Positions 1-64,000 of a stretch of 64,000 bases of DNA are shown here, in pieces. A program made the translations under genes and the position numbers. This DNA comes from a virus. Under the pieces are notes generated by a model that ran no database searches, was not told the DNA's origin, and saw only the letters and a program-made list of their open reading frames with translations. The stretch spans positions 96,001-160,000 of IMG/VR virus record IMGVR_UViG_3300020391_000003. One strand, 5' to 3'. Positions within the stretch are counted from its first letter, which is position 1. Each line of letters starts with the position of its first letter.

Positions 1-22
1 ACATAACCTAATTAAAAATAAA

Positions 23-307
23 ATGGAATTAACACAAGAAGAATATATCTTAGATCAAGTCGCAGAAATTAATCCCGATGCGATTGTGCTTGAACCTCGA
101 TCCACATTCAATCGTGCGATCATTGGAACTGATCCCGATGGTAGAATTGTTTATTCTGCTAACAAGATCATCAATGCGTTTATGGATGTAGATGGTATGA
201 CCGAAGAGGAAGCTATTGAATATTTTGAATACAATACTCTTGGAACTATTCAACCTATGGGAAGTCCAAACAAACCATTCTTTGTCTATGATGAGTTTAT
301 TTTCTAA
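23..307 (+). CDS. Conserved-looking phage hypothetical protein
   Basis: 94-aa ORF with a ...GMTEEEAIEYFEYN.. motif; first gene of a co-oriented run. Confidence 0.75.
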   Translation: MELTQEEYILDQVAEINPDAIVLEPRSTFNRAIIGTDPDGRIVYSANKIINAFMDVDGMTEEEAIEYFEYNTLGTIQPMGSPNKPFFVYDEFIF

Positions 308-554
308 ATTTTTTAGTTCGTTTAAAAAGACTCCCAAGTTATCGAAAGAGGAAATCGAAGCACTTATCGACAAGCATCAACCTATTCTTGAAAGATTGGG
401 AGATGAAATGGATTATGATGGTATGGGTGATTACGGAAGATTTCCACCGATTAAAAAACAAAAAGAAATTATCGGAGACGATTATCCAACTTATGAGCAA
501 TTAATCAAAGAATATGAATTACAAAATTCTAAGCAAAGTGCAAAAAGAAATTGA
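288..554 (+). CDS. Hypothetical protein
   Basis: Start moved to ATG 288 (MMSLFSKFF), which overlaps the upstream gene end. Confidence 0.55.
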   Translation: MMSLFSKFFSSFKKTPKLSKEEIEALIDKHQPILERLGDEMDYDGMGDYGRFPPIKKQKEIIGDDYPTYEQLIKEYELQNSKQSAKRN

Positions 555-729
555 TACAATTAAAGATATGCACAAGCATATTAAAGATTTGGAAATGGAA
601 CTTGAGTTTTTGTACGCAAGAGAACCTAACGAAATTAATTATATTATTAGCGTAGAAAAACAAGTAGACGAACTATACGAAAAACTAGAAGAACTAGAAA
701 AATATCAAGATGACAGACTCAAACAATAA
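514..729 (+). CDS. Hypothetical coiled-coil protein
   Basis: 71-aa ORF overlapping its neighbours. Confidence 0.6.
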   Translation: MNYKILSKVQKEIDTIKDMHKHIKDLEMELEFLYAREPNEINYIISVEKQVDELYEKLEELEKYQDDRLKQ

Positions 730-931
730 GCAACGAAAGAATCCTTATCAAAGACCAAAGAGATTAACAGATATTGATGATATGAGATATGATTTAGCAG
801 AAGCAGAAGCAATGAATATGAATACTGCTGATATTATAAATTTACTTATAGATGGATTTGAAGGATTAGATAATATTTCTGATCTTGAAATTGAAGAAGA
901 ATGGAATAATTTATTTGGAGATAAAGCTTGA
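710..931 (+). CDS. Hypothetical protein
   Basis: 73-aa acidic ORF in a tight gene run. Confidence 0.65.
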   Translation: MTDSNNKQRKNPYQRPKRLTDIDDMRYDLAEAEAMNMNTADIINLLIDGFEGLDNISDLEIEEEWNNLFGDKA

Positions 932-956
932 CAAGATCAACAATCTAGTTCATACT
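928..956 (+). promoter_or_regulatory. sigma70-type early promoter
   Basis: TTGACA-17 nt-CATACT just before ORF 964. Confidence 0.75.
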
Positions 957-963
957 TATAGCT

Positions 964-1194
964 ATGAAAATAACAAATCAATGGGACGAAAGTTTTGAAA
1001 TCGAGGTTGGCGATTGGGTTGGCTTTAAATGCGATATAGAACAAGAAGGCATTGTCAAGTCGATTCAAAGATCAAGACATACTTTAATTGTTGAAAACCC
1101 TCATGGTTTTCATGGAGATTATATTGGTGGAGATACAGAAGCATTACTTGCTTTTGATGATGTATGGGAAATCGCAGGATTTTTAGGTTCTTAA
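964..1194 (+). CDS. Hypothetical protein (possible SH3-like beta fold)
   Basis: 76 aa, IEVGDWVGFK..; follows a promoter. Confidence 0.7.
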   Translation: MKITNQWDESFEIEVGDWVGFKCDIEQEGIVKSIQRSRHTLIVENPHGFHGDYIGGDTEALLAFDDVWEIAGFLGS

Positions 1195-1195
1195 T

Positions 1196-1399
1196 ATGAA
1201 ATTAACGAAATATCAAAAAGATAGACTGCTTGAGCATGATTGGGATTTATATACAACCGATGATGGCGAGCAGAATTGTGCATGGATCAGCATTGCTCCC
1301 GAAGATGGTAGAATCTTTGGAGAAGTAGTCGAACAATTAGGCTTGACAGGAGAAGGTGAAGATGTTAAATTATTAATTGTTGCAACTGCTGAAGATTAA
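1196..1399 (+). CDS. Hypothetical protein
   Basis: 67 aa, abuts its neighbours (TAATG overlap). Confidence 0.7.
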   Translation: MKLTKYQKDRLLEHDWDLYTTDDGEQNCAWISIAPEDGRIFGEVVEQLGLTGEGEDVKLLIVATAED

Positions 1400-1713
1400 T
1401 GAAATTAAGAAATGCTATTGACATTGTTTTAAATGAAGCAGAATCTTCTGCTCTTGGAGAGAACAATCAAGAGACAATCAAAGCAGTAACTTTATTGCAT
1501 GATTTTTTAGAGTGGGTTGCAGATGACATCAAGATTTGGGATGAAATGACAAACGATGGATTTATTCTTGAACACTTTTATAATGACGCTAATAAAATGA
1601 AAGATTTTGAGTTATTAAGCAAAGAAGAATTTTTAAAGCAACATCCTTTTGTAAAAGAAAAAGAATATAATTTAACTAGATTGAAACAAAAAGAACAAGG
1701 AGATATAAAATGA
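1399..1713 (+). CDS. Hypothetical protein
   Basis: 104 aa, ATGA overlap with the next gene. Confidence 0.7.
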   Translation: MKLRNAIDIVLNEAESSALGENNQETIKAVTLLHDFLEWVADDIKIWDEMTNDGFILEHFYNDANKMKDFELLSKEEFLKQHPFVKEKEYNLTRLKQKEQGDIK

Positions 1714-2303
1714 ATAATTATTTTAATAACGCACAAGTAAATTGGAATACATGGACTCCACAAGATATTATTTTCAAAAGCAATAATATTGTAAAGCAGT
1801 TAATTCCACAAGAAAATGTATTAAGTTACAAGAGTAAGAGTGATCGTGATGTGCAAATGTGCAAACTCACTAATGGCAAAGCATATCACAATAACTATTC
1901 AAACGCAACATATTATAGTCGTGACAACTATCGTGCAGTTCATGTATGGCTTAAAGATGTTAAGTCAGAGTATCCAACTGCCAATGTTGATTTTATTGAT
2001 TACACAAATAGAACAGATAGCGTTGGTAATGCAAAAGCTTGTATTGATGTCTTGATATACATTCAATCTTTTCATCAACCTTGGGAATGGAAACGAGATC
2101 AAAACGGCAATTACATCAAAGTAAACAATGCTAATCCTAGTCCACTTGAAGAAGGTTACAGAATTTGTTATGGTGGACAAGGAGACTCAAACCCTCTTAG
2201 TCATTCCGAGTTTCAAGAAGTCTTGGATATAACTGAATCGGTTCGTAGATTTCTATTTGAAATGCTGATTCCATATCGCAACGGAGAACTGCTTGTAGCA
2301 TGA
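1710..2303 (+). CDS. Hypothetical protein
   Basis: 197-aa ORF coupled at both ends. Confidence 0.8.
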   Translation: MNNYFNNAQVNWNTWTPQDIIFKSNNIVKQLIPQENVLSYKSKSDRDVQMCKLTNGKAYHNNYSNATYYSRDNYRAVHVWLKDVKSEYPTANVDFIDYTNRTDSVGNAKACIDVLIYIQSFHQPWEWKRDQNGNYIKVNNANPSPLEEGYRICYGGQGDSNPLSHSEFQEVLDITESVRRFLFEMLIPYRNGELLVA

Positions 2304-2398
2304 TCGAGGTATTTAATATTATAAATCTTTTGCTTGGATTAACTATGTGCGTTGTTGCATTTGGATTCGTGATTGTTTACTTGAGCGAAGAAGAATAA
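2300..2398 (+). CDS. 32-aa single-TM micropeptide (MIEVFNIINLLLGLTMCVVAFGFVIVYLSEEE)
   Basis: Hand-translated; ATGA overlap with the upstream stop; hydrophobic helix plus acidic tail. Confidence 0.55.
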   Translation: MIEVFNIINLLLGLTMCVVAFGFVIVYLSEEE

Positions 2399-2401
2399 GC
2401 C

Positions 2402-2430
2402 TTGACACATTGAAAAAATTTCAGTATAAT
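2402..2430 (+). promoter_or_regulatory. sigma70-type early promoter
   Basis: Perfect TTGACA-17 nt-TATAAT. Confidence 0.8.
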
Positions 2431-2585
2431 ATATCTTATCAATTAGGAGAAGAGAATAAAGAAATTGGATTTCATTCAAAAGCAAACATGATTGACTACT
2501 TAAATAAAAACAAAAATTATTTAAATAAACTAAATCATGTATATTTGAACTTTAAAACTATCAAACTATCAATTAAACAATCAAC

Positions 2586-2807
2586 ATGGAAAACAAAATA
2601 ACTAAAGAAGAATTATTGTTGAATCAAATTATTGATTCTTGTAATCAGATTATTGATAATCTTTCGTTGGGTGCAAGAACAACTCAAGCAGATTACAATT
2701 CTCTTGGATATATTTATAGCGGAATTACCGCATTGCAAAATAGAATTTATACTGACTTGGATAATCAAATTACTCAAGATGTACAGAACTCAAAGTACAA
2801 TGTTTAA
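2586..2807 (+). CDS. Hypothetical protein
   Basis: 73-aa ORF. Confidence 0.65.
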   Translation: MENKITKEELLLNQIIDSCNQIIDNLSLGARTTQADYNSLGYIYSGITALQNRIYTDLDNQITQDVQNSKYNV

Positions 2808-2931
2808 TAAATTATTTTTTTTGATTACTACATTATTACCTTTCGGATGCTCTAGCAAGCAGTTTGCTTTCAACGATTGCTATTGCGTAGAAACATCCAT
2901 CAACTGCGAAATCTGCAAACCCATAAACTAA
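2800..2931 (+). CDS. Small putative lipoprotein (43 aa)
   Basis: MFNKLFFLITTLLPFGC: signal peptide with lipobox-like end, Cys-rich tail. Confidence 0.45.
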   Translation: MFNKLFFLITTLLPFGCSSKQFAFNDCYCVETSINCEICKPIN

Positions 2932-3096
2932 ATGCAAGAAATAATAAATAAAATATACGAAAGAATGGAATTTTGTGCAAATGCACATACAAACGATCAA
3001 GCCGAAGAACAAGCATATATTCTTGAAATAACTTGCTTGAACGAAATCTTAGATCAAATAGAAACTTTTCCTTGGGAAAGCGAAGAAGTTAATTGA
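2932..3096 (+). CDS. Hypothetical protein (54 aa)
   Basis: Hand-translated MQEIINKIYERMEF..; abuts the previous stop. Confidence 0.55.
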   Translation: MQEIINKIYERMEFCANAHTNDQAEEQAYILEITCLNEILDQIETFPWESEEVN

Positions 3097-3118
3097 ATCA
3101 AAAAAACTATAAAATAAC

Positions 3119-3301
3119 ATGAGCAAGAAGGCAACAAAAAAAGGAGTAACAACCAAAGAACAAAGCTACAAACTTCACATGGTTTGCAAGAAGACATCTC
3201 ACACAGGAGCAAAACCACTTGTACCTCACATTAGCAATCCTAATGTTATGGTAACACAAAAGGTTCGGGATGCACAAGAACGCAACAGAAAAACGCAATA
3301 A
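3119..3301 (+). CDS. Hypothetical basic protein
   Basis: 60-aa ORF. Confidence 0.6.
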   Translation: MSKKATKKGVTTKEQSYKLHMVCKKTSHTGAKPLVPHISNPNVMVTQKVRDAQERNRKTQ

Positions 3302-3473
3302 TTTTTTTCTGCAATTAACAGAGCGTTGGCAAGATGGTCAGTATTTGGAAGTTGCAGATTATGTTGCTCATCACGAAATATTTAGCGAACGATCTAACCT
3401 CATAGATTTTTGCGTTTACTTATCTAAGCATCTAGGACTCAAAGAGTTAAGAGTGCTACAAAAATTAATTTAA
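3270..3473 (+). CDS. Hypothetical protein
   Basis: 67-aa ORF; start uncertain. Confidence 0.55.
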   Translation: MHKNATEKRNNFFLQLTERWQDGQYLEVADYVAHHEIFSERSNLIDFCVYLSKHLGLKELRVLQKLI

Positions 3474-3480
3474 AAAAGCC

Positions 3481-3509
3481 TTGACAGGCAATCCAAAATT
3501 TAGTATTAT
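3481..3509 (+). promoter_or_regulatory. sigma70-type promoter of the ligase gene
   Basis: TTGACA-17 nt-TATTAT. Confidence 0.75.
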
Positions 3510-3515
3510 ATACTT

Positions 3516-4709
3516 ATGACGAAAAAATTGCAAACACTCTACAAAGTAGATACCAAAGGAAAACTGCGTGAATGGACTATGCACATTGATGGCAATTCAT
3601 TTTATGCAGTCAAGGGTCTTGTCGATGGCAAGAAAACTCAAGACAAAGCTACAACCACAATCGCTAAGAATGTTGGGCGAAGCAATGAAACTACTCCCGA
3701 AGCTCAAGCAGAGTTACAAGCTCAAGCCAAGTTCCAAAAGAAATTGGATAGTGGATATGCTCTTAACGAGATAGATGCACAAGAAAAAAAGTTTTATGAG
3801 CCTATGCTTGCACACAACTTTAAAGATCGTAAGCACGAATTGAAGTATCCTATTTACTCGCAACCAAAACTAGATGGTATTCGTTGCATCGTTCGCAAAG
3901 AAGGTGATACGCTTGTAGGAAGAACTCGCAATGGTAAAGAGATAGAATGTATTCCTCACATTCTTTCAAGCCTAAATAGCTTTTTTCTCGCTCATCCAAA
4001 GGCTATTCTCGATGGAGAATTGTACAACCATGATCTAAGAGACAACTTCAATAAAATTACTTCACTTGTTCGCAAGCAAAAACCTGTTAAATCAGATAAG
4101 ATGACAGACAATGCTTATGCAAAAAAAGTAAAAGAATATCAAGAAAGACTCGCAGAAGCAGAAGAGACAATTCAATATCATGTATATGATGTTCCTTATC
4201 TTCACGATTCATGCACAGAAAAAACTTCATTCGATATGCGTTTTACTGAACTAAAAAATTCATTGAATATTGGTATTGTTATTCACCGCAATGTAACATT
4301 AGTTGAAACTAGTGAAGTGTTTAATGAAAGTGATCTTGACAATTTGTATGGTCAGTATCTTGATCTAGGATACGAAGGTCAAATGGTTCGCAAAGATGAA
4401 GCATACGAAAACAAACGAAGCACAACTTTGCTCAAGCGTAAAGAGTTTATTGATTCCGAATATCGAGTGATTGACATTGATGTAGGCAATGGTAATCGTA
4501 GTGGTACTGCAAAGCATCTTGTATGCTACTGCGACAAGACCAAGCAAACATTCAATTCAAACATCAAAGGTTCATTTGATTACCTCAAAGAAGTTTATGA
4601 TAATCGCAAAGATTATATTGGTCAGTTGGCTACAATCAAGTATTTCCAACTTACTCCCGATGGAATTCCACGCTTTCCGTATGCAATAAGTTTCAGAAAC
4701 TACGAGTAA
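3516..4709 (+). CDS. lig: ATP-dependent DNA ligase
   Basis: Adenylation motif QPKLDGIR, ILDGELY, GYEGQMVR, LLKRK, C-terminal OB fold GIPRFP. Confidence 0.95.
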   Translation: MTKKLQTLYKVDTKGKLREWTMHIDGNSFYAVKGLVDGKKTQDKATTTIAKNVGRSNETTPEAQAELQAQAKFQKKLDSGYALNEIDAQEKKFYEPMLAHNFKDRKHELKYPIYSQPKLDGIRCIVRKEGDTLVGRTRNGKEIECIPHILSSLNSFFLAHPKAILDGELYNHDLRDNFNKITSLVRKQKPVKSDKMTDNAYAKKVKEYQERLAEAEETIQYHVYDVPYLHDSCTEKTSFDMRFTELKNSLNIGIVIHRNVTLVETSEVFNESDLDNLYGQYLDLGYEGQMVRKDEAYENKRSTTLLKRKEFIDSEYRVIDIDVGNGNRSGTAKHLVCYCDKTKQTFNSNIKGSFDYLKEVYDNRKDYIGQLATIKYFQLTPDGIPRFPYAISFRNYE

Positions 4710-4826
4710 ACATATACTCTAACATACAACACAACATATTAATATCTTTATATTCACTATACAAGACAATACAAAGCAAAATATAAGTAATAACATTGTT
4801 TTCTGTAATAATAAATAAAATATTGT

Positions 4827-4861
4827 GTGGTTTAATGTGGGTTAAAATGGTGAATAGTGGA
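4827..4861 (+). promoter_or_regulatory. Four (G/A)TGG boxes at exact 10-bp period (MraZ-box-like array)
   Basis: GTGG 4827, GTGG 4837, ATGG 4847, GTGG 4857 in AT-rich intergenic DNA. Confidence 0.55.
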
Positions 4862-5214
4862 GTGCGAGACTTAAATATATAAAATAATTGATTAGATTAT
4901 AAATTAAAAACAAATAATATTTCGAGCTTGAAAATAAAAAAAAATTAAATAAAATAAATAATAAGCACTAATTAAATGAAAAAATTACTAAAGTTATCGA
5001 CACAAATAACAAGACAATTACAAAAAATTTATTATAAAATACGGCGAATTACAAAAGTTTTTTTGTCAAATAAAAGCGAAAATAAACAAATTGAATTTGA
5101 GTTTAATGAGCATGGTCGAGATTCTTACGGATTTCCAAACTTTTTCAAAAGAAAATAAAATAAGTCAATTCTTTACATTAATTTACAAAATTTTTAAGTT
5201 TTTTTAATTTATTC

Positions 5215-5243
5215 TTGACATCGTGTTTAATGTATTGTATACT
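5215..5243 (+). promoter_or_regulatory. sigma70-type early promoter
   Basis: TTGACA-17 nt-TATACT with extended TG. Confidence 0.75.
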
Positions 5244-5255
5244 ATGTAACATATT

Positions 5256-5423
5256 ATGAGTGAAGAAACACAACAAAATCAAGAAAGCGTATCTGTTCCA
5301 CCGCCACTAACAGACGAACAGAAGATAGAAATGCTTAAAAACATGATCGAAACTGCTCCAAGCGAGGAGATTCGCAAGCAAGTAGAAAAAGCTTTACAAC
5401 AACAACAACAAAATAATACTTGA
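5256..5423 (+). CDS. Hypothetical protein (55 aa)
   Basis: Hand-translated MSEETQQNQES..; directly after a promoter. Confidence 0.65.
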   Translation: MSEETQQNQESVSVPPPLTDEQKIEMLKNMIETAPSEEIRKQVEKALQQQQQNNT

Positions 5424-5434
5424 TACAATAAAAA

Positions 5435-5635
5435 ATGGATGAATTGCAAAAAATAAGTGCCGAAATAATAAATATATTTAATAATAAGGTAGAATCACTA
5501 TCAGAAGAACAAGCAGAAGTATTAAATTTGCACAATAATAGTATGAATTTTTATATTCAATTGGGTGATCGACAAAAAGCCATGTGGGAAGCACAACAAA
5601 CACTAAAATATTTAATCCAAATAACTCATGATTGA
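5435..5635 (+). CDS. Hypothetical protein
   Basis: 66-aa ORF. Confidence 0.6.
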   Translation: MDELQKISAEIINIFNNKVESLSEEQAEVLNLHNNSMNFYIQLGDRQKAMWEAQQTLKYLIQITHD

Positions 5636-5849
5636 TGATCTTGATCCTAGTGCCGAAGAAGTATTACAACTTACTCTTGAAATATTACATTTAATTGAAA
5701 CTAAAGCTAGTTTGATTAGTGATGATGAGATGAATGAAGTGCTTATGTCTAATGAATCAATACAATTCTTTATTGAACAAGATGATACCGACAGGGCACT
5801 GCTTGAAGCCCGCAATCTAAAAAAATATTTAATGCGATTAGGCACATAA
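5628..5849 (+). CDS. Hypothetical protein
   Basis: 73-aa ORF overlapping the previous one. Confidence 0.65.
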   Translation: MIDDLDPSAEEVLQLTLEILHLIETKASLISDDEMNEVLMSNESIQFFIEQDDTDRALLEARNLKKYLMRLGT

Positions 5850-5984
5850 TAATATTGCATCATATAAAAAGCAATAATACAATCTTTTATCTTATACAAT
5901 ACATAATACTAAATAAACAATCTAATTGCAGGATATAAAAAGCAAAATATATCAATTCAAATAAACATTTAATTATAAAAAATT

Positions 5985-6134
5985 ATGAAGCAAATAAACA
6001 CAAATAAGTATTTGGTTGGCAAAAAGAAGTTGGGCAAAGGCAAAGTCGGAGCTAGAGGTGGAGTTGGTGTTCCAACAGGAGCTTTCGGAGGAAAATCCAA
6101 GTTCAACAAGAAAAAGCTTGACAAGTCTGAGTAA
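5985..6134 (+). CDS. Small Lys/Gly-rich basic protein (49 aa)
   Basis: Hand-translated MKQINTNKYLVGKKKLGKGKVGARGG.. Confidence 0.55.
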   Translation: MKQINTNKYLVGKKKLGKGKVGARGGVGVPTGAFGGKSKFNKKKLDKSE

Positions 6135-6145
6135 TCTGTCATAAT
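6118..6145 (+). promoter_or_regulatory. Early promoter, extended -10 class
   Basis: TTGACA-16 nt-CATAAT with TCTGT before the -10; same TCTGTCATAAT at 7808, 11099, 12082. Confidence 0.7.
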
Positions 6146-6183
6146 AGAGTACATCAACCATTAATTGCTAACGAAAGGAAATT

Positions 6184-6405
6184 ATGAGCATTGCAAAAAA
6201 CGCACGAGCAAGTCAAGTTATGAACGACATACAGAGTGGCAAACACACGCCCATCAATAAAAGAGGTAAGTTTGCAAATTTCGGTTCAATCGCAGAAGAT
6301 AGTATTTATTATCACACAATGCTTGCAGATCAAGCTGATGCAAAACAAAAAGCTAAAGCTCAACAAGCTAAAGCAAGACTTAGATTAAAAGGAATTATTG
6401 TTTAA
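6184..6405 (+). CDS. Hypothetical protein
   Basis: 73 aa; SD-like GAAAGGA upstream. Confidence 0.7.
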   Translation: MSIAKNARASQVMNDIQSGKHTPINKRGKFANFGSIAEDSIYYHTMLADQADAKQKAKAQQAKARLRLKGIIV

Positions 6406-6407
6406 TT

Positions 6408-6680
6408 ATGCACCCAAAAGTAGAACAACCTGTTGGTTCGTATACCGAATTTGAAAAGCTTGCCTGGATAAGCACCAAAGCAATTCCTGCCATAGGAAGT
6501 AAGCTGAATGTAAAAATTAATGGAATTGGCGAATCTATTGTTAAGAAGTATTTCGTAGAGTATGGCTTTATTGGGATGCTTGTTACTCCTCAGAATCCAC
6601 CTGCTTGGTACATCAAGCAAAACGGAAAAGGTGCTGATTGCCATGTTTATCCTGCTGAATGTGAAGAGCTAAGAGGATGA
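6408..6680 (+). CDS. Hypothetical protein
   Basis: 90-aa ORF. Confidence 0.7.
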   Translation: MHPKVEQPVGSYTEFEKLAWISTKAIPAIGSKLNVKINGIGESIVKKYFVEYGFIGMLVTPQNPPAWYIKQNGKGADCHVYPAECEELRG

Positions 6681-6686
6681 TTAACA

Positions 6687-6893
6687 ATGGACTGGATAGT
6701 TAGAACATACGACGAGCAAGACAATCAAATCTCGTCCTTTATTATACAGAATAGAACAGAGTCTCAGGCAGAGCGTGAGGCGATGCACGATACAGAAGTT
6801 AGATCCGCCGAAGATTGGAGTATGGAGGAATACAATGGAATGATTAACCCATCAGATAAAAGCAAAATAAATAAAAAAACTCTTGACAAATAA
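6687..6893 (+). CDS. Hypothetical protein
   Basis: 68-aa ORF. Confidence 0.65.
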   Translation: MDWIVRTYDEQDNQISSFIIQNRTESQAEREAMHDTEVRSAEDWSMEEYNGMINPSDKSKINKKTLDK

Positions 6894-6911
6894 TAAATAA
6901 TAGAGTATAAT
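6883..6911 (+). promoter_or_regulatory. Consensus sigma70 promoter driving the ncRNA locus
   Basis: TTGACA-17 nt-TATAAT. Confidence 0.8.
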
Positions 6912-6921
6912 AGATACATAA

Positions 6922-6967
6922 ATTTGAGAACAAAACTCAAATAAATAAAATAAATTGATCTTTAACA
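6922..6967 (+). promoter_or_regulatory. rrn-like boxB/boxA antitermination signal
   Basis: Hairpin ATTTGAG-AACAAAA-CTCAAAT, then TGATCTTTAACA (one mismatch to E. coli rrn boxA TGCTCTTTAACA). Confidence 0.5.
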
Positions 6968-6980
6968 TTTTAAACACTTT

Positions 6981-7186
6981 GGAAGGGCTTATAATCCTTC
7001 CTGTGGGTGACTGAGCAAGCCTGTGATGAGCGGGCTAAGGTACGCAGATTCCTTGTGGTGAGGTAGCAGAGTCCAATCGGATGAGCTGATGACGAATACC
7101 AAGTCTAATTTGTGGTGCGAAGTAGGAAACACTTGAACTGATGTTCATCCCGAAAAGTCGAGGGTATACAGTAATCCCTTCCCACA
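6981..7186 (+). ncRNA. Candidate structured ncRNA of about 200 nt, family unknown
   Basis: GC-rich non-coding island between a promoter and a terminator; 5'/3' complementarity (GGAAGGG/CCCTTCC, TGTGGG/CCCACA) and several internal hairpins. Confidence 0.65.
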
Positions 7187-7234
7187 CTAATTTTCTTAAT
7201 CATACAATCCCTAACCCTGTCCAAGACAAAGAAG

Positions 7235-7257
7235 AACCTCTTGGATGGGGTTTTTTT
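7235..7257 (+). terminator. Intrinsic terminator
   Basis: AACCTC-ttggat-GGGGTT plus T-run. Confidence 0.6.
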
Positions 7258-7259
7258 GT

Positions 7260-7288
7260 TTGACAGTCGCATCAAAACCTGGCATAAT
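7260..7288 (+). promoter_or_regulatory. sigma70-type early promoter
   Basis: TTGACA-17 nt-CATAAT. Confidence 0.75.
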
Positions 7289-7295
7289 TATAATC

Positions 7296-7550
7296 ATGAA
7301 CACATTATTACAAATCTTCACGAATTGGGGTTACATTACCGATTCACAACTCAAAGAACTTGTTGAATACTTTCCGCACACGAAAGTGGTTATTCAATGG
7401 GGCAGAATGAAACGCGAGCGTCTTCCAGCATGGGAAGCAATTGAACGCATGGAAAAAGTAGAAGCAGAGGACATTGATTATGTTCGTTCTGTCTTTTTTA
7501 CTTCTCAGGACATGGACAAGCTCAGAGAAGTATTTCACATTGTTCATTAA
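7296..7550 (+). CDS. Hypothetical protein
   Basis: Start moved to ATG 7296 (MNTLLQIF), after the promoter. Confidence 0.7.
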   Translation: MNTLLQIFTNWGYITDSQLKELVEYFPHTKVVIQWGRMKRERLPAWEAIERMEKVEAEDIDYVRSVFFTSQDMDKLREVFHIVH

Positions 7551-7624
7551 TGGAAATCTCAATCATAATAATAATCAGTTTTACAATAGGTATGATAAGA
7601 GCAATAACAGATAATAAACAATAA
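7550..7624 (+). CDS. 24-aa hydrophobic micropeptide MEISIIIIISFTIGMIRAITDNKQ
   Basis: TAATG coupling; paralogue at 13180-13254 with synonymous divergence. Confidence 0.7.
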   Translation: MEISIIIIISFTIGMIRAITDNKQ

Positions 7625-7730
7625 AATAATAAAAGACAAATACTTAAATACTAAATAATCAAGTTCAAATAATTAAATAAAAATTTAAAGTAAATTGCGT
7701 TCAATAGAATAAGTTAATTGAACGAAAAGT

Positions 7731-7769
7731 TTTGTGCAGCTCGGCCCCCCCTGCAATCGTATTGTGCAA
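7731..7769 (+). repeat. G/C-palindrome + ATTGTGCAA element, copy A
   Basis: GGCCCCCCC then TGCAATCGTATTGTGCAA; promoter TTGACA at 7791. Confidence 0.7.
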
Positions 7770-7824
7770 GAAATTAAATGAATTGTTTTCTTGACATTCA
7801 CATCAATTCTGTCATAATGAAGTA

Positions 7825-8262
7825 ATGATTAAGCGAGACTCCCGATACAAGATAAACTTCAACAAAAAAGTCTTTGTTTACAAAAACCTTCACAAAAACT
7901 GTTGGAGCGTAAAGCAAAGCGGATTAGTCAAAGCTCACGCTCTCGAATTGAATCTTTATGATTGCGTTCTCAAGGTCAGCAAAGCGGGTCAGCAAAGAGT
8001 GCGTAATGAAAAGTGTAAAAATGTTCATGCAGGTGTTAGCGGTTATCTTGAACCATACCACTTAGGATTGTCACACGAAGCAGAACTGAATGATGAAGCA
8101 AGAACATTTCAACGAGCTTGGGAAGGTTTACCAAATTCGCAGATGAGAGAGATTACTTACAATCCTTACAAGTATGACTCATTCGTTCATGCAGATGATC
8201 AAACTCCTCGTTGGTTTGGGTCTTTTGTAAGATTATTAGAAAATCAAGTATTTATTGCTTGA
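7825..8262 (+). CDS. Conserved phage hypothetical protein
   Basis: VYKNLHKNCWSV..KNVHAGVSG..ITYNPYKYDSFV motifs recalled from phage proteins. Confidence 0.8.
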   Translation: MIKRDSRYKINFNKKVFVYKNLHKNCWSVKQSGLVKAHALELNLYDCVLKVSKAGQQRVRNEKCKNVHAGVSGYLEPYHLGLSHEAELNDEARTFQRAWEGLPNSQMREITYNPYKYDSFVHADDQTPRWFGSFVRLLENQVFIA

Positions 8263-8293
8263 CTCAAACACCCCCAAATGATAGGATACATTT

Positions 8294-8527
8294 ATGACAC
8301 AATCACAAATTAGAGAAATGATTATTCAACTCACGAAGGGTAATCTCGCATGGGCAGATCCAATGTCTAAAGTTTGCCTTGATCAACACGAACTTCATCC
8401 CAAAAAGTTTCCGCTTGGCAGTACTTTTCAGTCAGCAGAAGAAGTTTTGGATGACATCATTTCAGACTTGACATCTTTCAGAGATGAGCTTAGAATAGAA
8501 TCATCTTTTCAATCAGCACAATTGTAA
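8294..8527 (+). CDS. Hypothetical protein
   Basis: 77-aa ORF. Confidence 0.7.
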   Translation: MTQSQIREMIIQLTKGNLAWADPMSKVCLDQHELHPKKFPLGSTFQSAEEVLDDIISDLTSFRDELRIESSFQSAQL

Positions 8528-8543
8528 ACAAAAGGAAAAAATT

Positions 8544-8954
8544 ATGGGATTAGATCAATACGGATACGCAGTTCCCAAAGAGGAATCTGAAGCTAGAAAC
8601 GAATTAGCTTATTGGCGAAAGCACAACAGGCTACAAGGTTGGATGGAACAACTTTGGAATGACAAAGGCAGACCAAATGCACAAACAGATGGTAATGCCA
8701 TGGGCGACTTTAATTGTGTTGACCTAGAGCTAGATGCCGATGACATTGATGCTTTGGAAGAAGCAATTGAAAATTTCGCTTTGCCCGAAACACAAGGTTT
8801 CTTTTTTGGAGATGATTCCTACCTATGGGAAAGTGAAGATGGCAATCCTTCTTCGGCAAATTATTTTCACAAAGAGCAGGACTTGCAATTCGTTGAAGAA
8901 GCAAGAAAAGCTCTTGACAAAGGCGACAAAGTTGTTTATCATTGTTGGTATTGA
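8544..8954 (+). CDS. Conserved phage hypothetical protein
   Basis: MGLDQY..YWRKHN..FNC..L motifs. Confidence 0.8.
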   Translation: MGLDQYGYAVPKEESEARNELAYWRKHNRLQGWMEQLWNDKGRPNAQTDGNAMGDFNCVDLELDADDIDALEEAIENFALPETQGFFFGDDSYLWESEDGNPSSANYFHKEQDLQFVEEARKALDKGDKVVYHCWY

Positions 8955-8956
8955 TT

Positions 8957-9157
8957 ATGAAAGAACTACAAGACATTATTAACGATCTGCAAGCTAGACT
9001 AGCAATAGTTGGTGGAGGCAGAATTATTATTACTAGCGATGATGTTTCAATTAGCTTGGGAGAAGAACACGAAAACTTTGAGGTTCAAGAAAAAAGTAGT
9101 TGTGATTCTCTGACCAATCCCGATGTTGAAATGTACAACCAAATGTGGGGACAATAA
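8957..9157 (+). CDS. Hypothetical protein
   Basis: Start moved to ATG 8957. Confidence 0.6.
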   Translation: MKELQDIINDLQARLAIVGGGRIIITSDDVSISLGEEHENFEVQEKSSCDSLTNPDVEMYNQMWGQ

Positions 9158-9158
9158 A

Positions 9159-9374
9159 ATGAACAATTACATTGATGCAATTTGCGAAGGACAACCTCTT
9201 GAGTTACCATCTTATGATCAAGACTCCGACATGTGGAGCCTTTGGTTTGAAGAATCAGATACTCCTTGGCATCCTTACTTTCAAAAAGATTTAATCGAGG
9301 TTCATTTCGAATCTCAAGCGGAAGCAGAAAGTGCTTATCACCATTACTCACAACCTAACGAAGGGATTTCATGA
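9159..9374 (+). CDS. Hypothetical protein
   Basis: Start moved to ATG 9159. Confidence 0.65.
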   Translation: MNNYIDAICEGQPLELPSYDQDSDMWSLWFEESDTPWHPYFQKDLIEVHFESQAEAESAYHHYSQPNEGIS

Positions 9375-9535
9375 ACAAGTCTAGAATCGAAAGATTAAGA
9401 ATGCAAGTTCGCGAAATAGGCCACAAGCTAGCAATCACTGAGAAACGTGGACTGCAAGGCAAGGACCATTTCGCTCAAAAAATTGCGCACGGTTTATTAT
9501 TGGACCAATTGTACAAGTTGGAAAAAAGAGTCTAA
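9371..9535 (+). CDS. Hypothetical protein (54 aa)
   Basis: Hand-translated; ATGA overlap. Confidence 0.6.
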   Translation: MNKSRIERLRMQVREIGHKLAITEKRGLQGKDHFAQKIAHGLLLDQLYKLEKRV

Positions 9536-9553
9536 AAGTTGACCTATTCGCGG

Positions 9554-9593
9554 GCGGGGGCCCCCCGCTAACCTATCCGGTTTTATTGTTGCA
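9554..9593 (+). repeat. G/C-palindrome element, copy B
   Basis: GCGGGGGCCCCCCGC then ATTGTTGCA; promoter TTGACA-17-CATAAT at 9620-9648. Confidence 0.7.
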
Positions 9594-9655
9594 TAATTCA
9601 ACTAAATGCAAAAAAGGTGTTGACAGGATCGCTCTTTTACTTCATAATTATACTT

Positions 9656-9832
9656 ATGAAAACAATTGATTGCACACCAACATGGAAAACAGCAGTAAGA
9701 ATTTTGACCGAAGTTCTTAAAAACCCAAAAGCCGGACACGCAGACAAGTCCAATGCCACAAACGAATTGCTTAGGCTTGCAGAGATTGTGGACAAACAAA
9801 ATGCACTTAATCGCAAAAAAAAGCTTGACTAA
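9656..9832 (+). CDS. Hypothetical protein
   Basis: Start moved to ATG 9656, after the promoter. Confidence 0.65.
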   Translation: MKTIDCTPTWKTAVRILTEVLKNPKAGHADKSNATNELLRLAEIVDKQNALNRKKKLD

Positions 9833-9853
9833 CACTAAAAAATTTCGTATAAT
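9825..9853 (+). promoter_or_regulatory. sigma70-type early promoter
   Basis: TTGACT-17 nt-TATAAT. Confidence 0.75.
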
Positions 9854-9892
9854 TAAAGCTTCAAAGACAATAACTCAAACCTTAAAAAAAGT

Positions 9893-10645
9893 ATGAATAA
9901 CAGAATTAATCTCTCAGTATGTGCCACAAAAGAATCTTCTTTCGAGGATGTCAAAGCAGTTGCCACTCCTCAAGCAACAGATTCATGGCAACCAATCAGT
10001 CACTCGTTTCTTGTGGATCGAGTTCAAAACCAAATGCAAGACAATGGTTGGGAAATCGTTAACACTTATCATTCTCTTCATCGTTATGGTCAGCGTTACT
10101 TTGGCTTGTTCCATGTTAAGAACACAGGCGTTGACAATGACGAGCGTGGAACTATTGTAGGACTTCGCAACTCGCATGACAAATGCTTTCCTGCAGGTCT
10201 TTGCATGGGCAATGCTCCATTTGTTTGCTCAAACCTTATTTTCACAAACGAGGTTGTTCTTGCTCGCAGACACACCAAAAACATTTTGAATGACTTGTCT
10301 CAAGTTATTGCTCGCACTCTTGGCAAAATGACTGAGACTTGGGCAAGCGATGAGCAACGCATTCAAGCTTACAAGCAGTACGAGCTTGGCAACGAGCAAG
10401 CTCATGACCTTGTGATTCGTGCGTATCAAAATGGTGCAATCAGCAAAGCTAAGATTGCAGATGTTGTTGAGCAATGGCACAAGCCCGAACACGATGACTT
10501 CTCTGAGAGAACCATGCACTCTCTTTACAATGGTTTCACTCACATTCTCAAAGGTGGTATTACCGCATTGCCAAATCGTTCTGTCGCACTTCATGGAGTT
10601 CTTGACTCCGAAGTTGGCTTGACCTCGCAAGTATCAGTTTCTTAA
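9893..10645 (+). CDS. DUF932-family protein
   Basis: WQPISH, LRNSHDK, FVCSNL motifs. Confidence 0.85.
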   Translation: MNNRINLSVCATKESSFEDVKAVATPQATDSWQPISHSFLVDRVQNQMQDNGWEIVNTYHSLHRYGQRYFGLFHVKNTGVDNDERGTIVGLRNSHDKCFPAGLCMGNAPFVCSNLIFTNEVVLARRHTKNILNDLSQVIARTLGKMTETWASDEQRIQAYKQYELGNEQAHDLVIRAYQNGAISKAKIADVVEQWHKPEHDDFSERTMHSLYNGFTHILKGGITALPNRSVALHGVLDSEVGLTSQVSVS

Positions 10646-10676
10646 TCTCAAACCTAAACCTAAACTTAAAATTATT

Positions 10677-10907
10677 ATGAGCATAGAACCAAAACTCCAA
10701 AATGTAGTTGACTCTCTCAAGGGTCGTTTCGTTTCCCTTCTTGTCAAAAAAGGCGAGCAAAGGAAAGTGTATTCCGCTAAGGTCATTAATGTCACACCTC
10801 GCAATGTGATGTTTCAAGACACCAATGGTGGAAATCGTCGGATCAATCGTCGCCATGTGCTTCGAGCCACTTGCTCAAACAAGACTTTCAAAAGGTCGGT
10901 GAGTTAA
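10677..10907 (+). CDS. Hypothetical small beta protein
   Basis: 76-aa ORF. Confidence 0.65.
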   Translation: MSIEPKLQNVVDSLKGRFVSLLVKKGEQRKVYSAKVINVTPRNVMFQDTNGGNRRINRRHVLRATCSNKTFKRSVS

Positions 10908-10911
10908 TTGG

Positions 10912-10960
10912 TTGCTCCAAATATGGAGTAAATTGCTCCAAATACGGAGCCAAATATGAG
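10912..10960 (+). repeat. Tandem GCTCC-AAATAY-GGAG hairpins (two complete, one partial)
   Basis: TTGCTCCAAATATGGAGTAA, TTGCTCCAAATACGGAGC, CAAATATGAG. Confidence 0.7.
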
Positions 10961-10984
10961 CCTCCCTTCGGGGAGGCTTTTTTT
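10959..10984 (+). terminator. Intrinsic terminator
   Basis: AGCCTCCC-TTCG-GGGAGGCT plus T-run. Confidence 0.9.
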
Positions 10985-11021
10985 GCGGACATCAACTGAC
11001 TGATTCAATTGCATTATAGCA

Positions 11022-11060
11022 CTATCAGGGCAGGGGGCCCCCGGCGATAGAATTGTGCAA
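11022..11060 (+). repeat. G/C-palindrome element, copy C
   Basis: GGGGGCCCCC (11033-11042) flanked by CTATC/GATAG, then ATTGTGCAA; promoter TTGACT-16-CATAAT at 11082-11109. Confidence 0.75.
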
Positions 11061-11116
11061 AAACTTAGTTGAATTTTAGACTTGACTTTGCAAGTTAATC
11101 TGTCATAATTGTAACC

Positions 11117-11857
11117 ATGATTAAGACAACTCTACTCACATCAGGTAATCAAAAAATTCTCAAAGGCGAGAAGATGGGTTACATCACCAAAGGAATTCAT
11201 CTTGCACCAGCAAATCTTGCAGGCTACGAAGTTTGCCAATGGCGTTCCAAAGGATGCACGGCATCTTGTCTCAACACAGCAGGTCGTGGACAAATGAATT
11301 CTGTTCAGCAATCACGCATTGCCAAGACAAAGTTATTTTTTGAAGAACGCAAAGAGTTTATGATTAAGCTTTGTAAAGAGATTGCAAGCACCATCAAGTC
11401 GGCACAGAAAAAGCGTATGCAAGCTGTTTTTCGTCTTAACCTTACGAGCGACATTAAATGGGAAGATGTGTTCATGAAAGATCCGGATTACAACATTTTC
11501 GAGTATTTTTACGCAATTCAATTTTACGATTACACCAAGTCTTTCAAAAGAATGTGTGCTTTTCTAGACAAGCCTTTTGCCAAGGATGAACCAAAATTTC
11601 CTTCCAATTATCATTTAACTTTTTCTCGCTCAGAACACAACGACAAAAAGTGTGAGATGGTTCTTGCAATGGGTGGTAATGTTGCGGTAGTATTTCGTAA
11701 TCAGTTGCCCAAAACTTGGAAAGGTTACGAAGTTGTTAATGGTGATGAAACTGATTTACGCTTCCTTGACAAGCGTGGCGTTGTTGTCGGGCTTATCGAA
11801 AAAGGCATGGCAAAGAAAGATCAAACAGGTTTTGTTCAGGAAGGAATTGACTCTTGA
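11117..11857 (+). CDS. GP88-family (gene product 88-like) protein
   Basis: VCQWRSKGCTASCLNTAGRG, RLNLTSDI, FYDYTK, YHLTFS, GDETDLRFLD motifs. Confidence 0.85.
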   Translation: MIKTTLLTSGNQKILKGEKMGYITKGIHLAPANLAGYEVCQWRSKGCTASCLNTAGRGQMNSVQQSRIAKTKLFFEERKEFMIKLCKEIASTIKSAQKKRMQAVFRLNLTSDIKWEDVFMKDPDYNIFEYFYAIQFYDYTKSFKRMCAFLDKPFAKDEPKFPSNYHLTFSRSEHNDKKCEMVLAMGGNVAVVFRNQLPKTWKGYEVVNGDETDLRFLDKRGVVVGLIEKGMAKKDQTGFVQEGIDS

Positions 11858-11882
11858 CATTTGAATTAAACTCAACTATTAT
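11854..11882 (+). promoter_or_regulatory. sigma70-type early promoter
   Basis: TTGACA-17 nt-TATTAT. Confidence 0.7.
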
Positions 11883-11888
11883 TAAAAC

Positions 11889-12050
11889 ATGGATTATTAC
11901 GAATCAGCCGAAGGAGAAATCATTTCAAAAGCTCGTGCCTTGAAAGAATTAGAAGATCATTGTTGCGAAGACATCGAGCAATTTTTTGATGATTTAGGAG
12001 ATCACGAAGAGTATGATGCCCAAAAAGTTTTGGCATGGTTGGGTTATTAA
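11889..12050 (+). CDS. Hypothetical protein (53 aa)
   Basis: Hand-translated MDYYESAEGEII..WLGY. Confidence 0.65.
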   Translation: MDYYESAEGEIISKARALKELEDHCCEDIEQFFDDLGDHEEYDAQKVLAWLGY

Positions 12051-12098
12051 TTTTAATTTAAGTGTTGACAAACAAACTCAATCTGTCATAATTAAATC

Positions 12099-12221
12099 AT
12101 GAAAGCAACCAAAGTCAAAGTAAGAATCCCGATGATTTTTACCAAGTCAAGACCTCACAAAGTCAAAGCTAGAACTTTGCACCGAAAACTAAAACACAAG
12201 GAAAAACTATGCGATTACTAG
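12099..12221 (+). CDS. Small basic peptide (40 aa)
   Basis: Hand-translated MKATKVKVRIPMIFTKSRPHKVK..; follows promoter 12065-12092. Confidence 0.55.
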   Translation: MKATKVKVRIPMIFTKSRPHKVKARTLHRKLKHKEKLCDY

Positions 12222-12451
12222 AAAACGAAAGCCTCGGCAAGCCCGAACAAAATGCTGATACGATTATGCAAATTTGCCTTGATCTTATTCACGATGTTTT
12301 GATTGCTCCTGCAAGAGCAAACGATACTCTTAGCCAAGAGCAAGAAGAAATTTTGAATGAAACTAGAAGCGTTCTTCTGATCATCGCAGACAAGGCAAGA
12401 ACTTACGAAAGAATATTTGAGGAAGGAGACAATGCAAGCCTCAAAAACTAA
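12209..12451 (+). CDS. Hypothetical protein
   Basis: 80-aa ORF. Confidence 0.65.
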   Translation: MRLLENESLGKPEQNADTIMQICLDLIHDVLIAPARANDTLSQEQEEILNETRSVLLIIADKARTYERIFEEGDNASLKN

Positions 12452-12641
12452 TAAATTCCTTATCACAAAAAGCAAAGACGGATGCGTAGTCGCAATCTCA
12501 GCAGACAAAAAGACTAGTCCGACAGATGTTTTTATTGGACAAACAACCATGCAAAAGAACATCAAGAATGGCACATTCGTCAAGCACTCAACCTTAACCT
12601 TTAACGACAAACCTCTTTATGTTTATTCTCAAGACCTTTAA
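12432..12641 (+). CDS. Hypothetical protein
   Basis: Start moved to ATG 12432 behind AGGAG. Confidence 0.6.
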   Translation: MQASKTNKFLITKSKDGCVVAISADKKTSPTDVFIGQTTMQKNIKNGTFVKHSTLTFNDKPLYVYSQDL

Positions 12642-12963
12642 TGATTTAAATTTTCAGCCTCACGCTCACGCAAAAGACATGGGCGTTCAAGCATCCATGA
12701 CTTTCGACAATGGGTATTCTATTAGTGTTGTCGCAAATGACGAAGGAGGCGATTGCTTTTACGGCAATCATCCCGACACTTACGAAGTTGCCGTCTTCAA
12801 TCAGCGTGGTGATTTTGTGCCATTACAACCTCACGATGATGTTCTGGGCTGGCAAGACTCTTTGCAAGTATCCAAGTTGATGTCTCAATTTCAGCAAGAT
12901 GGACTGCAACAAGAAAAACTTTTGCGTTCAATTAAAGATGAGGAGCAAAAGTCTCTGTTTTAA
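12619..12963 (+). CDS. Conserved-looking phage hypothetical protein
   Basis: FDNGYSISVV..YG..YEVAV motif. Confidence 0.75.
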   Translation: MFILKTFNDLNFQPHAHAKDMGVQASMTFDNGYSISVVANDEGGDCFYGNHPDTYEVAVFNQRGDFVPLQPHDDVLGWQDSLQVSKLMSQFQQDGLQQEKLLRSIKDEEQKSLF

Positions 12964-13040
12964 ATACAATAGTCAAATACAATTGCCAAATACACAAATA
13001 CAAATACAGTTATTGACAGCTGTATAATTGACCAATTTTA

Positions 13041-13080
13041 TTGCACAATCCGTCTGCGGGGGGCCCCCCGATCAGATCGG
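13041..13080 (-). repeat. G/C-palindrome element, copy D (at the convergence point)
   Basis: TTGCACAAT 13041-13049; perfect CGGGGGGCCCCCCG 13057-13070; CCGATC-A-GATCGG. Confidence 0.8.
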
Positions 13081-13100
13081 TCAACTTTTTGATCGTTTAG

Positions 13101-13175
13101 TTAAAAAAGCGGAGCGAGTGCCAAGAACATTAAGGTAGGCGGTAGTATTATGCAACTTATTTCGAAGATTGTCAT
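13101..13175 (-). CDS. 24-aa hydrophobic micropeptide MTIFEISCIILPPTLMFLALAPLF
   Basis: Hand-translated; SD AAGGAG upstream. Confidence 0.55.
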   Translation of the reverse strand: MTIFEISCIILPPTLMFLALAPLF

Positions 13176-13179
13176 TGAC

Positions 13180-13254
13180 TTATTCTCCTTTATCTGTGAC
13201 CGCTCTGATCATGCCGATTGTGAACGATACAACTAAGATTATGGTTAATTCCAC
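13180..13254 (-). CDS. 24-aa micropeptide (GTG) ELTIILVVSFTIGMIRAVTDKGE, paralogue of 7550-7624
   Basis: Hand-translated; SFTIGMIRA identical to the paralogue. Confidence 0.7.
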   Translation of the reverse strand: MELTIILVVSFTIGMIRAVTDKGE

Positions 13255-13256
13255 AA

Positions 13257-13547
13257 TTATTGATCTTCGAAGATTTCACGCATCGAACCACTTATGCAAT
13301 TCATGTCTGTGAGGTTTTCGTCATTGTCGAAGTCTTCATCTTCTTCAGCTTCGACTGCATCGAGAGAAACGAATTCGTCCTCGACATCGTTTTGATTTGC
13401 TTCGAGCAAACCATGTTCAATGACCAAGTCCTCGGCAAGCTTTTCAGCTTTGAGGTCTTCCATGTAATTTGCAAGTCTTGGATCGAGCTTGTTGTCGCTT
13501 TGAGCGACTGCGTTTGCGATGATTGCGAGTCTTTGTGATTCTGTCAT
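13257..13547 (-). CDS. Acidic hypothetical protein
   Basis: 96 aa with a D/E-rich tail; own promoter upstream. Confidence 0.75.
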   Translation of the reverse strand: MTESQRLAIIANAVAQSDNKLDPRLANYMEDLKAEKLAEDLVIEHGLLEANQNDVEDEFVSLDAVEAEEDEDFDNDENLTDMNCISGSMREIFEDQ

Positions 13548-13585
13548 GGTGTTAATTATAAGGATTTTAAGTAATGTGTCAAGCT

Positions 13586-13753
13586 TTAAGATTGAGAAAC
13601 TAGATCGAAAAGCATTTGAGCTTTTTGATTCTCGACAATTTCATCGAGTTCAATTTGAGCAGAGATTACAAGCTGTTGGCTTGAAATGCAACCTGCTTCG
13701 GCAAGTGGAGTGTGAAGGCGAATTATTTCTTTGAGTTCTGTGATTTTTTCCAT
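13586..13753 (-). CDS. Hypothetical protein (55 aa)
   Basis: Hand-translated MEKITELKEII..; own promoter. Confidence 0.6.
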   Translation of the reverse strand: MEKITELKEIIRLHTPLAEAGCISSQQLVISAQIELDEIVENQKAQMLFDLVSQS

Positions 13754-13783
13754 GATTCTATTCTAAGGATTAAAGGTTAAAGG

Positions 13784-13996
13784 TCAAGAAAAAAGATAAG
13801 GAAATTCTTCTTCATCAAAAAGCCCCAAAGCCTCAAAATCGTGTCTTTGAATCTCTTGCGTGAGCTTTGCGATCTCGTCTTGCAAGTGTTGCACATGAGC
13901 GGCACGAATCGAGCGAGTCGATTCCTTGCGTGAGCGATTGAGTTTATCTTGCCACCAAGCAAGATCTTTTTGGAGTTTTTCTAATTTCTTAATCAT
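13784..13996 (-). CDS. Hypothetical coiled-coil protein
   Basis: 70-aa ORF. Confidence 0.65.
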   Translation of the reverse strand: MIKKLEKLQKDLAWWQDKLNRSRKESTRSIRAAHVQHLQDEIAKLTQEIQRHDFEALGLFDEEEFPYLFS

Positions 13997-14015
13997 ATCT
14001 ACAAAAGGTTAAAGG

Positions 14016-14198
14016 TTAAGCAAAAAAAGGATGGATCTCAATTTGCCAAGGCATGAAGTTAAACCGATATTGAGAGCGGTACAACCTGCAAGTAATTAAC
14101 TTGCCAAGGCTATCTTTGCGGGCAAAGCCCACGACTTGAAAGGTTTTACCCTTGTGAACGCCATACTTGACGCGAACGACATCTTTTAATTTGAACAT
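14016..14198 (-). CDS. Small KOW/SH3-like protein
   Basis: FKLKDVVRVKYGVHKGKTFQVVG resembles a KOW motif. Confidence 0.5.
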   Translation of the reverse strand: MFKLKDVVRVKYGVHKGKTFQVVGFARKDSLGKLITCRLYRSQYRFNFMPWQIEIHPFFA

Positions 14199-14233
14199 AA
14201 TTTAAAGTAACATAGTTAAAGAGAAAAAGCAAA

Positions 14234-14422
14234 TTATTTTTTGCAGTTATTTATCATTGCCAAGCTGTCTTGAGCTTTCCATTCGTCAAGCCAAGCTTTA
14301 TTCTTTGCCAAAAGATCCCGGGCAATGCTGACCATTTCGGAATCGGTATCGTAGGCGATGATCTCCCGAAGGATTACCATCTCGGCTTTAACTTTTGAAG
14401 TGAGGCTAACTGATTTATTCAT
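14234..14422 (-). CDS. Hypothetical protein
   Basis: 62-aa ORF. Confidence 0.6.
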   Translation of the reverse strand: MNKSVSLTSKVKAEMVILREIIAYDTDSEMVSIARDLLAKNKAWLDEWKAQDSLAMINNCKK

Positions 14423-14540
14423 AAGTATAACATAGCAAAAAAAACCGAAAAAAGCGAGAAAAAAAACGCTATTATTTGCGTTTGTAGCGTAGCTTATAAG
14501 CTTATAAGCCGGACTTAAGATGTACTATTCGATTGCCTTA

Positions 14541-14580
14541 TTGCACAATCCGGCCTCCGGGGGGCCCCCGATAGAATCGG
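14541..14580 (-). repeat. G/C-palindrome element, copy E
   Basis: TTGCACAAT 14541-14549; CGGGGGGCCCCCG 14558-14570; CCGAT-AGA-ATCGG. Confidence 0.8.
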
Positions 14581-14587
14581 GTAACTT

Positions 14588-15205
14588 TTAAGCTATTTGA
14601 GGCAATTCAGACATTCTGGCTCTTAACGAAACTTGTCTTGCCTCCTTCTGCCATCTTTGTTTACTATTGCTCCATCTTTTTTCTCTTGAAGTATTGTTTA
14701 ATGAAAAAGTGCCATGGTGCATTTTATTAATCGAACTGCAAAGCTCTCTCGTTTCGCCTAGTGAAAAGGCTCTATTTTTAACATACTGAGATGCTTGACT
14801 CCAAATTGTTTTCATTTTTTGAATTTCTTTATTTACTTTTATTTTGAAAAATTGAACATCAACCAAATTGTTTGGATCGCCATCATGAAAACCAACAACA
14901 ACAACCAATCCTTTTTTGAAGGATTTTAATTTTCTTTCTACATCTCCAAGACTAATGAAAGCGTTTTTAATGTTGTAGTATTTTACTTCCCAATTTCCTT
15001 GCAGTTCTTCGGGAACATTGCCTTGAGCCACAATCTCGGCAGGAAAATCAACTTCTGCATTATGTTGTTCGTACTTTGGAAAATTGAATTGTTCGGCAAG
15101 GAAGTTCTCGAAAGCTTTTCCGTGCTTACCTTTTTGCTTATTGTGAGCTTTTATATTTCTGATATGTTTTCTGATCTTTGAGTAGTTTTTTTGAAGCAAT
15201 TTCAT
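14588..15205 (-). CDS. Putative PD-(D/E)XK restriction-endonuclease-like protein
   Basis: HGKAFE..EVDF..WEVK pattern. Confidence 0.45.
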   Translation of the reverse strand: MKLLQKNYSKIRKHIRNIKAHNKQKGKHGKAFENFLAEQFNFPKYEQHNAEVDFPAEIVAQGNVPEELQGNWEVKYYNIKNAFISLGDVERKLKSFKKGLVVVVGFHDGDPNNLVDVQFFKIKVNKEIQKMKTIWSQASQYVKNRAFSLGETRELCSSINKMHHGTFSLNNTSREKRWSNSKQRWQKEARQVSLRARMSELPQIA

Positions 15206-15266
15206 AATTTTTTAGTTTTAGCAATTTTGATTTATAGTTTATAGATTAAATATTTTTTACATAATG

Positions 15267-15356
15267 TCAATAGTTTTCTTCAGAAAAGATTGATTTCCAC
15301 ATGATGTAAAAAACAAAAGACCAAGGCAGTACAAGAAACAGGATATCATAATTCAT
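15267..15356 (-). CDS. 29-aa single-TM micropeptide MNYDILFLVLPWSFVFYIMWKSIFSEENY
   Basis: Hand-translated; hydrophobic helix plus acidic tail. Confidence 0.5.
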   Translation of the reverse strand: MNYDILFLVLPWSFVFYIMWKSIFSEENY

Positions 15357-15376
15357 GATTTATTTTGGTTGAGTTA

Positions 15377-15637
15377 TTAGTAAACGAATTGCTCGGTTGA
15401 GTCAACAAAGGAATGCTCGACGGAAACCTCTTCGGTGTTCCATGCGTTGCCTTCTAGGCGACGAGCTTCAGACAAAGCCCAAAAGTGATCAAGGTCTTGG
15501 TCAAGATGAGCCGAAACCTTGGTATTGAAAACTCTCGTTTCGGTTGGGTCTTCGACTGAAGACTGCACGATGCGAAGAGTGACATTGAGAAACTCGACTC
15601 TGCGAGTGGGAACATTTCTATTTGAAGTATTTAACAT
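15377..15637 (-). CDS. Hypothetical protein
   Basis: 86 aa; own promoter. Confidence 0.7.
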   Translation of the reverse strand: MLNTSNRNVPTRRVEFLNVTLRIVQSSVEDPTETRVFNTKVSAHLDQDLDHFWALSEARRLEGNAWNTEEVSVEHSFVDSTEQFVY

Positions 15638-15684
15638 AATTTTAATCTAACGAATTTTTTTGTGAAAGTCAAGAAAAAAGTTTA

Positions 15685-16146
15685 TTATTTTAATTCCCAA
15701 AGTTCGGGATGAGAAGCCCAATGAAAAACGAATCGACCTTGATTTTGTTGGGCAAATTCAATTTCAAACTGAGAAGGCTCCACACCATAACGCAAACGAA
15801 AGTTTGCCTCAGATGCAGAAATGCCAAGCTCTTTTTTAAGCTTAACAACTTCACCCATGCGTGGACGAGCAAGTTTGTTCTTGAAAGTTTTTTCAAGCTT
15901 TGGAGCTTTTGGAGCAAAGGTTGAGGAATCAACTTGAAAACGCTCGGGAGCGGATTCATTCCAAAGGGTAGCAACTTCGGCAGGGTCTTTGCCGTTTACA
16001 ACAAGGTTGTGAGCCATTGACTCAAGAGATTTGCGAGCATCTCTGCCACGACTCCAAACTGAGTGATCATCAGCAAAGTTGAAGAACCAATCATGAGATT
16101 CTAAAGCGTTTATAAAGTTTGTTAGAGCATTATCAATCTTAATCAT
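15685..16146 (-). CDS. Hypothetical protein
   Basis: 153 aa with LESHDWFFNFADDHSVW motif. Confidence 0.75.
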   Translation of the reverse strand: MIKIDNALTNFINALESHDWFFNFADDHSVWSRGRDARKSLESMAHNLVVNGKDPAEVATLWNESAPERFQVDSSTFAPKAPKLEKTFKNKLARPRMGEVVKLKKELGISASEANFRLRYGVEPSQFEIEFAQQNQGRFVFHWASHPELWELK

Positions 16147-16194
16147 AATTACAATGTAGCATAAAAAGTGTTAAAAGTCAAGAAAAAAATGAAT

Positions 16195-16341
16195 TTATTT
16201 TAGGGCTTCCACGATCATCTCAAGAGTCCAAAGGTGACCACCTGGGCATTCCCAAAGATCAAAAGCCTCAGACATCGGGCTTACTTGAATGCGAACAAGA
16301 TCATTATCTTGTATGAATTGTACTATTTCTTTATCTAACAT
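16195..16341 (-). CDS. Hypothetical protein (48 aa)
   Basis: Hand-translated MLDKEIVQF..; follows a promoter. Confidence 0.55.
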   Translation of the reverse strand: MLDKEIVQFIQDNDLVRIQVSPMSEAFDLWECPGGHLWTLEMIVEALK

Positions 16342-16371
16342 ACCTACAAACTAAACCATAAAACCCGAAAA

Positions 16372-16427
16372 GTCAAGAAAAACTTTCAACTATTTTATTG
16401 CACAATCCTGTTGCGGGGGGGCCCTCC
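16372..16427 (-). repeat. G/C-palindrome element, copy F, fused to a promoter cassette
   Basis: GTCAAGAAAAACTTTCAACTATTTTATTGCACAAT then CGGGGGGGCCCTCC; the promoter-proximal block recurs at about 16690 (variant) and 17970. Confidence 0.8.
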
Positions 16428-16451
16428 AGAGGATAAGATAACTTTTTAAAG

Positions 16452-16661
16452 CTATCCGTTATACTTGTATTTTTTGTCTTGCTCGTAGGCTTCTGCCCAC
16501 ATTGCAGCTTCGTGATCATCTGCGATCTCGACAATTTCAGCGTCATCGCCATAAGACTTGAGTCTTTCGCTTTTGAATTCTTCGATGTTTGCAATTCCAC
16601 CGAGTTCGAAGATTCTTTCTTTATCTCCGAGATAGTATTTGATTTTAACTTTCTTAAACAT
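16452..16661 (-). CDS. Hypothetical protein
   Basis: 69-aa ORF. Confidence 0.65.
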   Translation of the reverse strand: MFKKVKIKYYLGDKERIFELGGIANIEEFKSERLKSYGDDAEIVEIADDHEAAMWAEAYEQDKKYKYNG

Positions 16662-16722
16662 ACCTATAACCTAGCACAAGAACTGCAAAAAGTCAAGAAA
16701 AACTTTCAACTATTTTTTTGCA

Positions 16723-17046
16723 CTATTCAACTGGAGGAAGAACTTGCCTTGTAGTATTGGGTTCGTGAGTCTTAACGAACCAAGCGGATGGGTCAATGAT
16801 TTGACCGTTTAGGCAAGCCTCAAAGTCAACTTGATGAAAGCCTAATCCTGTTATTCCGTTGACTCTTTCTCTTGTGGTTGGTGTATTCCAACCTGCAAGC
16901 GTAGCCATCACCAAACCGCTAGGATCACGGGTTACAATCTTGTTGCCATGCAACCAAACGCTTTCTCCGTCGGTGTGAGTATTGCCAACGGTTTTCGCTT
17001 GGCGGTTTTCAAATGCTTGTTTTATTTGTTCTGTGACTTTTCGCAT
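16723..17046 (-). CDS. Conserved-looking phage hypothetical protein
   Basis: Start moved to ATG 17046 (MRKVTEQI..VWLHGNKI..GWNTPTTRER). Confidence 0.75.
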   Translation of the reverse strand: MRKVTEQIKQAFENRQAKTVGNTHTDGESVWLHGNKIVTRDPSGLVMATLAGWNTPTTRERVNGITGLGFHQVDFEACLNGQIIDPSAWFVKTHEPNTTRQVLPPVE

Positions 17047-17048
17047 AA

Positions 17049-17291
17049 TTATTTTTTGTGTGTTAATTCTATTTGAAGATTTGTTGCTTGTTGCACAAAG
17101 TTGAGAGCATCTAGGATCGCTTGACCCTGAGTAATTGAGCCTTGCCAATCAGAAGAACTTGAGACTTCAGCGAGGAACTGCAGGTTACCTTGAGCTTTGG
17201 AAAGTAGTTGCACAATGTCAAGCTGTTTGGAAGCACGATTGCCGAGCTTGGTCATTGAAAGAATTTTTTCGCGTTCGGTTAAGTTTTGCAT
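17049..17291 (-). CDS. Hypothetical protein
   Basis: 80-aa ORF; own promoter. Confidence 0.7.
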   Translation of the reverse strand: MQNLTEREKILSMTKLGNRASKQLDIVQLLSKAQGNLQFLAEVSSSSDWQGSITQGQAILDALNFVQQATNLQIELTHKK

Positions 17292-17331
17292 GATTCTATT
17301 CTAGTGATTTGGTTGCTTGTGTCAAGCTTTA

Positions 17332-17532
17332 TTATTGAAAAACGACATTAAAACGAAACTGATTGAGACCTTCGTCTCGCATTATTCGATTGAGATGAGA
17401 TTGACTTGAAGCAGTGCGAACGCGTGGGCGTTCGTTGCCTTCTGCATCGACTCCTTGGTCGAAGATTTTGACAGCCCAATGGGTTGACCATCTTTTAATT
17501 CTTACTTGTATTGTTTTATTATTCTTAATCAT
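17332..17532 (-). CDS. Hypothetical protein
   Basis: 66-aa ORF. Confidence 0.65.
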   Translation of the reverse strand: MIKNNKTIQVRIKRWSTHWAVKIFDQGVDAEGNERPRVRTASSQSHLNRIMRDEGLNQFRFNVVFQ

Positions 17533-17584
17533 ATTTTTAATCTAATCTATTTTTTACTAAAAGTCAAGCTTTTTTTTAATTATT

Positions 17585-17770
17585 TTACTCCCATTCGGAG
17601 TGATGACCAAAGTCGATGTCCTCGACTTCTTGGAAGTCAAGGAGTGCAACCTTGTCCTGAAGGTCGCCGATTTCGTTGCGAATTGCAACAAGGTCAGCGG
17701 AAGTGAGAACGGAGTCCGCGAGGACTTCGCGAAGGAGAGAGATTTTGTTGAGCATTTCGGACTTAGTCAT
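17585..17770 (-). CDS. Hypothetical protein
   Basis: 61-aa ORF. Confidence 0.65.
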   Translation of the reverse strand: MTKSEMLNKISLLREVLADSVLTSADLVAIRNEIGDLQDKVALLDFQEVEDIDFGHHSEWE

Positions 17771-17846
17771 AATTTTTTTTGCGTTAGGTTTTCTTAATGT
17801 TATATTTACAATCTATCAGATGAATCGGTAAAAGTCAAGTTTTTTT

Positions 17847-17909
17847 TTACTTTTTTTTAATTATTTTAGTGAGGATAAGAATTTTTTCTCTTTCGGTCAA
17901 GTTTGTCAT
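17847..17909 (-). pseudogene. Truncated duplicate of the 17049-17291 N-terminus (MTNLTEREKILILTKIIKKK)
   Basis: Shares NLTEREKIL; sits behind promoter TTGACT-17-TATGTT (17976-17948). Confidence 0.55.
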
Positions 17910-17968
17910 TTTTATATTTGTTATATTGTTTATCTTATTATGTATATAACATAGCACAGAAACGCACA

Positions 17969-18093
17969 AAAGTCAAGAAAAACTTTCAACTATTTTATTG
18001 CACAATGCTGCTACCCCACCTACCTAACCCTACCCATTAAATGAATTAATTTTGCAATCGTATTGTGCAGCAACCGCCGGGGGTGGTTTTTTT
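17969..18093. repeat. Divergence-point element: inverted TGCACAAT/ATTGTGCA, C-rich tract, hairpin
   Basis: TTGCACAAT 17998-18006; CTACCCCACCTACCTAACCCTACCC; TGCAATCGTATTGTGCA 18053-18069 (same 17-mer as copy A); AACCGCC-GGG-GGTGGTT plus T-run. Confidence 0.7.
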
Positions 18094-18126
18094 CAATATG
18101 AAATTCATTTTATAATTTTTATTACA

Positions 18127-18195
18127 TATCTTGAATTAAAAAAATACCAGGCTATACAAAACCAATCTGCGCTATTATCTTGAATTAAAAAAATA
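18127..18195 (+). repeat. 20-bp direct repeat TATCTTGAATTAAAAAAATA x2
   Basis: 18127-18146 and 18176-18195. Confidence 0.75.
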
Positions 18196-18228
18196 ATTTG
18201 TGTACTTTATTTTATATTATTCTATATC

Positions 18229-18969
18229 ATGCCTCGACGCAAGAAAAAACCCGAGATCGTGGACGAAGCACAGATCGCAAAGATTAAGGCTTCTCTGACC
18301 AAAACTAACATCAAGCTAAAAAAACTAAAGCTCACAGACAAACAGTTAGAATTATTAAAAATTATATTTGACAAAGATTCAAAAATAATATTTATAAGTG
18401 GACCCGCAGGAACCAGCAAAACATTTGTCGCAATATATGGTGCTCTGCAGTTATTCAACATGAACAATGAGCGCAGCATAACATATGTTCGAACTATTGC
18501 CGAAAGCGGCGAAAAGAGTTTAGGCGCACTTCCTGGAGAAATGGCAGAAAAAATTAATCCGTACATGATGCCCATGAACGAAAAGCTCGAAGAACTTTTG
18601 TTGGCTGGACAAGCTCGAACTGTAAAAGAAGAAGATATAATAAAAGGCATGCCAATTAATTATTTACGCGGAGCAAGTTGGAGAAATGAAATTGTAATTG
18701 CTGATGAATCACAAAATTTTACATTCAAAGAATTAACTACTTTAATGACGCGATTAGGAGAAAACAGTAAATTAATTATTTGTGGTGATCCTATGCAAAG
18801 TGATATCAATGGAAAAAGTGGATTTTCAGATATGTATACATTATTTAATGATACTGAAAGCAAAAACAAAGGCGTTCATACATTTTGCTTTGGGCCTGAA
18901 GATATCAAGCGCAGCGAAATACTAAAATTTATCATCGAAAAGCTCAGAACCACAAAACGACAAAAATAG
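18229..18969 (+). CDS. phoH: PhoH-family ATPase
   Basis: GPAGTSKT, LGALPG, YLRGASW, IADESQN, GDPMQSD, RSEI motifs. Confidence 0.95.
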   Translation: MPRRKKKPEIVDEAQIAKIKASLTKTNIKLKKLKLTDKQLELLKIIFDKDSKIIFISGPAGTSKTFVAIYGALQLFNMNNERSITYVRTIAESGEKSLGALPGEMAEKINPYMMPMNEKLEELLLAGQARTVKEEDIIKGMPINYLRGASWRNEIVIADESQNFTFKELTTLMTRLGENSKLIICGDPMQSDINGKSGFSDMYTLFNDTESKNKGVHTFCFGPEDIKRSEILKFIIEKLRTTKRQK

Positions 18970-18973
18970 TGTA
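18969..18973 (+). promoter_or_regulatory. GTGTA motif (representative copy; candidate late-promoter element)
   Basis: Recurs 9-14 nt upstream of ATG at 10 non-early genes (see findings). Confidence 0.55.
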
Positions 18974-18983
18974 GTATATACAT

Positions 18984-21446
18984 ATGAGCGAGATAACACC
19001 CCCAAGCCCAATTATTTCTCTAAATCTTGGGCCCCAAAATCCAGGCAACACTCCAGTGCGTTATTTTTTCGCGCAATTTATGCCTGATTGGGGTGGGCCG
19101 TCTCGCGATTTTGTAATAAATTTTCCATACTACAAACTGCAGTCTGGTCAACGAGTGTTTGATAATAGAATTGCTTTTACCAAAGAATCTTTAACTGCTG
19201 AGTACAGAAGAGTGAATGGTTTGGCCTCTGTGGCATCGGTATCAGATTCTGACCTGCAAACATATTGGAATTCGGTTACAAAAATTAAAGTTAAATTTGC
19301 TTACTTCGGTCATCGAGGTCAGGCATTAGGTACGTCTGGTAGTTATAGTAGCTGGATAGCAAGTTCAAAAACCTATGACCGTACTCCAATAACAGGAACC
19401 ATAACAATTGAGGGAACAAATACAAACGTAAGTGCCCAAGATTTGATCAACGGAAGTACCGCATGGCCTACAGAATCAGAATTCAACGCGATTCAGACGC
19501 ATTTCCGAAAATTTGCAGCGGCGCTTTTTACAGATAATGTTGAGTATGAAATCAATGTGCCTGATGGAGCAAGTGATAATTTTTGGCTAGATGTAGATGC
19601 GGGTGACCCTCGTAATCTTGTAGGCGCTGCAGGTAGTACGCCGCTTGATGGACCATGGAAAGGCGTGATTATGGGAGGCCTAAATATCGATTTTCCTGAA
19701 GCGCGAGGATACGCGTTAATGTCAAACGAAGAAGATTACGAAATCTCTACAGAACAATTTGTACCAATATTGGTTTCATATACTACCCCAATGGCCAGCG
19801 CATCAGCATCTGGGCCAGTTGATGTTATAGTCAGAGGTATGGATGCAAGCCACAATACGCTTGCGACAGATACTGAAGCAACCACATTCGATTCAAGCAA
19901 ATATTATCGAGTAAATGTAAATGCCATCGGAGTTGATCACTGGGGTTGGCGCATCGACAAATATGCGGGTGAAAATAGCACAGAAACCATGATGCCTGCA
20001 GGTTCAACATATTTTACAATAAATGGTGTTGATTATCAAGCAAGTGGCGGCACAACATCTTCAAGTAGTGGTGGAAGTACTAGCGTTCCTTTAGCATATA
20101 CTACAGCTCAACAAGCTTGCGACCCTAATGCGAACTTAGATGGATACCTATATGATGAAAACCATTACGTGATTAGATATGCAGCGGTTCAACGTTTTGG
20201 GTCATTTACTGCCCGCGGTCAGGTTTATGAGTTTTATTGTTATGGTTCTGCCAGCTCGTTTGTAACAAATGCCCCGGATTTTACCCCATTTTATACACTT
20301 CAAGCTGAGACATTAAGTTTATTCAACACATCAATCTGTGTTGGATGGGCCGCTTGGCAATATTCGGCTCAGATTAATACGGAAATGGCAGCATTTGGGC
20401 TTGTATATGACGGGGCGAAGAATTCTATTTTACAACATACTCTCGACACCCCGTATGTAGCCGGTTCTAATTTGGCCTCCTCCCAGAATTATAGAGAATA
20501 CATACATCCCCAGAATTGTTCAACATCAAATAATCTAGACGGTTATGACACGAACTCAGCTGCATCTGGTGGTAATGGGGTTGTTGTTATAAATAACGGA
20601 GGACTAACTTCACATATAGAAGCATTGCAGGTCACTGCTGGTACTGATCTAGAACAAATTAGCATTTACCCAATTAAAAAAATTACATCTTCAACACCTT
20701 CAACATTTGATACCTCAGATCGATCCCTATGGGGTGGCACAAATTATCCAAAATTAGATATATTTTATGCCCACGGTCACGGTGGAACTTACAACGGATA
20801 TGGAACTGGCTATACCAAGACATTTATCAATTGGAAACAGGGTTACGGACCGCACTCAGGACAATTGGATCAATGGTCCTGGATGTGGACTCATACGGGG
20901 CATACGGGGTATATATATGGTTCTCGAAAAATAAAAGGAAGATGGCTTGGCGATGCGGGTGGATCCGGTGACGATGATGGCACTCCAGTCTATCCTGGAT
21001 ACAATTTTGGATATTGGGCGCAGCCTTTTGTGAGCCCTCCGGCAGATGGAATATATCCAGACGGATCAACTCGCCCTCATCCTAATAATATTAGTTCCAG
21101 TTCTCACGCAAACATAACATACGGTTACGACTTATCAAATTACGGGAACCCCGCACCCGTTACAGATAGCAATGGAGTTATGACGTGGGAGCGAGCAATG
21201 ATGGGCCCAATTTCAGATATTATGGAATATGATGTAACAATTGGTAGCCAAACCGTAGCTGGGTACCGTTCTGAATTTCGCGGAATAACTTTCGCTGAAA
21301 ATGTAGGGTTCGGACTAAGAAGCACAAGTTGGGACGAGGGTTCAGACGGAGAAACAGCGGGCACCACGTTTAAGGGCGCGGCATTTTTAGTTGTTGGATT
21401 CCAAGATGATGCAGGAGTCTGGCATTACAAAGACGAATACCTTTAA
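18984..21446 (+). CDS. Large G/S/T-rich putative virion fibre/adhesin protein
   Basis: 820 aa; composition typical of beta-rich structural proteins; no family recognised. Confidence 0.55.
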   Translation: MSEITPPSPIISLNLGPQNPGNTPVRYFFAQFMPDWGGPSRDFVINFPYYKLQSGQRVFDNRIAFTKESLTAEYRRVNGLASVASVSDSDLQTYWNSVTKIKVKFAYFGHRGQALGTSGSYSSWIASSKTYDRTPITGTITIEGTNTNVSAQDLINGSTAWPTESEFNAIQTHFRKFAAALFTDNVEYEINVPDGASDNFWLDVDAGDPRNLVGAAGSTPLDGPWKGVIMGGLNIDFPEARGYALMSNEEDYEISTEQFVPILVSYTTPMASASASGPVDVIVRGMDASHNTLATDTEATTFDSSKYYRVNVNAIGVDHWGWRIDKYAGENSTETMMPAGSTYFTINGVDYQASGGTTSSSSGGSTSVPLAYTTAQQACDPNANLDGYLYDENHYVIRYAAVQRFGSFTARGQVYEFYCYGSASSFVTNAPDFTPFYTLQAETLSLFNTSICVGWAAWQYSAQINTEMAAFGLVYDGAKNSILQHTLDTPYVAGSNLASSQNYREYIHPQNCSTSNNLDGYDTNSAASGGNGVVVINNGGLTSHIEALQVTAGTDLEQISIYPIKKITSSTPSTFDTSDRSLWGGTNYPKLDIFYAHGHGGTYNGYGTGYTKTFINWKQGYGPHSGQLDQWSWMWTHTGHTGYIYGSRKIKGRWLGDAGGSGDDDGTPVYPGYNFGYWAQPFVSPPADGIYPDGSTRPHPNNISSSSHANITYGYDLSNYGNPAPVTDSNGVMTWERAMMGPISDIMEYDVTIGSQTVAGYRSEFRGITFAENVGFGLRSTSWDEGSDGETAGTTFKGAAFLVVGFQDDAGVWHYKDEYL

Positions 21447-21451
21447 TAAAA

Positions 21452-22012
21452 ATGATACAAAAAAATAATAGTTTAATACCGCAAATTCAGACCGAACTTG
21501 ATGACATCCTCGCAAGCTGGGACCAACTCACTATAAAAAAAGAAACAAACGATTCAATAGATTTTTCATCCCAAGATTCACTCGCTAATGCAATAAATGA
21601 TCGCAAAAGATACAGTAAAATGATCAGTTATGAATTTGGACAAAAACAAAAAGATCTTGCTTTAAAAATTGAAGATATTATTGAAGAACCTGTTCTAGCT
21701 AGGGGTTGCAGTAAATATCCTGCGGGCGGAGGTTTGGTTTGGCATGATAATTTGGAATGTGTTGGAAAAAGATTGTATCTAAGTTTTGCGGTAGAGTCCG
21801 AAAAGAGTTTTTTTAGATATCAAGACTGGGAAACCAAAGAAATAGTTACTTTATATGATCAAGGAGTTTGGGAAGCAAGAGAATTCGAGGTAACATTTGA
21901 AAAGCCCGTTTGGCACTGTGTTGAAAGTGAAACAGAAAGATACAGCTTGGGGTTTTTTGTTGGAGAAAAAGGGTTAAACTTGATGGAAAGGCAGGCTATC
22001 GGTTTATTATGA
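21452..22012 (+). CDS. Putative 2OG-Fe(II)/cupin oxygenase-like protein
   Basis: YPAGGGLVWHDN..WHCVES..RYSLGF. Confidence 0.6.
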   Translation: MIQKNNSLIPQIQTELDDILASWDQLTIKKETNDSIDFSSQDSLANAINDRKRYSKMISYEFGQKQKDLALKIEDIIEEPVLARGCSKYPAGGGLVWHDNLECVGKRLYLSFAVESEKSFFRYQDWETKEIVTLYDQGVWEAREFEVTFEKPVWHCVESETERYSLGFFVGEKGLNLMERQAIGLL

Positions 22013-22383
22013 TAAAAGGTTGGCACGTTTTGGATGGGGATTGGGCCATCGAGGGATTTGAGGATTTAAAGGTAAGTCCTGCTAAATTTGTTAAAGATGA
22101 TATGCGCATTGTTAAATTTGCAGACTTTTGCCACAAGCCTCTTCCGGATATGAATTGTCCTAATTTTAACGTAAATAGGTATCAGAATGCAGATCCAAGA
22201 TTTCCAGGTATTCTTGCCGAAGGTGTACCAAATCCTGAAAATAAAAAATACAGAATGTGCGATGGCAGATATAGATTATTAAAAATGAAAAATAGTGGAA
22301 TAAAAGAAGCGTTATTTATAATAATAAATAAAAAAACATTTATGAACGCTGCCAAACTACAATTTGAAGAGAATTTAACATGA
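22009..22383 (+). CDS. ParB/Srx-like domain protein
   Basis: RFPGIL..YRMCDGRYRL motif. Confidence 0.5.
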   Translation: MIKGWHVLDGDWAIEGFEDLKVSPAKFVKDDMRIVKFADFCHKPLPDMNCPNFNVNRYQNADPRFPGILAEGVPNPENKKYRMCDGRYRLLKMKNSGIKEALFIIINKKTFMNAAKLQFEENLT

Positions 22384-23519
22384 GCAGAAGATACATGCAG
22401 TCAAGTGGCCCAATCAGCCTAAAGAATATAAAGACATTTATAGACCGAGATTATTATCATCCTGGAGCGGTGGCAGTAAACGGATATTATCCGTTATACA
22501 CTAGCGCTTCTGCTGCAAATGCAAATCAATCCGGAGACGGATCTTCTCATACTCATGTATTCGGGTCAACAACATACTATATGCCCAACGGCCTGACCAT
22601 GGGCACAAATCAATTTCATGGAGATCTTCCCACGGTTAGCTATTCGAATATCAGCCTAGCAACGCTTTTTACTGAAGCTCAAAATACTAGTCCTTCTGCT
22701 GCAGTACTTCCAAATGGTAATTTTACTGCTCCTCACTCGATGAGCGAGTTTCATGATGCATATATACAAATGAGCAGCATTCAAATCACAAGTATCGAAG
22801 AACTTCTTTGGGATTTGGTTATAAATGTAAATGCTCCTGCAGGATCTGCAACAGTTGCATCTGGCGCTGGATCGTATGCGCCAGGAACAGTTGTTAATAT
22901 TTCCGTAAGTTTTGATGCTTCGAGTGAACATTTTACAAATTGGACTGGCGGAACTGTTGCAGATTCAAGTTCATCATCAACCACAGTAACCATGGATGGA
23001 GACAAAACTTTAACCGCAAATCTAGCAGAGCACACTGGACCGTCTCAACCACCCGATGCTGTTGGCCCAACTTGTCGTCAGGTTACAATGCTAAATACAG
23101 GCATGGGATTCACAAGCATTGCGGACATTCAGGCTTTGTTTGGTACAAACATATACTGGATAGACTCGGGCAACCATAAATACAGCAGTCGGACAAGTTT
23201 CGGTGGCGGCAACAGCGGGCTTCCTTATGGTACCGCAGGCGAACTAGATTCTGAGGGCAGAATCACCAAGTGGTGCGCAGGTAATTTTAGCTTTGATGTA
23301 GACGAAGATGATGATGGCCCAGACCCACATACAGTTTACATTCTTCAAGATCCTCTCGAACTCTGGGTTCAAGCACCGAATGGGCGATGGAATAAAGGTT
23401 GGACTAGTAATGGCTGGGGCAATAACAACAATCCCAACCCCAACGGAGTTCCTGATTTTACAAACAGAATTTATGCGAAGTGGACGCAAACACCTTACTT
23501 CTCTTATCAATCGGATTAA
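22380..23519 (+). CDS. Putative fibre/adhesin with an InlB-B-like bacterial repeat domain
   Basis: GAGSYAPGTVVNISV..FTNWTG..VTMDGDKTLTANL. Confidence 0.65.
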   Translation: MSRRYMQSSGPISLKNIKTFIDRDYYHPGAVAVNGYYPLYTSASAANANQSGDGSSHTHVFGSTTYYMPNGLTMGTNQFHGDLPTVSYSNISLATLFTEAQNTSPSAAVLPNGNFTAPHSMSEFHDAYIQMSSIQITSIEELLWDLVINVNAPAGSATVASGAGSYAPGTVVNISVSFDASSEHFTNWTGGTVADSSSSSTTVTMDGDKTLTANLAEHTGPSQPPDAVGPTCRQVTMLNTGMGFTSIADIQALFGTNIYWIDSGNHKYSSRTSFGGGNSGLPYGTAGELDSEGRITKWCAGNFSFDVDEDDDGPDPHTVYILQDPLELWVQAPNGRWNKGWTSNGWGNNNNPNPNGVPDFTNRIYAKWTQTPYFSYQSD

Positions 23520-23524
23520 AAAAT

Positions 23525-24085
23525 ATGAAAAATTACGTTTCACTAGAACAGTTCATCGAAGAATTCGAGCAATCGATAAACAACATAATCGAAGATATGC
23601 CTTCTGTGCAAGCAACAAAAGAAGAGCTTGAACAAGCGCTCTCCAAAGAAAACTTGATGAATATAATTGATCAAAAAGAAGATCTATGTCACGCACGATT
23701 GATCGACGACAATGATTCAAGAATTATCTATCGAAAAGTAAGCGGAGATGCTTCGCAGTATCCAAATTTGCGCCCCGAAATTGCAGATCTAAGAATTGAG
23801 GGATACAAGCGTAGTGGATTTTTTGCTTATCCTGAAAATACTTTCTGCGGATGGCACACAAATAGCAATAATACAGGAGAAAGGCTTTACATTGTTTACG
23901 CAGATCAAGACGAAAAAAGTTTTTTTAGATATTACGATTCAGAAAAAGACGCAGTCGTCACCAAGTGGGAGAAAAAGGGAATCAATATAAACAAGTTTAC
24001 GTGCTCGCAAGAAAATTTATTCTGGCACTGCGCGGGCAGCTACTGCAACAGAATTAGCGTAGGGTTCAATAAAATCGAAGACTAA
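23525..24085 (+). CDS. Putative 2OG-Fe(II)/cupin oxygenase-like protein, paralogue of 21452
   Basis: Start moved to ATG 23525; YPENTFCGWHTN..EKSFFRY..WHCAGS..RISVGF. Confidence 0.6.
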   Translation: MKNYVSLEQFIEEFEQSINNIIEDMPSVQATKEELEQALSKENLMNIIDQKEDLCHARLIDDNDSRIIYRKVSGDASQYPNLRPEIADLRIEGYKRSGFFAYPENTFCGWHTNSNNTGERLYIVYADQDEKSFFRYYDSEKDAVVTKWEKKGININKFTCSQENLFWHCAGSYCNRISVGFNKIED

Positions 24086-24162
24086 ATCTATACAAGTATA
24101 TTATATAAACTAATTTATAGACACTTTTAAATTAAGCTCTAATCTTGCGTGTATTTATTTCT

Positions 24163-24225
24163 ATGGAAATGCAAGAAATATTGCGAACAGATATAGTTAG
24201 ATTATTAGAAAAATTGGAAAAATGA
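24163..24225 (+). CDS. 20-aa leader ORF
   Basis: GTGTA 9 nt upstream; ATGA overlap with 24222. Confidence 0.4.
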   Translation: MEMQEILRTDIVRLLEKLEK

Positions 24226-24533
24226 AATTAATCATCGATTCCTATCTTACTGAGCCACCCAGCGAAATTACTTGTTTTCGCGATATTACATTGTACGCAA
24301 AAACTTTTTGTTTTGAAGATATTTTATTGGAATGTCCTCCAGGTACTCGTAGCATGTACTGGAATTGGCTCAAAAGATACGGCGCGCATGATTTTGTTAG
24401 TTATTTAATTAAGTCCACAGAAATTGAAAGTGGATATACTATAAAAACAACTAAACCTGCCAATATAGTAATCGACAAGTTTGATAACGATAATTTAAAT
24501 TATCTTGTTACTCGCTTTGAGTTTCTTCGCTAG
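24222..24533 (+). CDS. Hypothetical protein
   Basis: 103-aa ORF. Confidence 0.7.
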   Translation: MKLIIDSYLTEPPSEITCFRDITLYAKTFCFEDILLECPPGTRSMYWNWLKRYGAHDFVSYLIKSTEIESGYTIKTTKPANIVIDKFDNDNLNYLVTRFEFLR

Positions 24534-24804
24534 GCTGCTCTTTGGGTTTAAGAGCTTCTTCAAGAATTTTCTGGAAATCTTCTTCGCTTAAATTTTTAAC
24601 CGTTTCTTTTGCGCGGCTCAAAGCTTGATTTTGTACGATTTGAACTAATGTATCCATAGGAACCGCAGATAATGCGTCTACGAGAGTTGATCTTGCTAAA
24701 AAGTCATTTGCAATGTATTGCGTAACTTTTTGCGTTTCTTCCTCTGAAGGAGCGTTAGATTCTTGAGTTTCCTCAGCGTTTTTTTCTAGAGTTGCATCTG
24801 TCAT
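24508..24804 (-). CDS. Acidic hypothetical protein
   Basis: 98-aa ORF. Confidence 0.7.
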   Translation of the reverse strand: MTDATLEKNAEETQESNAPSEEETQKVTQYIANDFLARSTLVDALSAVPMDTLVQIVQNQALSRAKETVKNLSEEDFQKILEEALKPKEQPSEETQSE

Positions 24805-24842
24805 ATATATATGATATAATTATTAAAGATAAATTAAAGTGA

Positions 24843-25040
24843 TTAATGTATATTATATAAACCACCTTTTCGCGGTGTATTTATAATCATATTTTGCATC
24901 ATGTTTTGAATTACTATTTGTTGTTTTAATTCTTGTATTTGTAGATTTTGTTTTTGAATTACTTTGTGTTGATCCCACGCAAACCACGACAAGAAAAAGA
25001 TGAGCAACAGCAAACTTATTGTTCCTAAATGATCATTCAC
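24843..25040 (-). CDS. Small TM + coiled-coil protein
   Basis: GTG start; hydrophobic N-terminus. Confidence 0.6.
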   Translation of the reverse strand: MNDHLGTISLLLLIFFLSWFAWDQHKVIQKQNLQIQELKQQIVIQNMMQNMIINTPRKGGLYNIH

Positions 25041-25216
25041 ATCTTATTGTAGTAACTTTGTTTTATTTTTTCTATAGCCAATTCAAGATCGTAATTGTTT
25101 TCCTTTGCGTATCTTTGAAAAGTTTTAAATTCTATACCTTTATGAATATCATTAAATTCACTTTTTTTGATATAAAATTCATAATACCATGCTGAAATTA
25201 ATTCTGAAGTATTCAT
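25037..25216 (-). CDS. Hypothetical protein (59 aa)
   Basis: Hand-translated MNTSELISAWYYEF..; GTGA overlap with the next gene. Confidence 0.6.
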   Translation of the reverse strand: MNTSELISAWYYEFYIKKSEFNDIHKGIEFKTFQRYAKENNYDLELAIEKIKQSYYNKM

Positions 25217-25322
25217 TTTATTGTATTTGAATATACAATATACACATTTAATATAAGAATATAATGTGTGCAGAAAGAATCTGCAAACAACTTTAAAGTC
25301 TAAAATAGTGTATATAAATTAG

Positions 25323-26705
25323 ATGGCAAGTTTACCAAAATTTCAATTCACTATGGGGTTGCATGCTCAGGTTGGGGTTAGCCCCAATATATATGTAAAC
25401 ATTTGGACCATAACTAATGTAGAAATGATCGATGCCGGAAGCGGAATTCAAAACAGCGCTTTTGTTCAGCTTGAAAACTTGAGCACTGTGTATCACGCTC
25501 CCGGTACGGGTGGTAGCGCTCAAGTAGGATATCCTAATAATTTTAATTTCAGAAGACCAATCATTGGACAAACAAGTTTAAGTCATTTAACTGGCACCGG
25601 AAGAAACGGAGGCGTTTTTTCTAATTCATTAAAAGATGCCACATTCAATATAACTGTAGATCCATCTACTCAGGCGGTAAGTGGAATATCTCTTCAGAAT
25701 GGAGGATTTTATTATGGAATTGGGCAGTCAAATCAAAGTATTACCACTGACTGGCGCTCTTGGGTCGGAAGGAGCGCTGGAAACTTAAACACAACATTGA
25801 GTGCAGATGGAGGATACTTTCTGGGGCTGCCCGCAGAGCTTAAGATTAATGATGTTGAAACAAGACAAGCTAGCAGCAAACAATCAAGGCCAAATAACCC
25901 TGTCTATGAAAATGTTAGCGATATTTTTACATATAGTTTTCTAGGCAAAGACGCAACAGGTAAAATCAGAAGAGGTGTTGAGCCTTATTATGCGCCTAAA
26001 AACCCAACTCAACTTGGTGGATATACTTTTACAGCAGACTATAATTTACATACCGCAACTGTTTTTGCTGATGCGGGTAGTACCACTACCGAAGGAGTAA
26101 TTCAGGCTAGATTTAACAGTCCCAACGCAACAGTATACGGAATTACAGCTCCAATTTTAGGTTTAAATTCTAGCTCAAAAAATTCTATGTTTGCTCAACC
26201 CTCTGATCCAACCCCGGATCCAGATAAAGGTTTGAAAATCTATGAATTGCCCGAAACAAATGCTGAAGAATTTGACAAAACAAATAGATTTGTAATAGTT
26301 CAACAGCCTAGCGGTGAATTATTTAAAATGAGTGCGTTTCCTTTTTCTTCTGCTCAAGGGGTAGATGGAATAGAATTTTTTGACGAAGAAATTGTGGTTG
26401 AGAACATGAGAATTAATACCTCACAAGTAAAAGAAATAGATATCCCGGCACATGATTTAAGGGGATTTGTGCCAGATTCAGCAAATTTTGTTATTATAAC
26501 AATAGAATTTGGCACCGCATTATATCCGTTTCTATCGTGTACGCTTGGAAACTGCTTTACATATATGGTTTCAAGGGGTGATGGGGACAATGCTCCAAGA
26601 TCAAATCAAGTTTTTGTTCCGATTGTTAATGGAAGATTATTGATAACAAATGTTGAGGTTAGGGCAAGTGGATTTTTAATAATTAAACTTCATGGCTACG
26701 GATAA
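25323..26705 (+). CDS. Putative tail fibre/receptor-binding protein
   Basis: 460 aa; G/S/T-rich N-part; C-terminal module paralogous to the next two genes. Confidence 0.55.
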   Translation: MASLPKFQFTMGLHAQVGVSPNIYVNIWTITNVEMIDAGSGIQNSAFVQLENLSTVYHAPGTGGSAQVGYPNNFNFRRPIIGQTSLSHLTGTGRNGGVFSNSLKDATFNITVDPSTQAVSGISLQNGGFYYGIGQSNQSITTDWRSWVGRSAGNLNTTLSADGGYFLGLPAELKINDVETRQASSKQSRPNNPVYENVSDIFTYSFLGKDATGKIRRGVEPYYAPKNPTQLGGYTFTADYNLHTATVFADAGSTTTEGVIQARFNSPNATVYGITAPILGLNSSSKNSMFAQPSDPTPDPDKGLKIYELPETNAEEFDKTNRFVIVQQPSGELFKMSAFPFSSAQGVDGIEFFDEEIVVENMRINTSQVKEIDIPAHDLRGFVPDSANFVIITIEFGTALYPFLSCTLGNCFTYMVSRGDGDNAPRSNQVFVPIVNGRLLITNVEVRASGFLIIKLHGYG

Positions 26706-27273
26706 AGAAATTAAAGACTTTCCGATTATCATCGGTTCGGAATTTGACACATCAAAAGATTTATTTTTGTTGCCAGGAGATGGATCTGTTCATCCGACAA
26801 GCACTGTTGTTGCTGACGCAGTATTAGACAATTTAAAAAAACAGCAAGGTTTAGTTAACCATAAGCAAATTAAAAGTCTAAATTTATTTTCCGAGTGGGA
26901 CGGATTTAAGCTGAGCGCTGCATCTACAAATATAGTAGATGAATGGGCGGGTCTTAGGCAGGAATCGAGTATTAGAACCTATGATTTAAGTAACCTTGGT
27001 ATTCCTGATAATACTAAAGCGGTTTACGTAAAAATATTCATTCATGGAAGTTATCCCGCATTGCATATGACTTACTATAAAAGCTCCACCGCTACCTCTG
27101 GTCATACTATGAATAATCTGCAAAAAGGGAAATCTAGGGGAGCAGCAGAAGCGTGGCAACTGTGGATGCCGGTGAATGAAAAAAAAATATTCATAAAATG
27201 GAGATATACTAGAGCCACCGGAGTGGATGGGGCTCAATCTATCGTACAATTAATGGTATCATCATATATATAA
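26692..27273 (+). CDS. Fibre-module paralogue
   Basis: IKDFP..EFD..LFLL; YDLSNLGIPDNTKAVYV; QLWMPV. Confidence 0.6.
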   Translation: MATDKEIKDFPIIIGSEFDTSKDLFLLPGDGSVHPTSTVVADAVLDNLKKQQGLVNHKQIKSLNLFSEWDGFKLSAASTNIVDEWAGLRQESSIRTYDLSNLGIPDNTKAVYVKIFIHGSYPALHMTYYKSSTATSGHTMNNLQKGKSRGAAEAWQLWMPVNEKKIFIKWRYTRATGVDGAQSIVQLMVSSYI

Positions 27274-27878
27274 TGAACAAAAATATAGAAACCTTACCAA
27301 TTTTAAATACAGACGACTTTGATTCTAGTCAAGATTTGCTTTTATTACAAAAGACTCAAGTCGGAGGGGTGGGTGAGCCTTCGATTTTTAGTTTAACAGG
27401 AGATTTAGCTAGTAACCAAGTAGCTATTCGTAATGCAAGCATAAGATTTTTACCGCAAGAGATGCATATTGATAAATTTTTTTATTCTGAAGGAGATCGC
27501 AATAAACAAGAATACGCTCAAAATGTATTTAGATCTCAAAACTTAACATCTTACGGAGTTCCTTCAAGTGCAAACCATGTCTTACTTAGCGTAGTTGATT
27601 CGACTCGAGCGGGGGGAAATGCAGGAAGAACATTTCATATAAGATTTTTTTATGGAAAATATCCAGAAGCGCTTAATGTCAACAATTATCTATTCCAGGA
27701 TTTTGTTAGACATTATACAAGCAAACAATCTCAGGACGAGGGATATCCAATTATGCACACAGATCAGTTTTGGCTTCCTGTTTTCGAAAATACCGGAGAC
27801 GATTCCAAAAAATTAATCTATCATAAAGCTAATTTAGTAAATGTAGACTTAGATTTTTATATTATAGCTTATTCATAA
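27273..27878 (+). CDS. Fibre-module paralogue
   Basis: IETLP..DFD..LLLLQ; NLTSYGVPSSANHVLL; QFWLPV. Confidence 0.6.
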   Translation: MNKNIETLPILNTDDFDSSQDLLLLQKTQVGGVGEPSIFSLTGDLASNQVAIRNASIRFLPQEMHIDKFFYSEGDRNKQEYAQNVFRSQNLTSYGVPSSANHVLLSVVDSTRAGGNAGRTFHIRFFYGKYPEALNVNNYLFQDFVRHYTSKQSQDEGYPIMHTDQFWLPVFENTGDDSKKLIYHKANLVNVDLDFYIIAYS

Positions 27879-28036
27879 TGCCATTACCAAAACCAAATAA
27901 AAACGAAAAAAACAGCAAGTTTATGACGCGCTGTATTTCTCAATTAGAATCCAAAAAAGAATTCAAAGATAACAAGCAAAGAATTGCTGTTTGTTACAGC
28001 CAATTGGCTAGAAACAAAAGCAAAAAAAAGTCTTGA
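27878..28036 (+). CDS. 52-aa protein with a P-x-P..FMTRC..AVCYS motif
   Basis: Hand-translated MPLPKPNKNEKNSKFMTRCISQ..QRIAVCYSQL; TAATG coupling. Confidence 0.7.
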   Translation: MPLPKPNKNEKNSKFMTRCISQLESKKEFKDNKQRIAVCYSQLARNKSKKKS

Positions 28037-28061
28037 CATTTTAGCACAAATTTGAGATAAT
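28033..28061 (+). promoter_or_regulatory. sigma70-type promoter (moron-like)
   Basis: TTGACA-17 nt-GATAAT. Confidence 0.65.
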
Positions 28062-28067
28062 TCCAGT

Positions 28068-29477
28068 ATGAAATATTGGATATTATTTTTAATTAGTTTT
28101 ACTTTATGTGCGAATACCTATGATGAAGTTTTTATCAGTGGAAATTCAGATAATCGATTGGACATTGTTTTTGCTCAGCCAGAAAATGAAAATCCAAATT
28201 TAATACCAGATGTATCGAAAATGTGGAATGATGCCTGCGACTACTATCCATTTTACAAAAGATACAAAAACTTTTTCAATGTTCATGTAATCAGTAGAAA
28301 TGATTTTTTAATGCACGATGAATTATGGAATAGCGGCTATTACCAAAGAAATAATTTTAAATTAATTGATGCTAATTTTTCAAAACGCGATCTGGGTTTT
28401 ATGATGAGATTTCCTTTATCTAATAATGGGTGGGCTGCAGACTCATACTTGGAAGAAGGGCGGCTTGGGGCAATGATGGGCACAAATTTCAAAATTTTCG
28501 CCCACGAAATGGGGCATATGTTGGGAGACTTATATGACACCTATTTAAATTACATAGATAGTCATACTCATTATCCTCAAAACATAATTGTGCCAGAAAA
28601 TCACCCTATTTTTCTTGCAAAATGGTTTTATCCCAAGCTTAAGCCAGGGTTTGATAAATGGAGTAGATGGCAAGATTATGAAGATCCAATTACAGGCATC
28701 AAAATAGATGGCCCTTTTATGGAGCATACAGAGCCTCATTCTAGTGAAGACATTTTTAATTATTGGAGAACAACAAGTGATACCACATTAATGAGATCAT
28801 GGAATGCAGAGGGAGCCTTTTTGTGCCCAGTAGAGCGAGAGCATATGGTTTTGTCTCTTCATAAATACATCGACCCACTAGATTCATATTCAGACAATAA
28901 TTTATCGATCAATGATTTTGATGTTTTAGAAGCAAATGTGGTGGATAAAGATGTGATTGATGTTTTGTGGAGCGTAAATGGAGAGCCCATTTCAAATCAG
29001 CATTTTCTTGCGATCAAAGATTTAAATTTAACTCAAGATACCAACATCACACTCACTGCATGGGACAACACACTCAATCACGATTACGAAACTGACAATC
29101 GTGGCGGCTGGGTACGAACAGAAGATTTTTTAACAACTTATTCTACTGGCCCTGAGGGTGTAATTTCAGAAAGAGACGAAAGCAATAAGCTCACACAAAT
29201 TATTGATTATAATTATGCCAAAAACTCTGAAATTAAAAAATGGCATGATTTGATTCCAAATGTTGTTGGTAATTGGAAGCAATCAAACTGGTTTGGGGTG
29301 TTTGGCGTTTTTCAAAATGATTGGATTTATCACGAAAAATTAGCTTGGATTTATGTTCATCAGGCAGAGAGAGGCTTATGGTTGTATCTTGAGGGTGCAG
29401 GATGGCATTGGACAAATACAACCTCTTATCCTTACCTTTACTCGCAAACCAAAAGCGAGTGGATTTGGGTGTATTAA
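28068..29477 (+). CDS. Secreted zinc metalloprotease (M64/IgA-peptidase-like) with a Trp-rich C-terminal domain
   Basis: Signal peptide; NRLDIVF; HEMGH zinc motif; TLMR..FLCPV; C-terminal SNWFG..WIYHEKLAW..GWHWT..YPYLYS. Confidence 0.7.
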   Translation: MKYWILFLISFTLCANTYDEVFISGNSDNRLDIVFAQPENENPNLIPDVSKMWNDACDYYPFYKRYKNFFNVHVISRNDFLMHDELWNSGYYQRNNFKLIDANFSKRDLGFMMRFPLSNNGWAADSYLEEGRLGAMMGTNFKIFAHEMGHMLGDLYDTYLNYIDSHTHYPQNIIVPENHPIFLAKWFYPKLKPGFDKWSRWQDYEDPITGIKIDGPFMEHTEPHSSEDIFNYWRTTSDTTLMRSWNAEGAFLCPVEREHMVLSLHKYIDPLDSYSDNNLSINDFDVLEANVVDKDVIDVLWSVNGEPISNQHFLAIKDLNLTQDTNITLTAWDNTLNHDYETDNRGGWVRTEDFLTTYSTGPEGVISERDESNKLTQIIDYNYAKNSEIKKWHDLIPNVVGNWKQSNWFGVFGVFQNDWIYHEKLAWIYVHQAERGLWLYLEGAGWHWTNTTSYPYLYSQTKSEWIWVY

Positions 29478-29516
29478 TCCCTCTTTTTTCCTTTAATTCT
29501 TTTGATTTCGTCGGGC
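29464..29516 (+). repeat. 53-bp direct repeat, left copy
   Basis: TTTGGGTGTATTAATCCC..TTCGTCGGGC, identical to 31100-31152. Confidence 0.9.
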
Positions 29517-29538
29517 CCTATATCATTTAAAAATATAT

Positions 29539-30540
29539 TTATAAAAAATAACCAACAGATGGTTCTGGTTTAACATAAAAATATCCGTATTTTTTCATAA
29601 AAATATCCAATTTTATTTTCAAATCGTGTTTATTAATTTCAGAATCTTTTAAACCATATTGTTTAAATACTTTTACATATGTAGATGATATTTTTGGTTT
29701 ATGTATAACAGCATGATAAATCAAACTATATAAATGCATTTCATTGTTTGGAATATAAAAACCATTCGGATGTTTTATCCTTGTATCTAAGATATCTTTT
29801 TGGAGTTTTTTATCATAATAATTATCACCTATCGATCTAAAATCAAATAAAACTTTTTTATTATTTATAATAACATAATTGAGTATTCTGTGTTTCCCAT
29901 CTTCATATCTATCATTTATTGCAGAAGTACCATCTAGAATATTTTTTACTAAATAATAATCACTAACCAATAAATCTACGTCTAAATGATCATCTATAAT
30001 AATATTATTAGGCATACCTTCAAAATTACGCATAACAACCCATTTAAGTTTAGGATGTTTGTTTAATTCCTGAAAAACTTCTTCTAATGATGAAAACTCT
30101 TTATGTTTATAAAATGTTTTATAAAGACCTAATGACTTTAAATTATCTTTTGTTTCTTGTATGTTATCTGTTGCATGTATCTTACATCCTCCAGTAATTT
30201 TACGTAATGATATTTTTAAATCAAATAAATTAATATTTACTTTACGATTGCCTTTTGATGTTTTTCTATAATCATAAATAGGATTACTATCTTTAATTAT
30301 ATATATATTGAACATAGTGCTTCCACGAAAGTCATCTACAGAAACGTTATAAAATTTTGAAATGATTTCTTTTTTTTGTTTTAATTTTTTATGTGTTATT
30401 TTTTTTATAATATGAAGTGAATCCGTTAATTTATTTTCTAATTCATTAAAATGACACGTCCAATCAATTAATATATGTAATTCCGATATATTATCCATTA
30501 ATTTTAACCTTTTTAAATTTGTTTTATCACTTGATGCCAT
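29539..30540 (-). CDS. Hypothetical protein; possible NDK-like N-part and nucleotidyltransferase-like C-part
   Basis: KIHATDN..ET; WVVMRNFE..DVDLLV. Confidence 0.45.
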   Translation of the reverse strand: MASSDKTNLKRLKLMDNISELHILIDWTCHFNELENKLTDSLHIIKKITHKKLKQKKEIISKFYNVSVDDFRGSTMFNIYIIKDSNPIYDYRKTSKGNRKVNINLFDLKISLRKITGGCKIHATDNIQETKDNLKSLGLYKTFYKHKEFSSLEEVFQELNKHPKLKWVVMRNFEGMPNNIIIDDHLDVDLLVSDYYLVKNILDGTSAINDRYEDGKHRILNYVIINNKKVLFDFRSIGDNYYDKKLQKDILDTRIKHPNGFYIPNNEMHLYSLIYHAVIHKPKISSTYVKVFKQYGLKDSEINKHDLKIKLDIFMKKYGYFYVKPEPSVGYFL

Positions 30541-30568
30541 TTATATAATAATATAAATAATATTTTAA

Positions 30569-31075
30569 TTAAATTAAATGTAATCTTTCTAATGCGTTTT
30601 TATCTTGATTATACCCTCCTGGTTTATCTTTATTTTTACAATTCCACAGATCAATACCACAATCTAATTGTTTATTTATGGAGCCCCAACCAAAATCACA
30701 TAAATATATTTTATCATTAATATCAATTAAAATCTCTCCAATTTTAATATCATTATGTTGAACATTAACACTTTTCATATCACTAAGTATTTTGTTAAAT
30801 TGTTCTTTTAAATTCTTAGGTTTATTTTTTCTAGTTACTGGAACACCTACATTACTATATACTAAAAACTTATTGATATCATCTGAATAAAGTAGTTTTG
30901 GGAACCAGTCAAAATCCTTTAAAATTGATGCTAGGTATTTTTCTCTTTCATAAATATTATACTCTTTGTATTTTATCACATATTTAATAAATAAAAAAGG
31001 GCTTGTGAATGATGCACTGGTGGCTCCTTCATCTATGATGTTAATATCATTTTTAAGATTTATATTAGATTTCAT
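30569..31075 (-). CDS. Protein-kinase-like (RIO/APH-type) protein
   Basis: IKY..E, FPKLL, HNDIKIGEILI, LCDFGWG. Confidence 0.7.
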   Translation of the reverse strand: MKSNINLKNDINIIDEGATSASFTSPFLFIKYVIKYKEYNIYEREKYLASILKDFDWFPKLLYSDDINKFLVYSNVGVPVTRKNKPKNLKEQFNKILSDMKSVNVQHNDIKIGEILIDINDKIYLCDFGWGSINKQLDCGIDLWNCKNKDKPGGYNQDKNALERLHLI

Positions 31076-31099
31076 TATAAAGTACTAATATAAATTATG

Positions 31100-31152
31100 T
31101 TTGGGTGTATTAATCCCTCTTTTTTCCTTTAATTCTTTTGATTTCGTCGGGC
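31100..31152 (+). repeat. 53-bp direct repeat, right copy
   Basis: Identical to 29464-29516; includes the 3' end of ORF 31110-31304. Confidence 0.9.
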
Positions 31153-31304
31153 AATATTTTTACAACCTTATCGGTTTTATTTTCCATCATAAGTTCTGCT
31201 GGAGTAGAGCCGTTTAGTCTGGCGTTTTCTGTTTTAAGCCAAGACGTCGATTGATAAGAATTTAAATTTTTGCTAAGAGTTTCAAGTATAGACTTTTGCG
31301 ACAT
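31110..31304 (-). CDS. Xre/MbcA/ParS antitoxin C-terminal-like domain protein
   Basis: SWLKTENARLNGSTPAELM matches the WL-x-T-P/N-x-x-LGG-x-TP-x-x-L pattern. Confidence 0.55.
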   Translation of the reverse strand: MSQKSILETLSKNLNSYQSTSWLKTENARLNGSTPAELMMENKTDKVVKILPDEIKRIKGKKRD

Positions 31305-31355
31305 ATTATATATTACACATAAATATATATATTTAAAATAAGTGTATACATATAC

Positions 31356-32615
31356 ATGAGCAAAAAAACGTTTCTACCCGAGATAACAGAAAATAAGAAG
31401 CTTGCGGTTTTAAGCCAGGTGATAGATTGGGGCTTAGATCAAGCGAATGTGCCTGAAACATGGAAAACAACACAGGGAGAAGGAATTACTATTCTGGTGA
31501 TTGACACAGGATTTCCTACTCACGATGATATAGGTGATAATGCAATTAAAGGAAAAAATTGTATTCCCACAGAGCCTTTAGAAGATGAAAATGGTCACCA
31601 AAGTCACTGCGTGGGAATAATTTGTGCTAAAAACAATAACCAGGGAATGGTAGGTGTTGCGCCGAAAGCTAAAGCTCTTTGCGTAAAAGCTCTATCAAAA
31701 TTTGGATCTGGAACCTATGCGCAGTTAGCAGAAGCCTTGCAATATGCAATCGAAACAAAACCAGATATAGTTTCTATGAGTCTTGGAGGCAACTCTTACG
31801 ATGCAGATATGCATGAAAAGATAAAGCAATTATATAAAATGAATATTCCAGTAATTTGTGCTGCAGGAAATACCGGAAGAGGAGGAGTAAACTGGCCTGC
31901 TGCATATCCCCAAACAATTGCGGTAGCAGCTCATGATAAACATGGTAAAATAGCTCGGTTTTCTTCTAGAGGAGAAAGAGTAGAATGGGCTGCACCAGGA
32001 GTAGATATTTACAGCACATATTTGAATAATGGTTATAGAAGTTTAAACGGCACTTCTATGGCTTGCCCCTTTATTGCTGGTGTCGTCGCTTTAATGCTTG
32101 CCAAACACAAAAAACAAGAATCAGAAACTGGAAAAAATAACTGCAAAACCGTTGCTCAAATGAGGGAGCATTTATTAAAATATACCTTAGACAAAGGAAT
32201 GCAGGGTAAAGATTCTTCTTGGGGTTATGGGGTGATTGATGTTGAGGGGCTTATTAGTGGAAAAAAACCAAAACCCAAGCCAGAGCCCAAGCCAGAGCCC
32301 AAGCCAGAGCCCAAGCCAGAGCCCAAGCCAGAGCCCAAGCCAGAGCCCAAGCCAGAGCCCAAGCCAGAGCCAGATATACCGCATCCATATCCAGAACCAG
32401 ATATACCGCATCCATATCCAGAGCGAGAACCAGATTCTGAAGATGCAATCCATGCAGAACTCTGGCGAAAAATATTAATGGGTGTTGGGTTGCTAATTGC
32501 AGCTGGTCTAAGTATGTTTGGTGTAAGTCAATGCAATAAAGAAGAGCCCGTTGATTGGGACAAAAGATTTGAAGAAGAAATGGAAAGGAAAAATAAAAAT
32601 GGGACCAATCCTTAA
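31356..32615 (+). CDS. Subtilisin-like S8 serine protease with a Pro-rich linker and C-terminal TM anchor
   Basis: DTG, ENGHQSH, AAGN, GTSMA catalytic motifs; PKPE repeats; TM segment. Confidence 0.92.
   Translation: MSKKTFLPEITENKKLAVLSQVIDWGLDQANVPETWKTTQGEGITILVIDTGFPTHDDIGDNAIKGKNCIPTEPLEDENGHQSHCVGIICAKNNNQGMVGVAPKAKALCVKALSKFGSGTYAQLAEALQYAIETKPDIVSMSLGGNSYDADMHEKIKQLYKMNIPVICAAGNTGRGGVNWPAAYPQTIAVAAHDKHGKIARFSSRGERVEWAAPGVDIYSTYLNNGYRSLNGTSMACPFIAGVVALMLAKHKKQESETGKNNCKTVAQMREHLLKYTLDKGMQGKDSSWGYGVIDVEGLISGKKPKPKPEPKPEPKPEPKPEPKPEPKPEPKPEPKPEPDIPHPYPEPDIPHPYPEREPDSEDAIHAELWRKILMGVGLLIAAGLSMFGVSQCNKEEPVDWDKRFEEEMERKNKNGTNP
32274..32423 (+). repeat. Coding tandem repeats: 8 x 12 bp (PKPE) and 2 x 27 bp (PDIPHPYPE)
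   Basis: CCCAAGCCAGAG x8 at 32274-32369; 27-bp unit x2 at 32370-32423. Confidence 0.95.
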
Positions 32616-33033
32616 TACTATAATAGGCGCAGGGATAAAACTCGGGTGTAATTTACTAAACGCATGGTTGGAACAAAAAAGGCAAGATCAGCTCGCTTTG
32701 GCAGCAAGAGATGAAAAAATGTTGGACGCCTTAATTAAAAGTCAATCAGAAAACGCAAAAGATCCCTTTGTACAGGTCACAAGACGAGTGCTCTTCATGA
32801 GCATAACTTTTACGATGTGTTTTTTAATGATATATTATGCAATGAACCCTGATATAACATACAATCTTATTGTTCCAAAAGGAGATTCTGCTAAATGGGG
32901 ATTTTTTAGTTGGATATTTGGTGGAAATGAATGGGAGATGGTTCAAATGACAGGAGGATTAATGTTAGCATCTTTTATGGATTTATGTTTTATGGTTGTA
33001 GGTTTTTATGCAATACCTAGCAAAAGAAGATGA
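32599..33033 (+). CDS. Membrane protein, holin-like
   Basis: Start moved to ATG 32599; amphipathic N-terminus, DPFVQVTRR, two TM helices. Confidence 0.5.
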   Translation: MGPILNTIIGAGIKLGCNLLNAWLEQKRQDQLALAARDEKMLDALIKSQSENAKDPFVQVTRRVLFMSITFTMCFLMIYYAMNPDITYNLIVPKGDSAKWGFFSWIFGGNEWEMVQMTGGLMLASFMDLCFMVVGFYAIPSKRR

Positions 33034-33257
33034 GATTTTTATTGATTTTATTATTATTTTTTAATGGATGTGGTGGAAAGTTTTTACAGAAATCAGAAGA
33101 TTTAAAAGAAATAAATTCTACAATTGAACCCGAGAATGTACTATCTATTGTAAAGCAAGTTAATGATTATGATCATACTTCGCCTTGGATTTGGTTTGGC
33201 ATAATTATTGGTTTTGTTTGTTTATTCTGTTTTGCTCCACTACTATTAAAAAAATGA
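33030..33257 (+). CDS. Lipoprotein with a C-terminal TM (unimolecular-spanin-like topology)
   Basis: MRFLLILLLFFNGC lipobox-like start; C-terminal hydrophobic helix. Confidence 0.4.
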   Translation: MRFLLILLLFFNGCGGKFLQKSEDLKEINSTIEPENVLSIVKQVNDYDHTSPWIWFGIIIGFVCLFCFAPLLLKK

Positions 33258-33844
33258 ATATTGGATTAGATATAATTAGCGTATTAACTGGTGTTGTTTC
33301 GGCTGCTACGGCTGTTTTAGGTATGTGGTTAAAAGTAAAGTATGACGAGAGAAAAAGTAAGGAATTTAATTATGATCCATCTGCACATAGCAATGTAGTT
33401 GCGGCTTTAGATTTTGTAATGGATAACACTGATTGTGATCGAGCATATGTTATGGAATTTCATAATGGAGAGCATTATTTTTCAGGAAGAGGTCAGCAGA
33501 AATTGAGCTGTACCTATGAGGTAATTAGCGAAGGAATAAGCTCTGAATGTCATTCTATGCAAAATATTAGAATATCAAATTTTCATGCAATGATAAAAGA
33601 TATAGCAGAAAATAAAACTTTTATATGCGAAGATACAGAAAATTATAATGAGGATATAGCGTTTAAATCATTTTTACAGCAAAAAGGCGTAGAGAGTATG
33701 TTTGCTAGGCCAGTAAAAACTTTAAATGGAAAAATCCTTGGCATTATCTGCTTGGAATATGTCAAAGAAAAGAGATTATGGGGCGTTGAGGTAGAAGACT
33801 TTGTAAGAAAACAGGCTCGAGTAATTAGCGGCTATTTGATATAA
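33254..33844 (+). CDS. TM + GAF-like protein (T4 holin T-like architecture)
   Basis: Start moved to ATG 33254; N-terminal TM; DRAYVMEFHNG..KLSCTYEV..ILGIICLEY. Confidence 0.55.
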   Translation: MNIGLDIISVLTGVVSAATAVLGMWLKVKYDERKSKEFNYDPSAHSNVVAALDFVMDNTDCDRAYVMEFHNGEHYFSGRGQQKLSCTYEVISEGISSECHSMQNIRISNFHAMIKDIAENKTFICEDTENYNEDIAFKSFLQQKGVESMFARPVKTLNGKILGIICLEYVKEKRLWGVEVEDFVRKQARVISGYLI

Positions 33845-33871
33845 TTTTATTTTTTATTATAATATATCATT

Positions 33872-34237
33872 ATGGCTTTTTCTTACTGTCCACATTGTGG
33901 TTTCAAAAATATGTATTCGATACAAGCGCCCAAATTTTGTGGCGGTTGTGGCGAAAGTTTAAATGTCTTATCTGCAGCAAAGCAAAAAAAATCTAAGCCT
34001 GCTGTAAGATCAAGAGCTCCTCGAGAACGAATTAAAGAACAATCTTACGATCCAGACGGACTAGATATCTTTGAAGTCCCAGAAATATCTAAATTATCTT
34101 ATAGTATAGAGGTCGATAAGATTTCATTTGATCTAAAAGATGTATTGCCCTCTGAAGAAGAATTAGATAACATGAAAAAGTCAGAAACGCAAAAACCCAA
34201 AAAATTAGCTAAGCGTGGAAGACCCAGAAAATCATAA
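33872..34237 (+). CDS. Zinc-ribbon protein
   Basis: CPHCG..FCGGCG. Confidence 0.75.
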   Translation: MAFSYCPHCGFKNMYSIQAPKFCGGCGESLNVLSAAKQKKSKPAVRSRAPRERIKEQSYDPDGLDIFEVPEISKLSYSIEVDKISFDLKDVLPSEEELDNMKKSETQKPKKLAKRGRPRKS

Positions 34238-34958
34238 CTTCTCTTACGAAGACAAGTCTGAAGAAATTGATTTAGAAATAAAAAAGAGGCGAGGAAAATG
34301 GTTCCTTGATTCTTTAGCTTGGTTTGACTTTGAAGATGTTGAGCAAATTATAAAAGCTCATATTTATAAGAAATGGCATCAATGGGATCAGTCGAGGTCA
34401 TTAAAGCCTTGGATAAATAAAATTATCACAAATCAGATGAAAAATATATTGCGCAATAATTACAGTAATTTTGTGCGCCCATGCCTGAATTGTCCGTTTA
34501 ATCAGTCTTGCGCAACTAAAGGCGGTGGAGAAGCTTCCTTGTGTGGCTTTACAAAAAGTGGCCTACAAGACTCTACTTGTCCGCTTTATGCAAAATGGGA
34601 AAGAACAAAAAAACCAGCTTACGGAATAAAAATGGCTTTAGCTTTAGAAAATCACTCGCATGAAGTATGCTCTATGCCAGATCAAAATTTTGATATTTTA
34701 GAAGCTCAAGATAAGTTGAATCAATATATGAAGAAAGATCTTTCATCTAAACAATACCAAGTATATGAATTATTATTTGTAAAACATATGGACGAAGAAG
34801 AGGTTGCTAAAAAAATGGGATATAAAACAAGCGAAAAGGGTAGAAAGGCTGGATACAAGCAAATCAAAAATTTAAAGAAAATATTTAAACAAAAAGCTCA
34901 AGAAATATTGAAAAATCAAGACATAATTACTGTTAGAGCGGTTACGCCATGGAATTAA
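34215..34958 (+). CDS. ECF-like RNA polymerase sigma factor with a Cys-rich insertion
   Basis: Region 2-like EDVEQ..WDQSRSLKPWINKIITN; region 4-like LSSKQYQVYELLF..EEVAKKMG. Confidence 0.75.
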   Translation: MEDPENHNFSYEDKSEEIDLEIKKRRGKWFLDSLAWFDFEDVEQIIKAHIYKKWHQWDQSRSLKPWINKIITNQMKNILRNNYSNFVRPCLNCPFNQSCATKGGGEASLCGFTKSGLQDSTCPLYAKWERTKKPAYGIKMALALENHSHEVCSMPDQNFDILEAQDKLNQYMKKDLSSKQYQVYELLFVKHMDEEEVAKKMGYKTSEKGRKAGYKQIKNLKKIFKQKAQEILKNQDIITVRAVTPWN

Positions 34959-36001
34959 GCGAGCAACAAAAACAGATAGTTAGAGAAAATGCTTCCTCGA
35001 TAAGCGATCTAACAGAACTAACTAGATTGGCTTTTCCTGATGCAGAAAAGATTGATGGAAGAAGTAAGCAGGGCAGGGCGGTCAGAGAGTTTCTTTTGAA
35101 TAACGAAATAGAATATGAGACAAAGCATATATATCCAAAAGAAGATATACAGCTTACGCAAGAGCAAAAAGAATTTATTGATCAGTCTGTTTTAAGCGGA
35201 ATGACCTGCGCTCAGGCAGCTTCTGTACTTTTCCCAGATATAAGGGTTACTCATAATGCAAAAGAATATCAAGCTGTATTTGAATACGTTGATACAAATG
35301 AAAATATTAAAACACCAGCTTCTGAGGACGCCATAAACAAAAGATACTCTCCTCCCAAAGCAATAAGTAAAATCATAAAAAAAATAAATGATTATGCTCA
35401 AACATCAATAAATGAAGACAAGATGACAATCATAGAAAAAAGAGGAGTAGAATCTCTAGGAAACTTTCTATCATCTCCTAGATTTATTCAAATTATAAAT
35501 AATTATGATAGTCAAGCTGATAGAGATTTATTTGAAGCAGAATTTGTTAGAGCTACTTGGGATAAGCCAGATTTAACGTCTGATGAAATTAACTTGTATA
35601 TCAATGTTTGTATAGATTATATTCACCTGAAAAATATTCAAAGCGCAATTAACAAATTAAACAGAATGTTTGACGAAGCAGAAGATCAACAAGACTTAAC
35701 TGTGAGACTTGCAGAACTACTAAAAACAAAAAGCGAAGAATATAATCAATGTGAAAAACGCATGGAGTCTTTGATTCAAAAGCTTCAGGGAGATAGATCA
35801 AAAAGGATATCAAGCAAACAACAACAAAACGCTAATATACTAGCTTTAGTTCAATTGTTTCAAGAGGAAGAAGAACGCAAAGTTATGATTAAGATTGCCG
35901 AGCTTCAAAAGCAAGCAGCTAGAGAAGAGGCAGATAAACTAGAATCTATGCCAGACTGGAAAGCTAGGGTATTAGGAATTTCTAAAGAAGATGTCATATA
36001 A
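34949..36001 (+). CDS. Helical/coiled-coil protein; candidate terminase small subunit
   Basis: 350 aa; position upstream of TerL is the only evidence. Confidence 0.4.
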   Translation: MELSEQQKQIVRENASSISDLTELTRLAFPDAEKIDGRSKQGRAVREFLLNNEIEYETKHIYPKEDIQLTQEQKEFIDQSVLSGMTCAQAASVLFPDIRVTHNAKEYQAVFEYVDTNENIKTPASEDAINKRYSPPKAISKIIKKINDYAQTSINEDKMTIIEKRGVESLGNFLSSPRFIQIINNYDSQADRDLFEAEFVRATWDKPDLTSDEINLYINVCIDYIHLKNIQSAINKLNRMFDEAEDQQDLTVRLAELLKTKSEEYNQCEKRMESLIQKLQGDRSKRISSKQQQNANILALVQLFQEEEERKVMIKIAELQKQAAREEADKLESMPDWKARVLGISKEDVI

Positions 36002-36911
36002 ATGCAAAGTCTGCGAGCAAGTCTTTGATGAAGAAAAACAACTTCACATGCATTTACGTTCGCATAAATTAATGCTTTCCGAGTATTATCTAAAATATTA
36101 TCCGAGAAAAAATCTATATACTGGAGAGCCTTTACCTTTTAAAACTAAAGAACAATATTTCTCAAAAGACTTTTCTCATAGACAACAGTTATTAAATTGG
36201 TGCAAAGAAAATGAACCAGAAACTGTAAAAGAATATATTCTAAAATTACTGCAAAATAGAATACAAAAAAAGAATTTAAAGTATGGCCCATCTCATTTAG
36301 AATTGGAGCTTCACGATTTACCAACAATAGAAATTTATCAAAAGCATTTTGGATCATATACTGCGGCCTGTAAAGCTGCTGGAGTAAACCCAATGTTTGG
36401 ATCTCGTTTGCCTGATGAGTGGTCAAATCGATCTTATAAAAATGTAAAGGTTTTTATTGATACAAGAGAGCAACAGCCTCTAAAGTTTACTAACTCTGAA
36501 TCGTTAAAGTTGGATTTTGGAGACTATGCAGTGGGCAAAGAATATTACGATTATACTTATGTGGATAGAAAGGGAGAACAAGATTTTAAATCAACTTTGA
36601 GTAAAAATAATTTAGAAAGATTTACTTATGAACTGAAAAGGGCAAGGGATTTCGATAGTTATTTATTTGTTGTTACTGAGGGGAGTATTAGAGATATAGA
36701 GAAGCATAATAGGTGGACTCATCATACTTCAAATATGAAATATATTTATCATAACATGCGAGAGCTCGCGCACAAGTTTTGTGGAAATTGTCAGTTTATA
36801 TTTACTAAAAATAGAGAAGAATCCGAGCATATAATCCCAAAAATACTGGTACTTGGCAAAAGATTATGGGATGTAGATATGCAATATTATATAGATAGAA
36901 AGATGATATAA
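35991..36911 (+). CDS. C2H2 zinc finger + ERCC4-like nuclease
   Basis: CKVC..LHMHLRSH; FIDTREQQP..LDFGDY..VDRK. Confidence 0.8.
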   Translation: MSYKCKVCEQVFDEEKQLHMHLRSHKLMLSEYYLKYYPRKNLYTGEPLPFKTKEQYFSKDFSHRQQLLNWCKENEPETVKEYILKLLQNRIQKKNLKYGPSHLELELHDLPTIEIYQKHFGSYTAACKAAGVNPMFGSRLPDEWSNRSYKNVKVFIDTREQQPLKFTNSESLKLDFGDYAVGKEYYDYTYVDRKGEQDFKSTLSKNNLERFTYELKRARDFDSYLFVVTEGSIRDIEKHNRWTHHTSNMKYIYHNMRELAHKFCGNCQFIFTKNREESEHIIPKILVLGKRLWDVDMQYYIDRKMI

Positions 36912-38782
36912 TGGTTTGGGAAACAGGAAATCAATTATCTAGATCTTCTGAGAAAGATTTTAATGAAGAGCTGACAAAAATCAAAGGCTTTATTGACGAA
37001 AAAGATGCAAAAATATTACTGTATAAATTTTTAAGAGAAAACATAACTTTTACAGCAGACTTAGTAAGCGGAGTAAAACTATTTCCATTTCAGCACATGG
37101 CAATTAAATCCATGTTTAATACGGATTACTTTATGGGAGTATGGAGTCGAGGTATGAGTAAATCTTTTACCACAGCAATTTTTGCTTATCTGGATGCAAT
37201 GCTTAATCAAGGAGTTGAGATAGGTATTTTATCTAAATCATTTCGTCAAGCAAAAATGATATTCAAAAAAATAGAAGATATAGCTTCTAAGCCTGGCGCT
37301 GCATATTTGTCTCAATGCATAACTCATAAATCAAAAAGTAATGATGAATGGCTTCTGGAAATTGGTTCTAGCCGTATTCGTGCATTACCTTTGGGCGATG
37401 GAGAAAAACTAAGAGGATTTAGATTTCACAGAATCATTATTGATGAGTTCGCATTGATGCCAGAAAGAATATATAATGAGGTTATAATTCCGTTTTTGAG
37501 TGTTGTTGAAAATCCAACTCAAAGAGAAGAGCTTTTTAATGTAGAAACGCAATTGATTAATGACGGTAAAATGAAAGAAGAAGATCGTCATGTTTGGAAA
37601 AACAATAAATTGATTGCATTAAGTTCTGCAAGCTACAAATTTGAATATATGTATAAAGCATACGAGCAATTTGAGCATCTAATTCAGGCAGGAAGCACAA
37701 GGCAGAGTGATGCGCATAGAGTTATTATGCAATTTAGTTATGATTGCGCTCCAAAGCAACTTTATGATCAAAATCTTTTGGATCAAGCAAAATCAACAAT
37801 GAGTCAAAGCCAGTTTGATCGAGAGTTTGGTTCTATATTTACTGATGATAGCAGCGGTTATTTTAAAACTTCCAAAATGGCTTCATGTACTCTTAAAGAC
37901 GGAGAAACGCCTACTGTAGAAGTTTGTGGAGAAGTAGGAGCAAAATATATTCTTGCATTTGACCCAAGTTGGGCAGAAAGTGAAAGCAGCGACGATTTTG
38001 CAATGATGGTTTTAAAATTAAATGACGATAAGAAGATTGGAACAGTTGTTCATAGTTATGCTTTAAGTGGTGCAAATTTAAAGCAACATATATTTTATTT
38101 TTATTATTTATTAAAACATTTTAATATTGTATCTATCGTTGGAGATTATAATGGAGGTGTTCAGTTTATTAATGCTTGTAATGAAAGTAGTTTATTCAAA
38201 AAAAATAAATTAAATATAAAATGTTTAAATACTAACTTTGATGATATAGAAAATTATCAACAAAAATTAGCAGAAGGAAAAAAAGAATATAATTTAAAAG
38301 ATAAAACTATTTGTTATTTGAGAAAACCAACAAGCCAATGGATCAGGGTGGCCAATGAATTGCTGCAAGCAAACTTTGATCATCATAGAATATTTTTTGG
38401 TTCCAGGGCAATTGATGATGCATACAATGAGCAGCGACAAAAAAAGATACCAATTCAGGATATTAATTTTCTGAGAACATCTCAGAGTTTAGAACGTCAA
38501 ACTAATGCCGCAAAGATGATTGATTTCGTGGAGCATCAGTTTGATATGATGAACTTAATCAAAACACAATGCTCTTTAATTCAAATCACTACATCAGCTG
38601 GTGGAACGCAAACATTTGATCTGCCGCCAACATTAAAAAGACAGACTGGGCCAGAAAAAGCAAGAAAAGATAGTTATTCTGCATTAATACTTGGCAATTG
38701 GATGGTTAAGTTGTACTATGATATAGTGAACGTAAAAACTGATAATGTTAACTATACCTTTACTCCCATGTTTATAAACTAG
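36911..38782 (+). CDS. terL: Terminase large subunit
   Basis: WSRGMSKS Walker A, RGFRFHRIIIDE Walker B, AFDPS..DDFA and KDSYSA RNaseH-like nuclease motifs. Confidence 0.9.
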   Translation: MVWETGNQLSRSSEKDFNEELTKIKGFIDEKDAKILLYKFLRENITFTADLVSGVKLFPFQHMAIKSMFNTDYFMGVWSRGMSKSFTTAIFAYLDAMLNQGVEIGILSKSFRQAKMIFKKIEDIASKPGAAYLSQCITHKSKSNDEWLLEIGSSRIRALPLGDGEKLRGFRFHRIIIDEFALMPERIYNEVIIPFLSVVENPTQREELFNVETQLINDGKMKEEDRHVWKNNKLIALSSASYKFEYMYKAYEQFEHLIQAGSTRQSDAHRVIMQFSYDCAPKQLYDQNLLDQAKSTMSQSQFDREFGSIFTDDSSGYFKTSKMASCTLKDGETPTVEVCGEVGAKYILAFDPSWAESESSDDFAMMVLKLNDDKKIGTVVHSYALSGANLKQHIFYFYYLLKHFNIVSIVGDYNGGVQFINACNESSLFKKNKLNIKCLNTNFDDIENYQQKLAEGKKEYNLKDKTICYLRKPTSQWIRVANELLQANFDHHRIFFGSRAIDDAYNEQRQKKIPIQDINFLRTSQSLERQTNAAKMIDFVEHQFDMMNLIKTQCSLIQITTSAGGTQTFDLPPTLKRQTGPEKARKDSYSALILGNWMVKLYYDIVNVKTDNVNYTFTPMFIN

Positions 38783-38799
38783 GTGTACCTTTCTTGTAA

Positions 38800-40419
38800 A
38801 TGTCTAAAGAATATAAATATACAACAACGTTTGAAAATATAATTTTTGCATCGAGCGATATTGAAGACTCAAATATCAGTCAAGCTTCTTTGGAATCTTT
38901 GAGACCTTTGATTCCTGCAAGTATTGATTTAGACAAAAATATTGATTTGCTTGGAGTAGCTTTTAATGCTGCAGTTGTAAATAAATTTAATAAAAATGGA
39001 GATGGTATTGATAGTGAAGCGGCAGTTAAAATCAAAGATTATTTTGTTCACAAACCTGCAAACATAGAGCATGATAGAGACAGAATAGTGGGGCACATTG
39101 TTTCTGCTGGATTTTCAAAATACTCTGACTCTTCAGAATTGATGAGCGACGAGGAAGCTTTGGTTGAAGACAAAGCTTATAATATTGCATTGGCTGCAGT
39201 AGTTTATCGAACAGCCAGCAAAGAGTTTGCAGATTTAGTTGTTAATTCGACAGATCCAGACAGCGACTTTTTTGAAAGTGTTTCTGCTAGTTGGGAAGTT
39301 GGATTTAATGATTACGTAATTTCAGTGGGAGGAGATGACTTACATGAGTCTACTATAATTTCTAACCCAGAGGAGGTCAAAGCATACTCTCCTTATTTAA
39401 AATCTTTAGGTGGAAAAGGAATGCTTCAAGACGGAAGAAAAGTAAATCGATTAATAGTTGGAGATATTTATCCACTAGGAATTGGCTTTACTTCTAATCC
39501 TGCTGCCGATGTCAAAGGCCTTGTTGCCGAGAAAGGAGAATCTAAACCAGAACCTTCTGTTAAAAAAGATCCTATCGACAAGTTAATGACAAAAAGCAAA
39601 AAAACTTCCCATTCTACTCAAGAAAATGTACTAAACAAAGAAACCTATCATAATAACATTATGGACAAAGATCAAATCATCAATGAATTCCGAGCAGCTT
39701 TAGACGAAAAGCTTGGCAACCAAGATTTTTCTGAAGAGAGTGTCGCAAGCATCTCTAAAGTTTTTATCGAGGCTATCCGAGAGAAAGGCGAGCAATATGT
39801 CGCCGATCTTGAAAAGGCTAAAGCTGAAAAAGAAGAAGCTGTTCAGGCTCAAAATTCTCTTCAAGAGAAAATGGGAGAAGTGGAGCAGCAATTACAATCC
39901 ACGCAAGAAAAACTTTCTGTGTTAGAAGAAGAAAATTCTGCTAGAGAAGCAGAAATTCGCTTCAACTCACGCATGGAAGCTTTAAACGAAATCTATGACC
40001 TTGACGAAGATGATTCCAAAATTGTGGCTTCTGAAATCAGCGACCTTGACGAAAGCGAAGAAAGCTTTGCAGAATATCAAGAAAAACTCGCTAAAGTCTG
40101 GAAGCACAAGAACAAAGAATTTATCGCAGCTGAGCAAAAAGCTTTTGAAGATCGTGTGGCTCAAGAAGTTGAGAAACGAATCGCTCAAGCATCAGAATCT
40201 CAGCAAGACACAGAAACCGAAGAAGAACTTGAAGTTGCAGAAGCATCTGCAGAAAAAACTGAAGATGCTGAAGAAGCTGATGCAGTAGAAGAAGCTCTTG
40301 AAAGTTTAGAAGTCGAAGAAGCAGCCGTTGTCAATAACAACGAATCTTCTTCTGATGGAGAATCTTTAAGAGATCGTCTTCAAAAGACTTTCAAGGATTC
40401 TGTAAAAATTTCATACTAA
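38800..40419 (+). CDS. Prohead protease fused to an acidic scaffold domain
   Basis: NKNGDG..KPANIEHD..VGHI..SASWEVGF; long E-rich coiled-coil C-terminus; directly upstream of capsid genes. Confidence 0.75.
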   Translation: MSKEYKYTTTFENIIFASSDIEDSNISQASLESLRPLIPASIDLDKNIDLLGVAFNAAVVNKFNKNGDGIDSEAAVKIKDYFVHKPANIEHDRDRIVGHIVSAGFSKYSDSSELMSDEEALVEDKAYNIALAAVVYRTASKEFADLVVNSTDPDSDFFESVSASWEVGFNDYVISVGGDDLHESTIISNPEEVKAYSPYLKSLGGKGMLQDGRKVNRLIVGDIYPLGIGFTSNPAADVKGLVAEKGESKPEPSVKKDPIDKLMTKSKKTSHSTQENVLNKETYHNNIMDKDQIINEFRAALDEKLGNQDFSEESVASISKVFIEAIREKGEQYVADLEKAKAEKEEAVQAQNSLQEKMGEVEQQLQSTQEKLSVLEEENSAREAEIRFNSRMEALNEIYDLDEDDSKIVASEISDLDESEESFAEYQEKLAKVWKHKNKEFIAAEQKAFEDRVAQEVEKRIAQASESQQDTETEEELEVAEASAEKTEDAEEADAVEEALESLEVEEAAVVNNNESSSDGESLRDRLQKTFKDSVKISY

Positions 40420-40440
40420 TATATATAGAAGAAAAAAATT

Positions 40441-41064
40441 ATGGCAAAAAGAATACTACCATACCGAGACTACAGCGAACACGACGTCGTTAATCTCTTC
40501 GCTCTTGATGTTTCTAGCGCAACCTTGGCTAACATGGTTCCTGGAGGCTCCGGCGATTTTGATGCAGGCGTAGTGGTCAAAGTAAGTGCGGGCGCACTCC
40601 CCGGTGACACACCATCAACACTTGAAACTTCAGGAAGTCTTAGAGACTATCTTGGAGCAAGTTTTAGTGGTGCACACATCGGATTTAACGCATACCCCTC
40701 TAACGGTATGACGGTTGTCCCCGCTGATGGCTCCGGAGCAACTCTGGGTATCACACTTCGTGAAACCTTAGCGTTCGACGAAAACGGAGAGAAAATGTTA
40801 TACTACAAGCAAAAGCTTGATGAAGCACAAGGAGTTCTTCCTGGCGAAACAGTTCCTGTTTTGTGCAAGGGAATGGTTCTTTTGGCTGCATCCGCTTTTA
40901 CGTCTGCGCCTTCACTAGGAGATGACCTCGAGGTTGATTCTAGCTCTGGTAATGCTGGAAAGCTTGTAACCGCATCAACTGGAACTGTTGTAGGAAAAGT
41001 TATCGCTACTGGTGTTGACACAAGCAACTCAGCTGCTAAATTTCTCTGCAAGGTTAGCTTCTAA
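40441..41064 (+). CDS. Head decoration/cement-like protein
   Basis: Position between scaffold and MCP; VLPGETVPVLCKG; GTVVGKVI. Confidence 0.6.
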   Translation: MAKRILPYRDYSEHDVVNLFALDVSSATLANMVPGGSGDFDAGVVVKVSAGALPGDTPSTLETSGSLRDYLGASFSGAHIGFNAYPSNGMTVVPADGSGATLGITLRETLAFDENGEKMLYYKQKLDEAQGVLPGETVPVLCKGMVLLAASAFTSAPSLGDDLEVDSSSGNAGKLVTASTGTVVGKVIATGVDTSNSAAKFLCKVSF

Positions 41065-41081
41065 AGAAAGGACTTAATAAA

Positions 41082-42197
41082 ATGAAAATCACTCTAGATA
41101 GAACACCCGAGCAAGTCGAGCTTGTAAAAGCTATGGCTTCCAAGAACAGAGATGTTGCTTATGAAGCTCAAACTGCTTTGGCTGAATTTATTGGCCCAGT
41201 TTTGGCAGAAGTTGTTAACGCAGCTCCCACAGTAAGCAACATGTTTACGTCGCTGCAGTTCAATTCTGATGAAAGCCCAAGCATTCCTTTGGACCTTTAT
41301 CACGACATTACTGATGAAGATTACATTCAGGTTTGGAGTCAGTCAGTTCCTGGCGGACTTCCCACCAACCAAGTCGCTCCTTCGCAAAGCGAGCTTAAGT
41401 TCACAACTTATACTCTCGACAGCGCTTTGAGCTTCGACAAGCGTTACGCTTCTCGTTCAAGACTTGATGTAGTTAGCAAGACATTTACCCGCATGGCTCA
41501 AGAAGTTTTACTTAAGCAAGAAAAAACTTCTGCTTCCATGATCTTCACCGCATTGGCTAACGCTGAAACAAATAGCGAAAAGCACGTTATTCGTTCTGCT
41601 CAAGCTAATCGATTCCTTCTTTCCGACCTTAACAAGTTGTTTACAAAGGCCAAGCGCATTAATACTGCTTGGACCGGTGGAACACCTGCTGAGCGTCGTG
41701 GACGTGGAATCACCGATATTCTCGTTTCTCCTGAAATCGTAGAAGAAATCCGCGGTTTGGCTTATAACCCAATCAACACTGTTGGTACTGATTCTATTCC
41801 TGGAACAGATAGTATGCGTGACGCTGTTTTCAATAGCGCTGGCATTCCTGAGTTCTATGGCGTATCGATCCAAGAGTATAATGAAATGGGCAATGGTCAA
41901 AAATGGAATACTACATTTGATGTAGCTGCAGGTGATACAGAATATGATGATCACTATGCTACGGCAGCAAGCAAAGACACATTTGATGGCTCTACAGAGC
42001 AAATCATCGTTGGTGTTGACCTTAGCCGCGAATCCATGATTCGTGCAGTAGCTACTGATTCCGAGTCCGGAGACGAGTTCTCTCTCGTAGCCGACGATCA
42101 ATTCGTAACACGTCAATCCAAGATTGGTTACTACGGTTCTCTTGAAGAAGGCCGTATGATCATCGATGATCGCGTGTTGCTTGGTCTTATCGTTTAA
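41082..42197 (+). CDS. Major capsid protein (HK97-fold, inferred)
   Basis: 371 aa; position; strongly biased codon usage; strong SD and downstream terminator. Confidence 0.8.
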   Translation: MKITLDRTPEQVELVKAMASKNRDVAYEAQTALAEFIGPVLAEVVNAAPTVSNMFTSLQFNSDESPSIPLDLYHDITDEDYIQVWSQSVPGGLPTNQVAPSQSELKFTTYTLDSALSFDKRYASRSRLDVVSKTFTRMAQEVLLKQEKTSASMIFTALANAETNSEKHVIRSAQANRFLLSDLNKLFTKAKRINTAWTGGTPAERRGRGITDILVSPEIVEEIRGLAYNPINTVGTDSIPGTDSMRDAVFNSAGIPEFYGVSIQEYNEMGNGQKWNTTFDVAAGDTEYDDHYATAASKDTFDGSTEQIIVGVDLSRESMIRAVATDSESGDEFSLVADDQFVTRQSKIGYYGSLEEGRMIIDDRVLLGLIV

Positions 42198-42224
42198 TTT
42201 TTTTAAATTAACGTTTTGTAAAGG

Positions 42225-42254
42225 TCCACCTCAGGCAACTGGGGTGGATTTTTT
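42225..42254 (+). terminator. Intrinsic terminator
   Basis: TCCACCTCAG-GCAA-CTGGGGTGGA plus T-run. Confidence 0.9.
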
Positions 42255-42310
42255 ATTTAATTAGTTTATTATATTAGTGTATAACCCATACAAGGCAAAA
42301 GGTAAAAATT

Positions 42311-42730
42311 ATGGCAAAAAAGAAAACTACTACGAGCAAGTCTACTGCTTCTAAAACTGTAAAGGCAAGGAAACAGCCAAAGCTTGAAGATTTACAACAA
42401 ACAAACGGTAAAAATTATGAGGATCAAGTCGCAAAGGCACGCGAGCTTGAAGAAATTTTAGGTATTCCAAAGATTAATCCATTTAGAACTAATGACAAAA
42501 GAGTATTCGCAGATATGCTGCAAGATATGAACTTAACAGACCTTCAATCATTTGCGGTAAAAGTCGGAGTATTTCCATCTGGAAATAAAACTGTATTAAA
42601 AAACAAAATAAAAAGAGCATTTGATTCTAGCTTGCACGGAAAAGGAAGCGTTCAAGTAATGGGCGAACCCATCAAGTTAGATCCATCAAATCCAAAGCAT
42701 AAGCAAGTTATTGATTATTTAAACAACTAA
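42311..42730 (+). CDS. Hypothetical protein with a basic N-terminus
   Basis: 139-aa ORF. Confidence 0.75.
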   Translation: MAKKKTTTSKSTASKTVKARKQPKLEDLQQTNGKNYEDQVAKARELEEILGIPKINPFRTNDKRVFADMLQDMNLTDLQSFAVKVGVFPSGNKTVLKNKIKRAFDSSLHGKGSVQVMGEPIKLDPSNPKHKQVIDYLNN

Positions 42731-42731
42731 A

Positions 42732-43250
42732 ATGGCTCACGATATTAATCCAGATACAAATCTCGGTCAACTCGCAGTAAAGATTTACGATCAAGAGTTG
42801 GGGTTTGAAGAGCATGGCGATTCTCGTAATTCAGAGATTGGCTTGATATCTGGTTGGCTCGAAGGTCATCTTGGAGAGTTAAATAATTTAATATTTACTT
42901 CTTTTAGCGGAGATAGTCCAGAAAATTTAAAGCTAGAAGAGCAATCTATACTGAGAGAGATGTATGTTTCTGAATATAATCGTAAAGCACATAGAAGAAC
43001 TTTGCGAGGAATTGATGGAACCACACCTGGGCAAGATTTTCAAACAATCAGAGAGGGCGACTCTATGATTCAAAGATCAAATAAAAATGTTACTGCAAAA
43101 AATTATTCAGAAGCATATTCTCAATCTCAAGCAAGATTAAAAGATCTAATATATGCATATAATTTGCATGCAGCGCAACCAAATCAAGTTGTAGGAAAAG
43201 ACGCTCCAAATCAAAAGTCTAGCTCTGGTTTGGATCAATATCTTAATTAA
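42732..43250 (+). CDS. Hypothetical protein, possible head-tail adaptor
   Basis: 172 aa downstream of MCP; positional inference. Confidence 0.4.
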   Translation: MAHDINPDTNLGQLAVKIYDQELGFEEHGDSRNSEIGLISGWLEGHLGELNNLIFTSFSGDSPENLKLEEQSILREMYVSEYNRKAHRRTLRGIDGTTPGQDFQTIREGDSMIQRSNKNVTAKNYSEAYSQSQARLKDLIYAYNLHAAQPNQVVGKDAPNQKSSSGLDQYLN

Positions 43251-43264
43251 GTGTAAGTATAATT

Positions 43265-43777
43265 ATGAGCGAACTCTCAGAAAGTAATCATATGTCAGAT
43301 CATGGCAATACAAATAAAAAAGTAAAATCTGAATTGTATCACATTTGGAAAAAGGCCAGGGTGATGTATGATATGGTAAAGGATGAATCTAATTTAGAAG
43401 GTTGGGTTAAGAATAATATAGCTCAAGCATATGATTTGATTGACCAAGCTATGAGATACTCTGAATACGAGCAAATGTTCCCAGAAAAACAGCCAGAAAC
43501 CCCTGAAGAAGAAAAAAATAATTTTCTTACAAATGAAGACAAAAGGTATCCAACTCCAACCGCGCAAGAATCAGGTGATCAGTTTATGACTAGATGTATT
43601 TTAGACGCAAATATGAAAAAAAGATATCCTGTTCAAGGCGATAGGTTTGCTGCTTGCATGTCAATTTATAATGAAAATAAAGATGCCCCTTCAGAAAATC
43701 CCGGAGAAAAATTTGAAGATCCAATGCAGGTAAAAGAGGATCCAATGGGCGATCCAATTAAACCTCTTCTTCCGTAA
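43265..43777 (+). CDS. Two-domain hypothetical protein with a FMTRC..AAC motif
   Basis: LEGWVKNNIAQA domain plus PTP..FMTRCI..FAACMS. Confidence 0.75.
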   Translation: MSELSESNHMSDHGNTNKKVKSELYHIWKKARVMYDMVKDESNLEGWVKNNIAQAYDLIDQAMRYSEYEQMFPEKQPETPEEEKNNFLTNEDKRYPTPTAQESGDQFMTRCILDANMKKRYPVQGDRFAACMSIYNENKDAPSENPGEKFEDPMQVKEDPMGDPIKPLLP

Positions 43778-46214
43778 TATTATTTATTATTTTTCCTTTG
43801 CACAAGGAAAACTTTATTTCTGAGCCAGCAACTAATTTATTACTTAAGAGCATCTTAGACAAATCATTTTCAATAAATTTTTGAATAAGTCTTTTGATTG
43901 GTCTTGCTCCCATTTTTTCCTCATGCGCTGCTTCAGCTATATGTCTGACTGCTTTAGGGGTGACCGAGATAGATATATTTTTGTGAAAAAGTTTATTTTC
44001 TAAGTCTTGAAGCTCAAGTCTTGCTATTTGTCCAAGTTGGCTAATATTAAAATCCTCAAAAACTATAACCTCATTTAGTCTATTTAAAAATTCTGGTTTA
44101 AAATAAATTTTTAATTCTGATTTAATTTTATCTGCAGAATTAGAAGAGGTATCTGTAGAAAAACCAACAGATGCTTTGTCTAATTTTTCACTACCAACAT
44201 TGCCTGTTAATATTATTGTGCAATTAGAAAAGTTAATTTTTCTTCCAGAATTATCAGTGACAAAACCTTCTTCTAATATTTGCAAAAGAACATTTAAAAC
44301 TTCAGGATGAGCTTTTTCTACTTCATCAAATAATACTACACTGTAAGGGTTTCTTCTTACTTTTTCTGTCAATTCTCCTCCTTCTTCATATCCAACATAC
44401 CCTGGAGATGCTCCAATTAATCTGCTTGAAGAAATTTTTTCAGAAAATTCACTCATATCAATTTGTATAAGTTTGCTTTTGTCTCCGTATATATATTCAG
44501 CTATACATTTAGCAGTATATGTTTTTCCTGTTCCAGTCGCACCAACAAGCAAAAAGCTACCTACTGGTTTATTTGGATCTTGAAGTCCAGATTTAGATCT
44601 AAGGATACATTCGGAAATTTCTTTAAGAGCAGTAGATTGGCCAATAATCTTTTTATTTAATTTTTTGAACAATCCGAGCATTTTGTCGGAATCTTTTTTT
44701 GAAATTTCAGATATAGGAATTCTAGTTCTAGAAGATATAACTTCATAAATATCTTTCTTTTTTACAGATATTTTTCTTTTCATGGTTTTTTTTGCCCAAT
44801 TATCAATTATACCATCATATTCTTCTAATAATTGTAACTGCTTGTCTTCTAGGTCTATTGACTGAGCTCCAATCAAATTAAGCTTTGACTCTTGAAGTGC
44901 GAGCTCTTCTAGCTTGTGCTCAATGTCTTTTGCTTCTTGAGGTCTTTCTATATTTTTTATTTTAACTTTTGATCCCACCTGATCAATAATATCAATTGCT
45001 TTATCTGGAAACTGCTTGTCAAAAATATATCTTGATGTAAGCTCTACTGCTAGATCAAGGACTTCTGGTGGATATAATATCCCATGAAATTCTTCGTACT
45101 TTGATTTAATTCCCTCAAGTATTTCTCTGGTTTGCTCTTTGGTTGGTTCTAAAACCGTTACTGCCTGAAAGCGCCTATCTAGTGCTCCATCTTTAAGTAT
45201 AGATTTTTTATACTCGTCTTGAGTAGTCGCTCCAATGCATTTCAATTCTCCTCTGGCAAGTAAAGGTTTTAATATATTTGCGGCATCCATACTTCCTTCT
45301 GCGCTGCCTGCACCAACCAGAGTATGTATTTCGTCGATGAATAAAACTAAGTTGTCATTTTTTTTAGCTTCATCTATAACACCTTTTAGTCTTTCCTCAA
45401 ATTGACCTCTATATTTTGTTCCTGCGATTAAGGAACCTAAGTCTAAAGAATATATTGTTTTATTTAAAAGAAAATCAGAGGCTTCTCCACTGTTAATTTT
45501 TTGAGCTAGTCCTTCAACAATCGCAGTTTTACCAACTCCAGCTTCACCCAAAAGAACTGGATTGTTTTTTGTTCTTCTACATAAAATTTCAGAAACTTCG
45601 TATATTTCTTGACTCTTGCCTACTATATTATCAAACTTTCCTTGGGAGGCCATAGCATTTAAATTTGTAGCAAATTTCTCTAAATTTTGTATGTTTTTTT
45701 CTTTTACTGATTTAGTCTTGCTTCTATTAGGAGAGGAAGGTTTTTGTACACCGGAAGCTTCTTTGCCAAGGTGCAGATAATCTCTAACTTCAGAAATAAT
45801 ATCATCTTCAGAAGCGTTAAAGGAATTGAAATATTTGGGTATATTTGATTCTTCGTATTTTAGTAACGCTAAAAGAATGTGTTCTATCCCTACGTATTCA
45901 TGTCCTAGCTTGCTTGCTATAGATGCAGAAACTTTTAAAACTAGATGAAAATGTTGATCAAATGAAGGTTCCATCATCATGTCAAAACTTGTCTGATCAA
46001 AATTAAAAAAAGAGCTTTCAATTTTTTCTTTTAATAAATTTTGGTCAATTTTAAGCAAGAAAAGTATTTCGGCTAGTATCCCAGCATTTAAATTAACCAT
46101 TCCATAAAATAAGTGATCAAGTGTCACAAATTCATTGGAATATTTTCTTGCAACTTTTTTAGCTTCATTAATTGCCTGCTGAGCGCGAGGCGTAAAATTA
46201 GGTTTAGGAGTCAT
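43758..46214 (-). CDS. clpC: ClpC/ClpA-like AAA+ unfoldase
   Basis: Clp N-domain, GEAGVGKT, FIDEIH, GATGTGKT, LFDEVEKAH, VGF loop; start could also be 46220. Confidence 0.9.
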   Translation of the reverse strand: MTPKPNFTPRAQQAINEAKKVARKYSNEFVTLDHLFYGMVNLNAGILAEILFLLKIDQNLLKEKIESSFFNFDQTSFDMMMEPSFDQHFHLVLKVSASIASKLGHEYVGIEHILLALLKYEESNIPKYFNSFNASEDDIISEVRDYLHLGKEASGVQKPSSPNRSKTKSVKEKNIQNLEKFATNLNAMASQGKFDNIVGKSQEIYEVSEILCRRTKNNPVLLGEAGVGKTAIVEGLAQKINSGEASDFLLNKTIYSLDLGSLIAGTKYRGQFEERLKGVIDEAKKNDNLVLFIDEIHTLVGAGSAEGSMDAANILKPLLARGELKCIGATTQDEYKKSILKDGALDRRFQAVTVLEPTKEQTREILEGIKSKYEEFHGILYPPEVLDLAVELTSRYIFDKQFPDKAIDIIDQVGSKVKIKNIERPQEAKDIEHKLEELALQESKLNLIGAQSIDLEDKQLQLLEEYDGIIDNWAKKTMKRKISVKKKDIYEVISSRTRIPISEISKKDSDKMLGLFKKLNKKIIGQSTALKEISECILRSKSGLQDPNKPVGSFLLVGATGTGKTYTAKCIAEYIYGDKSKLIQIDMSEFSEKISSSRLIGASPGYVGYEEGGELTEKVRRNPYSVVLFDEVEKAHPEVLNVLLQILEEGFVTDNSGRKINFSNCTIILTGNVGSEKLDKASVGFSTDTSSNSADKIKSELKIYFKPEFLNRLNEVIVFEDFNISQLGQIARLELQDLENKLFHKNISISVTPKAVRHIAEAAHEEKMGARPIKRLIQKFIENDLSKMLLSNKLVAGSEIKFSLCKGKIINNITEEEV

Positions 46215-46236
46215 CTTCATATATTTACACTGTAAA

Positions 46237-48798
46237 TTATTTAACGTCAGACATTTTCATATAGATCTTTTCATCCATAATATTCAATGAATCAAGAAAT
46301 ACTATATCTTCGCCTTTTCTTCCATAAGCTACAATAATACTCTTTTTAGACGGAGTTTTATTTTTAGATTCAAAGTACCTATCATAATAGTTTCCTCTTC
46401 TTGAATTGAGTAACATAGCATCGTATTTACCAAATTCATCAGAGATGGAAAGCTTCATATACTTATTTCCATTTCTAGATGTTCTTTTAATGCAGTCGTC
46501 AACCACGCCAATAAATTTTCCTTTTTCATCTGACTCCATAATTTTAAGATCTCTAGAATCTAAAAGAGAATTATATGAGTCAATAAAACATGATTTCAAG
46601 TTAGAGCTATGGCTATAACCCAGCAACTCTGTTTCAAAATACCAGTTTGCAAAAGTTTCATAAGGCTTGTTTTTATCATAAATAGATTTATAAACATCAT
46701 ACTTCTTCTTAAATGTTTTAAAACGAGACTCCTTCATGAGAGGCTTTCCATCATCGCCAACTAATTCTCCTTTTTTTGCATCAGAAATACAATTAAGAAG
46801 TTTATATTGATATTTTTCTCCGAGCAATATAAAGTTTCTTTTTTCTCTTTCAGTTAAAAGATTAAATGCTTGAGCCTCTAAAACCATCAGCGATCTATTT
46901 GAACCTTTACTTTGTAATGATCCAGCTTGTATTAATGCACTAAGCACGCCAATATTTAATCCTGCTTGTTTGGCGGCAAGAAATATATCATATTTTGTTG
47001 GCGTGTCACTCGACCTAAAATCTTTTAGAGACTGCAGAGACTTTTCGCTTACTCCTTTTATACTGTTTAATCCAAAGCGAATATCTTTGCCTTCAATCGA
47101 AAAATCCATATTAGATTTTGCTAAATCTGGCGAAAGTAATTTAATACCAAAGCTTGATAATTCTTTGCATATTTTTGATATTTCTTCTTGAGGTGCAGGC
47201 TCATACTTTGTCATCTTCAATAGAGACAAGAAGAACTGTTGTGGATGCTGAAACTTTAAGTATGTAGTCCATGCACTCAGAACAGAATAACTCAAAGAGT
47301 GTGATTTATTAAATGAGTAGTTGGCGCTATCTTCTGCAACGCTCCAAAGAATAGTTCCTACTTCTGGAGGTAAATCATTTTCCTCTACTTTTTCTCGTAT
47401 CTTTGCTTTCCAAGCTGGCATTTGATCAACTTTCTTTTTGCCCACTATTCTTCTTAACTGCTCTGATTCGTCAAGGGTAAAACCTACCTTGACGGCCATT
47501 TGCATAAGCTGCTCTTGATAAAGAGGAATACCTCCTGTATAATCTAAAACATCAGTAAAAAACTCATGAATGACTTGTGCTTCACCAGTTTCAATATATG
47601 TCGCATAGTCTTGGAGAAATTCTAAAGCGCCAGGTCTTCCAATGGCTACAACCGCGCTAAGCTCTTCTAGGCTTCTAGGCTTGATTTTTTTGCATACTCT
47701 ATAGTTGGTGTCAGATTCAATTTGAAAAAGGCCGTGAGGCGCGCTAAGCGACTGCAAGGGGGTAAATGTGGAAACCTCATTTAAGTCAATATCTTCGCAA
47801 TCAATATTTAGCTCTTTACATACATCATGAATTACGCTCAAGGTGCGCAGTCCCAAAATATCAAATTTAACCATAAGTTCTGAAACCCAGTTCATGTCAT
47901 ATCCAGTTACCAAGGCTCCGTCGTTGGACTTTTGTATTGGGCATATGTCAGTCATTTTGTCAAAAGAAATTGCGATTCCGCTTGGATGAACTCCAGTGTT
48001 TTTGTTGAGCCCTTCTAGCTTTAACGCTATGTTAAACGACTCTGCATTTTCTGCAGACCAGTCAACGAATTTTTCGCTTTCCTCTAAAGCAGTTTTAAGC
48101 GGAACAACAACTCCAAATCTTTTGGGAATAGTGTCGCTAACTTCATTAACTTCTTGCTCTGATAACTCACCAACTATCTTGCCGCATTCTTTTATGCATA
48201 GCTTGCCGCTTAGGGTATTGAGTGTTAAAATTTTTGCAGTCCTGCCAGGGTGTTTTTTATCAATATAATTTATTACCTCTACTCTTCTTTCGTACGCAAT
48301 ATCGTTATCAACGTCTGCTAGTAAACTTCCGTCGAGATATGTAATACCATTATGTTCAATTTTTCTCGCTCTGCTTTTAGAAACAAACCTTTCAAAGAAA
48401 AGATTATATTTTACGGGGTCTACGTTTGTGACTCCTATTAAATATAAAACTAAGGATCCTGCAGCAGAACCTCTGCCTGGGCCAGTAGGTATATTGTTTT
48501 CATGGCAGTAATTTAGTATATCCCAATTTAGCAAAATATAATCCGTAAATCCAAGATCTTCTAAAATTGTTAACTCTGTTTTTGCGCGGTCAAAGTAGTC
48601 TTTTTTGTTTTCAAATTTGTCTATACCTTTATCATAAACACCTTTGTGGCAGAGTTTTCTGAGAAAATCATAGTTTGAGATATTAGGTTTTGCGTCAAGC
48701 ATTTTATAATATCTGTCTTCGATTTTGATATTTGGAAGTCTGACTCCAACTGGCACGCAGTCATCATAGGATGAAAATTGTTCTGTAAAATTACTCAT
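46237..48798 (-). CDS. dnaE: DNA polymerase III alpha (DnaE) catalytic part lacking the PHP domain
   Basis: GPGRGSAAGS, LFFERF, ADVDND, HPSG, KFDILGL, YQEQLM, FNKSH; start at ATG 48798 (ATGA overlap). Confidence 0.93.
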   Translation of the reverse strand: MSNFTEQFSSYDDCVPVGVRLPNIKIEDRYYKMLDAKPNISNYDFLRKLCHKGVYDKGIDKFENKKDYFDRAKTELTILEDLGFTDYILLNWDILNYCHENNIPTGPGRGSAAGSLVLYLIGVTNVDPVKYNLFFERFVSKSRARKIEHNGITYLDGSLLADVDNDIAYERRVEVINYIDKKHPGRTAKILTLNTLSGKLCIKECGKIVGELSEQEVNEVSDTIPKRFGVVVPLKTALEESEKFVDWSAENAESFNIALKLEGLNKNTGVHPSGIAISFDKMTDICPIQKSNDGALVTGYDMNWVSELMVKFDILGLRTLSVIHDVCKELNIDCEDIDLNEVSTFTPLQSLSAPHGLFQIESDTNYRVCKKIKPRSLEELSAVVAIGRPGALEFLQDYATYIETGEAQVIHEFFTDVLDYTGGIPLYQEQLMQMAVKVGFTLDESEQLRRIVGKKKVDQMPAWKAKIREKVEENDLPPEVGTILWSVAEDSANYSFNKSHSLSYSVLSAWTTYLKFQHPQQFFLSLLKMTKYEPAPQEEISKICKELSSFGIKLLSPDLAKSNMDFSIEGKDIRFGLNSIKGVSEKSLQSLKDFRSSDTPTKYDIFLAAKQAGLNIGVLSALIQAGSLQSKGSNRSLMVLEAQAFNLLTEREKRNFILLGEKYQYKLLNCISDAKKGELVGDDGKPLMKESRFKTFKKKYDVYKSIYDKNKPYETFANWYFETELLGYSHSSNLKSCFIDSYNSLLDSRDLKIMESDEKGKFIGVVDDCIKRTSRNGNKYMKLSISDEFGKYDAMLLNSRRGNYYDRYFESKNKTPSKKSIIVAYGRKGEDIVFLDSLNIMDEKIYMKMSDVK

Positions 48799-49439
48799 AT
48801 TTCTATTTCCCATATCATTTTTTTAAATACTTCAAAATTAACTTCAATATCGTATAATGCATCATGAAGCTTATTTTCATTAAAAGGCACATCAAAATCT
48901 TTGCAGCATTGTTTTAAATTACAAGATAACCCTCTTTCTATTAAGTGATTTAGTCTATATTGCCATGCCAGAAAGTCGTCGTCTTTATTTAATTTAATTC
49001 TTTTCTTTAGAGCTTTAGCTAGACAGAGAGTGTCAACCAGTTGGTTGGCATAAGAAAAGTCTGGCTTGTATTTTTCATTCACAAGTTTGCGATGTAAATT
49101 GTGCATGTAAACATCAAAACCTAAAAGGTTATGCCCCACCTTAATATAATCTGGGTCATATAAATATTTTTCAAAATGTTCTAGAGCTTGTTTTGGGCAA
49201 GATGCTTTTTTATCATATTTAGCTTTTGTGAAACCGGTAATTTTTGCGGCTTCAGGAGAGACAGTTAAGTCGTTCCATTTTAACCAATAATCTTTTGATT
49301 CTATAATTTTATTATTTTCCACAACAAGAAATGCTAATTGCCATGGTTTATTATTTGATACCAAATTTAAATTGCATGTTTCATAATCGAACAGTAAGTA
49401 TTTTTGATTTTTTTTAAATCTTAATAGTGATTCTTTCAT
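48795..49439 (-). CDS. DEDDh 3'-5' exonuclease (DnaQ-like)
   Basis: FDYET, GHNLLGFD, VDTL, HDALYD. Confidence 0.88.
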   Translation of the reverse strand: MKESLLRFKKNQKYLLFDYETCNLNLVSNNKPWQLAFLVVENNKIIESKDYWLKWNDLTVSPEAAKITGFTKAKYDKKASCPKQALEHFEKYLYDPDYIKVGHNLLGFDVYMHNLHRKLVNEKYKPDFSYANQLVDTLCLAKALKKRIKLNKDDDFLAWQYRLNHLIERGLSCNLKQCCKDFDVPFNENKLHDALYDIEVNFEVFKKMIWEIEI

Positions 49440-49945
49440 TTTAAATCTTCTCTTTCTGGGTTGCCATAGTTTATTAAAATTTCTTCCCCCTTTTTGATGT
49501 CAATTACAGATGTATATCTAAATAAAAAATCATCAAAATCTATTTCCCAATTTGCGTTATATTTTTTTTCGGAATGATTAAATATCATTCCATAGCCTAA
49601 AACTGCAGCCGTACAGTAAATTTCAGAAATATCTTTATACCCCAACTCTTCTAGATCCTTAAGTATTTTATTTTTTAAACCTTCGTCGCCAATGTGTGAA
49701 GCTAGAGAAATTTTGAAATTAATTTCTTCATTTTCCTCGGGGGAGCTTGCTTCGTTATAAAAAAGAGAAAAGAAATATCTACTGAGCTCTTTGTCTTGAA
49801 AAGTTTGTTTTGCGCCGCAAACTATAAAGTGAGCTTCTTCAAGTATTTCTCCTTCTTTAATATTCTCTGAAGCAAATACGCCTCTGCCTCCAATGTTGGA
49901 TTTTCCGATTGATATTTTGTTATTTCTTATTAGTTCGTACTTCAT
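49436..49945 (-). CDS. SET-domain protein-lysine methyltransferase-like protein
   Basis: Start moved to ATG 49945; GRGVFA..IKEGE, FNHS..NA, DIKKGEEILINYG. Confidence 0.85.
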   Translation of the reverse strand: MKYELIRNNKISIGKSNIGGRGVFASENIKEGEILEEAHFIVCGAKQTFQDKELSRYFFSLFYNEASSPEENEEINFKISLASHIGDEGLKNKILKDLEELGYKDISEIYCTAAVLGYGMIFNHSEKKYNANWEIDFDDFLFRYTSVIDIKKGEEILINYGNPEREDLK

Positions 49946-50699
49946 TTTCTTGCTTCCAGCTTTGAAAACTAAATTGATCGCTTCCAAAATGGTCTAGGTT
50001 TGGTTTGCTCAGCGTTTTATTGCCAAAACTTCTTCCTGTAATGCATTTATAGGTTTGAAGTGCGGCTACATCTTTGTTTTGTTTGTAATAAATGCTTTTT
50101 GTTTGCTCTGTTTTAAAGTCGTTAGAGCGGCAGTATTCTGAAACTTTTTCTGACAAGAAGTTGTCAAATGGAAGTCCATTATTTTCAATAAAGAAAACAG
50201 GTTTACAAAAATCAAAATTTGGTGTGCAATTAGAAAACTTCATAAGATTATTGTATATAAAACTATCATAAAATGGAATTGCCATGATTAGACTTCTGCT
50301 TGACCAGTGCTTTTTTAAAAGTTTGTGATCAACGCAGTTGTGATTCTTTGTAAATGCTTCGCTGTAAATTTTATTAATTAATTGACATCCCTTTGCGTTT
50401 CTTGCAAACAGGATTATTTTGTGCGAGCTGTCCAGTGATTCTTCTTTGGGATCTATCATTCCATCTTCTTTCATATTTATTCTTAGTCCGAAGACTAGTT
50501 TGATGCCTAGCTTGTCTGCGTTTTTCTTCGCTTGAAGAAATCCAGTAAGCGAATCTTCAACTAAAACTATTTCTTTTAAATTATTTTCTACAGCAATACT
50601 AAAAATGCTATCTGCTCCGCCTTCTTTTTGTGTAATTGGATCATCTAGAGTTAATATACTTTTGCCGATAGAAAAGTGGCTTTTGAATAATGCGATCAT
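49920..50699 (-). CDS. Stand-alone PHP domain (DnaE N-terminal part)
   Basis: Start moved to ATG 50699; KSHFSIGKS, LVED..GF, VFGL, IILFARN..G..LINKI. Confidence 0.8.
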   Translation of the reverse strand: MIALFKSHFSIGKSILTLDDPITQKEGGADSIFSIAVENNLKEIVLVEDSLTGFLQAKKNADKLGIKLVFGLRINMKEDGMIDPKEESLDSSHKIILFARNAKGCQLINKIYSEAFTKNHNCVDHKLLKKHWSSRSLIMAIPFYDSFIYNNLMKFSNCTPNFDFCKPVFFIENNGLPFDNFLSEKVSEYCRSNDFKTEQTKSIYYKQNKDVAALQTYKCITGRSFGNKTLSKPNLDHFGSDQFSFQSWKQENEVRTNKK

Positions 50700-50706
50700 G
50701 CCCACT

Positions 50707-50799
50707 ATTTTATCAATAAATGCGGTCTTTGTCAAGCTCTAAAAAAGTTATCAACAATTTAAAAATACAATTGACAGGAACCCATTTAAATGTTAATAT
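50707..50799. promoter_or_regulatory. Divergent sigma70 promoters (replication operon / nrdA)
   Basis: Minus: TTGACA(50735-50730)-17-TAAAAT; plus: TTGACA(50771)-17-TAATAT. Confidence 0.7.
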
Positions 50800-50810
50800 T
50801 TTAGGTAAAT

Positions 50811-53270
50811 ATGGATATCAAAGTAAAAAAACGAAACGGACGTCTTCAGGACTTTAGAGTAGAAAAAATAAATACAAATGTGGAAAGGGCATGCGAAGAC
50901 ATTTCAGAGGTTTCTGTTAGCGAAGTAGTACTCGATGCCCAGCTACAATTGTATGACAAAATCACCACCCGAGAAATAGATACAGCATTAATTCTTAGTG
51001 CTAGAGAAAAAATTGAGAAGGAACCTGACTATAGCTTTGTGGCAGCTAGACTTCTTTTAAATACTGTATACAAAGAAGTTTTTAAAGAGGGTGTTGACTC
51101 CGACATATTTAAATTGCAATATAGGAAAAGCTTTATTCAGGGCGTTAAGCGTCTAGTCAAGCTCGAAAGGTTAAATCCAAAAATGCTTGAGTTTGATCTT
51201 CAAAAGCTTTCGGAAGCAATTAAAATTCATAGAGATTTAAAATTTAAATACCTGGGCATTCAGATTTTAACAGATAGATACTTTATTAGAGAAGAAGGAA
51301 AACTCATGGAAGCTCCTCAATCTTTTTGGATGAGGGTTGCCATGGGTCTTGCTATCAACGAAGAAAACAAAGAAGACAAGGCTATTGAGTTTTACAATTT
51401 ATTTAGTAAGTTTTTATATACTTCTTCGACGCCAACTTTATTTAATAGTGGAACCGTAAGGTCCCAGCTTAGCTCGTGCTACCTTAATACATTTGATGAT
51501 AGCATCGATGGAATTTTTGATGGAGCTTGGCAGGAGGCAAGAAAATCAAAATATGCTGGTGGGCTGGGTCTTGACGTTACACCTTTTAGATCAACTGGTT
51601 CCCATATTCAAGGAACCAATGGAGTATCTAGCGGATTGGTACCTTGGTTAAAAATTTATAACGATTTATTGGTTGCGGTTAATCAAGGCGGAAAGCGTCC
51701 AGGTGCAGGATGTGCATATCTCGAACCCTGGCATTTAGACTTCGAGGACTTTCTTAATCTTCGTAGAAATACTGGAGATGATCGATTGAGGTGTCATGAC
51801 ATGAATACCGCTTCATGGATTCCTGACGAGTTTATGAGAAGAGTTCAAAATGAAGATGTTTGGTATTTTTTCGATCCTAGAGAAGCTGACCTACATGATT
51901 GCTTTGGCTCTGAGTTTGACAAAAGATATAAAAAGCTCTGCAATCAAGCAGAAGAAGGATTAATCAAAAATTACAGAGTGATGCCTGCAAAAGAATTATG
52001 GAAGAAAATGCTAAAAGTACTTTTTGAAACTTCTCATCCTTGGAATACTTTTAAAGATCCTTGCAATATCAGATACACAAATCAGCATGAAGGTATCGTT
52101 CACAGCAGCAATTTATGCACGGAGATAACCCTACATACCAAAGCTTCCAAGTATGATAAAGGACAAAAAACCGAAGTTGGAGAAACAGCTGTGTGCAATC
52201 TTGGATCAGTAAATTTGCTTAATCATCTCAACGAAGATGGGGATGACATCGATTATATTAAGCTAGAAAAAACAATTCATACCGCAATCAGAATGCTTGA
52301 TAATGTTATTGATTTGAATTTTTATCCAACCTTAGAAGCGTCAAATTCTAATTTAAGAAATCGACCTATAGGCCTTGGCCTTATGGGATTGCATGATATT
52401 CTTCATAAAAAGAACATTATAATTGACAGCAAAGAAGCTGTAGATTTTAGCGATAAACTGTTTGAGTTTTATTCAATGCATGCAATTTATGCCAGTTCTA
52501 TATTGGCAGCTGAGAGAGGCAAGTACGAAACTTACGAGGGTTCTCTTTGGAGCGGGGGGGTATTTCCAATTGATTCTTATAATAATTTAATGGTATACAG
52601 AGGAAAACAAAAAGTTCCCCAACAATCTGTAACAGGCAAGCCTCTTACCGGAACAGGTCAAACGTTTGAGGATTGGTCAAAAGTTAGAGTTCATGTGGGA
52701 GAACACGGCATGAGAAATTCTAATGTAATGGCTATAGCTCCAACGGCAACTATTGGATATATAAATGGTATTGAGCAGAGTATAGAACCTAATTTTTCTG
52801 TATTATTTGTATACGAAAATAAAAGCGGTAATTTCTTTATTACTAATGCGCATTTTATTGATGATATGAAATCAAGAGGTTTATGGAATAGTGAAATAGC
52901 TTCATTGGTAAAAGAAGCTGATGGCGACCTATCATTATTAAATGGATCTATACCTAAAGATTTAAAAGAAAAATATAAGACAGCTTTTGATAGAGATATG
53001 TTTACGCTAATTGATGCCAATGCAGCAAGACAAAAATGGATGGATCAATCAATTAGTTTTAATTTATACAATAAATCAACTTCACTTAAATACTTAAATG
53101 ATGTTTATATGGCTTGCTGGGAAGCTGGCCTCAAAACAACTTATTATCTTCGTAATAGAGCTGCGTCTAAGGTAGAAAAATCTCACGCTGAGGATCAAAA
53201 AAATGAAGAGCAAACCTCTTGTAGTATTGAGGCAATGAAAAATGGAGAGTCTTGTGAAAGTTGTCAATAA
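50811..53270 (+). CDS. nrdA: Class Ia ribonucleotide reductase alpha subunit with ATP cone
   Basis: VKKRNG, STPTLFNSG, SSCYL, SNLCTEI, APTA, KTTYYLR, C-terminal CESC. Confidence 0.96.
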   Translation: MDIKVKKRNGRLQDFRVEKINTNVERACEDISEVSVSEVVLDAQLQLYDKITTREIDTALILSAREKIEKEPDYSFVAARLLLNTVYKEVFKEGVDSDIFKLQYRKSFIQGVKRLVKLERLNPKMLEFDLQKLSEAIKIHRDLKFKYLGIQILTDRYFIREEGKLMEAPQSFWMRVAMGLAINEENKEDKAIEFYNLFSKFLYTSSTPTLFNSGTVRSQLSSCYLNTFDDSIDGIFDGAWQEARKSKYAGGLGLDVTPFRSTGSHIQGTNGVSSGLVPWLKIYNDLLVAVNQGGKRPGAGCAYLEPWHLDFEDFLNLRRNTGDDRLRCHDMNTASWIPDEFMRRVQNEDVWYFFDPREADLHDCFGSEFDKRYKKLCNQAEEGLIKNYRVMPAKELWKKMLKVLFETSHPWNTFKDPCNIRYTNQHEGIVHSSNLCTEITLHTKASKYDKGQKTEVGETAVCNLGSVNLLNHLNEDGDDIDYIKLEKTIHTAIRMLDNVIDLNFYPTLEASNSNLRNRPIGLGLMGLHDILHKKNIIIDSKEAVDFSDKLFEFYSMHAIYASSILAAERGKYETYEGSLWSGGVFPIDSYNNLMVYRGKQKVPQQSVTGKPLTGTGQTFEDWSKVRVHVGEHGMRNSNVMAIAPTATIGYINGIEQSIEPNFSVLFVYENKSGNFFITNAHFIDDMKSRGLWNSEIASLVKEADGDLSLLNGSIPKDLKEKYKTAFDRDMFTLIDANAARQKWMDQSISFNLYNKSTSLKYLNDVYMACWEAGLKTTYYLRNRAASKVEKSHAEDQKNEEQTSCSIEAMKNGESCESCQ

Positions 53271-53287
53271 TTTATTTGAACTTAGGC

Positions 53288-53316
53288 TTGACTATTTTCG
53301 TTATTTAATGTAGAAT
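53288..53316 (+). promoter_or_regulatory. sigma70-type promoter of nrdB
   Basis: TTGACT-17 nt-TAGAAT. Confidence 0.7.
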
Positions 53317-53323
53317 ATAAACC

Positions 53324-54337
53324 ATGAATGATAAAACTGGAGAATTATTAACTGAAAACATCGCGGGAGTAAATAGAATTTTACCTCATAAACATAAATT
53401 TGCATGGGATCTATTTTTAAAAAGCTGTGCAAACAATTGGATGCCTACCGAAATAAGTATGCAAAATGATATTAAACAATGGAAAAATGATGAAATTACG
53501 GAAGATGAAAAACTTCTTGTTAAACGCTGTCTTGGATTTTTTGCTGGAAGCGAGTCTTTGGTTGGCAATAATTTGTTATTATCAGCCTTTCGCTATATTA
53601 CAGATGCTGAGTGTCGCCAATATATATTGCGTCAAGCATTTGAAGAGAGTCTACACAACCTCACCGTAGTATATGTCTGCGATAGCTTGGATTTAGATAT
53701 TGAAGAAGTTTTCGCTGCTTATGAAACGATTCCGAGCATTAAAGCCAAAGACGACTTTCTTATGGAAATTACAAATGATCTTAGTCGTCAAGATTTTAAG
53801 CCTCACACAAAAGAAGGAAAGCAAGAAATACTAAGAAACTTTTTAACGTATTGGATAGTATGTGAAGGAACTTTCTTTTTTAGTGGATTTGCTATGCTAT
53901 TAGCACTAGGCAGGCAAAATAAATTGCAAGGAATATCAGATCAAATTAAGTATACATTGAGGGACGAAAGTTCTCATATTTCATTTGGAACATATTTAAT
54001 AAATACAATGATCGAGCAAGATCCTTCTATATGGACAAAAGAAATTCAAGAAGAATTTGTTGAGCATATGAAAAAAGCTGTTGAATTAGAAATTGCATAC
54101 GCTCACGATGTTTTACCAACGGGTATTCTTGGATTAAATGCTGATATGTTCGTAGATTACATGCATTATATTGGTAATCGAAGACTAGAAGGTATTGGGC
54201 TAGATTACAGATTTCCCAGTGACAAAAATCCCTTTCCTTGGTTAAGTGAAGTCGTAGACGTTCAAGCTATGGGCAACTTCTTCGAAAGAAGAGTAAGAGA
54301 GTATCAGCAAAGTGGGTCTTTAGAAGATGACTTTTAA
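53324..54337 (+). CDS. nrdB: Ribonucleotide reductase beta subunit
   Basis: NWMPTEI, EESLH, EGTFFFSGF, RDESSH, NFFE. Confidence 0.96.
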   Translation: MNDKTGELLTENIAGVNRILPHKHKFAWDLFLKSCANNWMPTEISMQNDIKQWKNDEITEDEKLLVKRCLGFFAGSESLVGNNLLLSAFRYITDAECRQYILRQAFEESLHNLTVVYVCDSLDLDIEEVFAAYETIPSIKAKDDFLMEITNDLSRQDFKPHTKEGKQEILRNFLTYWIVCEGTFFFSGFAMLLALGRQNKLQGISDQIKYTLRDESSHISFGTYLINTMIEQDPSIWTKEIQEEFVEHMKKAVELEIAYAHDVLPTGILGLNADMFVDYMHYIGNRRLEGIGLDYRFPSDKNPFPWLSEVVDVQAMGNFFERRVREYQQSGSLEDDF

Positions 54338-54367
54338 CGGGTTGATAAATTAATTAATTATTAACAC

Positions 54368-54392
54368 AACAGCCCCAAGGGGCTGTTTTTTT
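54368..54392 (+). terminator. Intrinsic terminator between convergent genes
   Basis: AACAGCCC-CAAG-GGGCTGTT plus T-run. Confidence 0.85.
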
Positions 54393-55656
54393 ATGTCAAG
54401 ATATCCAAGATTGGTGGCTCGCCATTTGAAACTTTAAAAGGTCTTCCGCTAGGAGAGTATGTAATTTTTTCAATACTCAATCCCATAGCGTAAGCAATTG
54501 TTGCATTAATTGATGGAACATCAACTCCTTTTTCTTCAACGTAATGTGCCCGCTTATCAGATTTACCATGAACATAACCTTGCTTAATTCCGCCTCCAGC
54601 AAAAAATACGCTGAACGCAGACGGATGATGATCTCTTCCAACTCTTCCGGCTTTGATTTCTGGAGTTCTTCCAAATTCACTTGCTACAACAACCATTGTA
54701 TCTGAAAGCATACCTCTGCGATCAAGATCTGAGAGCAAGGTCGAAAGTCCATCATCTAAAACTTTTGCTTTGTTTTCTAATCCGCCAAAAACATCATTAT
54801 GCATGTCCCATCCTCCATACGATACTTCTACAAAACGCACTTTGTTTTCTATAAGTCTTCGAGCTAAAAGACAACCTTGACCAAAATTGTTTTGTCCATA
54901 TTCTTCTCTTAATGCTTCTGGCTCGTGAGTAAGGTCAAATGCTTCGAGGTCTTTACTTTTCATAAGTTTTATTGCATCGTCATATAAATCAGAATAAGCT
55001 CTAACTTGTTTTTGAGGAAATTGCCTAGTAAAACCTTCGTTTAAAATACTTGATGCATCTAGTCTGTCTTTATACATATCTTCTTGTACATATCCTGATT
55101 TTTTTACGTTTTGTATGCCAGCATCTGGGTTTCCAAGAGGCAGTGGGCCGTGCTTACTTTCGAAATATCCCGCGCCAATAATTCCACTTCCGCCATTGAT
55201 TTTAACATTATCTGGAAGGCTGTGATTTAATTTTCCACATAATTTACTAATCCAGCTGCCCATGCTTGGGTGAATAATTGTGCCACGCTTTTGATAACTT
55301 GTATGCAAAAGATAGTTTGCTTGTTCATGTGCCCCTTGATTGCTATTTACCGATCGAACTAACGACGCTAAGTGCATTTGTTGCGCTGTTCTAGGAAGCC
55401 AGCTGCCAATCTGAATGCCATCTGCAGAAGTATTTATTGCCGTAGTTTCACCCATAACCTCTTTGTTTTCTGGCTTTGGGTCAAATGTATCTATGTGAGT
55501 CATTCCTCCTGACATATTTAAAAATATAACGTGCCTAGCAGTAGGGACTCGTTCTGTGCGGGCGATTAAATCTTGTCCATATATTAGAGCGTTTACTCCG
55601 AGGTATGCTTTGGCAATATTTTGCGCAAATTGTCTTCTAGTTAATTCATCGTTCAT
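54391..55656 (-). CDS. DUF1501-family protein with a Tat signal
   Basis: LTRRQF; VIFLNMSGGMTHIDTFDPKP; FGQGCLLARRL..GWDMH; SEFGRTP; GRDHHP. Confidence 0.9.
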   Translation of the reverse strand: MNDELTRRQFAQNIAKAYLGVNALIYGQDLIARTERVPTARHVIFLNMSGGMTHIDTFDPKPENKEVMGETTAINTSADGIQIGSWLPRTAQQMHLASLVRSVNSNQGAHEQANYLLHTSYQKRGTIIHPSMGSWISKLCGKLNHSLPDNVKINGGSGIIGAGYFESKHGPLPLGNPDAGIQNVKKSGYVQEDMYKDRLDASSILNEGFTRQFPQKQVRAYSDLYDDAIKLMKSKDLEAFDLTHEPEALREEYGQNNFGQGCLLARRLIENKVRFVEVSYGGWDMHNDVFGGLENKAKVLDDGLSTLLSDLDRRGMLSDTMVVVASEFGRTPEIKAGRVGRDHHPSAFSVFFAGGGIKQGYVHGKSDKRAHYVEEKGVDVPSINATIAYAMGLSIEKITYSPSGRPFKVSNGEPPILDILT

Positions 55657-55676
55657 AATAATTATTTGTTTACACT

Positions 55677-57725
55677 TTACTTGATAAAAATAAATTCATG
55701 GCTATTTAATAGTATCCATGATACATGTTTGAATCCATCTTTTTCATCAATAAATTTTGTTAATAAATTTGATTCACTAGTTTTAGGTTTTCTAGATAAA
55801 ATCGATAAAAATGCATTTTCTACTTGTTTTGTTTTTGTTTTTTCTGATTGCATTAATTCTATAAAATCTGCATCTTTTTTGTTCAATATATTTGTTTCTA
55901 CAAATCCATTTAAAAGATTAAGTACTTGTGTTGTATTTGGCTCTGAATTGCTATTATCTATTTGCTCTTTATCACTACCACCAAACTGCCTTATTAAGTG
56001 TCCTCCTGGAGCTGGATAAGAAAGATAGCTGCTTCTAACAAGGTTGCGATCCTTTACCTTGACTTTTTCATATTCAAGGCCCGAAGCTTTTTCAATTAAA
56101 CTAACAAAGTTTCTGCTGTTTGGGTTTTCATCTGCAAGGGCTTTGATGTCTTGATAGATTTCCGGGCCAGTCATGTCTTTATATCTTTTGTATATAATAG
56201 AATAGTCTTGTTGATTTTGCATGTGAATTCTAGATTGACTGTCTATATCATTATAAACTAAAGTTACCAAAGAATCCCAGAGTTGCTCTCCTGTCATTCT
56301 TCTCAATATAGGACCTTCAAAATTATAGTCTTCCAAGCTTTTGTAATCTTCTTTTTTACTTTCTCTTTGAAACAATCTAGTATTCAAAAGAATTCTTTGG
56401 TATTCTTTCAAGTCATAATTCACACTAACCATTAATCTTTCCAGATATTTCATCAGCTTTTCGTTGCTAGCCAAAGTATCATCCATCATCGAATCAATAG
56501 GTTCTATAAGGCCAGCACCAAAAATATGTTTCCATATTCTGTTTGCAATCATTGTTGTAAATCTAGGATTATCTTTACTTGTCATCCAGTTCGCAAAAAC
56601 TTTTCTACTATTACCTTCTATTTTTTCAATCGGCTTGGGGGTAAATATAGCTTTTGCTAAAACAGTATCTCCTGGATTAGCATTATCTTCCGCAAAATCT
56701 ACAGGCAATTTTATTGTTCCTGTGCCATTATTTTCTATTCCAAACTGTATAGAATCTCTTATTTGATTTCGCCAATTATTAAATGTTCCAGCTCGAGGAT
56801 CAGCGTCACTATCAATACTTCGACTTAAATCATTTATAACCTTACCTTCTTTTCTTAATCTAACATTACCAATACCAGAAGTAAATGCTGTCATTTCATA
56901 AAATTCTTTTTGTGTCCATCGATCAAAAGGATGATCGTGGCACATCGCGCACTCTAGTTGGGTTCCCAAGAAAATTCTAACTGTATGAGAAAGATTATCT
57001 GCTTGCATGCCTCTATCTCTTAAATAATAACTTATGGCTTCTCCGCCATCATATAGCTTACCAGTGCTTCCTAATAACTCTTTTACAATTTGATCATATG
57101 TTTTGTTTGCAGTTATTGCTTCTCTTAGCCACTTGCGATAAACAATACCCACACTAATATTGGTTCCATTTATTCCGTCTTTAATTCGCAACATATCGCT
57201 CCACCAGTTTAATTGATGATTTACATAACCACTTGAATTTAAAAGTTTTTGAATTAACTTATCTTTTCTATCTCTGTCATTATCATCAGTAAATTCAATC
57301 ACTTCTTTGTGAGTTGGTATTCTGCCTATAGTTGTTAAATACAATCTTCTTGTATAAGTATACTCGTCTAATTCTTTTGTTTTTTGTAATCTTTTTGAAC
57401 GTAAATTTTGATCTATAAGCGTGTCTATATAGCTAGAGTACTGTTTTAGGGTTTTAGTATCAAGAGGCGTTTTAAGTGGCGGTATGGAGCTGTATCGACC
57501 TTCTGAGTAGTAAAGTTCTATTTGCTTTTGAGAGTCTTTTGTTAGAAGCTCTGTTTTAATTCTAAATTGTTGCAAATCTGAAGATCTTTTTAATAAAACA
57601 TGTGTTGTATTAGCTTCTATAATTTCTGCGTCTAATGATTTGCCGTTATTAAAATAAAGCTTACTTGCTAAGGTTATTGGCGCTGTTACCAATAAAACAA
57701 ATAGTATAAATATAAATTTTTTCAT
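55677..57725 (-). CDS. DUF1549/DUF1553 protein with a heme-type CxxCH motif
   Basis: RRLYLTTIGRIP, WWSDMLR, FLGTQLECAMCHDHPFDRWTQ, NRIWKHIFGAGLIEP, RRMTGEQLWDS. Confidence 0.9.
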   Translation of the reverse strand: MKKFIFILFVLLVTAPITLASKLYFNNGKSLDAEIIEANTTHVLLKRSSDLQQFRIKTELLTKDSQKQIELYYSEGRYSSIPPLKTPLDTKTLKQYSSYIDTLIDQNLRSKRLQKTKELDEYTYTRRLYLTTIGRIPTHKEVIEFTDDNDRDRKDKLIQKLLNSSGYVNHQLNWWSDMLRIKDGINGTNISVGIVYRKWLREAITANKTYDQIVKELLGSTGKLYDGGEAISYYLRDRGMQADNLSHTVRIFLGTQLECAMCHDHPFDRWTQKEFYEMTAFTSGIGNVRLRKEGKVINDLSRSIDSDADPRAGTFNNWRNQIRDSIQFGIENNGTGTIKLPVDFAEDNANPGDTVLAKAIFTPKPIEKIEGNSRKVFANWMTSKDNPRFTTMIANRIWKHIFGAGLIEPIDSMMDDTLASNEKLMKYLERLMVSVNYDLKEYQRILLNTRLFQRESKKEDYKSLEDYNFEGPILRRMTGEQLWDSLVTLVYNDIDSQSRIHMQNQQDYSIIYKRYKDMTGPEIYQDIKALADENPNSRNFVSLIEKASGLEYEKVKVKDRNLVRSSYLSYPAPGGHLIRQFGGSDKEQIDNSNSEPNTTQVLNLLNGFVETNILNKKDADFIELMQSEKTKTKQVENAFLSILSRKPKTSESNLLTKFIDEKDGFKHVSWILLNSHEFIFIK

Positions 57726-57808
57726 AAAAAAACCGCATTAAATAATAAACAACCTATGCCAAGAATCAATAAAAACTCTAATAAGAAAAAAAGATTTGAT
57801 GTATTCAT
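57722..57808 (-). CDS. 28-aa hydrophobic micropeptide MNTSNLFFLLEFLLILGIGCLLFNAVFL
   Basis: Hand-translated; ATGA coupling to the DUF1549 gene. Confidence 0.45.
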   Translation of the reverse strand: MNTSNLFFLLEFLLILGIGCLLFNAVFL

Positions 57809-57852
57809 TATAGTATATACTAATATTAATATCTTGTCAATCAAAAATTACA

Positions 57853-57880
57853 CAAAAAAACCGCATTTAAGCGGTTTTGT
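57853..57880 (-). terminator. Intrinsic (possibly bidirectional) terminator after hsp20
   Basis: AAAACCGC-ATTTAA-GCGGTTTT. Confidence 0.7.
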
Positions 57881-57899
57881 GGCAGAAGCAATATTATAA

Positions 57900-58301
57900 T
57901 TAATTGATTTTAATTCTGCTTTTTGGTGAAGATTTTTTTCGTTTTATACTTATTTCAAGTATTCCATTATTCATGGATGCCTCAATATTTTTATCATCTA
58001 AATCTTTAGATAATTTAAATTTATTATAAAAACCATCTTTGAAAATTTGTTGATGAACAAAAGATTGATCTTCTTCAGCTCCATCATATGAAACTTCTAA
58101 AATGCCATCTTTAACATTAATATCAATATCTTCTTTATTTATTCCAGGAGCTTGTAAATGTATTTCTATATGCTTATCATCTGAAAGTATATTTGATGGA
58201 GCAGGAACATTATCAAAACTTTTTCCGCTAAAAATAGAATCAATTAAATTATCCCATGAATTAACATGGCCGTTATTTGTATTTTTGTAGTAATATGTCA
58301 T
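57900..58301 (-). CDS. Small heat-shock protein Hsp20
   Basis: Start moved to ATG 58301; LQAPGINKEDIDI..DGILEV..ASMNNGILEISI. Confidence 0.9.
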   Translation of the reverse strand: MTYYYKNTNNGHVNSWDNLIDSIFSGKSFDNVPAPSNILSDDKHIEIHLQAPGINKEDIDINVKDGILEVSYDGAEEDQSFVHQQIFKDGFYNKFKLSKDLDDKNIEASMNNGILEISIKRKKSSPKSRIKIN

Positions 58302-58329
58302 GTATATTAACTTGCATATAGTGTGCCAA

Positions 58330-58959
58330 TTATTTTCTAAATAAAAAAGGTTCCCACTCTGGTCTATGTTTTTGCATAGGATCAAAGAAAGGGTAAGGGT
58401 TTGAGGGAGACAGCTCATGTCCTTTACAATTTTTATAAGGATATATAGCCGCTTTCTTTGAATTACACGGTTGACATGTAAGAGTGACATTATGACTCTC
58501 GTTTGTACCGCCTTTGCTTTTTGGGTAAATATGTTCAATTGTCATTTGCTTCATGTCAAACTTTTCTCCGCAAATTTGACACCTGCCTCGATATCTTTTA
58601 TAGAGATACCTTAAATTTGGTTTTGCTTTTGTTTGATGTATCCATTTGCAAGTTGTAAGCAATATAGTCGGAACTGGATATTTAAAATTATAAGATTTTA
58701 TATGCGGTTGATTGGGATAATAATTTGAACGCTCTGGATTAATCCAACTTTCCCAAGAAAGAGGTTCTCCGCCGTATGAAAGCGCAAAGACGGATTTTGT
58801 TCTTAAGGAATCTGATCCGCAAGATATTAGTTTTCTAATACCTTCTCTGGCGGTAGTAATATTTATTGGAGTCCAAAAGTGAGATAAAATTAATACTATT
58901 TGATTTTTTGCACAAAAAAGCTCACTCACTTTGATTAGCTTGAAGGTTTGATACGTCAA
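58330..58959 (-). CDS. HNH endonuclease (McrA-like)
   Basis: RCQICG..TIEHIYPKSKGG..NVTLTCQPCNSKK; true start probably further in. Confidence 0.88.
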   Translation of the reverse strand: MTYQTFKLIKVSELFCAKNQIVLILSHFWTPINITTAREGIRKLISCGSDSLRTKSVFALSYGGEPLSWESWINPERSNYYPNQPHIKSYNFKYPVPTILLTTCKWIHQTKAKPNLRYLYKRYRGRCQICGEKFDMKQMTIEHIYPKSKGGTNESHNVTLTCQPCNSKKAAIYPYKNCKGHELSPSNPYPFFDPMQKHRPEWEPFLFRK

Positions 58960-59143
58960 CCTGAATACCGGAAATTTCCGATTGTATATTTTCTATTTGT
59001 GATGTAGAGTTTATATTCTCAGTGGTAATAATTAAATGATCATTTATATACAATTGTCCACTAATTTGCCTTAAAATAATTTCATTGCCAGACGGCGAGT
59101 CGGGCGATAACTTCATTGAGTCTATTACAATATTGCGCGCCAT
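58922..59143 (-). CDS. Hypothetical protein
   Basis: 73-aa ORF. Confidence 0.6.
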   Translation of the reverse strand: MARNIVIDSMKLSPDSPSGNEIILRQISGQLYINDHLIITTENINSTSQIENIQSEISGIQVDVSNLQANQSE

Positions 59144-59173
59144 AAGGTAGTTGTAATATACTGGGCTTGTGTT

Positions 59174-60682
59174 TTAACTTTTACTTTTTTCTTCGGATTT
59201 TTTCTTATCCAAAATTTCTTTGTGCTTTTCCATAAAAACTTTATGGCTAGGTCCTGCCATATATAACGTCTTACCGTTTTTATCTTTGAGGGTATGAAAA
59301 CCTTGCAAGCCAAGTTTTTTTGCGTCCTTAAGAGCTTCTTCTTTTGTTTCAAAATAATGTTTCATGGGGTCAGGATTACCTTGAGCTCTTTTTAAAGCTT
59401 CTTTTGTGGGCCTATCTTTATCTCCAGGCTTTGCTGGTCGATAGTTTTTGCCCATACGTTTTTTCTTTTTGCGAATATTTTCCCAAAGACTTGAGTAAGA
59501 TTTTTTCTTTTTCTTTTTGTCTTTATCTTTTTCGTGATGACCAGATTCGGACTCTTTCATTTCTTCGCCTTGCTTTTTTAAAATTGCTTCTTGCAATGGC
59601 TTGGGAAGTTTCTTTTGTTTTTCGGTTAAACCAGCTTTACTTTTTTCATACAATGAGCTTTTCATTTTTTTGTATTGAATTGCGCAAGCTGCATAAGTTT
59701 TATCTTTATCCATTCCAGCGGTATTAACTAAATCATCATCATATTTTGCACAATGATGCATAAATGCCTTTTCCATGTAGTCCATAGAACTTGCTTCAGA
59801 TTCTTCAGTTTCTTTGTGATCTTCTCCCTTGGTCATTTTTGTTACGCTTTTCTTTGACCACATTTTGCAGCTCCAATAACGTGCTTTTGTTTTGGGTCCG
59901 GGATTTTCACAATTATGTCTAGCTCTAAAGTTCTTGCGACGATTTGGATCATCGCGTTTAATTTCCATGTTCGGATCTCCAAAATTTACTTTTACTACAT
60001 TGCCCTTTTCATTTTTGACATAAACAGAAAACTTTTTTGGACCGCCTGGAGTTCTAAATGGTTTATTGAGTTTTTTACCTTTGTTGGCTTCAGCCGCCCA
60101 ACTTTCTTCATCAACATACTCTTCAAAACCTAATTCGTCAACGTCCGAAAAAATTTCGCTCCACATTTCTTCGGTGAAGTCTGGGTCTTCTTGTAATTGG
60201 TCGTTATAAATATCAAGCTTAGCTTGAATAAAATCTTCTTCAGTCAAAAAGTTTTCTTCTCTAATACCGTCATCGATAATTACATTGGCACTAGCTTTAG
60301 CGATATCTTGGTCAGCTTTTCTGTAGCTATCTTTTACTTTACCACCACGCACCATTTTAAGAAATGTATTAACTCTTGCCATAGCCCATTGACCTCTTGA
60401 TTTTCCTGGCCTGTGACTGGATGAAAATGCTCCAGCTCCTCTGCGATAAACTTTTTTAAGCTGTGAAAGAGTAACTTTTTTACTATACTTAGAGTTATGT
60501 TCTTTTACTTTATTTTTTAAAGACTCTAAAACTTTGGCTGAAAAATTAATTTTACCACCTTTTTGGCCAGCACTACCTGGCTTATTTTTAGAGGAGCCTT
60601 TTTTACGTTCTGATTTTTTAGCTGGAGTTTGAGCGGAGCTTTTTGGTCCAGGGCGTTTTGCGGAGCTGTATTTATCTTTCAT
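59174..60682 (-). CDS. Mosaic basic protein with DUF5824-like and DUF6321-like phage domains
   Basis: KVYRRGAGAF..WAMARVN; VKVNFGDPNMEIK..FRARHNC..RYWSCKMW; DUF numbers recalled, not searched. Confidence 0.65.
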   Translation of the reverse strand: MKDKYSSAKRPGPKSSAQTPAKKSERKKGSSKNKPGSAGQKGGKINFSAKVLESLKNKVKEHNSKYSKKVTLSQLKKVYRRGAGAFSSSHRPGKSRGQWAMARVNTFLKMVRGGKVKDSYRKADQDIAKASANVIIDDGIREENFLTEEDFIQAKLDIYNDQLQEDPDFTEEMWSEIFSDVDELGFEEYVDEESWAAEANKGKKLNKPFRTPGGPKKFSVYVKNEKGNVVKVNFGDPNMEIKRDDPNRRKNFRARHNCENPGPKTKARYWSCKMWSKKSVTKMTKGEDHKETEESEASSMDYMEKAFMHHCAKYDDDLVNTAGMDKDKTYAACAIQYKKMKSSLYEKSKAGLTEKQKKLPKPLQEAILKKQGEEMKESESGHHEKDKDKKKKKKSYSSLWENIRKKKKRMGKNYRPAKPGDKDRPTKEALKRAQGNPDPMKHYFETKEEALKDAKKLGLQGFHTLKDKNGKTLYMAGPSHKVFMEKHKEILDKKKSEEKSKS

Positions 60683-60723
60683 GCATTATGTTACACGAAA
60701 CAGAGGTATTTTATATTATTTTT

Positions 60724-61782
60724 TTAACTTAGTAATGCATAATCATTGTTATACATCTTTTTAACTAAATCATTAAAGTTTGTTTTTCTTTTCCATCCTA
60801 ATTCTTTTTCAGCTAAAGATGGATCTCCTTGCAATAGTTCAACTTCCGCAGGTCTATAGAATTTTGGATTAATATTCAATAGCTCTAAATCTGTAATATT
60901 ATTATCCTCTGCAATATAATTTGATAAAAACAACTTTTCGTTTATGCCTGATCCTTTCCAATAGCATGGAATGTTTGCTGCCGAAAAACAATTTTCTACA
61001 AAACTTCTTATTGAGTGCGTTTGCCCTGAACTAAGAACATAATCTCTTGGTCCTTTAGAATTATTCATCATCAACCAGATACCTTCCACGAAATCTTCTG
61101 CATCTGACCAATCTCTTTTTGCTTCCAAATTACCAAGAGATAAAGGCTCAAAAGGTTTTTTATTTTCTAGACATTTAACTATTTTAGCGACACCTTTAGA
61201 TATTTTTCTGGTAACAAATTCTTCTCCTCTTCTTGTTCCTTCGTGATTGAATAGCCAGCCTTGAACTGCATATATATCGTAAGAATCTCTATAAACTTTT
61301 ACAAGATGTCTTGCGGAAGCTTTTGAAGCTCCATAAGGACTTCTTGGTCGAAGTGGATGATTTTCGTCCTGAGGACAATGTATGACATCTCCAAATTCTT
61401 CGCTGCTGCCGGCATTATAATACTTGCAATTTGGGCAATGTTCAGCTATAGAAGTTAACTGATAAAGCACCGACATAGTATTATTTTCCATATGGCTAAT
61501 AGGCATTGACCAGCTGTTGCCAACAAAAGAGTTTGCGGCAAAGTTTAAAAAATAATCTGGTTGTTCTTTAAGAATAACATTAGAAACATTTTGTTGATCT
61601 GTTACATCAAGGTCTATCAACTTGAACCGATTATTATTTTCTAAATGTCTAATATTTTTATGGTTTTGAACGCTTAACCTTCTTATACCTCCTATTATCG
61701 TATCTGTGGTATTTTTAAGTAAATAATCTACCATGTGACTGCCATCTTGCCCTGTGACTCCTGTGATTATTATTTTTTTCAT
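60724..61782 (-). CDS. gmd: GDP-mannose 4,6-dehydratase
   Basis: ITGVTGQDGS, AGSSEEFG, PRSPYGASK, FNHEG, RDWSDAED, YRPAEV. Confidence 0.93.
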   Translation of the reverse strand: MKKIIITGVTGQDGSHMVDYLLKNTTDTIIGGIRRLSVQNHKNIRHLENNNRFKLIDLDVTDQQNVSNVILKEQPDYFLNFAANSFVGNSWSMPISHMENNTMSVLYQLTSIAEHCPNCKYYNAGSSEEFGDVIHCPQDENHPLRPRSPYGASKASARHLVKVYRDSYDIYAVQGWLFNHEGTRRGEEFVTRKISKGVAKIVKCLENKKPFEPLSLGNLEAKRDWSDAEDFVEGIWLMMNNSKGPRDYVLSSGQTHSIRSFVENCFSAANIPCYWKGSGINEKLFLSNYIAEDNNITDLELLNINPKFYRPAEVELLQGDPSLAEKELGWKRKTNFNDLVKKMYNNDYALLS

Positions 61783-62213
61783 TTTAATATGTCTGGATTT
61801 TGTTTAATTGTTTGTTTTGCGATCAAATCTTTTAATCGAGTAGTAGACCACTCATGTGAGCGAGTGGTGTATATAACTTTAGGAGGAAGATCATCTCCTG
61901 TGAAGCTTTTGCCAATGTAATCTTCTCCAAGTATACGAACATCAGGTTTCCAAAATTTTATTAAATCAACAAGCTCTTCTTCTGTTTGATACATGTATAC
62001 TTCGTCGATATATTTTATAGCCATTAATGCTTTGTATCGTTCGTAGTACGGTATAACAGGTTTGTATTTTGTGAATCGCGTGGCACTTGGGTCTTTCTGT
62101 AAAAAAATTAAAAAACGATCACAATGTCGTTTCGCCTCCTCAAAAGTATAAATGTAACCTGGATGCAATAAATCAAAATTGCCTGCCGTGAATCCTACTA
62201 TTTCTTTATTCAT
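61779..62213 (-). CDS. Glycerol-3-phosphate-type cytidylyltransferase (TagD/RfaE-like)
   Basis: Start moved to ATG 62213; AGNFDLLHPGY, YYER, LGEDY, STT. Confidence 0.85.
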   Translation of the reverse strand: MNKEIVGFTAGNFDLLHPGYIYTFEEAKRHCDRFLIFLQKDPSATRFTKYKPVIPYYERYKALMAIKYIDEVYMYQTEEELVDLIKFWKPDVRILGEDYIGKSFTGDDLPPKVIYTTRSHEWSTTRLKDLIAKQTIKQNPDILK

Positions 62214-62214
62214 T

Positions 62215-62838
62215 TTAATTATGTACAAATAAAATTTTAGGTATTTTTTGAGTTTTATCAAGAGAAATATGTTGCAGACAGCCTTGAAAGAAGTTCCAGT
62301 CTGCTCCAAAACTTCTAAAGGGAAAACCTACTTTCATAGCTATATCCGATTTGACAGCAACGCAGCCCATGTCAATCCAAGTGTCTTTTAGTTGAGAATT
62401 TAATAAGCCATATCCACATATTCTATCAAAATTAACATTTCGATGATTATGAATACAATCCCAATATATAAAATCTTTATCTTGATTGGCTAAATTATTA
62501 ATATCGGACACCCAAATTGGTACATAATAATTATCGCAATTAGTTATTGTAATATAAGGTGCATCTGAGATTCTATTTTGTAAACCATACTCACGCAATG
62601 GATGGCCCCATTTGTTGGTGCGAGTTTCAGTTGCAGACAATACAATTCTAGAATTATCTAAATATCCATTGCTAGATAAATCTTCTTTCAGATTTTCAAA
62701 AATTTCTCCAGCACCATCATGAATAATGTGAAGACGCCAATTGGGACTTGTTTGAGACCGAATGCTATCAATAAAACATTTTAATTTGAAGCCATGGTCA
62801 TAAGTAACAGCTATAATTTCTAATATAGGTTTGTTCAC
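62215..62838 (-). CDS. GT2-like glycosyltransferase
   Basis: CFIDSIRSQT..IIHDG..YITITNCDNYY. Confidence 0.75.
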   Translation of the reverse strand: MNKPILEIIAVTYDHGFKLKCFIDSIRSQTSPNWRLHIIHDGAGEIFENLKEDLSSNGYLDNSRIVLSATETRTNKWGHPLREYGLQNRISDAPYITITNCDNYYVPIWVSDINNLANQDKDFIYWDCIHNHRNVNFDRICGYGLLNSQLKDTWIDMGCVAVKSDIAMKVGFPFRSFGADWNFFQGCLQHISLDKTQKIPKILFVHN

Positions 62839-63767
62839 ATCAATTCTTTTAATCCTTCCTCAAAATTTACACTAGGAGACCAATTCAATTCATCTTGAAT
62901 TTTATTATTATCAATTGCATAACGCCAATCGTGACCTAATCTATCTTTCACAAACTCTATTTGGCTTTCATCCTTGCCTAGCAGTTTAAGAATGGTTTTA
63001 ACGATATGAATGTTTCGCACTTCATTTTTGCCGCCAATATTGTATACTTCACCAATTTTTCCTTCATGCAGAACTGCATCGATACCAGAGCAATGATCTG
63101 AAACATGAATCCAGTCGCGAATATTTCTACCATCACCATAAACAGGAAGTTTTTTTCCTGCTTTAGCATTTTTAATTATTAATGGAATTAATTTCTCTGC
63201 ATGTTGATTTGGCCCGTAATTGTTTGAGCAGCGAGTAATTAAAATAGGATAGCCAAAAGTCTCATAAAAACTGCGACATAATAAATCTGCGCTAGCCTTG
63301 CTTGCAGAATAAGGGCTATTAGCTTGTAACGGAGTGTTTTCAGTAAAAGCATCGTCTTCCTCAGTTAAACTGCCATATACCTCGTCTGTGGACACTTGAA
63401 GGTATCTCTCGACACTCGGGCAATCGTGAAGCAAACTCAATAAAGAATGTGTTCCATTTATGTTAGTCTGTACGAAAGGAGTTGAGTCATTTATACTATT
63501 ATCAACATGACTTTCCGCCGCAAAATTAACTATGTAGTTTATATTGTTCGTCTGCACAAGACTTTTAATATAACTAGTATCATTTATATCTGATACTATT
63601 AATGAATACCTATTTGAGTTAGATATATCATCATGTATATTGTCAAAATTAGAGGCATATGTACGAGAATCTACATTAAATATTTTGTAGTCGTATTTAT
63701 TAAATACATATTTAATAAAATTACTTCCAATAAAACCTAAGCCTCCTGTTACTATGATTTTTTTCAT
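62835..63767 (-). CDS. rfbB: dTDP-glucose 4,6-dehydratase
   Basis: Start moved to ATG 63767; VTGGLGFIGS, FAAESHVDNS, STDEVYG, PYSASK, YGDGRNIRDW, DRLGHD. Confidence 0.95.
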   Translation of the reverse strand: MKKIIVTGGLGFIGSNFIKYVFNKYDYKIFNVDSRTYASNFDNIHDDISNSNRYSLIVSDINDTSYIKSLVQTNNINYIVNFAAESHVDNSINDSTPFVQTNINGTHSLLSLLHDCPSVERYLQVSTDEVYGSLTEEDDAFTENTPLQANSPYSASKASADLLCRSFYETFGYPILITRCSNNYGPNQHAEKLIPLIIKNAKAGKKLPVYGDGRNIRDWIHVSDHCSGIDAVLHEGKIGEVYNIGGKNEVRNIHIVKTILKLLGKDESQIEFVKDRLGHDWRYAIDNNKIQDELNWSPSVNFEEGLKELM

Positions 63768-64000
63768 TTTAACATTAGTATTGAATTTTTTGTTTCTTCT
63801 GTTATGGGAGATGGTAGGCAATTCTTTTCTATTTTAAAAAATCCCCACTCTTCATGCTCTACAGCATCTATAGCTTTTTGATCTGGAAATATTAAATCAT
63901 CAACATCTGAATAAAAAACATAAAATGTGCCTCCTTTATAATTTTCAAAATAAGTAAGAAATTCGATTGGTGAATTTAAAATAATATTTGTTTCTTCAAA
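63764..64000 (-). CDS. Partial CDS (3' end only)
   Basis: Open frame to the window edge; stop overlaps the rfbB start (ATGA). Confidence 0.6.
   Translation of the reverse strand, partial: FEETNIILNSPIEFLTYFENYKGGTFYVFYSDVDDLIFPDQKAIDAVEHEEWGFFKIEKNCLPSPITEETKNSILMLK

Follow-up and report, generated by a model that had tools for sequence, protein, structure and literature searches.

Weinberg et al. described manA RNA (Rfam RF01745) in 2010 as a candidate riboswitch of marine and cyanophage origin (PMC2864571), and it is routinely annotated in cyanophages (PMC9964418). Rfam types the family as cis-regulatory. Cryo-EM of other manA members in vitro revealed pentamer-based decamers and a 60-mer icosahedral cage (bioRxiv 10.64898/2026.07.01.735769). 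For boxA, the element that follows the boxB hairpin in rRNA operon leaders, the functional consensus in gamma-proteobacteria is GYTCTTTAANA (PMC5725501).

Here we analysed a locus at positions 6883–7257 of a 64-kb stretch of viral DNA, the whole of which is called the window below. The RNA belongs to a known family and is not a new class; what the literature does not describe is its arrangement as a stand-alone unit headed by a leader. It is probably a free-standing manA-family RNA gene of an uncultured phage, with an rRNA-type leader and a product that acts in trans.

The manA core and its fold

The original prediction could assign the RNA to no class and offered it as a candidate for an undescribed RNA system, to be checked with Infernal against Rfam. 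That search removed the novelty. The core of the locus is a full-length RF01745 manA RNA: its cmscan score of 74 bits (E = 6e-17) exceeds the gathering score of 55.2, and the match spans model positions 1–192 of 192. It was the sole cmscan match above gathering thresholds in the window and the only copy in the 184-kb genome, and a permissive Rfam scan of positions 6700–7450 at E ≤ 1 returned manA alone. The prediction of about 200 nt of GC-rich sequence with no substantial ORF was borne out: the G+C content of the manA core is 48%, that of the genome is 34%, and the core holds no ORF longer than 56 aa on either strand.

When the cores of 11 relatives were folded jointly with RNAalifold, the manA architecture was recovered with 49 pairs, 9 of which have double-sided (compensatory) changes; compensatory changes in homologues had been proposed as a check on a functional structure, and they were found. 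In all 20 loci compared, P1 forms a hairpin, with at least 7 sequences represented among them, and the closing helix covaries, taking 3 forms. The complementary loops at 7055–7060 and 7097–7101 are invariant in the manA group to which the window belongs. The fold of the whole predicted transcript shows the leader hairpin, the manA core and the terminator, with the A-tract and the box unpaired; its single-sequence folding z-score is only −1.9.

Two competing ways of pairing the 3′ end had been put forward, and one of them stands. The second, in which 7003–7007 pairs with 7181–7185 on a 7160–7164/7176–7180 hairpin while 6981–7001 forms P1, is the Rfam manA consensus and was recovered on the 11 relatives. 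The further hairpins named at 7018–7036 and 7135–7148 are present as well and are manA helices. The first, a pairing of the 5′ arm of P1 with the 3′ tail, is not conserved. We considered it as a conserved switch and rejected it: the pairing is worth −12.7 kcal/mol in the window and −2 to −5 kcal/mol elsewhere, the weak values being those of L004, L010, L030 and all cyanophage-type copies. Only copies that happen to have a G-rich P1 pair strongly in this way.

A short frame inside the core, ADDEYQV-stop at 7085–7108, had been likened faintly to a tmRNA tag. The frame does read as described, which is the one point in favour of a small peptide or tmRNA-like tag being encoded there. It falls within manA loops that are conserved, and indels disrupt it in relatives such as L004 and L008; ARAGORN and Rfam (RF00023) find no tmRNA in the window, and the real tmRNA sits elsewhere in the genome. 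We regard the frame as a chance reading, and give an encoded peptide or tag next to no probability. The phage's own tmRNA (tag AKNINSVESFSQEGLALAA) and one tRNA-Thr are located at G000:C1:66721–67082 and 81387–81462, respectively, outside the window. The sister contig L004 also encodes a tmRNA, at 10941–11374 (RF00023, 103 bits).

Promoter, leader and terminator of the unit

The features of the unit and of the genes that follow it are listed in Table 1.

Table 1. Features of the manA unit and of the two downstream genes, in window coordinates
Feature	Position	Strand	Details
sigma70 promoter TTGACA-17-TATAAT	6883–6911	+	12/12 consensus match
Leader hairpin, boxB position	6922–6942	+	7 bp (6922–6928/6936–6942), 7-nt loop; in MFE fold
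A-rich tract	6943–6955	+	nearly invariant in 37 leaders; predicted unpaired
boxA-like 12-mer TGATCTTTAACA	6956–6967	+	11-mer GATCTTTAACA at 6957–6967; predicted single-stranded
manA RNA (RF01745), full length	6981–7190	+	P1 6981–7001; closing helix 7003–7007/7181–7185
Intrinsic terminator	7215–7257	+	12-bp stem 7215–7226/7239–7250, 12-nt loop, U7 at 7251–7257, −17 kcal/mol
Following sigma70 promoter TTGACA-17-CATAAT	7260–7288	+	11/12 match, 2 nt after U-run
Conserved 84-aa gene, no known family	7296–7550	+	downstream of manA, syntenic
gp82-like gene, 145 aa	7825–8262		matches mycobacteriophage L5 gp82 (PF25735, 101 bits; phrog_586)

The perfect promoter, the 7-bp hairpin and the boxA-like sequence named in the original prediction are all present at the positions given in Table 1. 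The first 11 homologous units all have the same −35 hexamer and a conserved −10 hexamer, and from the promoter spacing we infer a transcription start near 6918. The predicted terminator is real, but its extent had been understated: it was placed at 7235–7257, and the stem already begins at 7215. The terminator begins 28 nt past the end of manA and does not overlap it. The promoter that follows would serve the downstream gene, whose ATG is at 7296.

The family's 5′-UTR placement is not seen here, since both the terminator (7215–7257) and this second promoter (7260–7288) precede the next ORF. Such placement is contextual and lies outside the covariance model, and membership in RF01745 stands. 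Because the next gene has its own promoter, the product would be an untranslated RNA and not a 5′-UTR switch, and manA in this locus looks like a separately made RNA.

The leader was compared in 37 distinct versions. The stem arms TTGAG/CTCAA are kept in 36 of them, and the sole exception is compensatory (TTAAG/CTTAA). The length of the hairpin loop varies from 7 to 10 nt, which favours an RNA hairpin over a DNA operator. The box core is invariant across the 37 leaders, while the adjacent protein in the same loci is only ~52% identical. Measured from the inferred start, the box in the window lies at 39–50 nt; it comes 14 nt after the hairpin and is separated from manA by a 13-nt spacer. Neither the MFE fold nor the centroid fold shows the box paired. 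The leader occurs once in the genome, and no boxC was identified in it. The box 12-mer with at most one mismatch is found twice in the genome and about twice in shuffled sequences, that is, at the chance rate; the significance of the box thus rests only on its position and on its conservation in 37 homologous leaders.

Set against the gamma-proteobacterial consensus GYTCTTTAANA, the window box agrees at 10 of 11 positions; the exception is position 2, an A where the consensus has C or U. The GATCTTTTACA variant departs from the consensus at two positions. These departures speak for a stand-alone manA gene whose leader is not a Nus site and serves instead as a signal specific to the phage, such as a site of RNase processing, a stabilizing 5′ structure or a binding site for a phage protein. 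We consider this reading possible, although we do not favour it. The boxes of sister units, GTTCTTTAATA or GTTCTTTAAAA, match the same gamma-proteobacterial consensus at all 11 positions and argue against it, while other units match at 9 of 11. Conservation cuts the other way: the entire leader is conserved as a block, beyond the box alone, and the stem sequence of the hairpin is kept, as expected for protein recognition. The layout itself, with the hairpin before the box, close to the promoter of an untranslated transcript and with the box predicted to be unpaired, is of the rrn type and weighs against a signal of another kind. Nus binding by the leader is plausible on these sequence comparisons.

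A further property of some leaders bears on the same choice. In the long-loop leaders (L006, L008, L009, L011, L030, L163, L171, L183, L284 and L288), the hairpin loop is exactly complementary to 4–5 nt after the A-tract. The complementarity occurs in five sequence versions (GGGC/GCCC, GGAT/ATCC, GAGGC/GCCTC, AGATT/AATCT and AGCT/AGCT), mostly in leaders with the GTTCTTT form of the box, and is absent from the window's own leader. This suggests an H-type pseudoknot directly upstream of the box. A longest-helix control was uninformative (4.4 bp for a leader's own sequences versus 3.8 bp for crossed ones) because A/T tracts pair promiscuously, and the pseudoknot is read solely from complementarity in a fixed register. 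To our knowledge, a pseudoknot between the loop and downstream sequence is not known from rRNA leaders, and its addition in some of these leaders favours a phage-specific signal over a Nus site.

Related units, gene neighbourhood and the carrier phage

Two motif scans of viral contigs followed by a distance filter yielded ~27 manA loci. Eleven of these, including the window's own copy (L001), share the layout of the window, and the ten others score 71–93 bits. An extra scan for cyanophage-type manA added zero new loci. A scan with the leader motif only, which is independent of manA, gave 114 matches, and those with a promoter, a hairpin and a box were all manA units. All 12 of the new loci that had enough downstream DNA carried full-length manA with 65–86 bits, above the Rfam threshold.

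We tabulated the architecture of 23 related units from uncultured phage contigs. A sigma70 promoter was present in 22 of 23 units, and so was a boxA-like box; the hairpin-box layout of the leader was likewise conserved in 22. The box took the form GATCTTTAACA in 11 units, GATCTTTTACA in 5, GTTCTTTAATA in 3, GATCTTTAAAA in 2 and GTTCTTTTACA in 1. A strong terminator hairpin with a U-run closed 22 of the 23 units, each with a different sequence. This comparison bears out the prediction of a stand-alone, ORF-free RNA unit with its own promoter, a leader of hairpin and boxA-like sequence, and a terminator.

The units range from 363 to 732 nt in length, and the 375 nt of the window represent the minimal version. 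In longer units, additional structured inserts separate the box from manA or follow manA. Such inserts were seen in L002/L005, L003/L119, L009, L030, L133, L154, L163/L188, L169, L181, L207 and L233. None of these optional inserts, which measure 40–200 nt and lie within the same promoter-terminator unit, reaches an Rfam gathering score, and they may be further uncatalogued RNA modules. In three other loci (L017, L042 and L045), a leader with the boxA-like sequence TTGTTCTTTGACA stands before an unassigned RNA with a manA-like 3′ motif, which is directly followed by tRNA genes; this RNA is below the RF01745 threshold.

The 84-aa gene that follows the window unit has relatives in 55 viral loci, and in 52 of the 54 that could be tested the gene is preceded by manA on the same strand. 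The protein has no Pfam or PHROG match and is not notably basic. Its AlphaFold model has a pLDDT of 92, and a search for structural relatives gave no convincing one: Foldseek had none at E ≤ 0.001, and the best Z with VIA was 3.9. A relationship to the DUF6561 protein encoded after manA in cyanophages was tried and rejected (hhalign probability 0.2%). In 46 of 55 loci the gp82-like gene is kept after manA and the 84-aa gene, and the genes upstream of the manA unit are kept in only 0 and 6 of 55. Judged by gene order, the conserved block is the manA unit, the 84-aa gene and the gp82-like gene.

The constancy of the 84-aa gene could mean a regulatory link, and would then fit the riboswitch reading, in which manA is a riboswitch or cis-regulatory leader and the 7215–7257 hairpin is its expression platform for read-through into this gene. 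That reading also follows the typing of the family as cis-regulatory by Rfam and as a candidate riboswitch by Weinberg et al. (2010). However, because the gp82-like gene is kept as well, the adjacency of manA and the 84-aa gene alone is no proof of coupling and may be plain synteny. A fresh promoter follows the terminator in 21 of the 23 units, and in 20 of these it is near-consensus and only 1–5 nt past the U-run (at 31 nt in L008). With its own promoter right after the U-run, the 84-aa gene would be independent of read-through. The terminator is also clear of the aptamer, with the 28-nt spacer in between, its sequences are unrelated among units, and no conserved antiterminator or alternative pairing was found.

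The placement of manA in other phages bears on both sides of this question. In several cyanophages, manA lies 18–33 nt before unrelated ORFs with no terminator in between (talC, a DUF6561 gene and a hypothetical gene). This placement looks like a 5′ UTR and agrees with a riboswitch; the manA family may also act in cis. Against a riboswitch, manA-to-tRNA arrangements exist: tRNA genes flank manA, or come directly after it, in cyanophage-type contigs and in S-SSM7. Taken for the unit in the window, we judge the riboswitch reading very unlikely. In Synechococcus phage S-SSM7, an annotated 43-aa hypothetical protein (SSSM7_180, L210:1581–1712) lies inside manA and overlaps the start of a tRNA-Gly gene; it is probably a spurious CDS call.

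The RNA unit comes from a 184,324-bp virus record of an uncultured phage, rated 100% complete. Among the products of this genome are a Pol III alpha of the DnaE type, ClpB, a class I RNR, PSCyt2/PSD1 proteins and a T4-type terminase N-domain. No cultured phage has a terminase more than 26% identical to the one encoded here (best 22–26%), and a nucleotide search of the RNA unit against 50,697 phage records gave zero matches. By its gene content and these comparisons, the carrier is not a T4-like cyanophage and belongs to a phage lineage without a close cultured relative.

Near-consensus sigma70 promoters are enriched on the + strand of the region (86 sites versus 51 ± 8 in shuffles). At window positions 1–12100, dense promoters of the TTGACA-16/17-TATAAT type (11–12 of 12 matches) stand on the + strand before small genes, most of which belong to no family, an array as in a phage early region.

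Clues to the host were sought in several ways. At window positions 54391–57725 on the − strand, a PSCyt2/PSD1 (DUF1549/DUF1553) protein adjoins a 421-aa ORF. PSCyt2/PSD1 proteins are typical of Planctomycetota and Verrucomicrobiota, and the phage protein is a possible hint toward a host in these phyla. Among 185,579 species genomes, 24 manA motif hits were obtained, 1 of which was genuine (L233). It lies on a phage-like 18.8-kb contig in a Neomarinimicrobiota MAG and has the same architecture as the window unit. The 16S leader of this MAG contains only a loose relative of the phage box, and a relative of the phage PSD1 protein was not found in the MAG.

Proposed product and comparison with described RNA systems

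The following course of events would fit a free-standing RNA gene. A strong early sigma70 promoter would start the RNA near 6918, and the transcript would consist of the leader, the 13-nt spacer, the 210-nt manA core and an intrinsic terminator ending at ~7257. The product would be an untranslated RNA of ~340 nt, or of ~210 nt if trimmed. The leader most likely works like that of an rRNA operon, by recruiting host NusB/NusE. With NusB/NusE recruited, the polymerase would resist Rho on the untranslated transcript, and the pseudoknotted core would fold as it is transcribed. Like manA RNAs in vitro, the mature RNA would probably associate with itself into a particle, and in that form act in trans.

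A more far-reaching proposal is that the unit is a dedicated stable-RNA operon: manA would be made early and at a high level by means of the host machinery for rRNA antitermination and folding, optional RNA modules would be added, and pentamer-based particles or cages would form in the cell and act in trans, possibly together with the 84-aa neighbour. We rate this full version as unlikely. If it were true, most phage copies of manA would be misfiled as riboswitch candidates. The family has carried that label, as an orphan, since 2010, and in the lineage of ~50 relatives manA is plainly its own gene. The dedicated leader, the terminator, the optional modules and the constant small-protein neighbour argue for a trans-acting stable RNA.

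The window RNA shares with RF01745 the P1 hairpin, the closing helix, the multi-stem core, the conserved loops and the occurrence in phage and metagenome DNA. It differs in forming its own unit, headed by a dedicated leader and closed by a terminator, with a separate promoter for the next gene, whereas the family is filed as a 5′-UTR element. The carrier, too, differs: it is no T4-like cyanophage, and its polymerase is of the DnaE type. The 10-mer and 60-mer oligomers were reported for other members of the family; in the window copy, the invariant complementary loops (7055–7060/7097–7101) would fit such assembly.

The leaders of rRNA operons (boxB-boxA; NusB/E/A/G and SuhB) resemble that of the window in their promoter-proximal hairpin, their unpaired boxA element, matched here by a boxA-like 11-mer, and the untranslated, structured transcript that follows. 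In contrast, box position 2 of the window leader is A, its hairpin and box are set apart by an A-rich tract, no boxC was identified, and some of its relatives add a pseudoknot. The nut sites of lambda (boxA-boxB, protein N) likewise combine a boxA-like sequence with a hairpin near the 5′ end of a phage transcript. However, in the window the hairpin precedes the box, as in rrn, and the unit is closed by an intrinsic terminator instead of extending through a long operon. Because the hairpin loop is not conserved, N-like recognition of the loop is unlikely. ROOL, GOLLD and OLE are, like manA, structured non-coding RNAs that are often phage-borne and near tRNA genes and that form RNA-only multimers in vitro. 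They are unrelated to manA in sequence and much larger, and manA is the only one of these families that the unit matches in Rfam at E ≤ 1.
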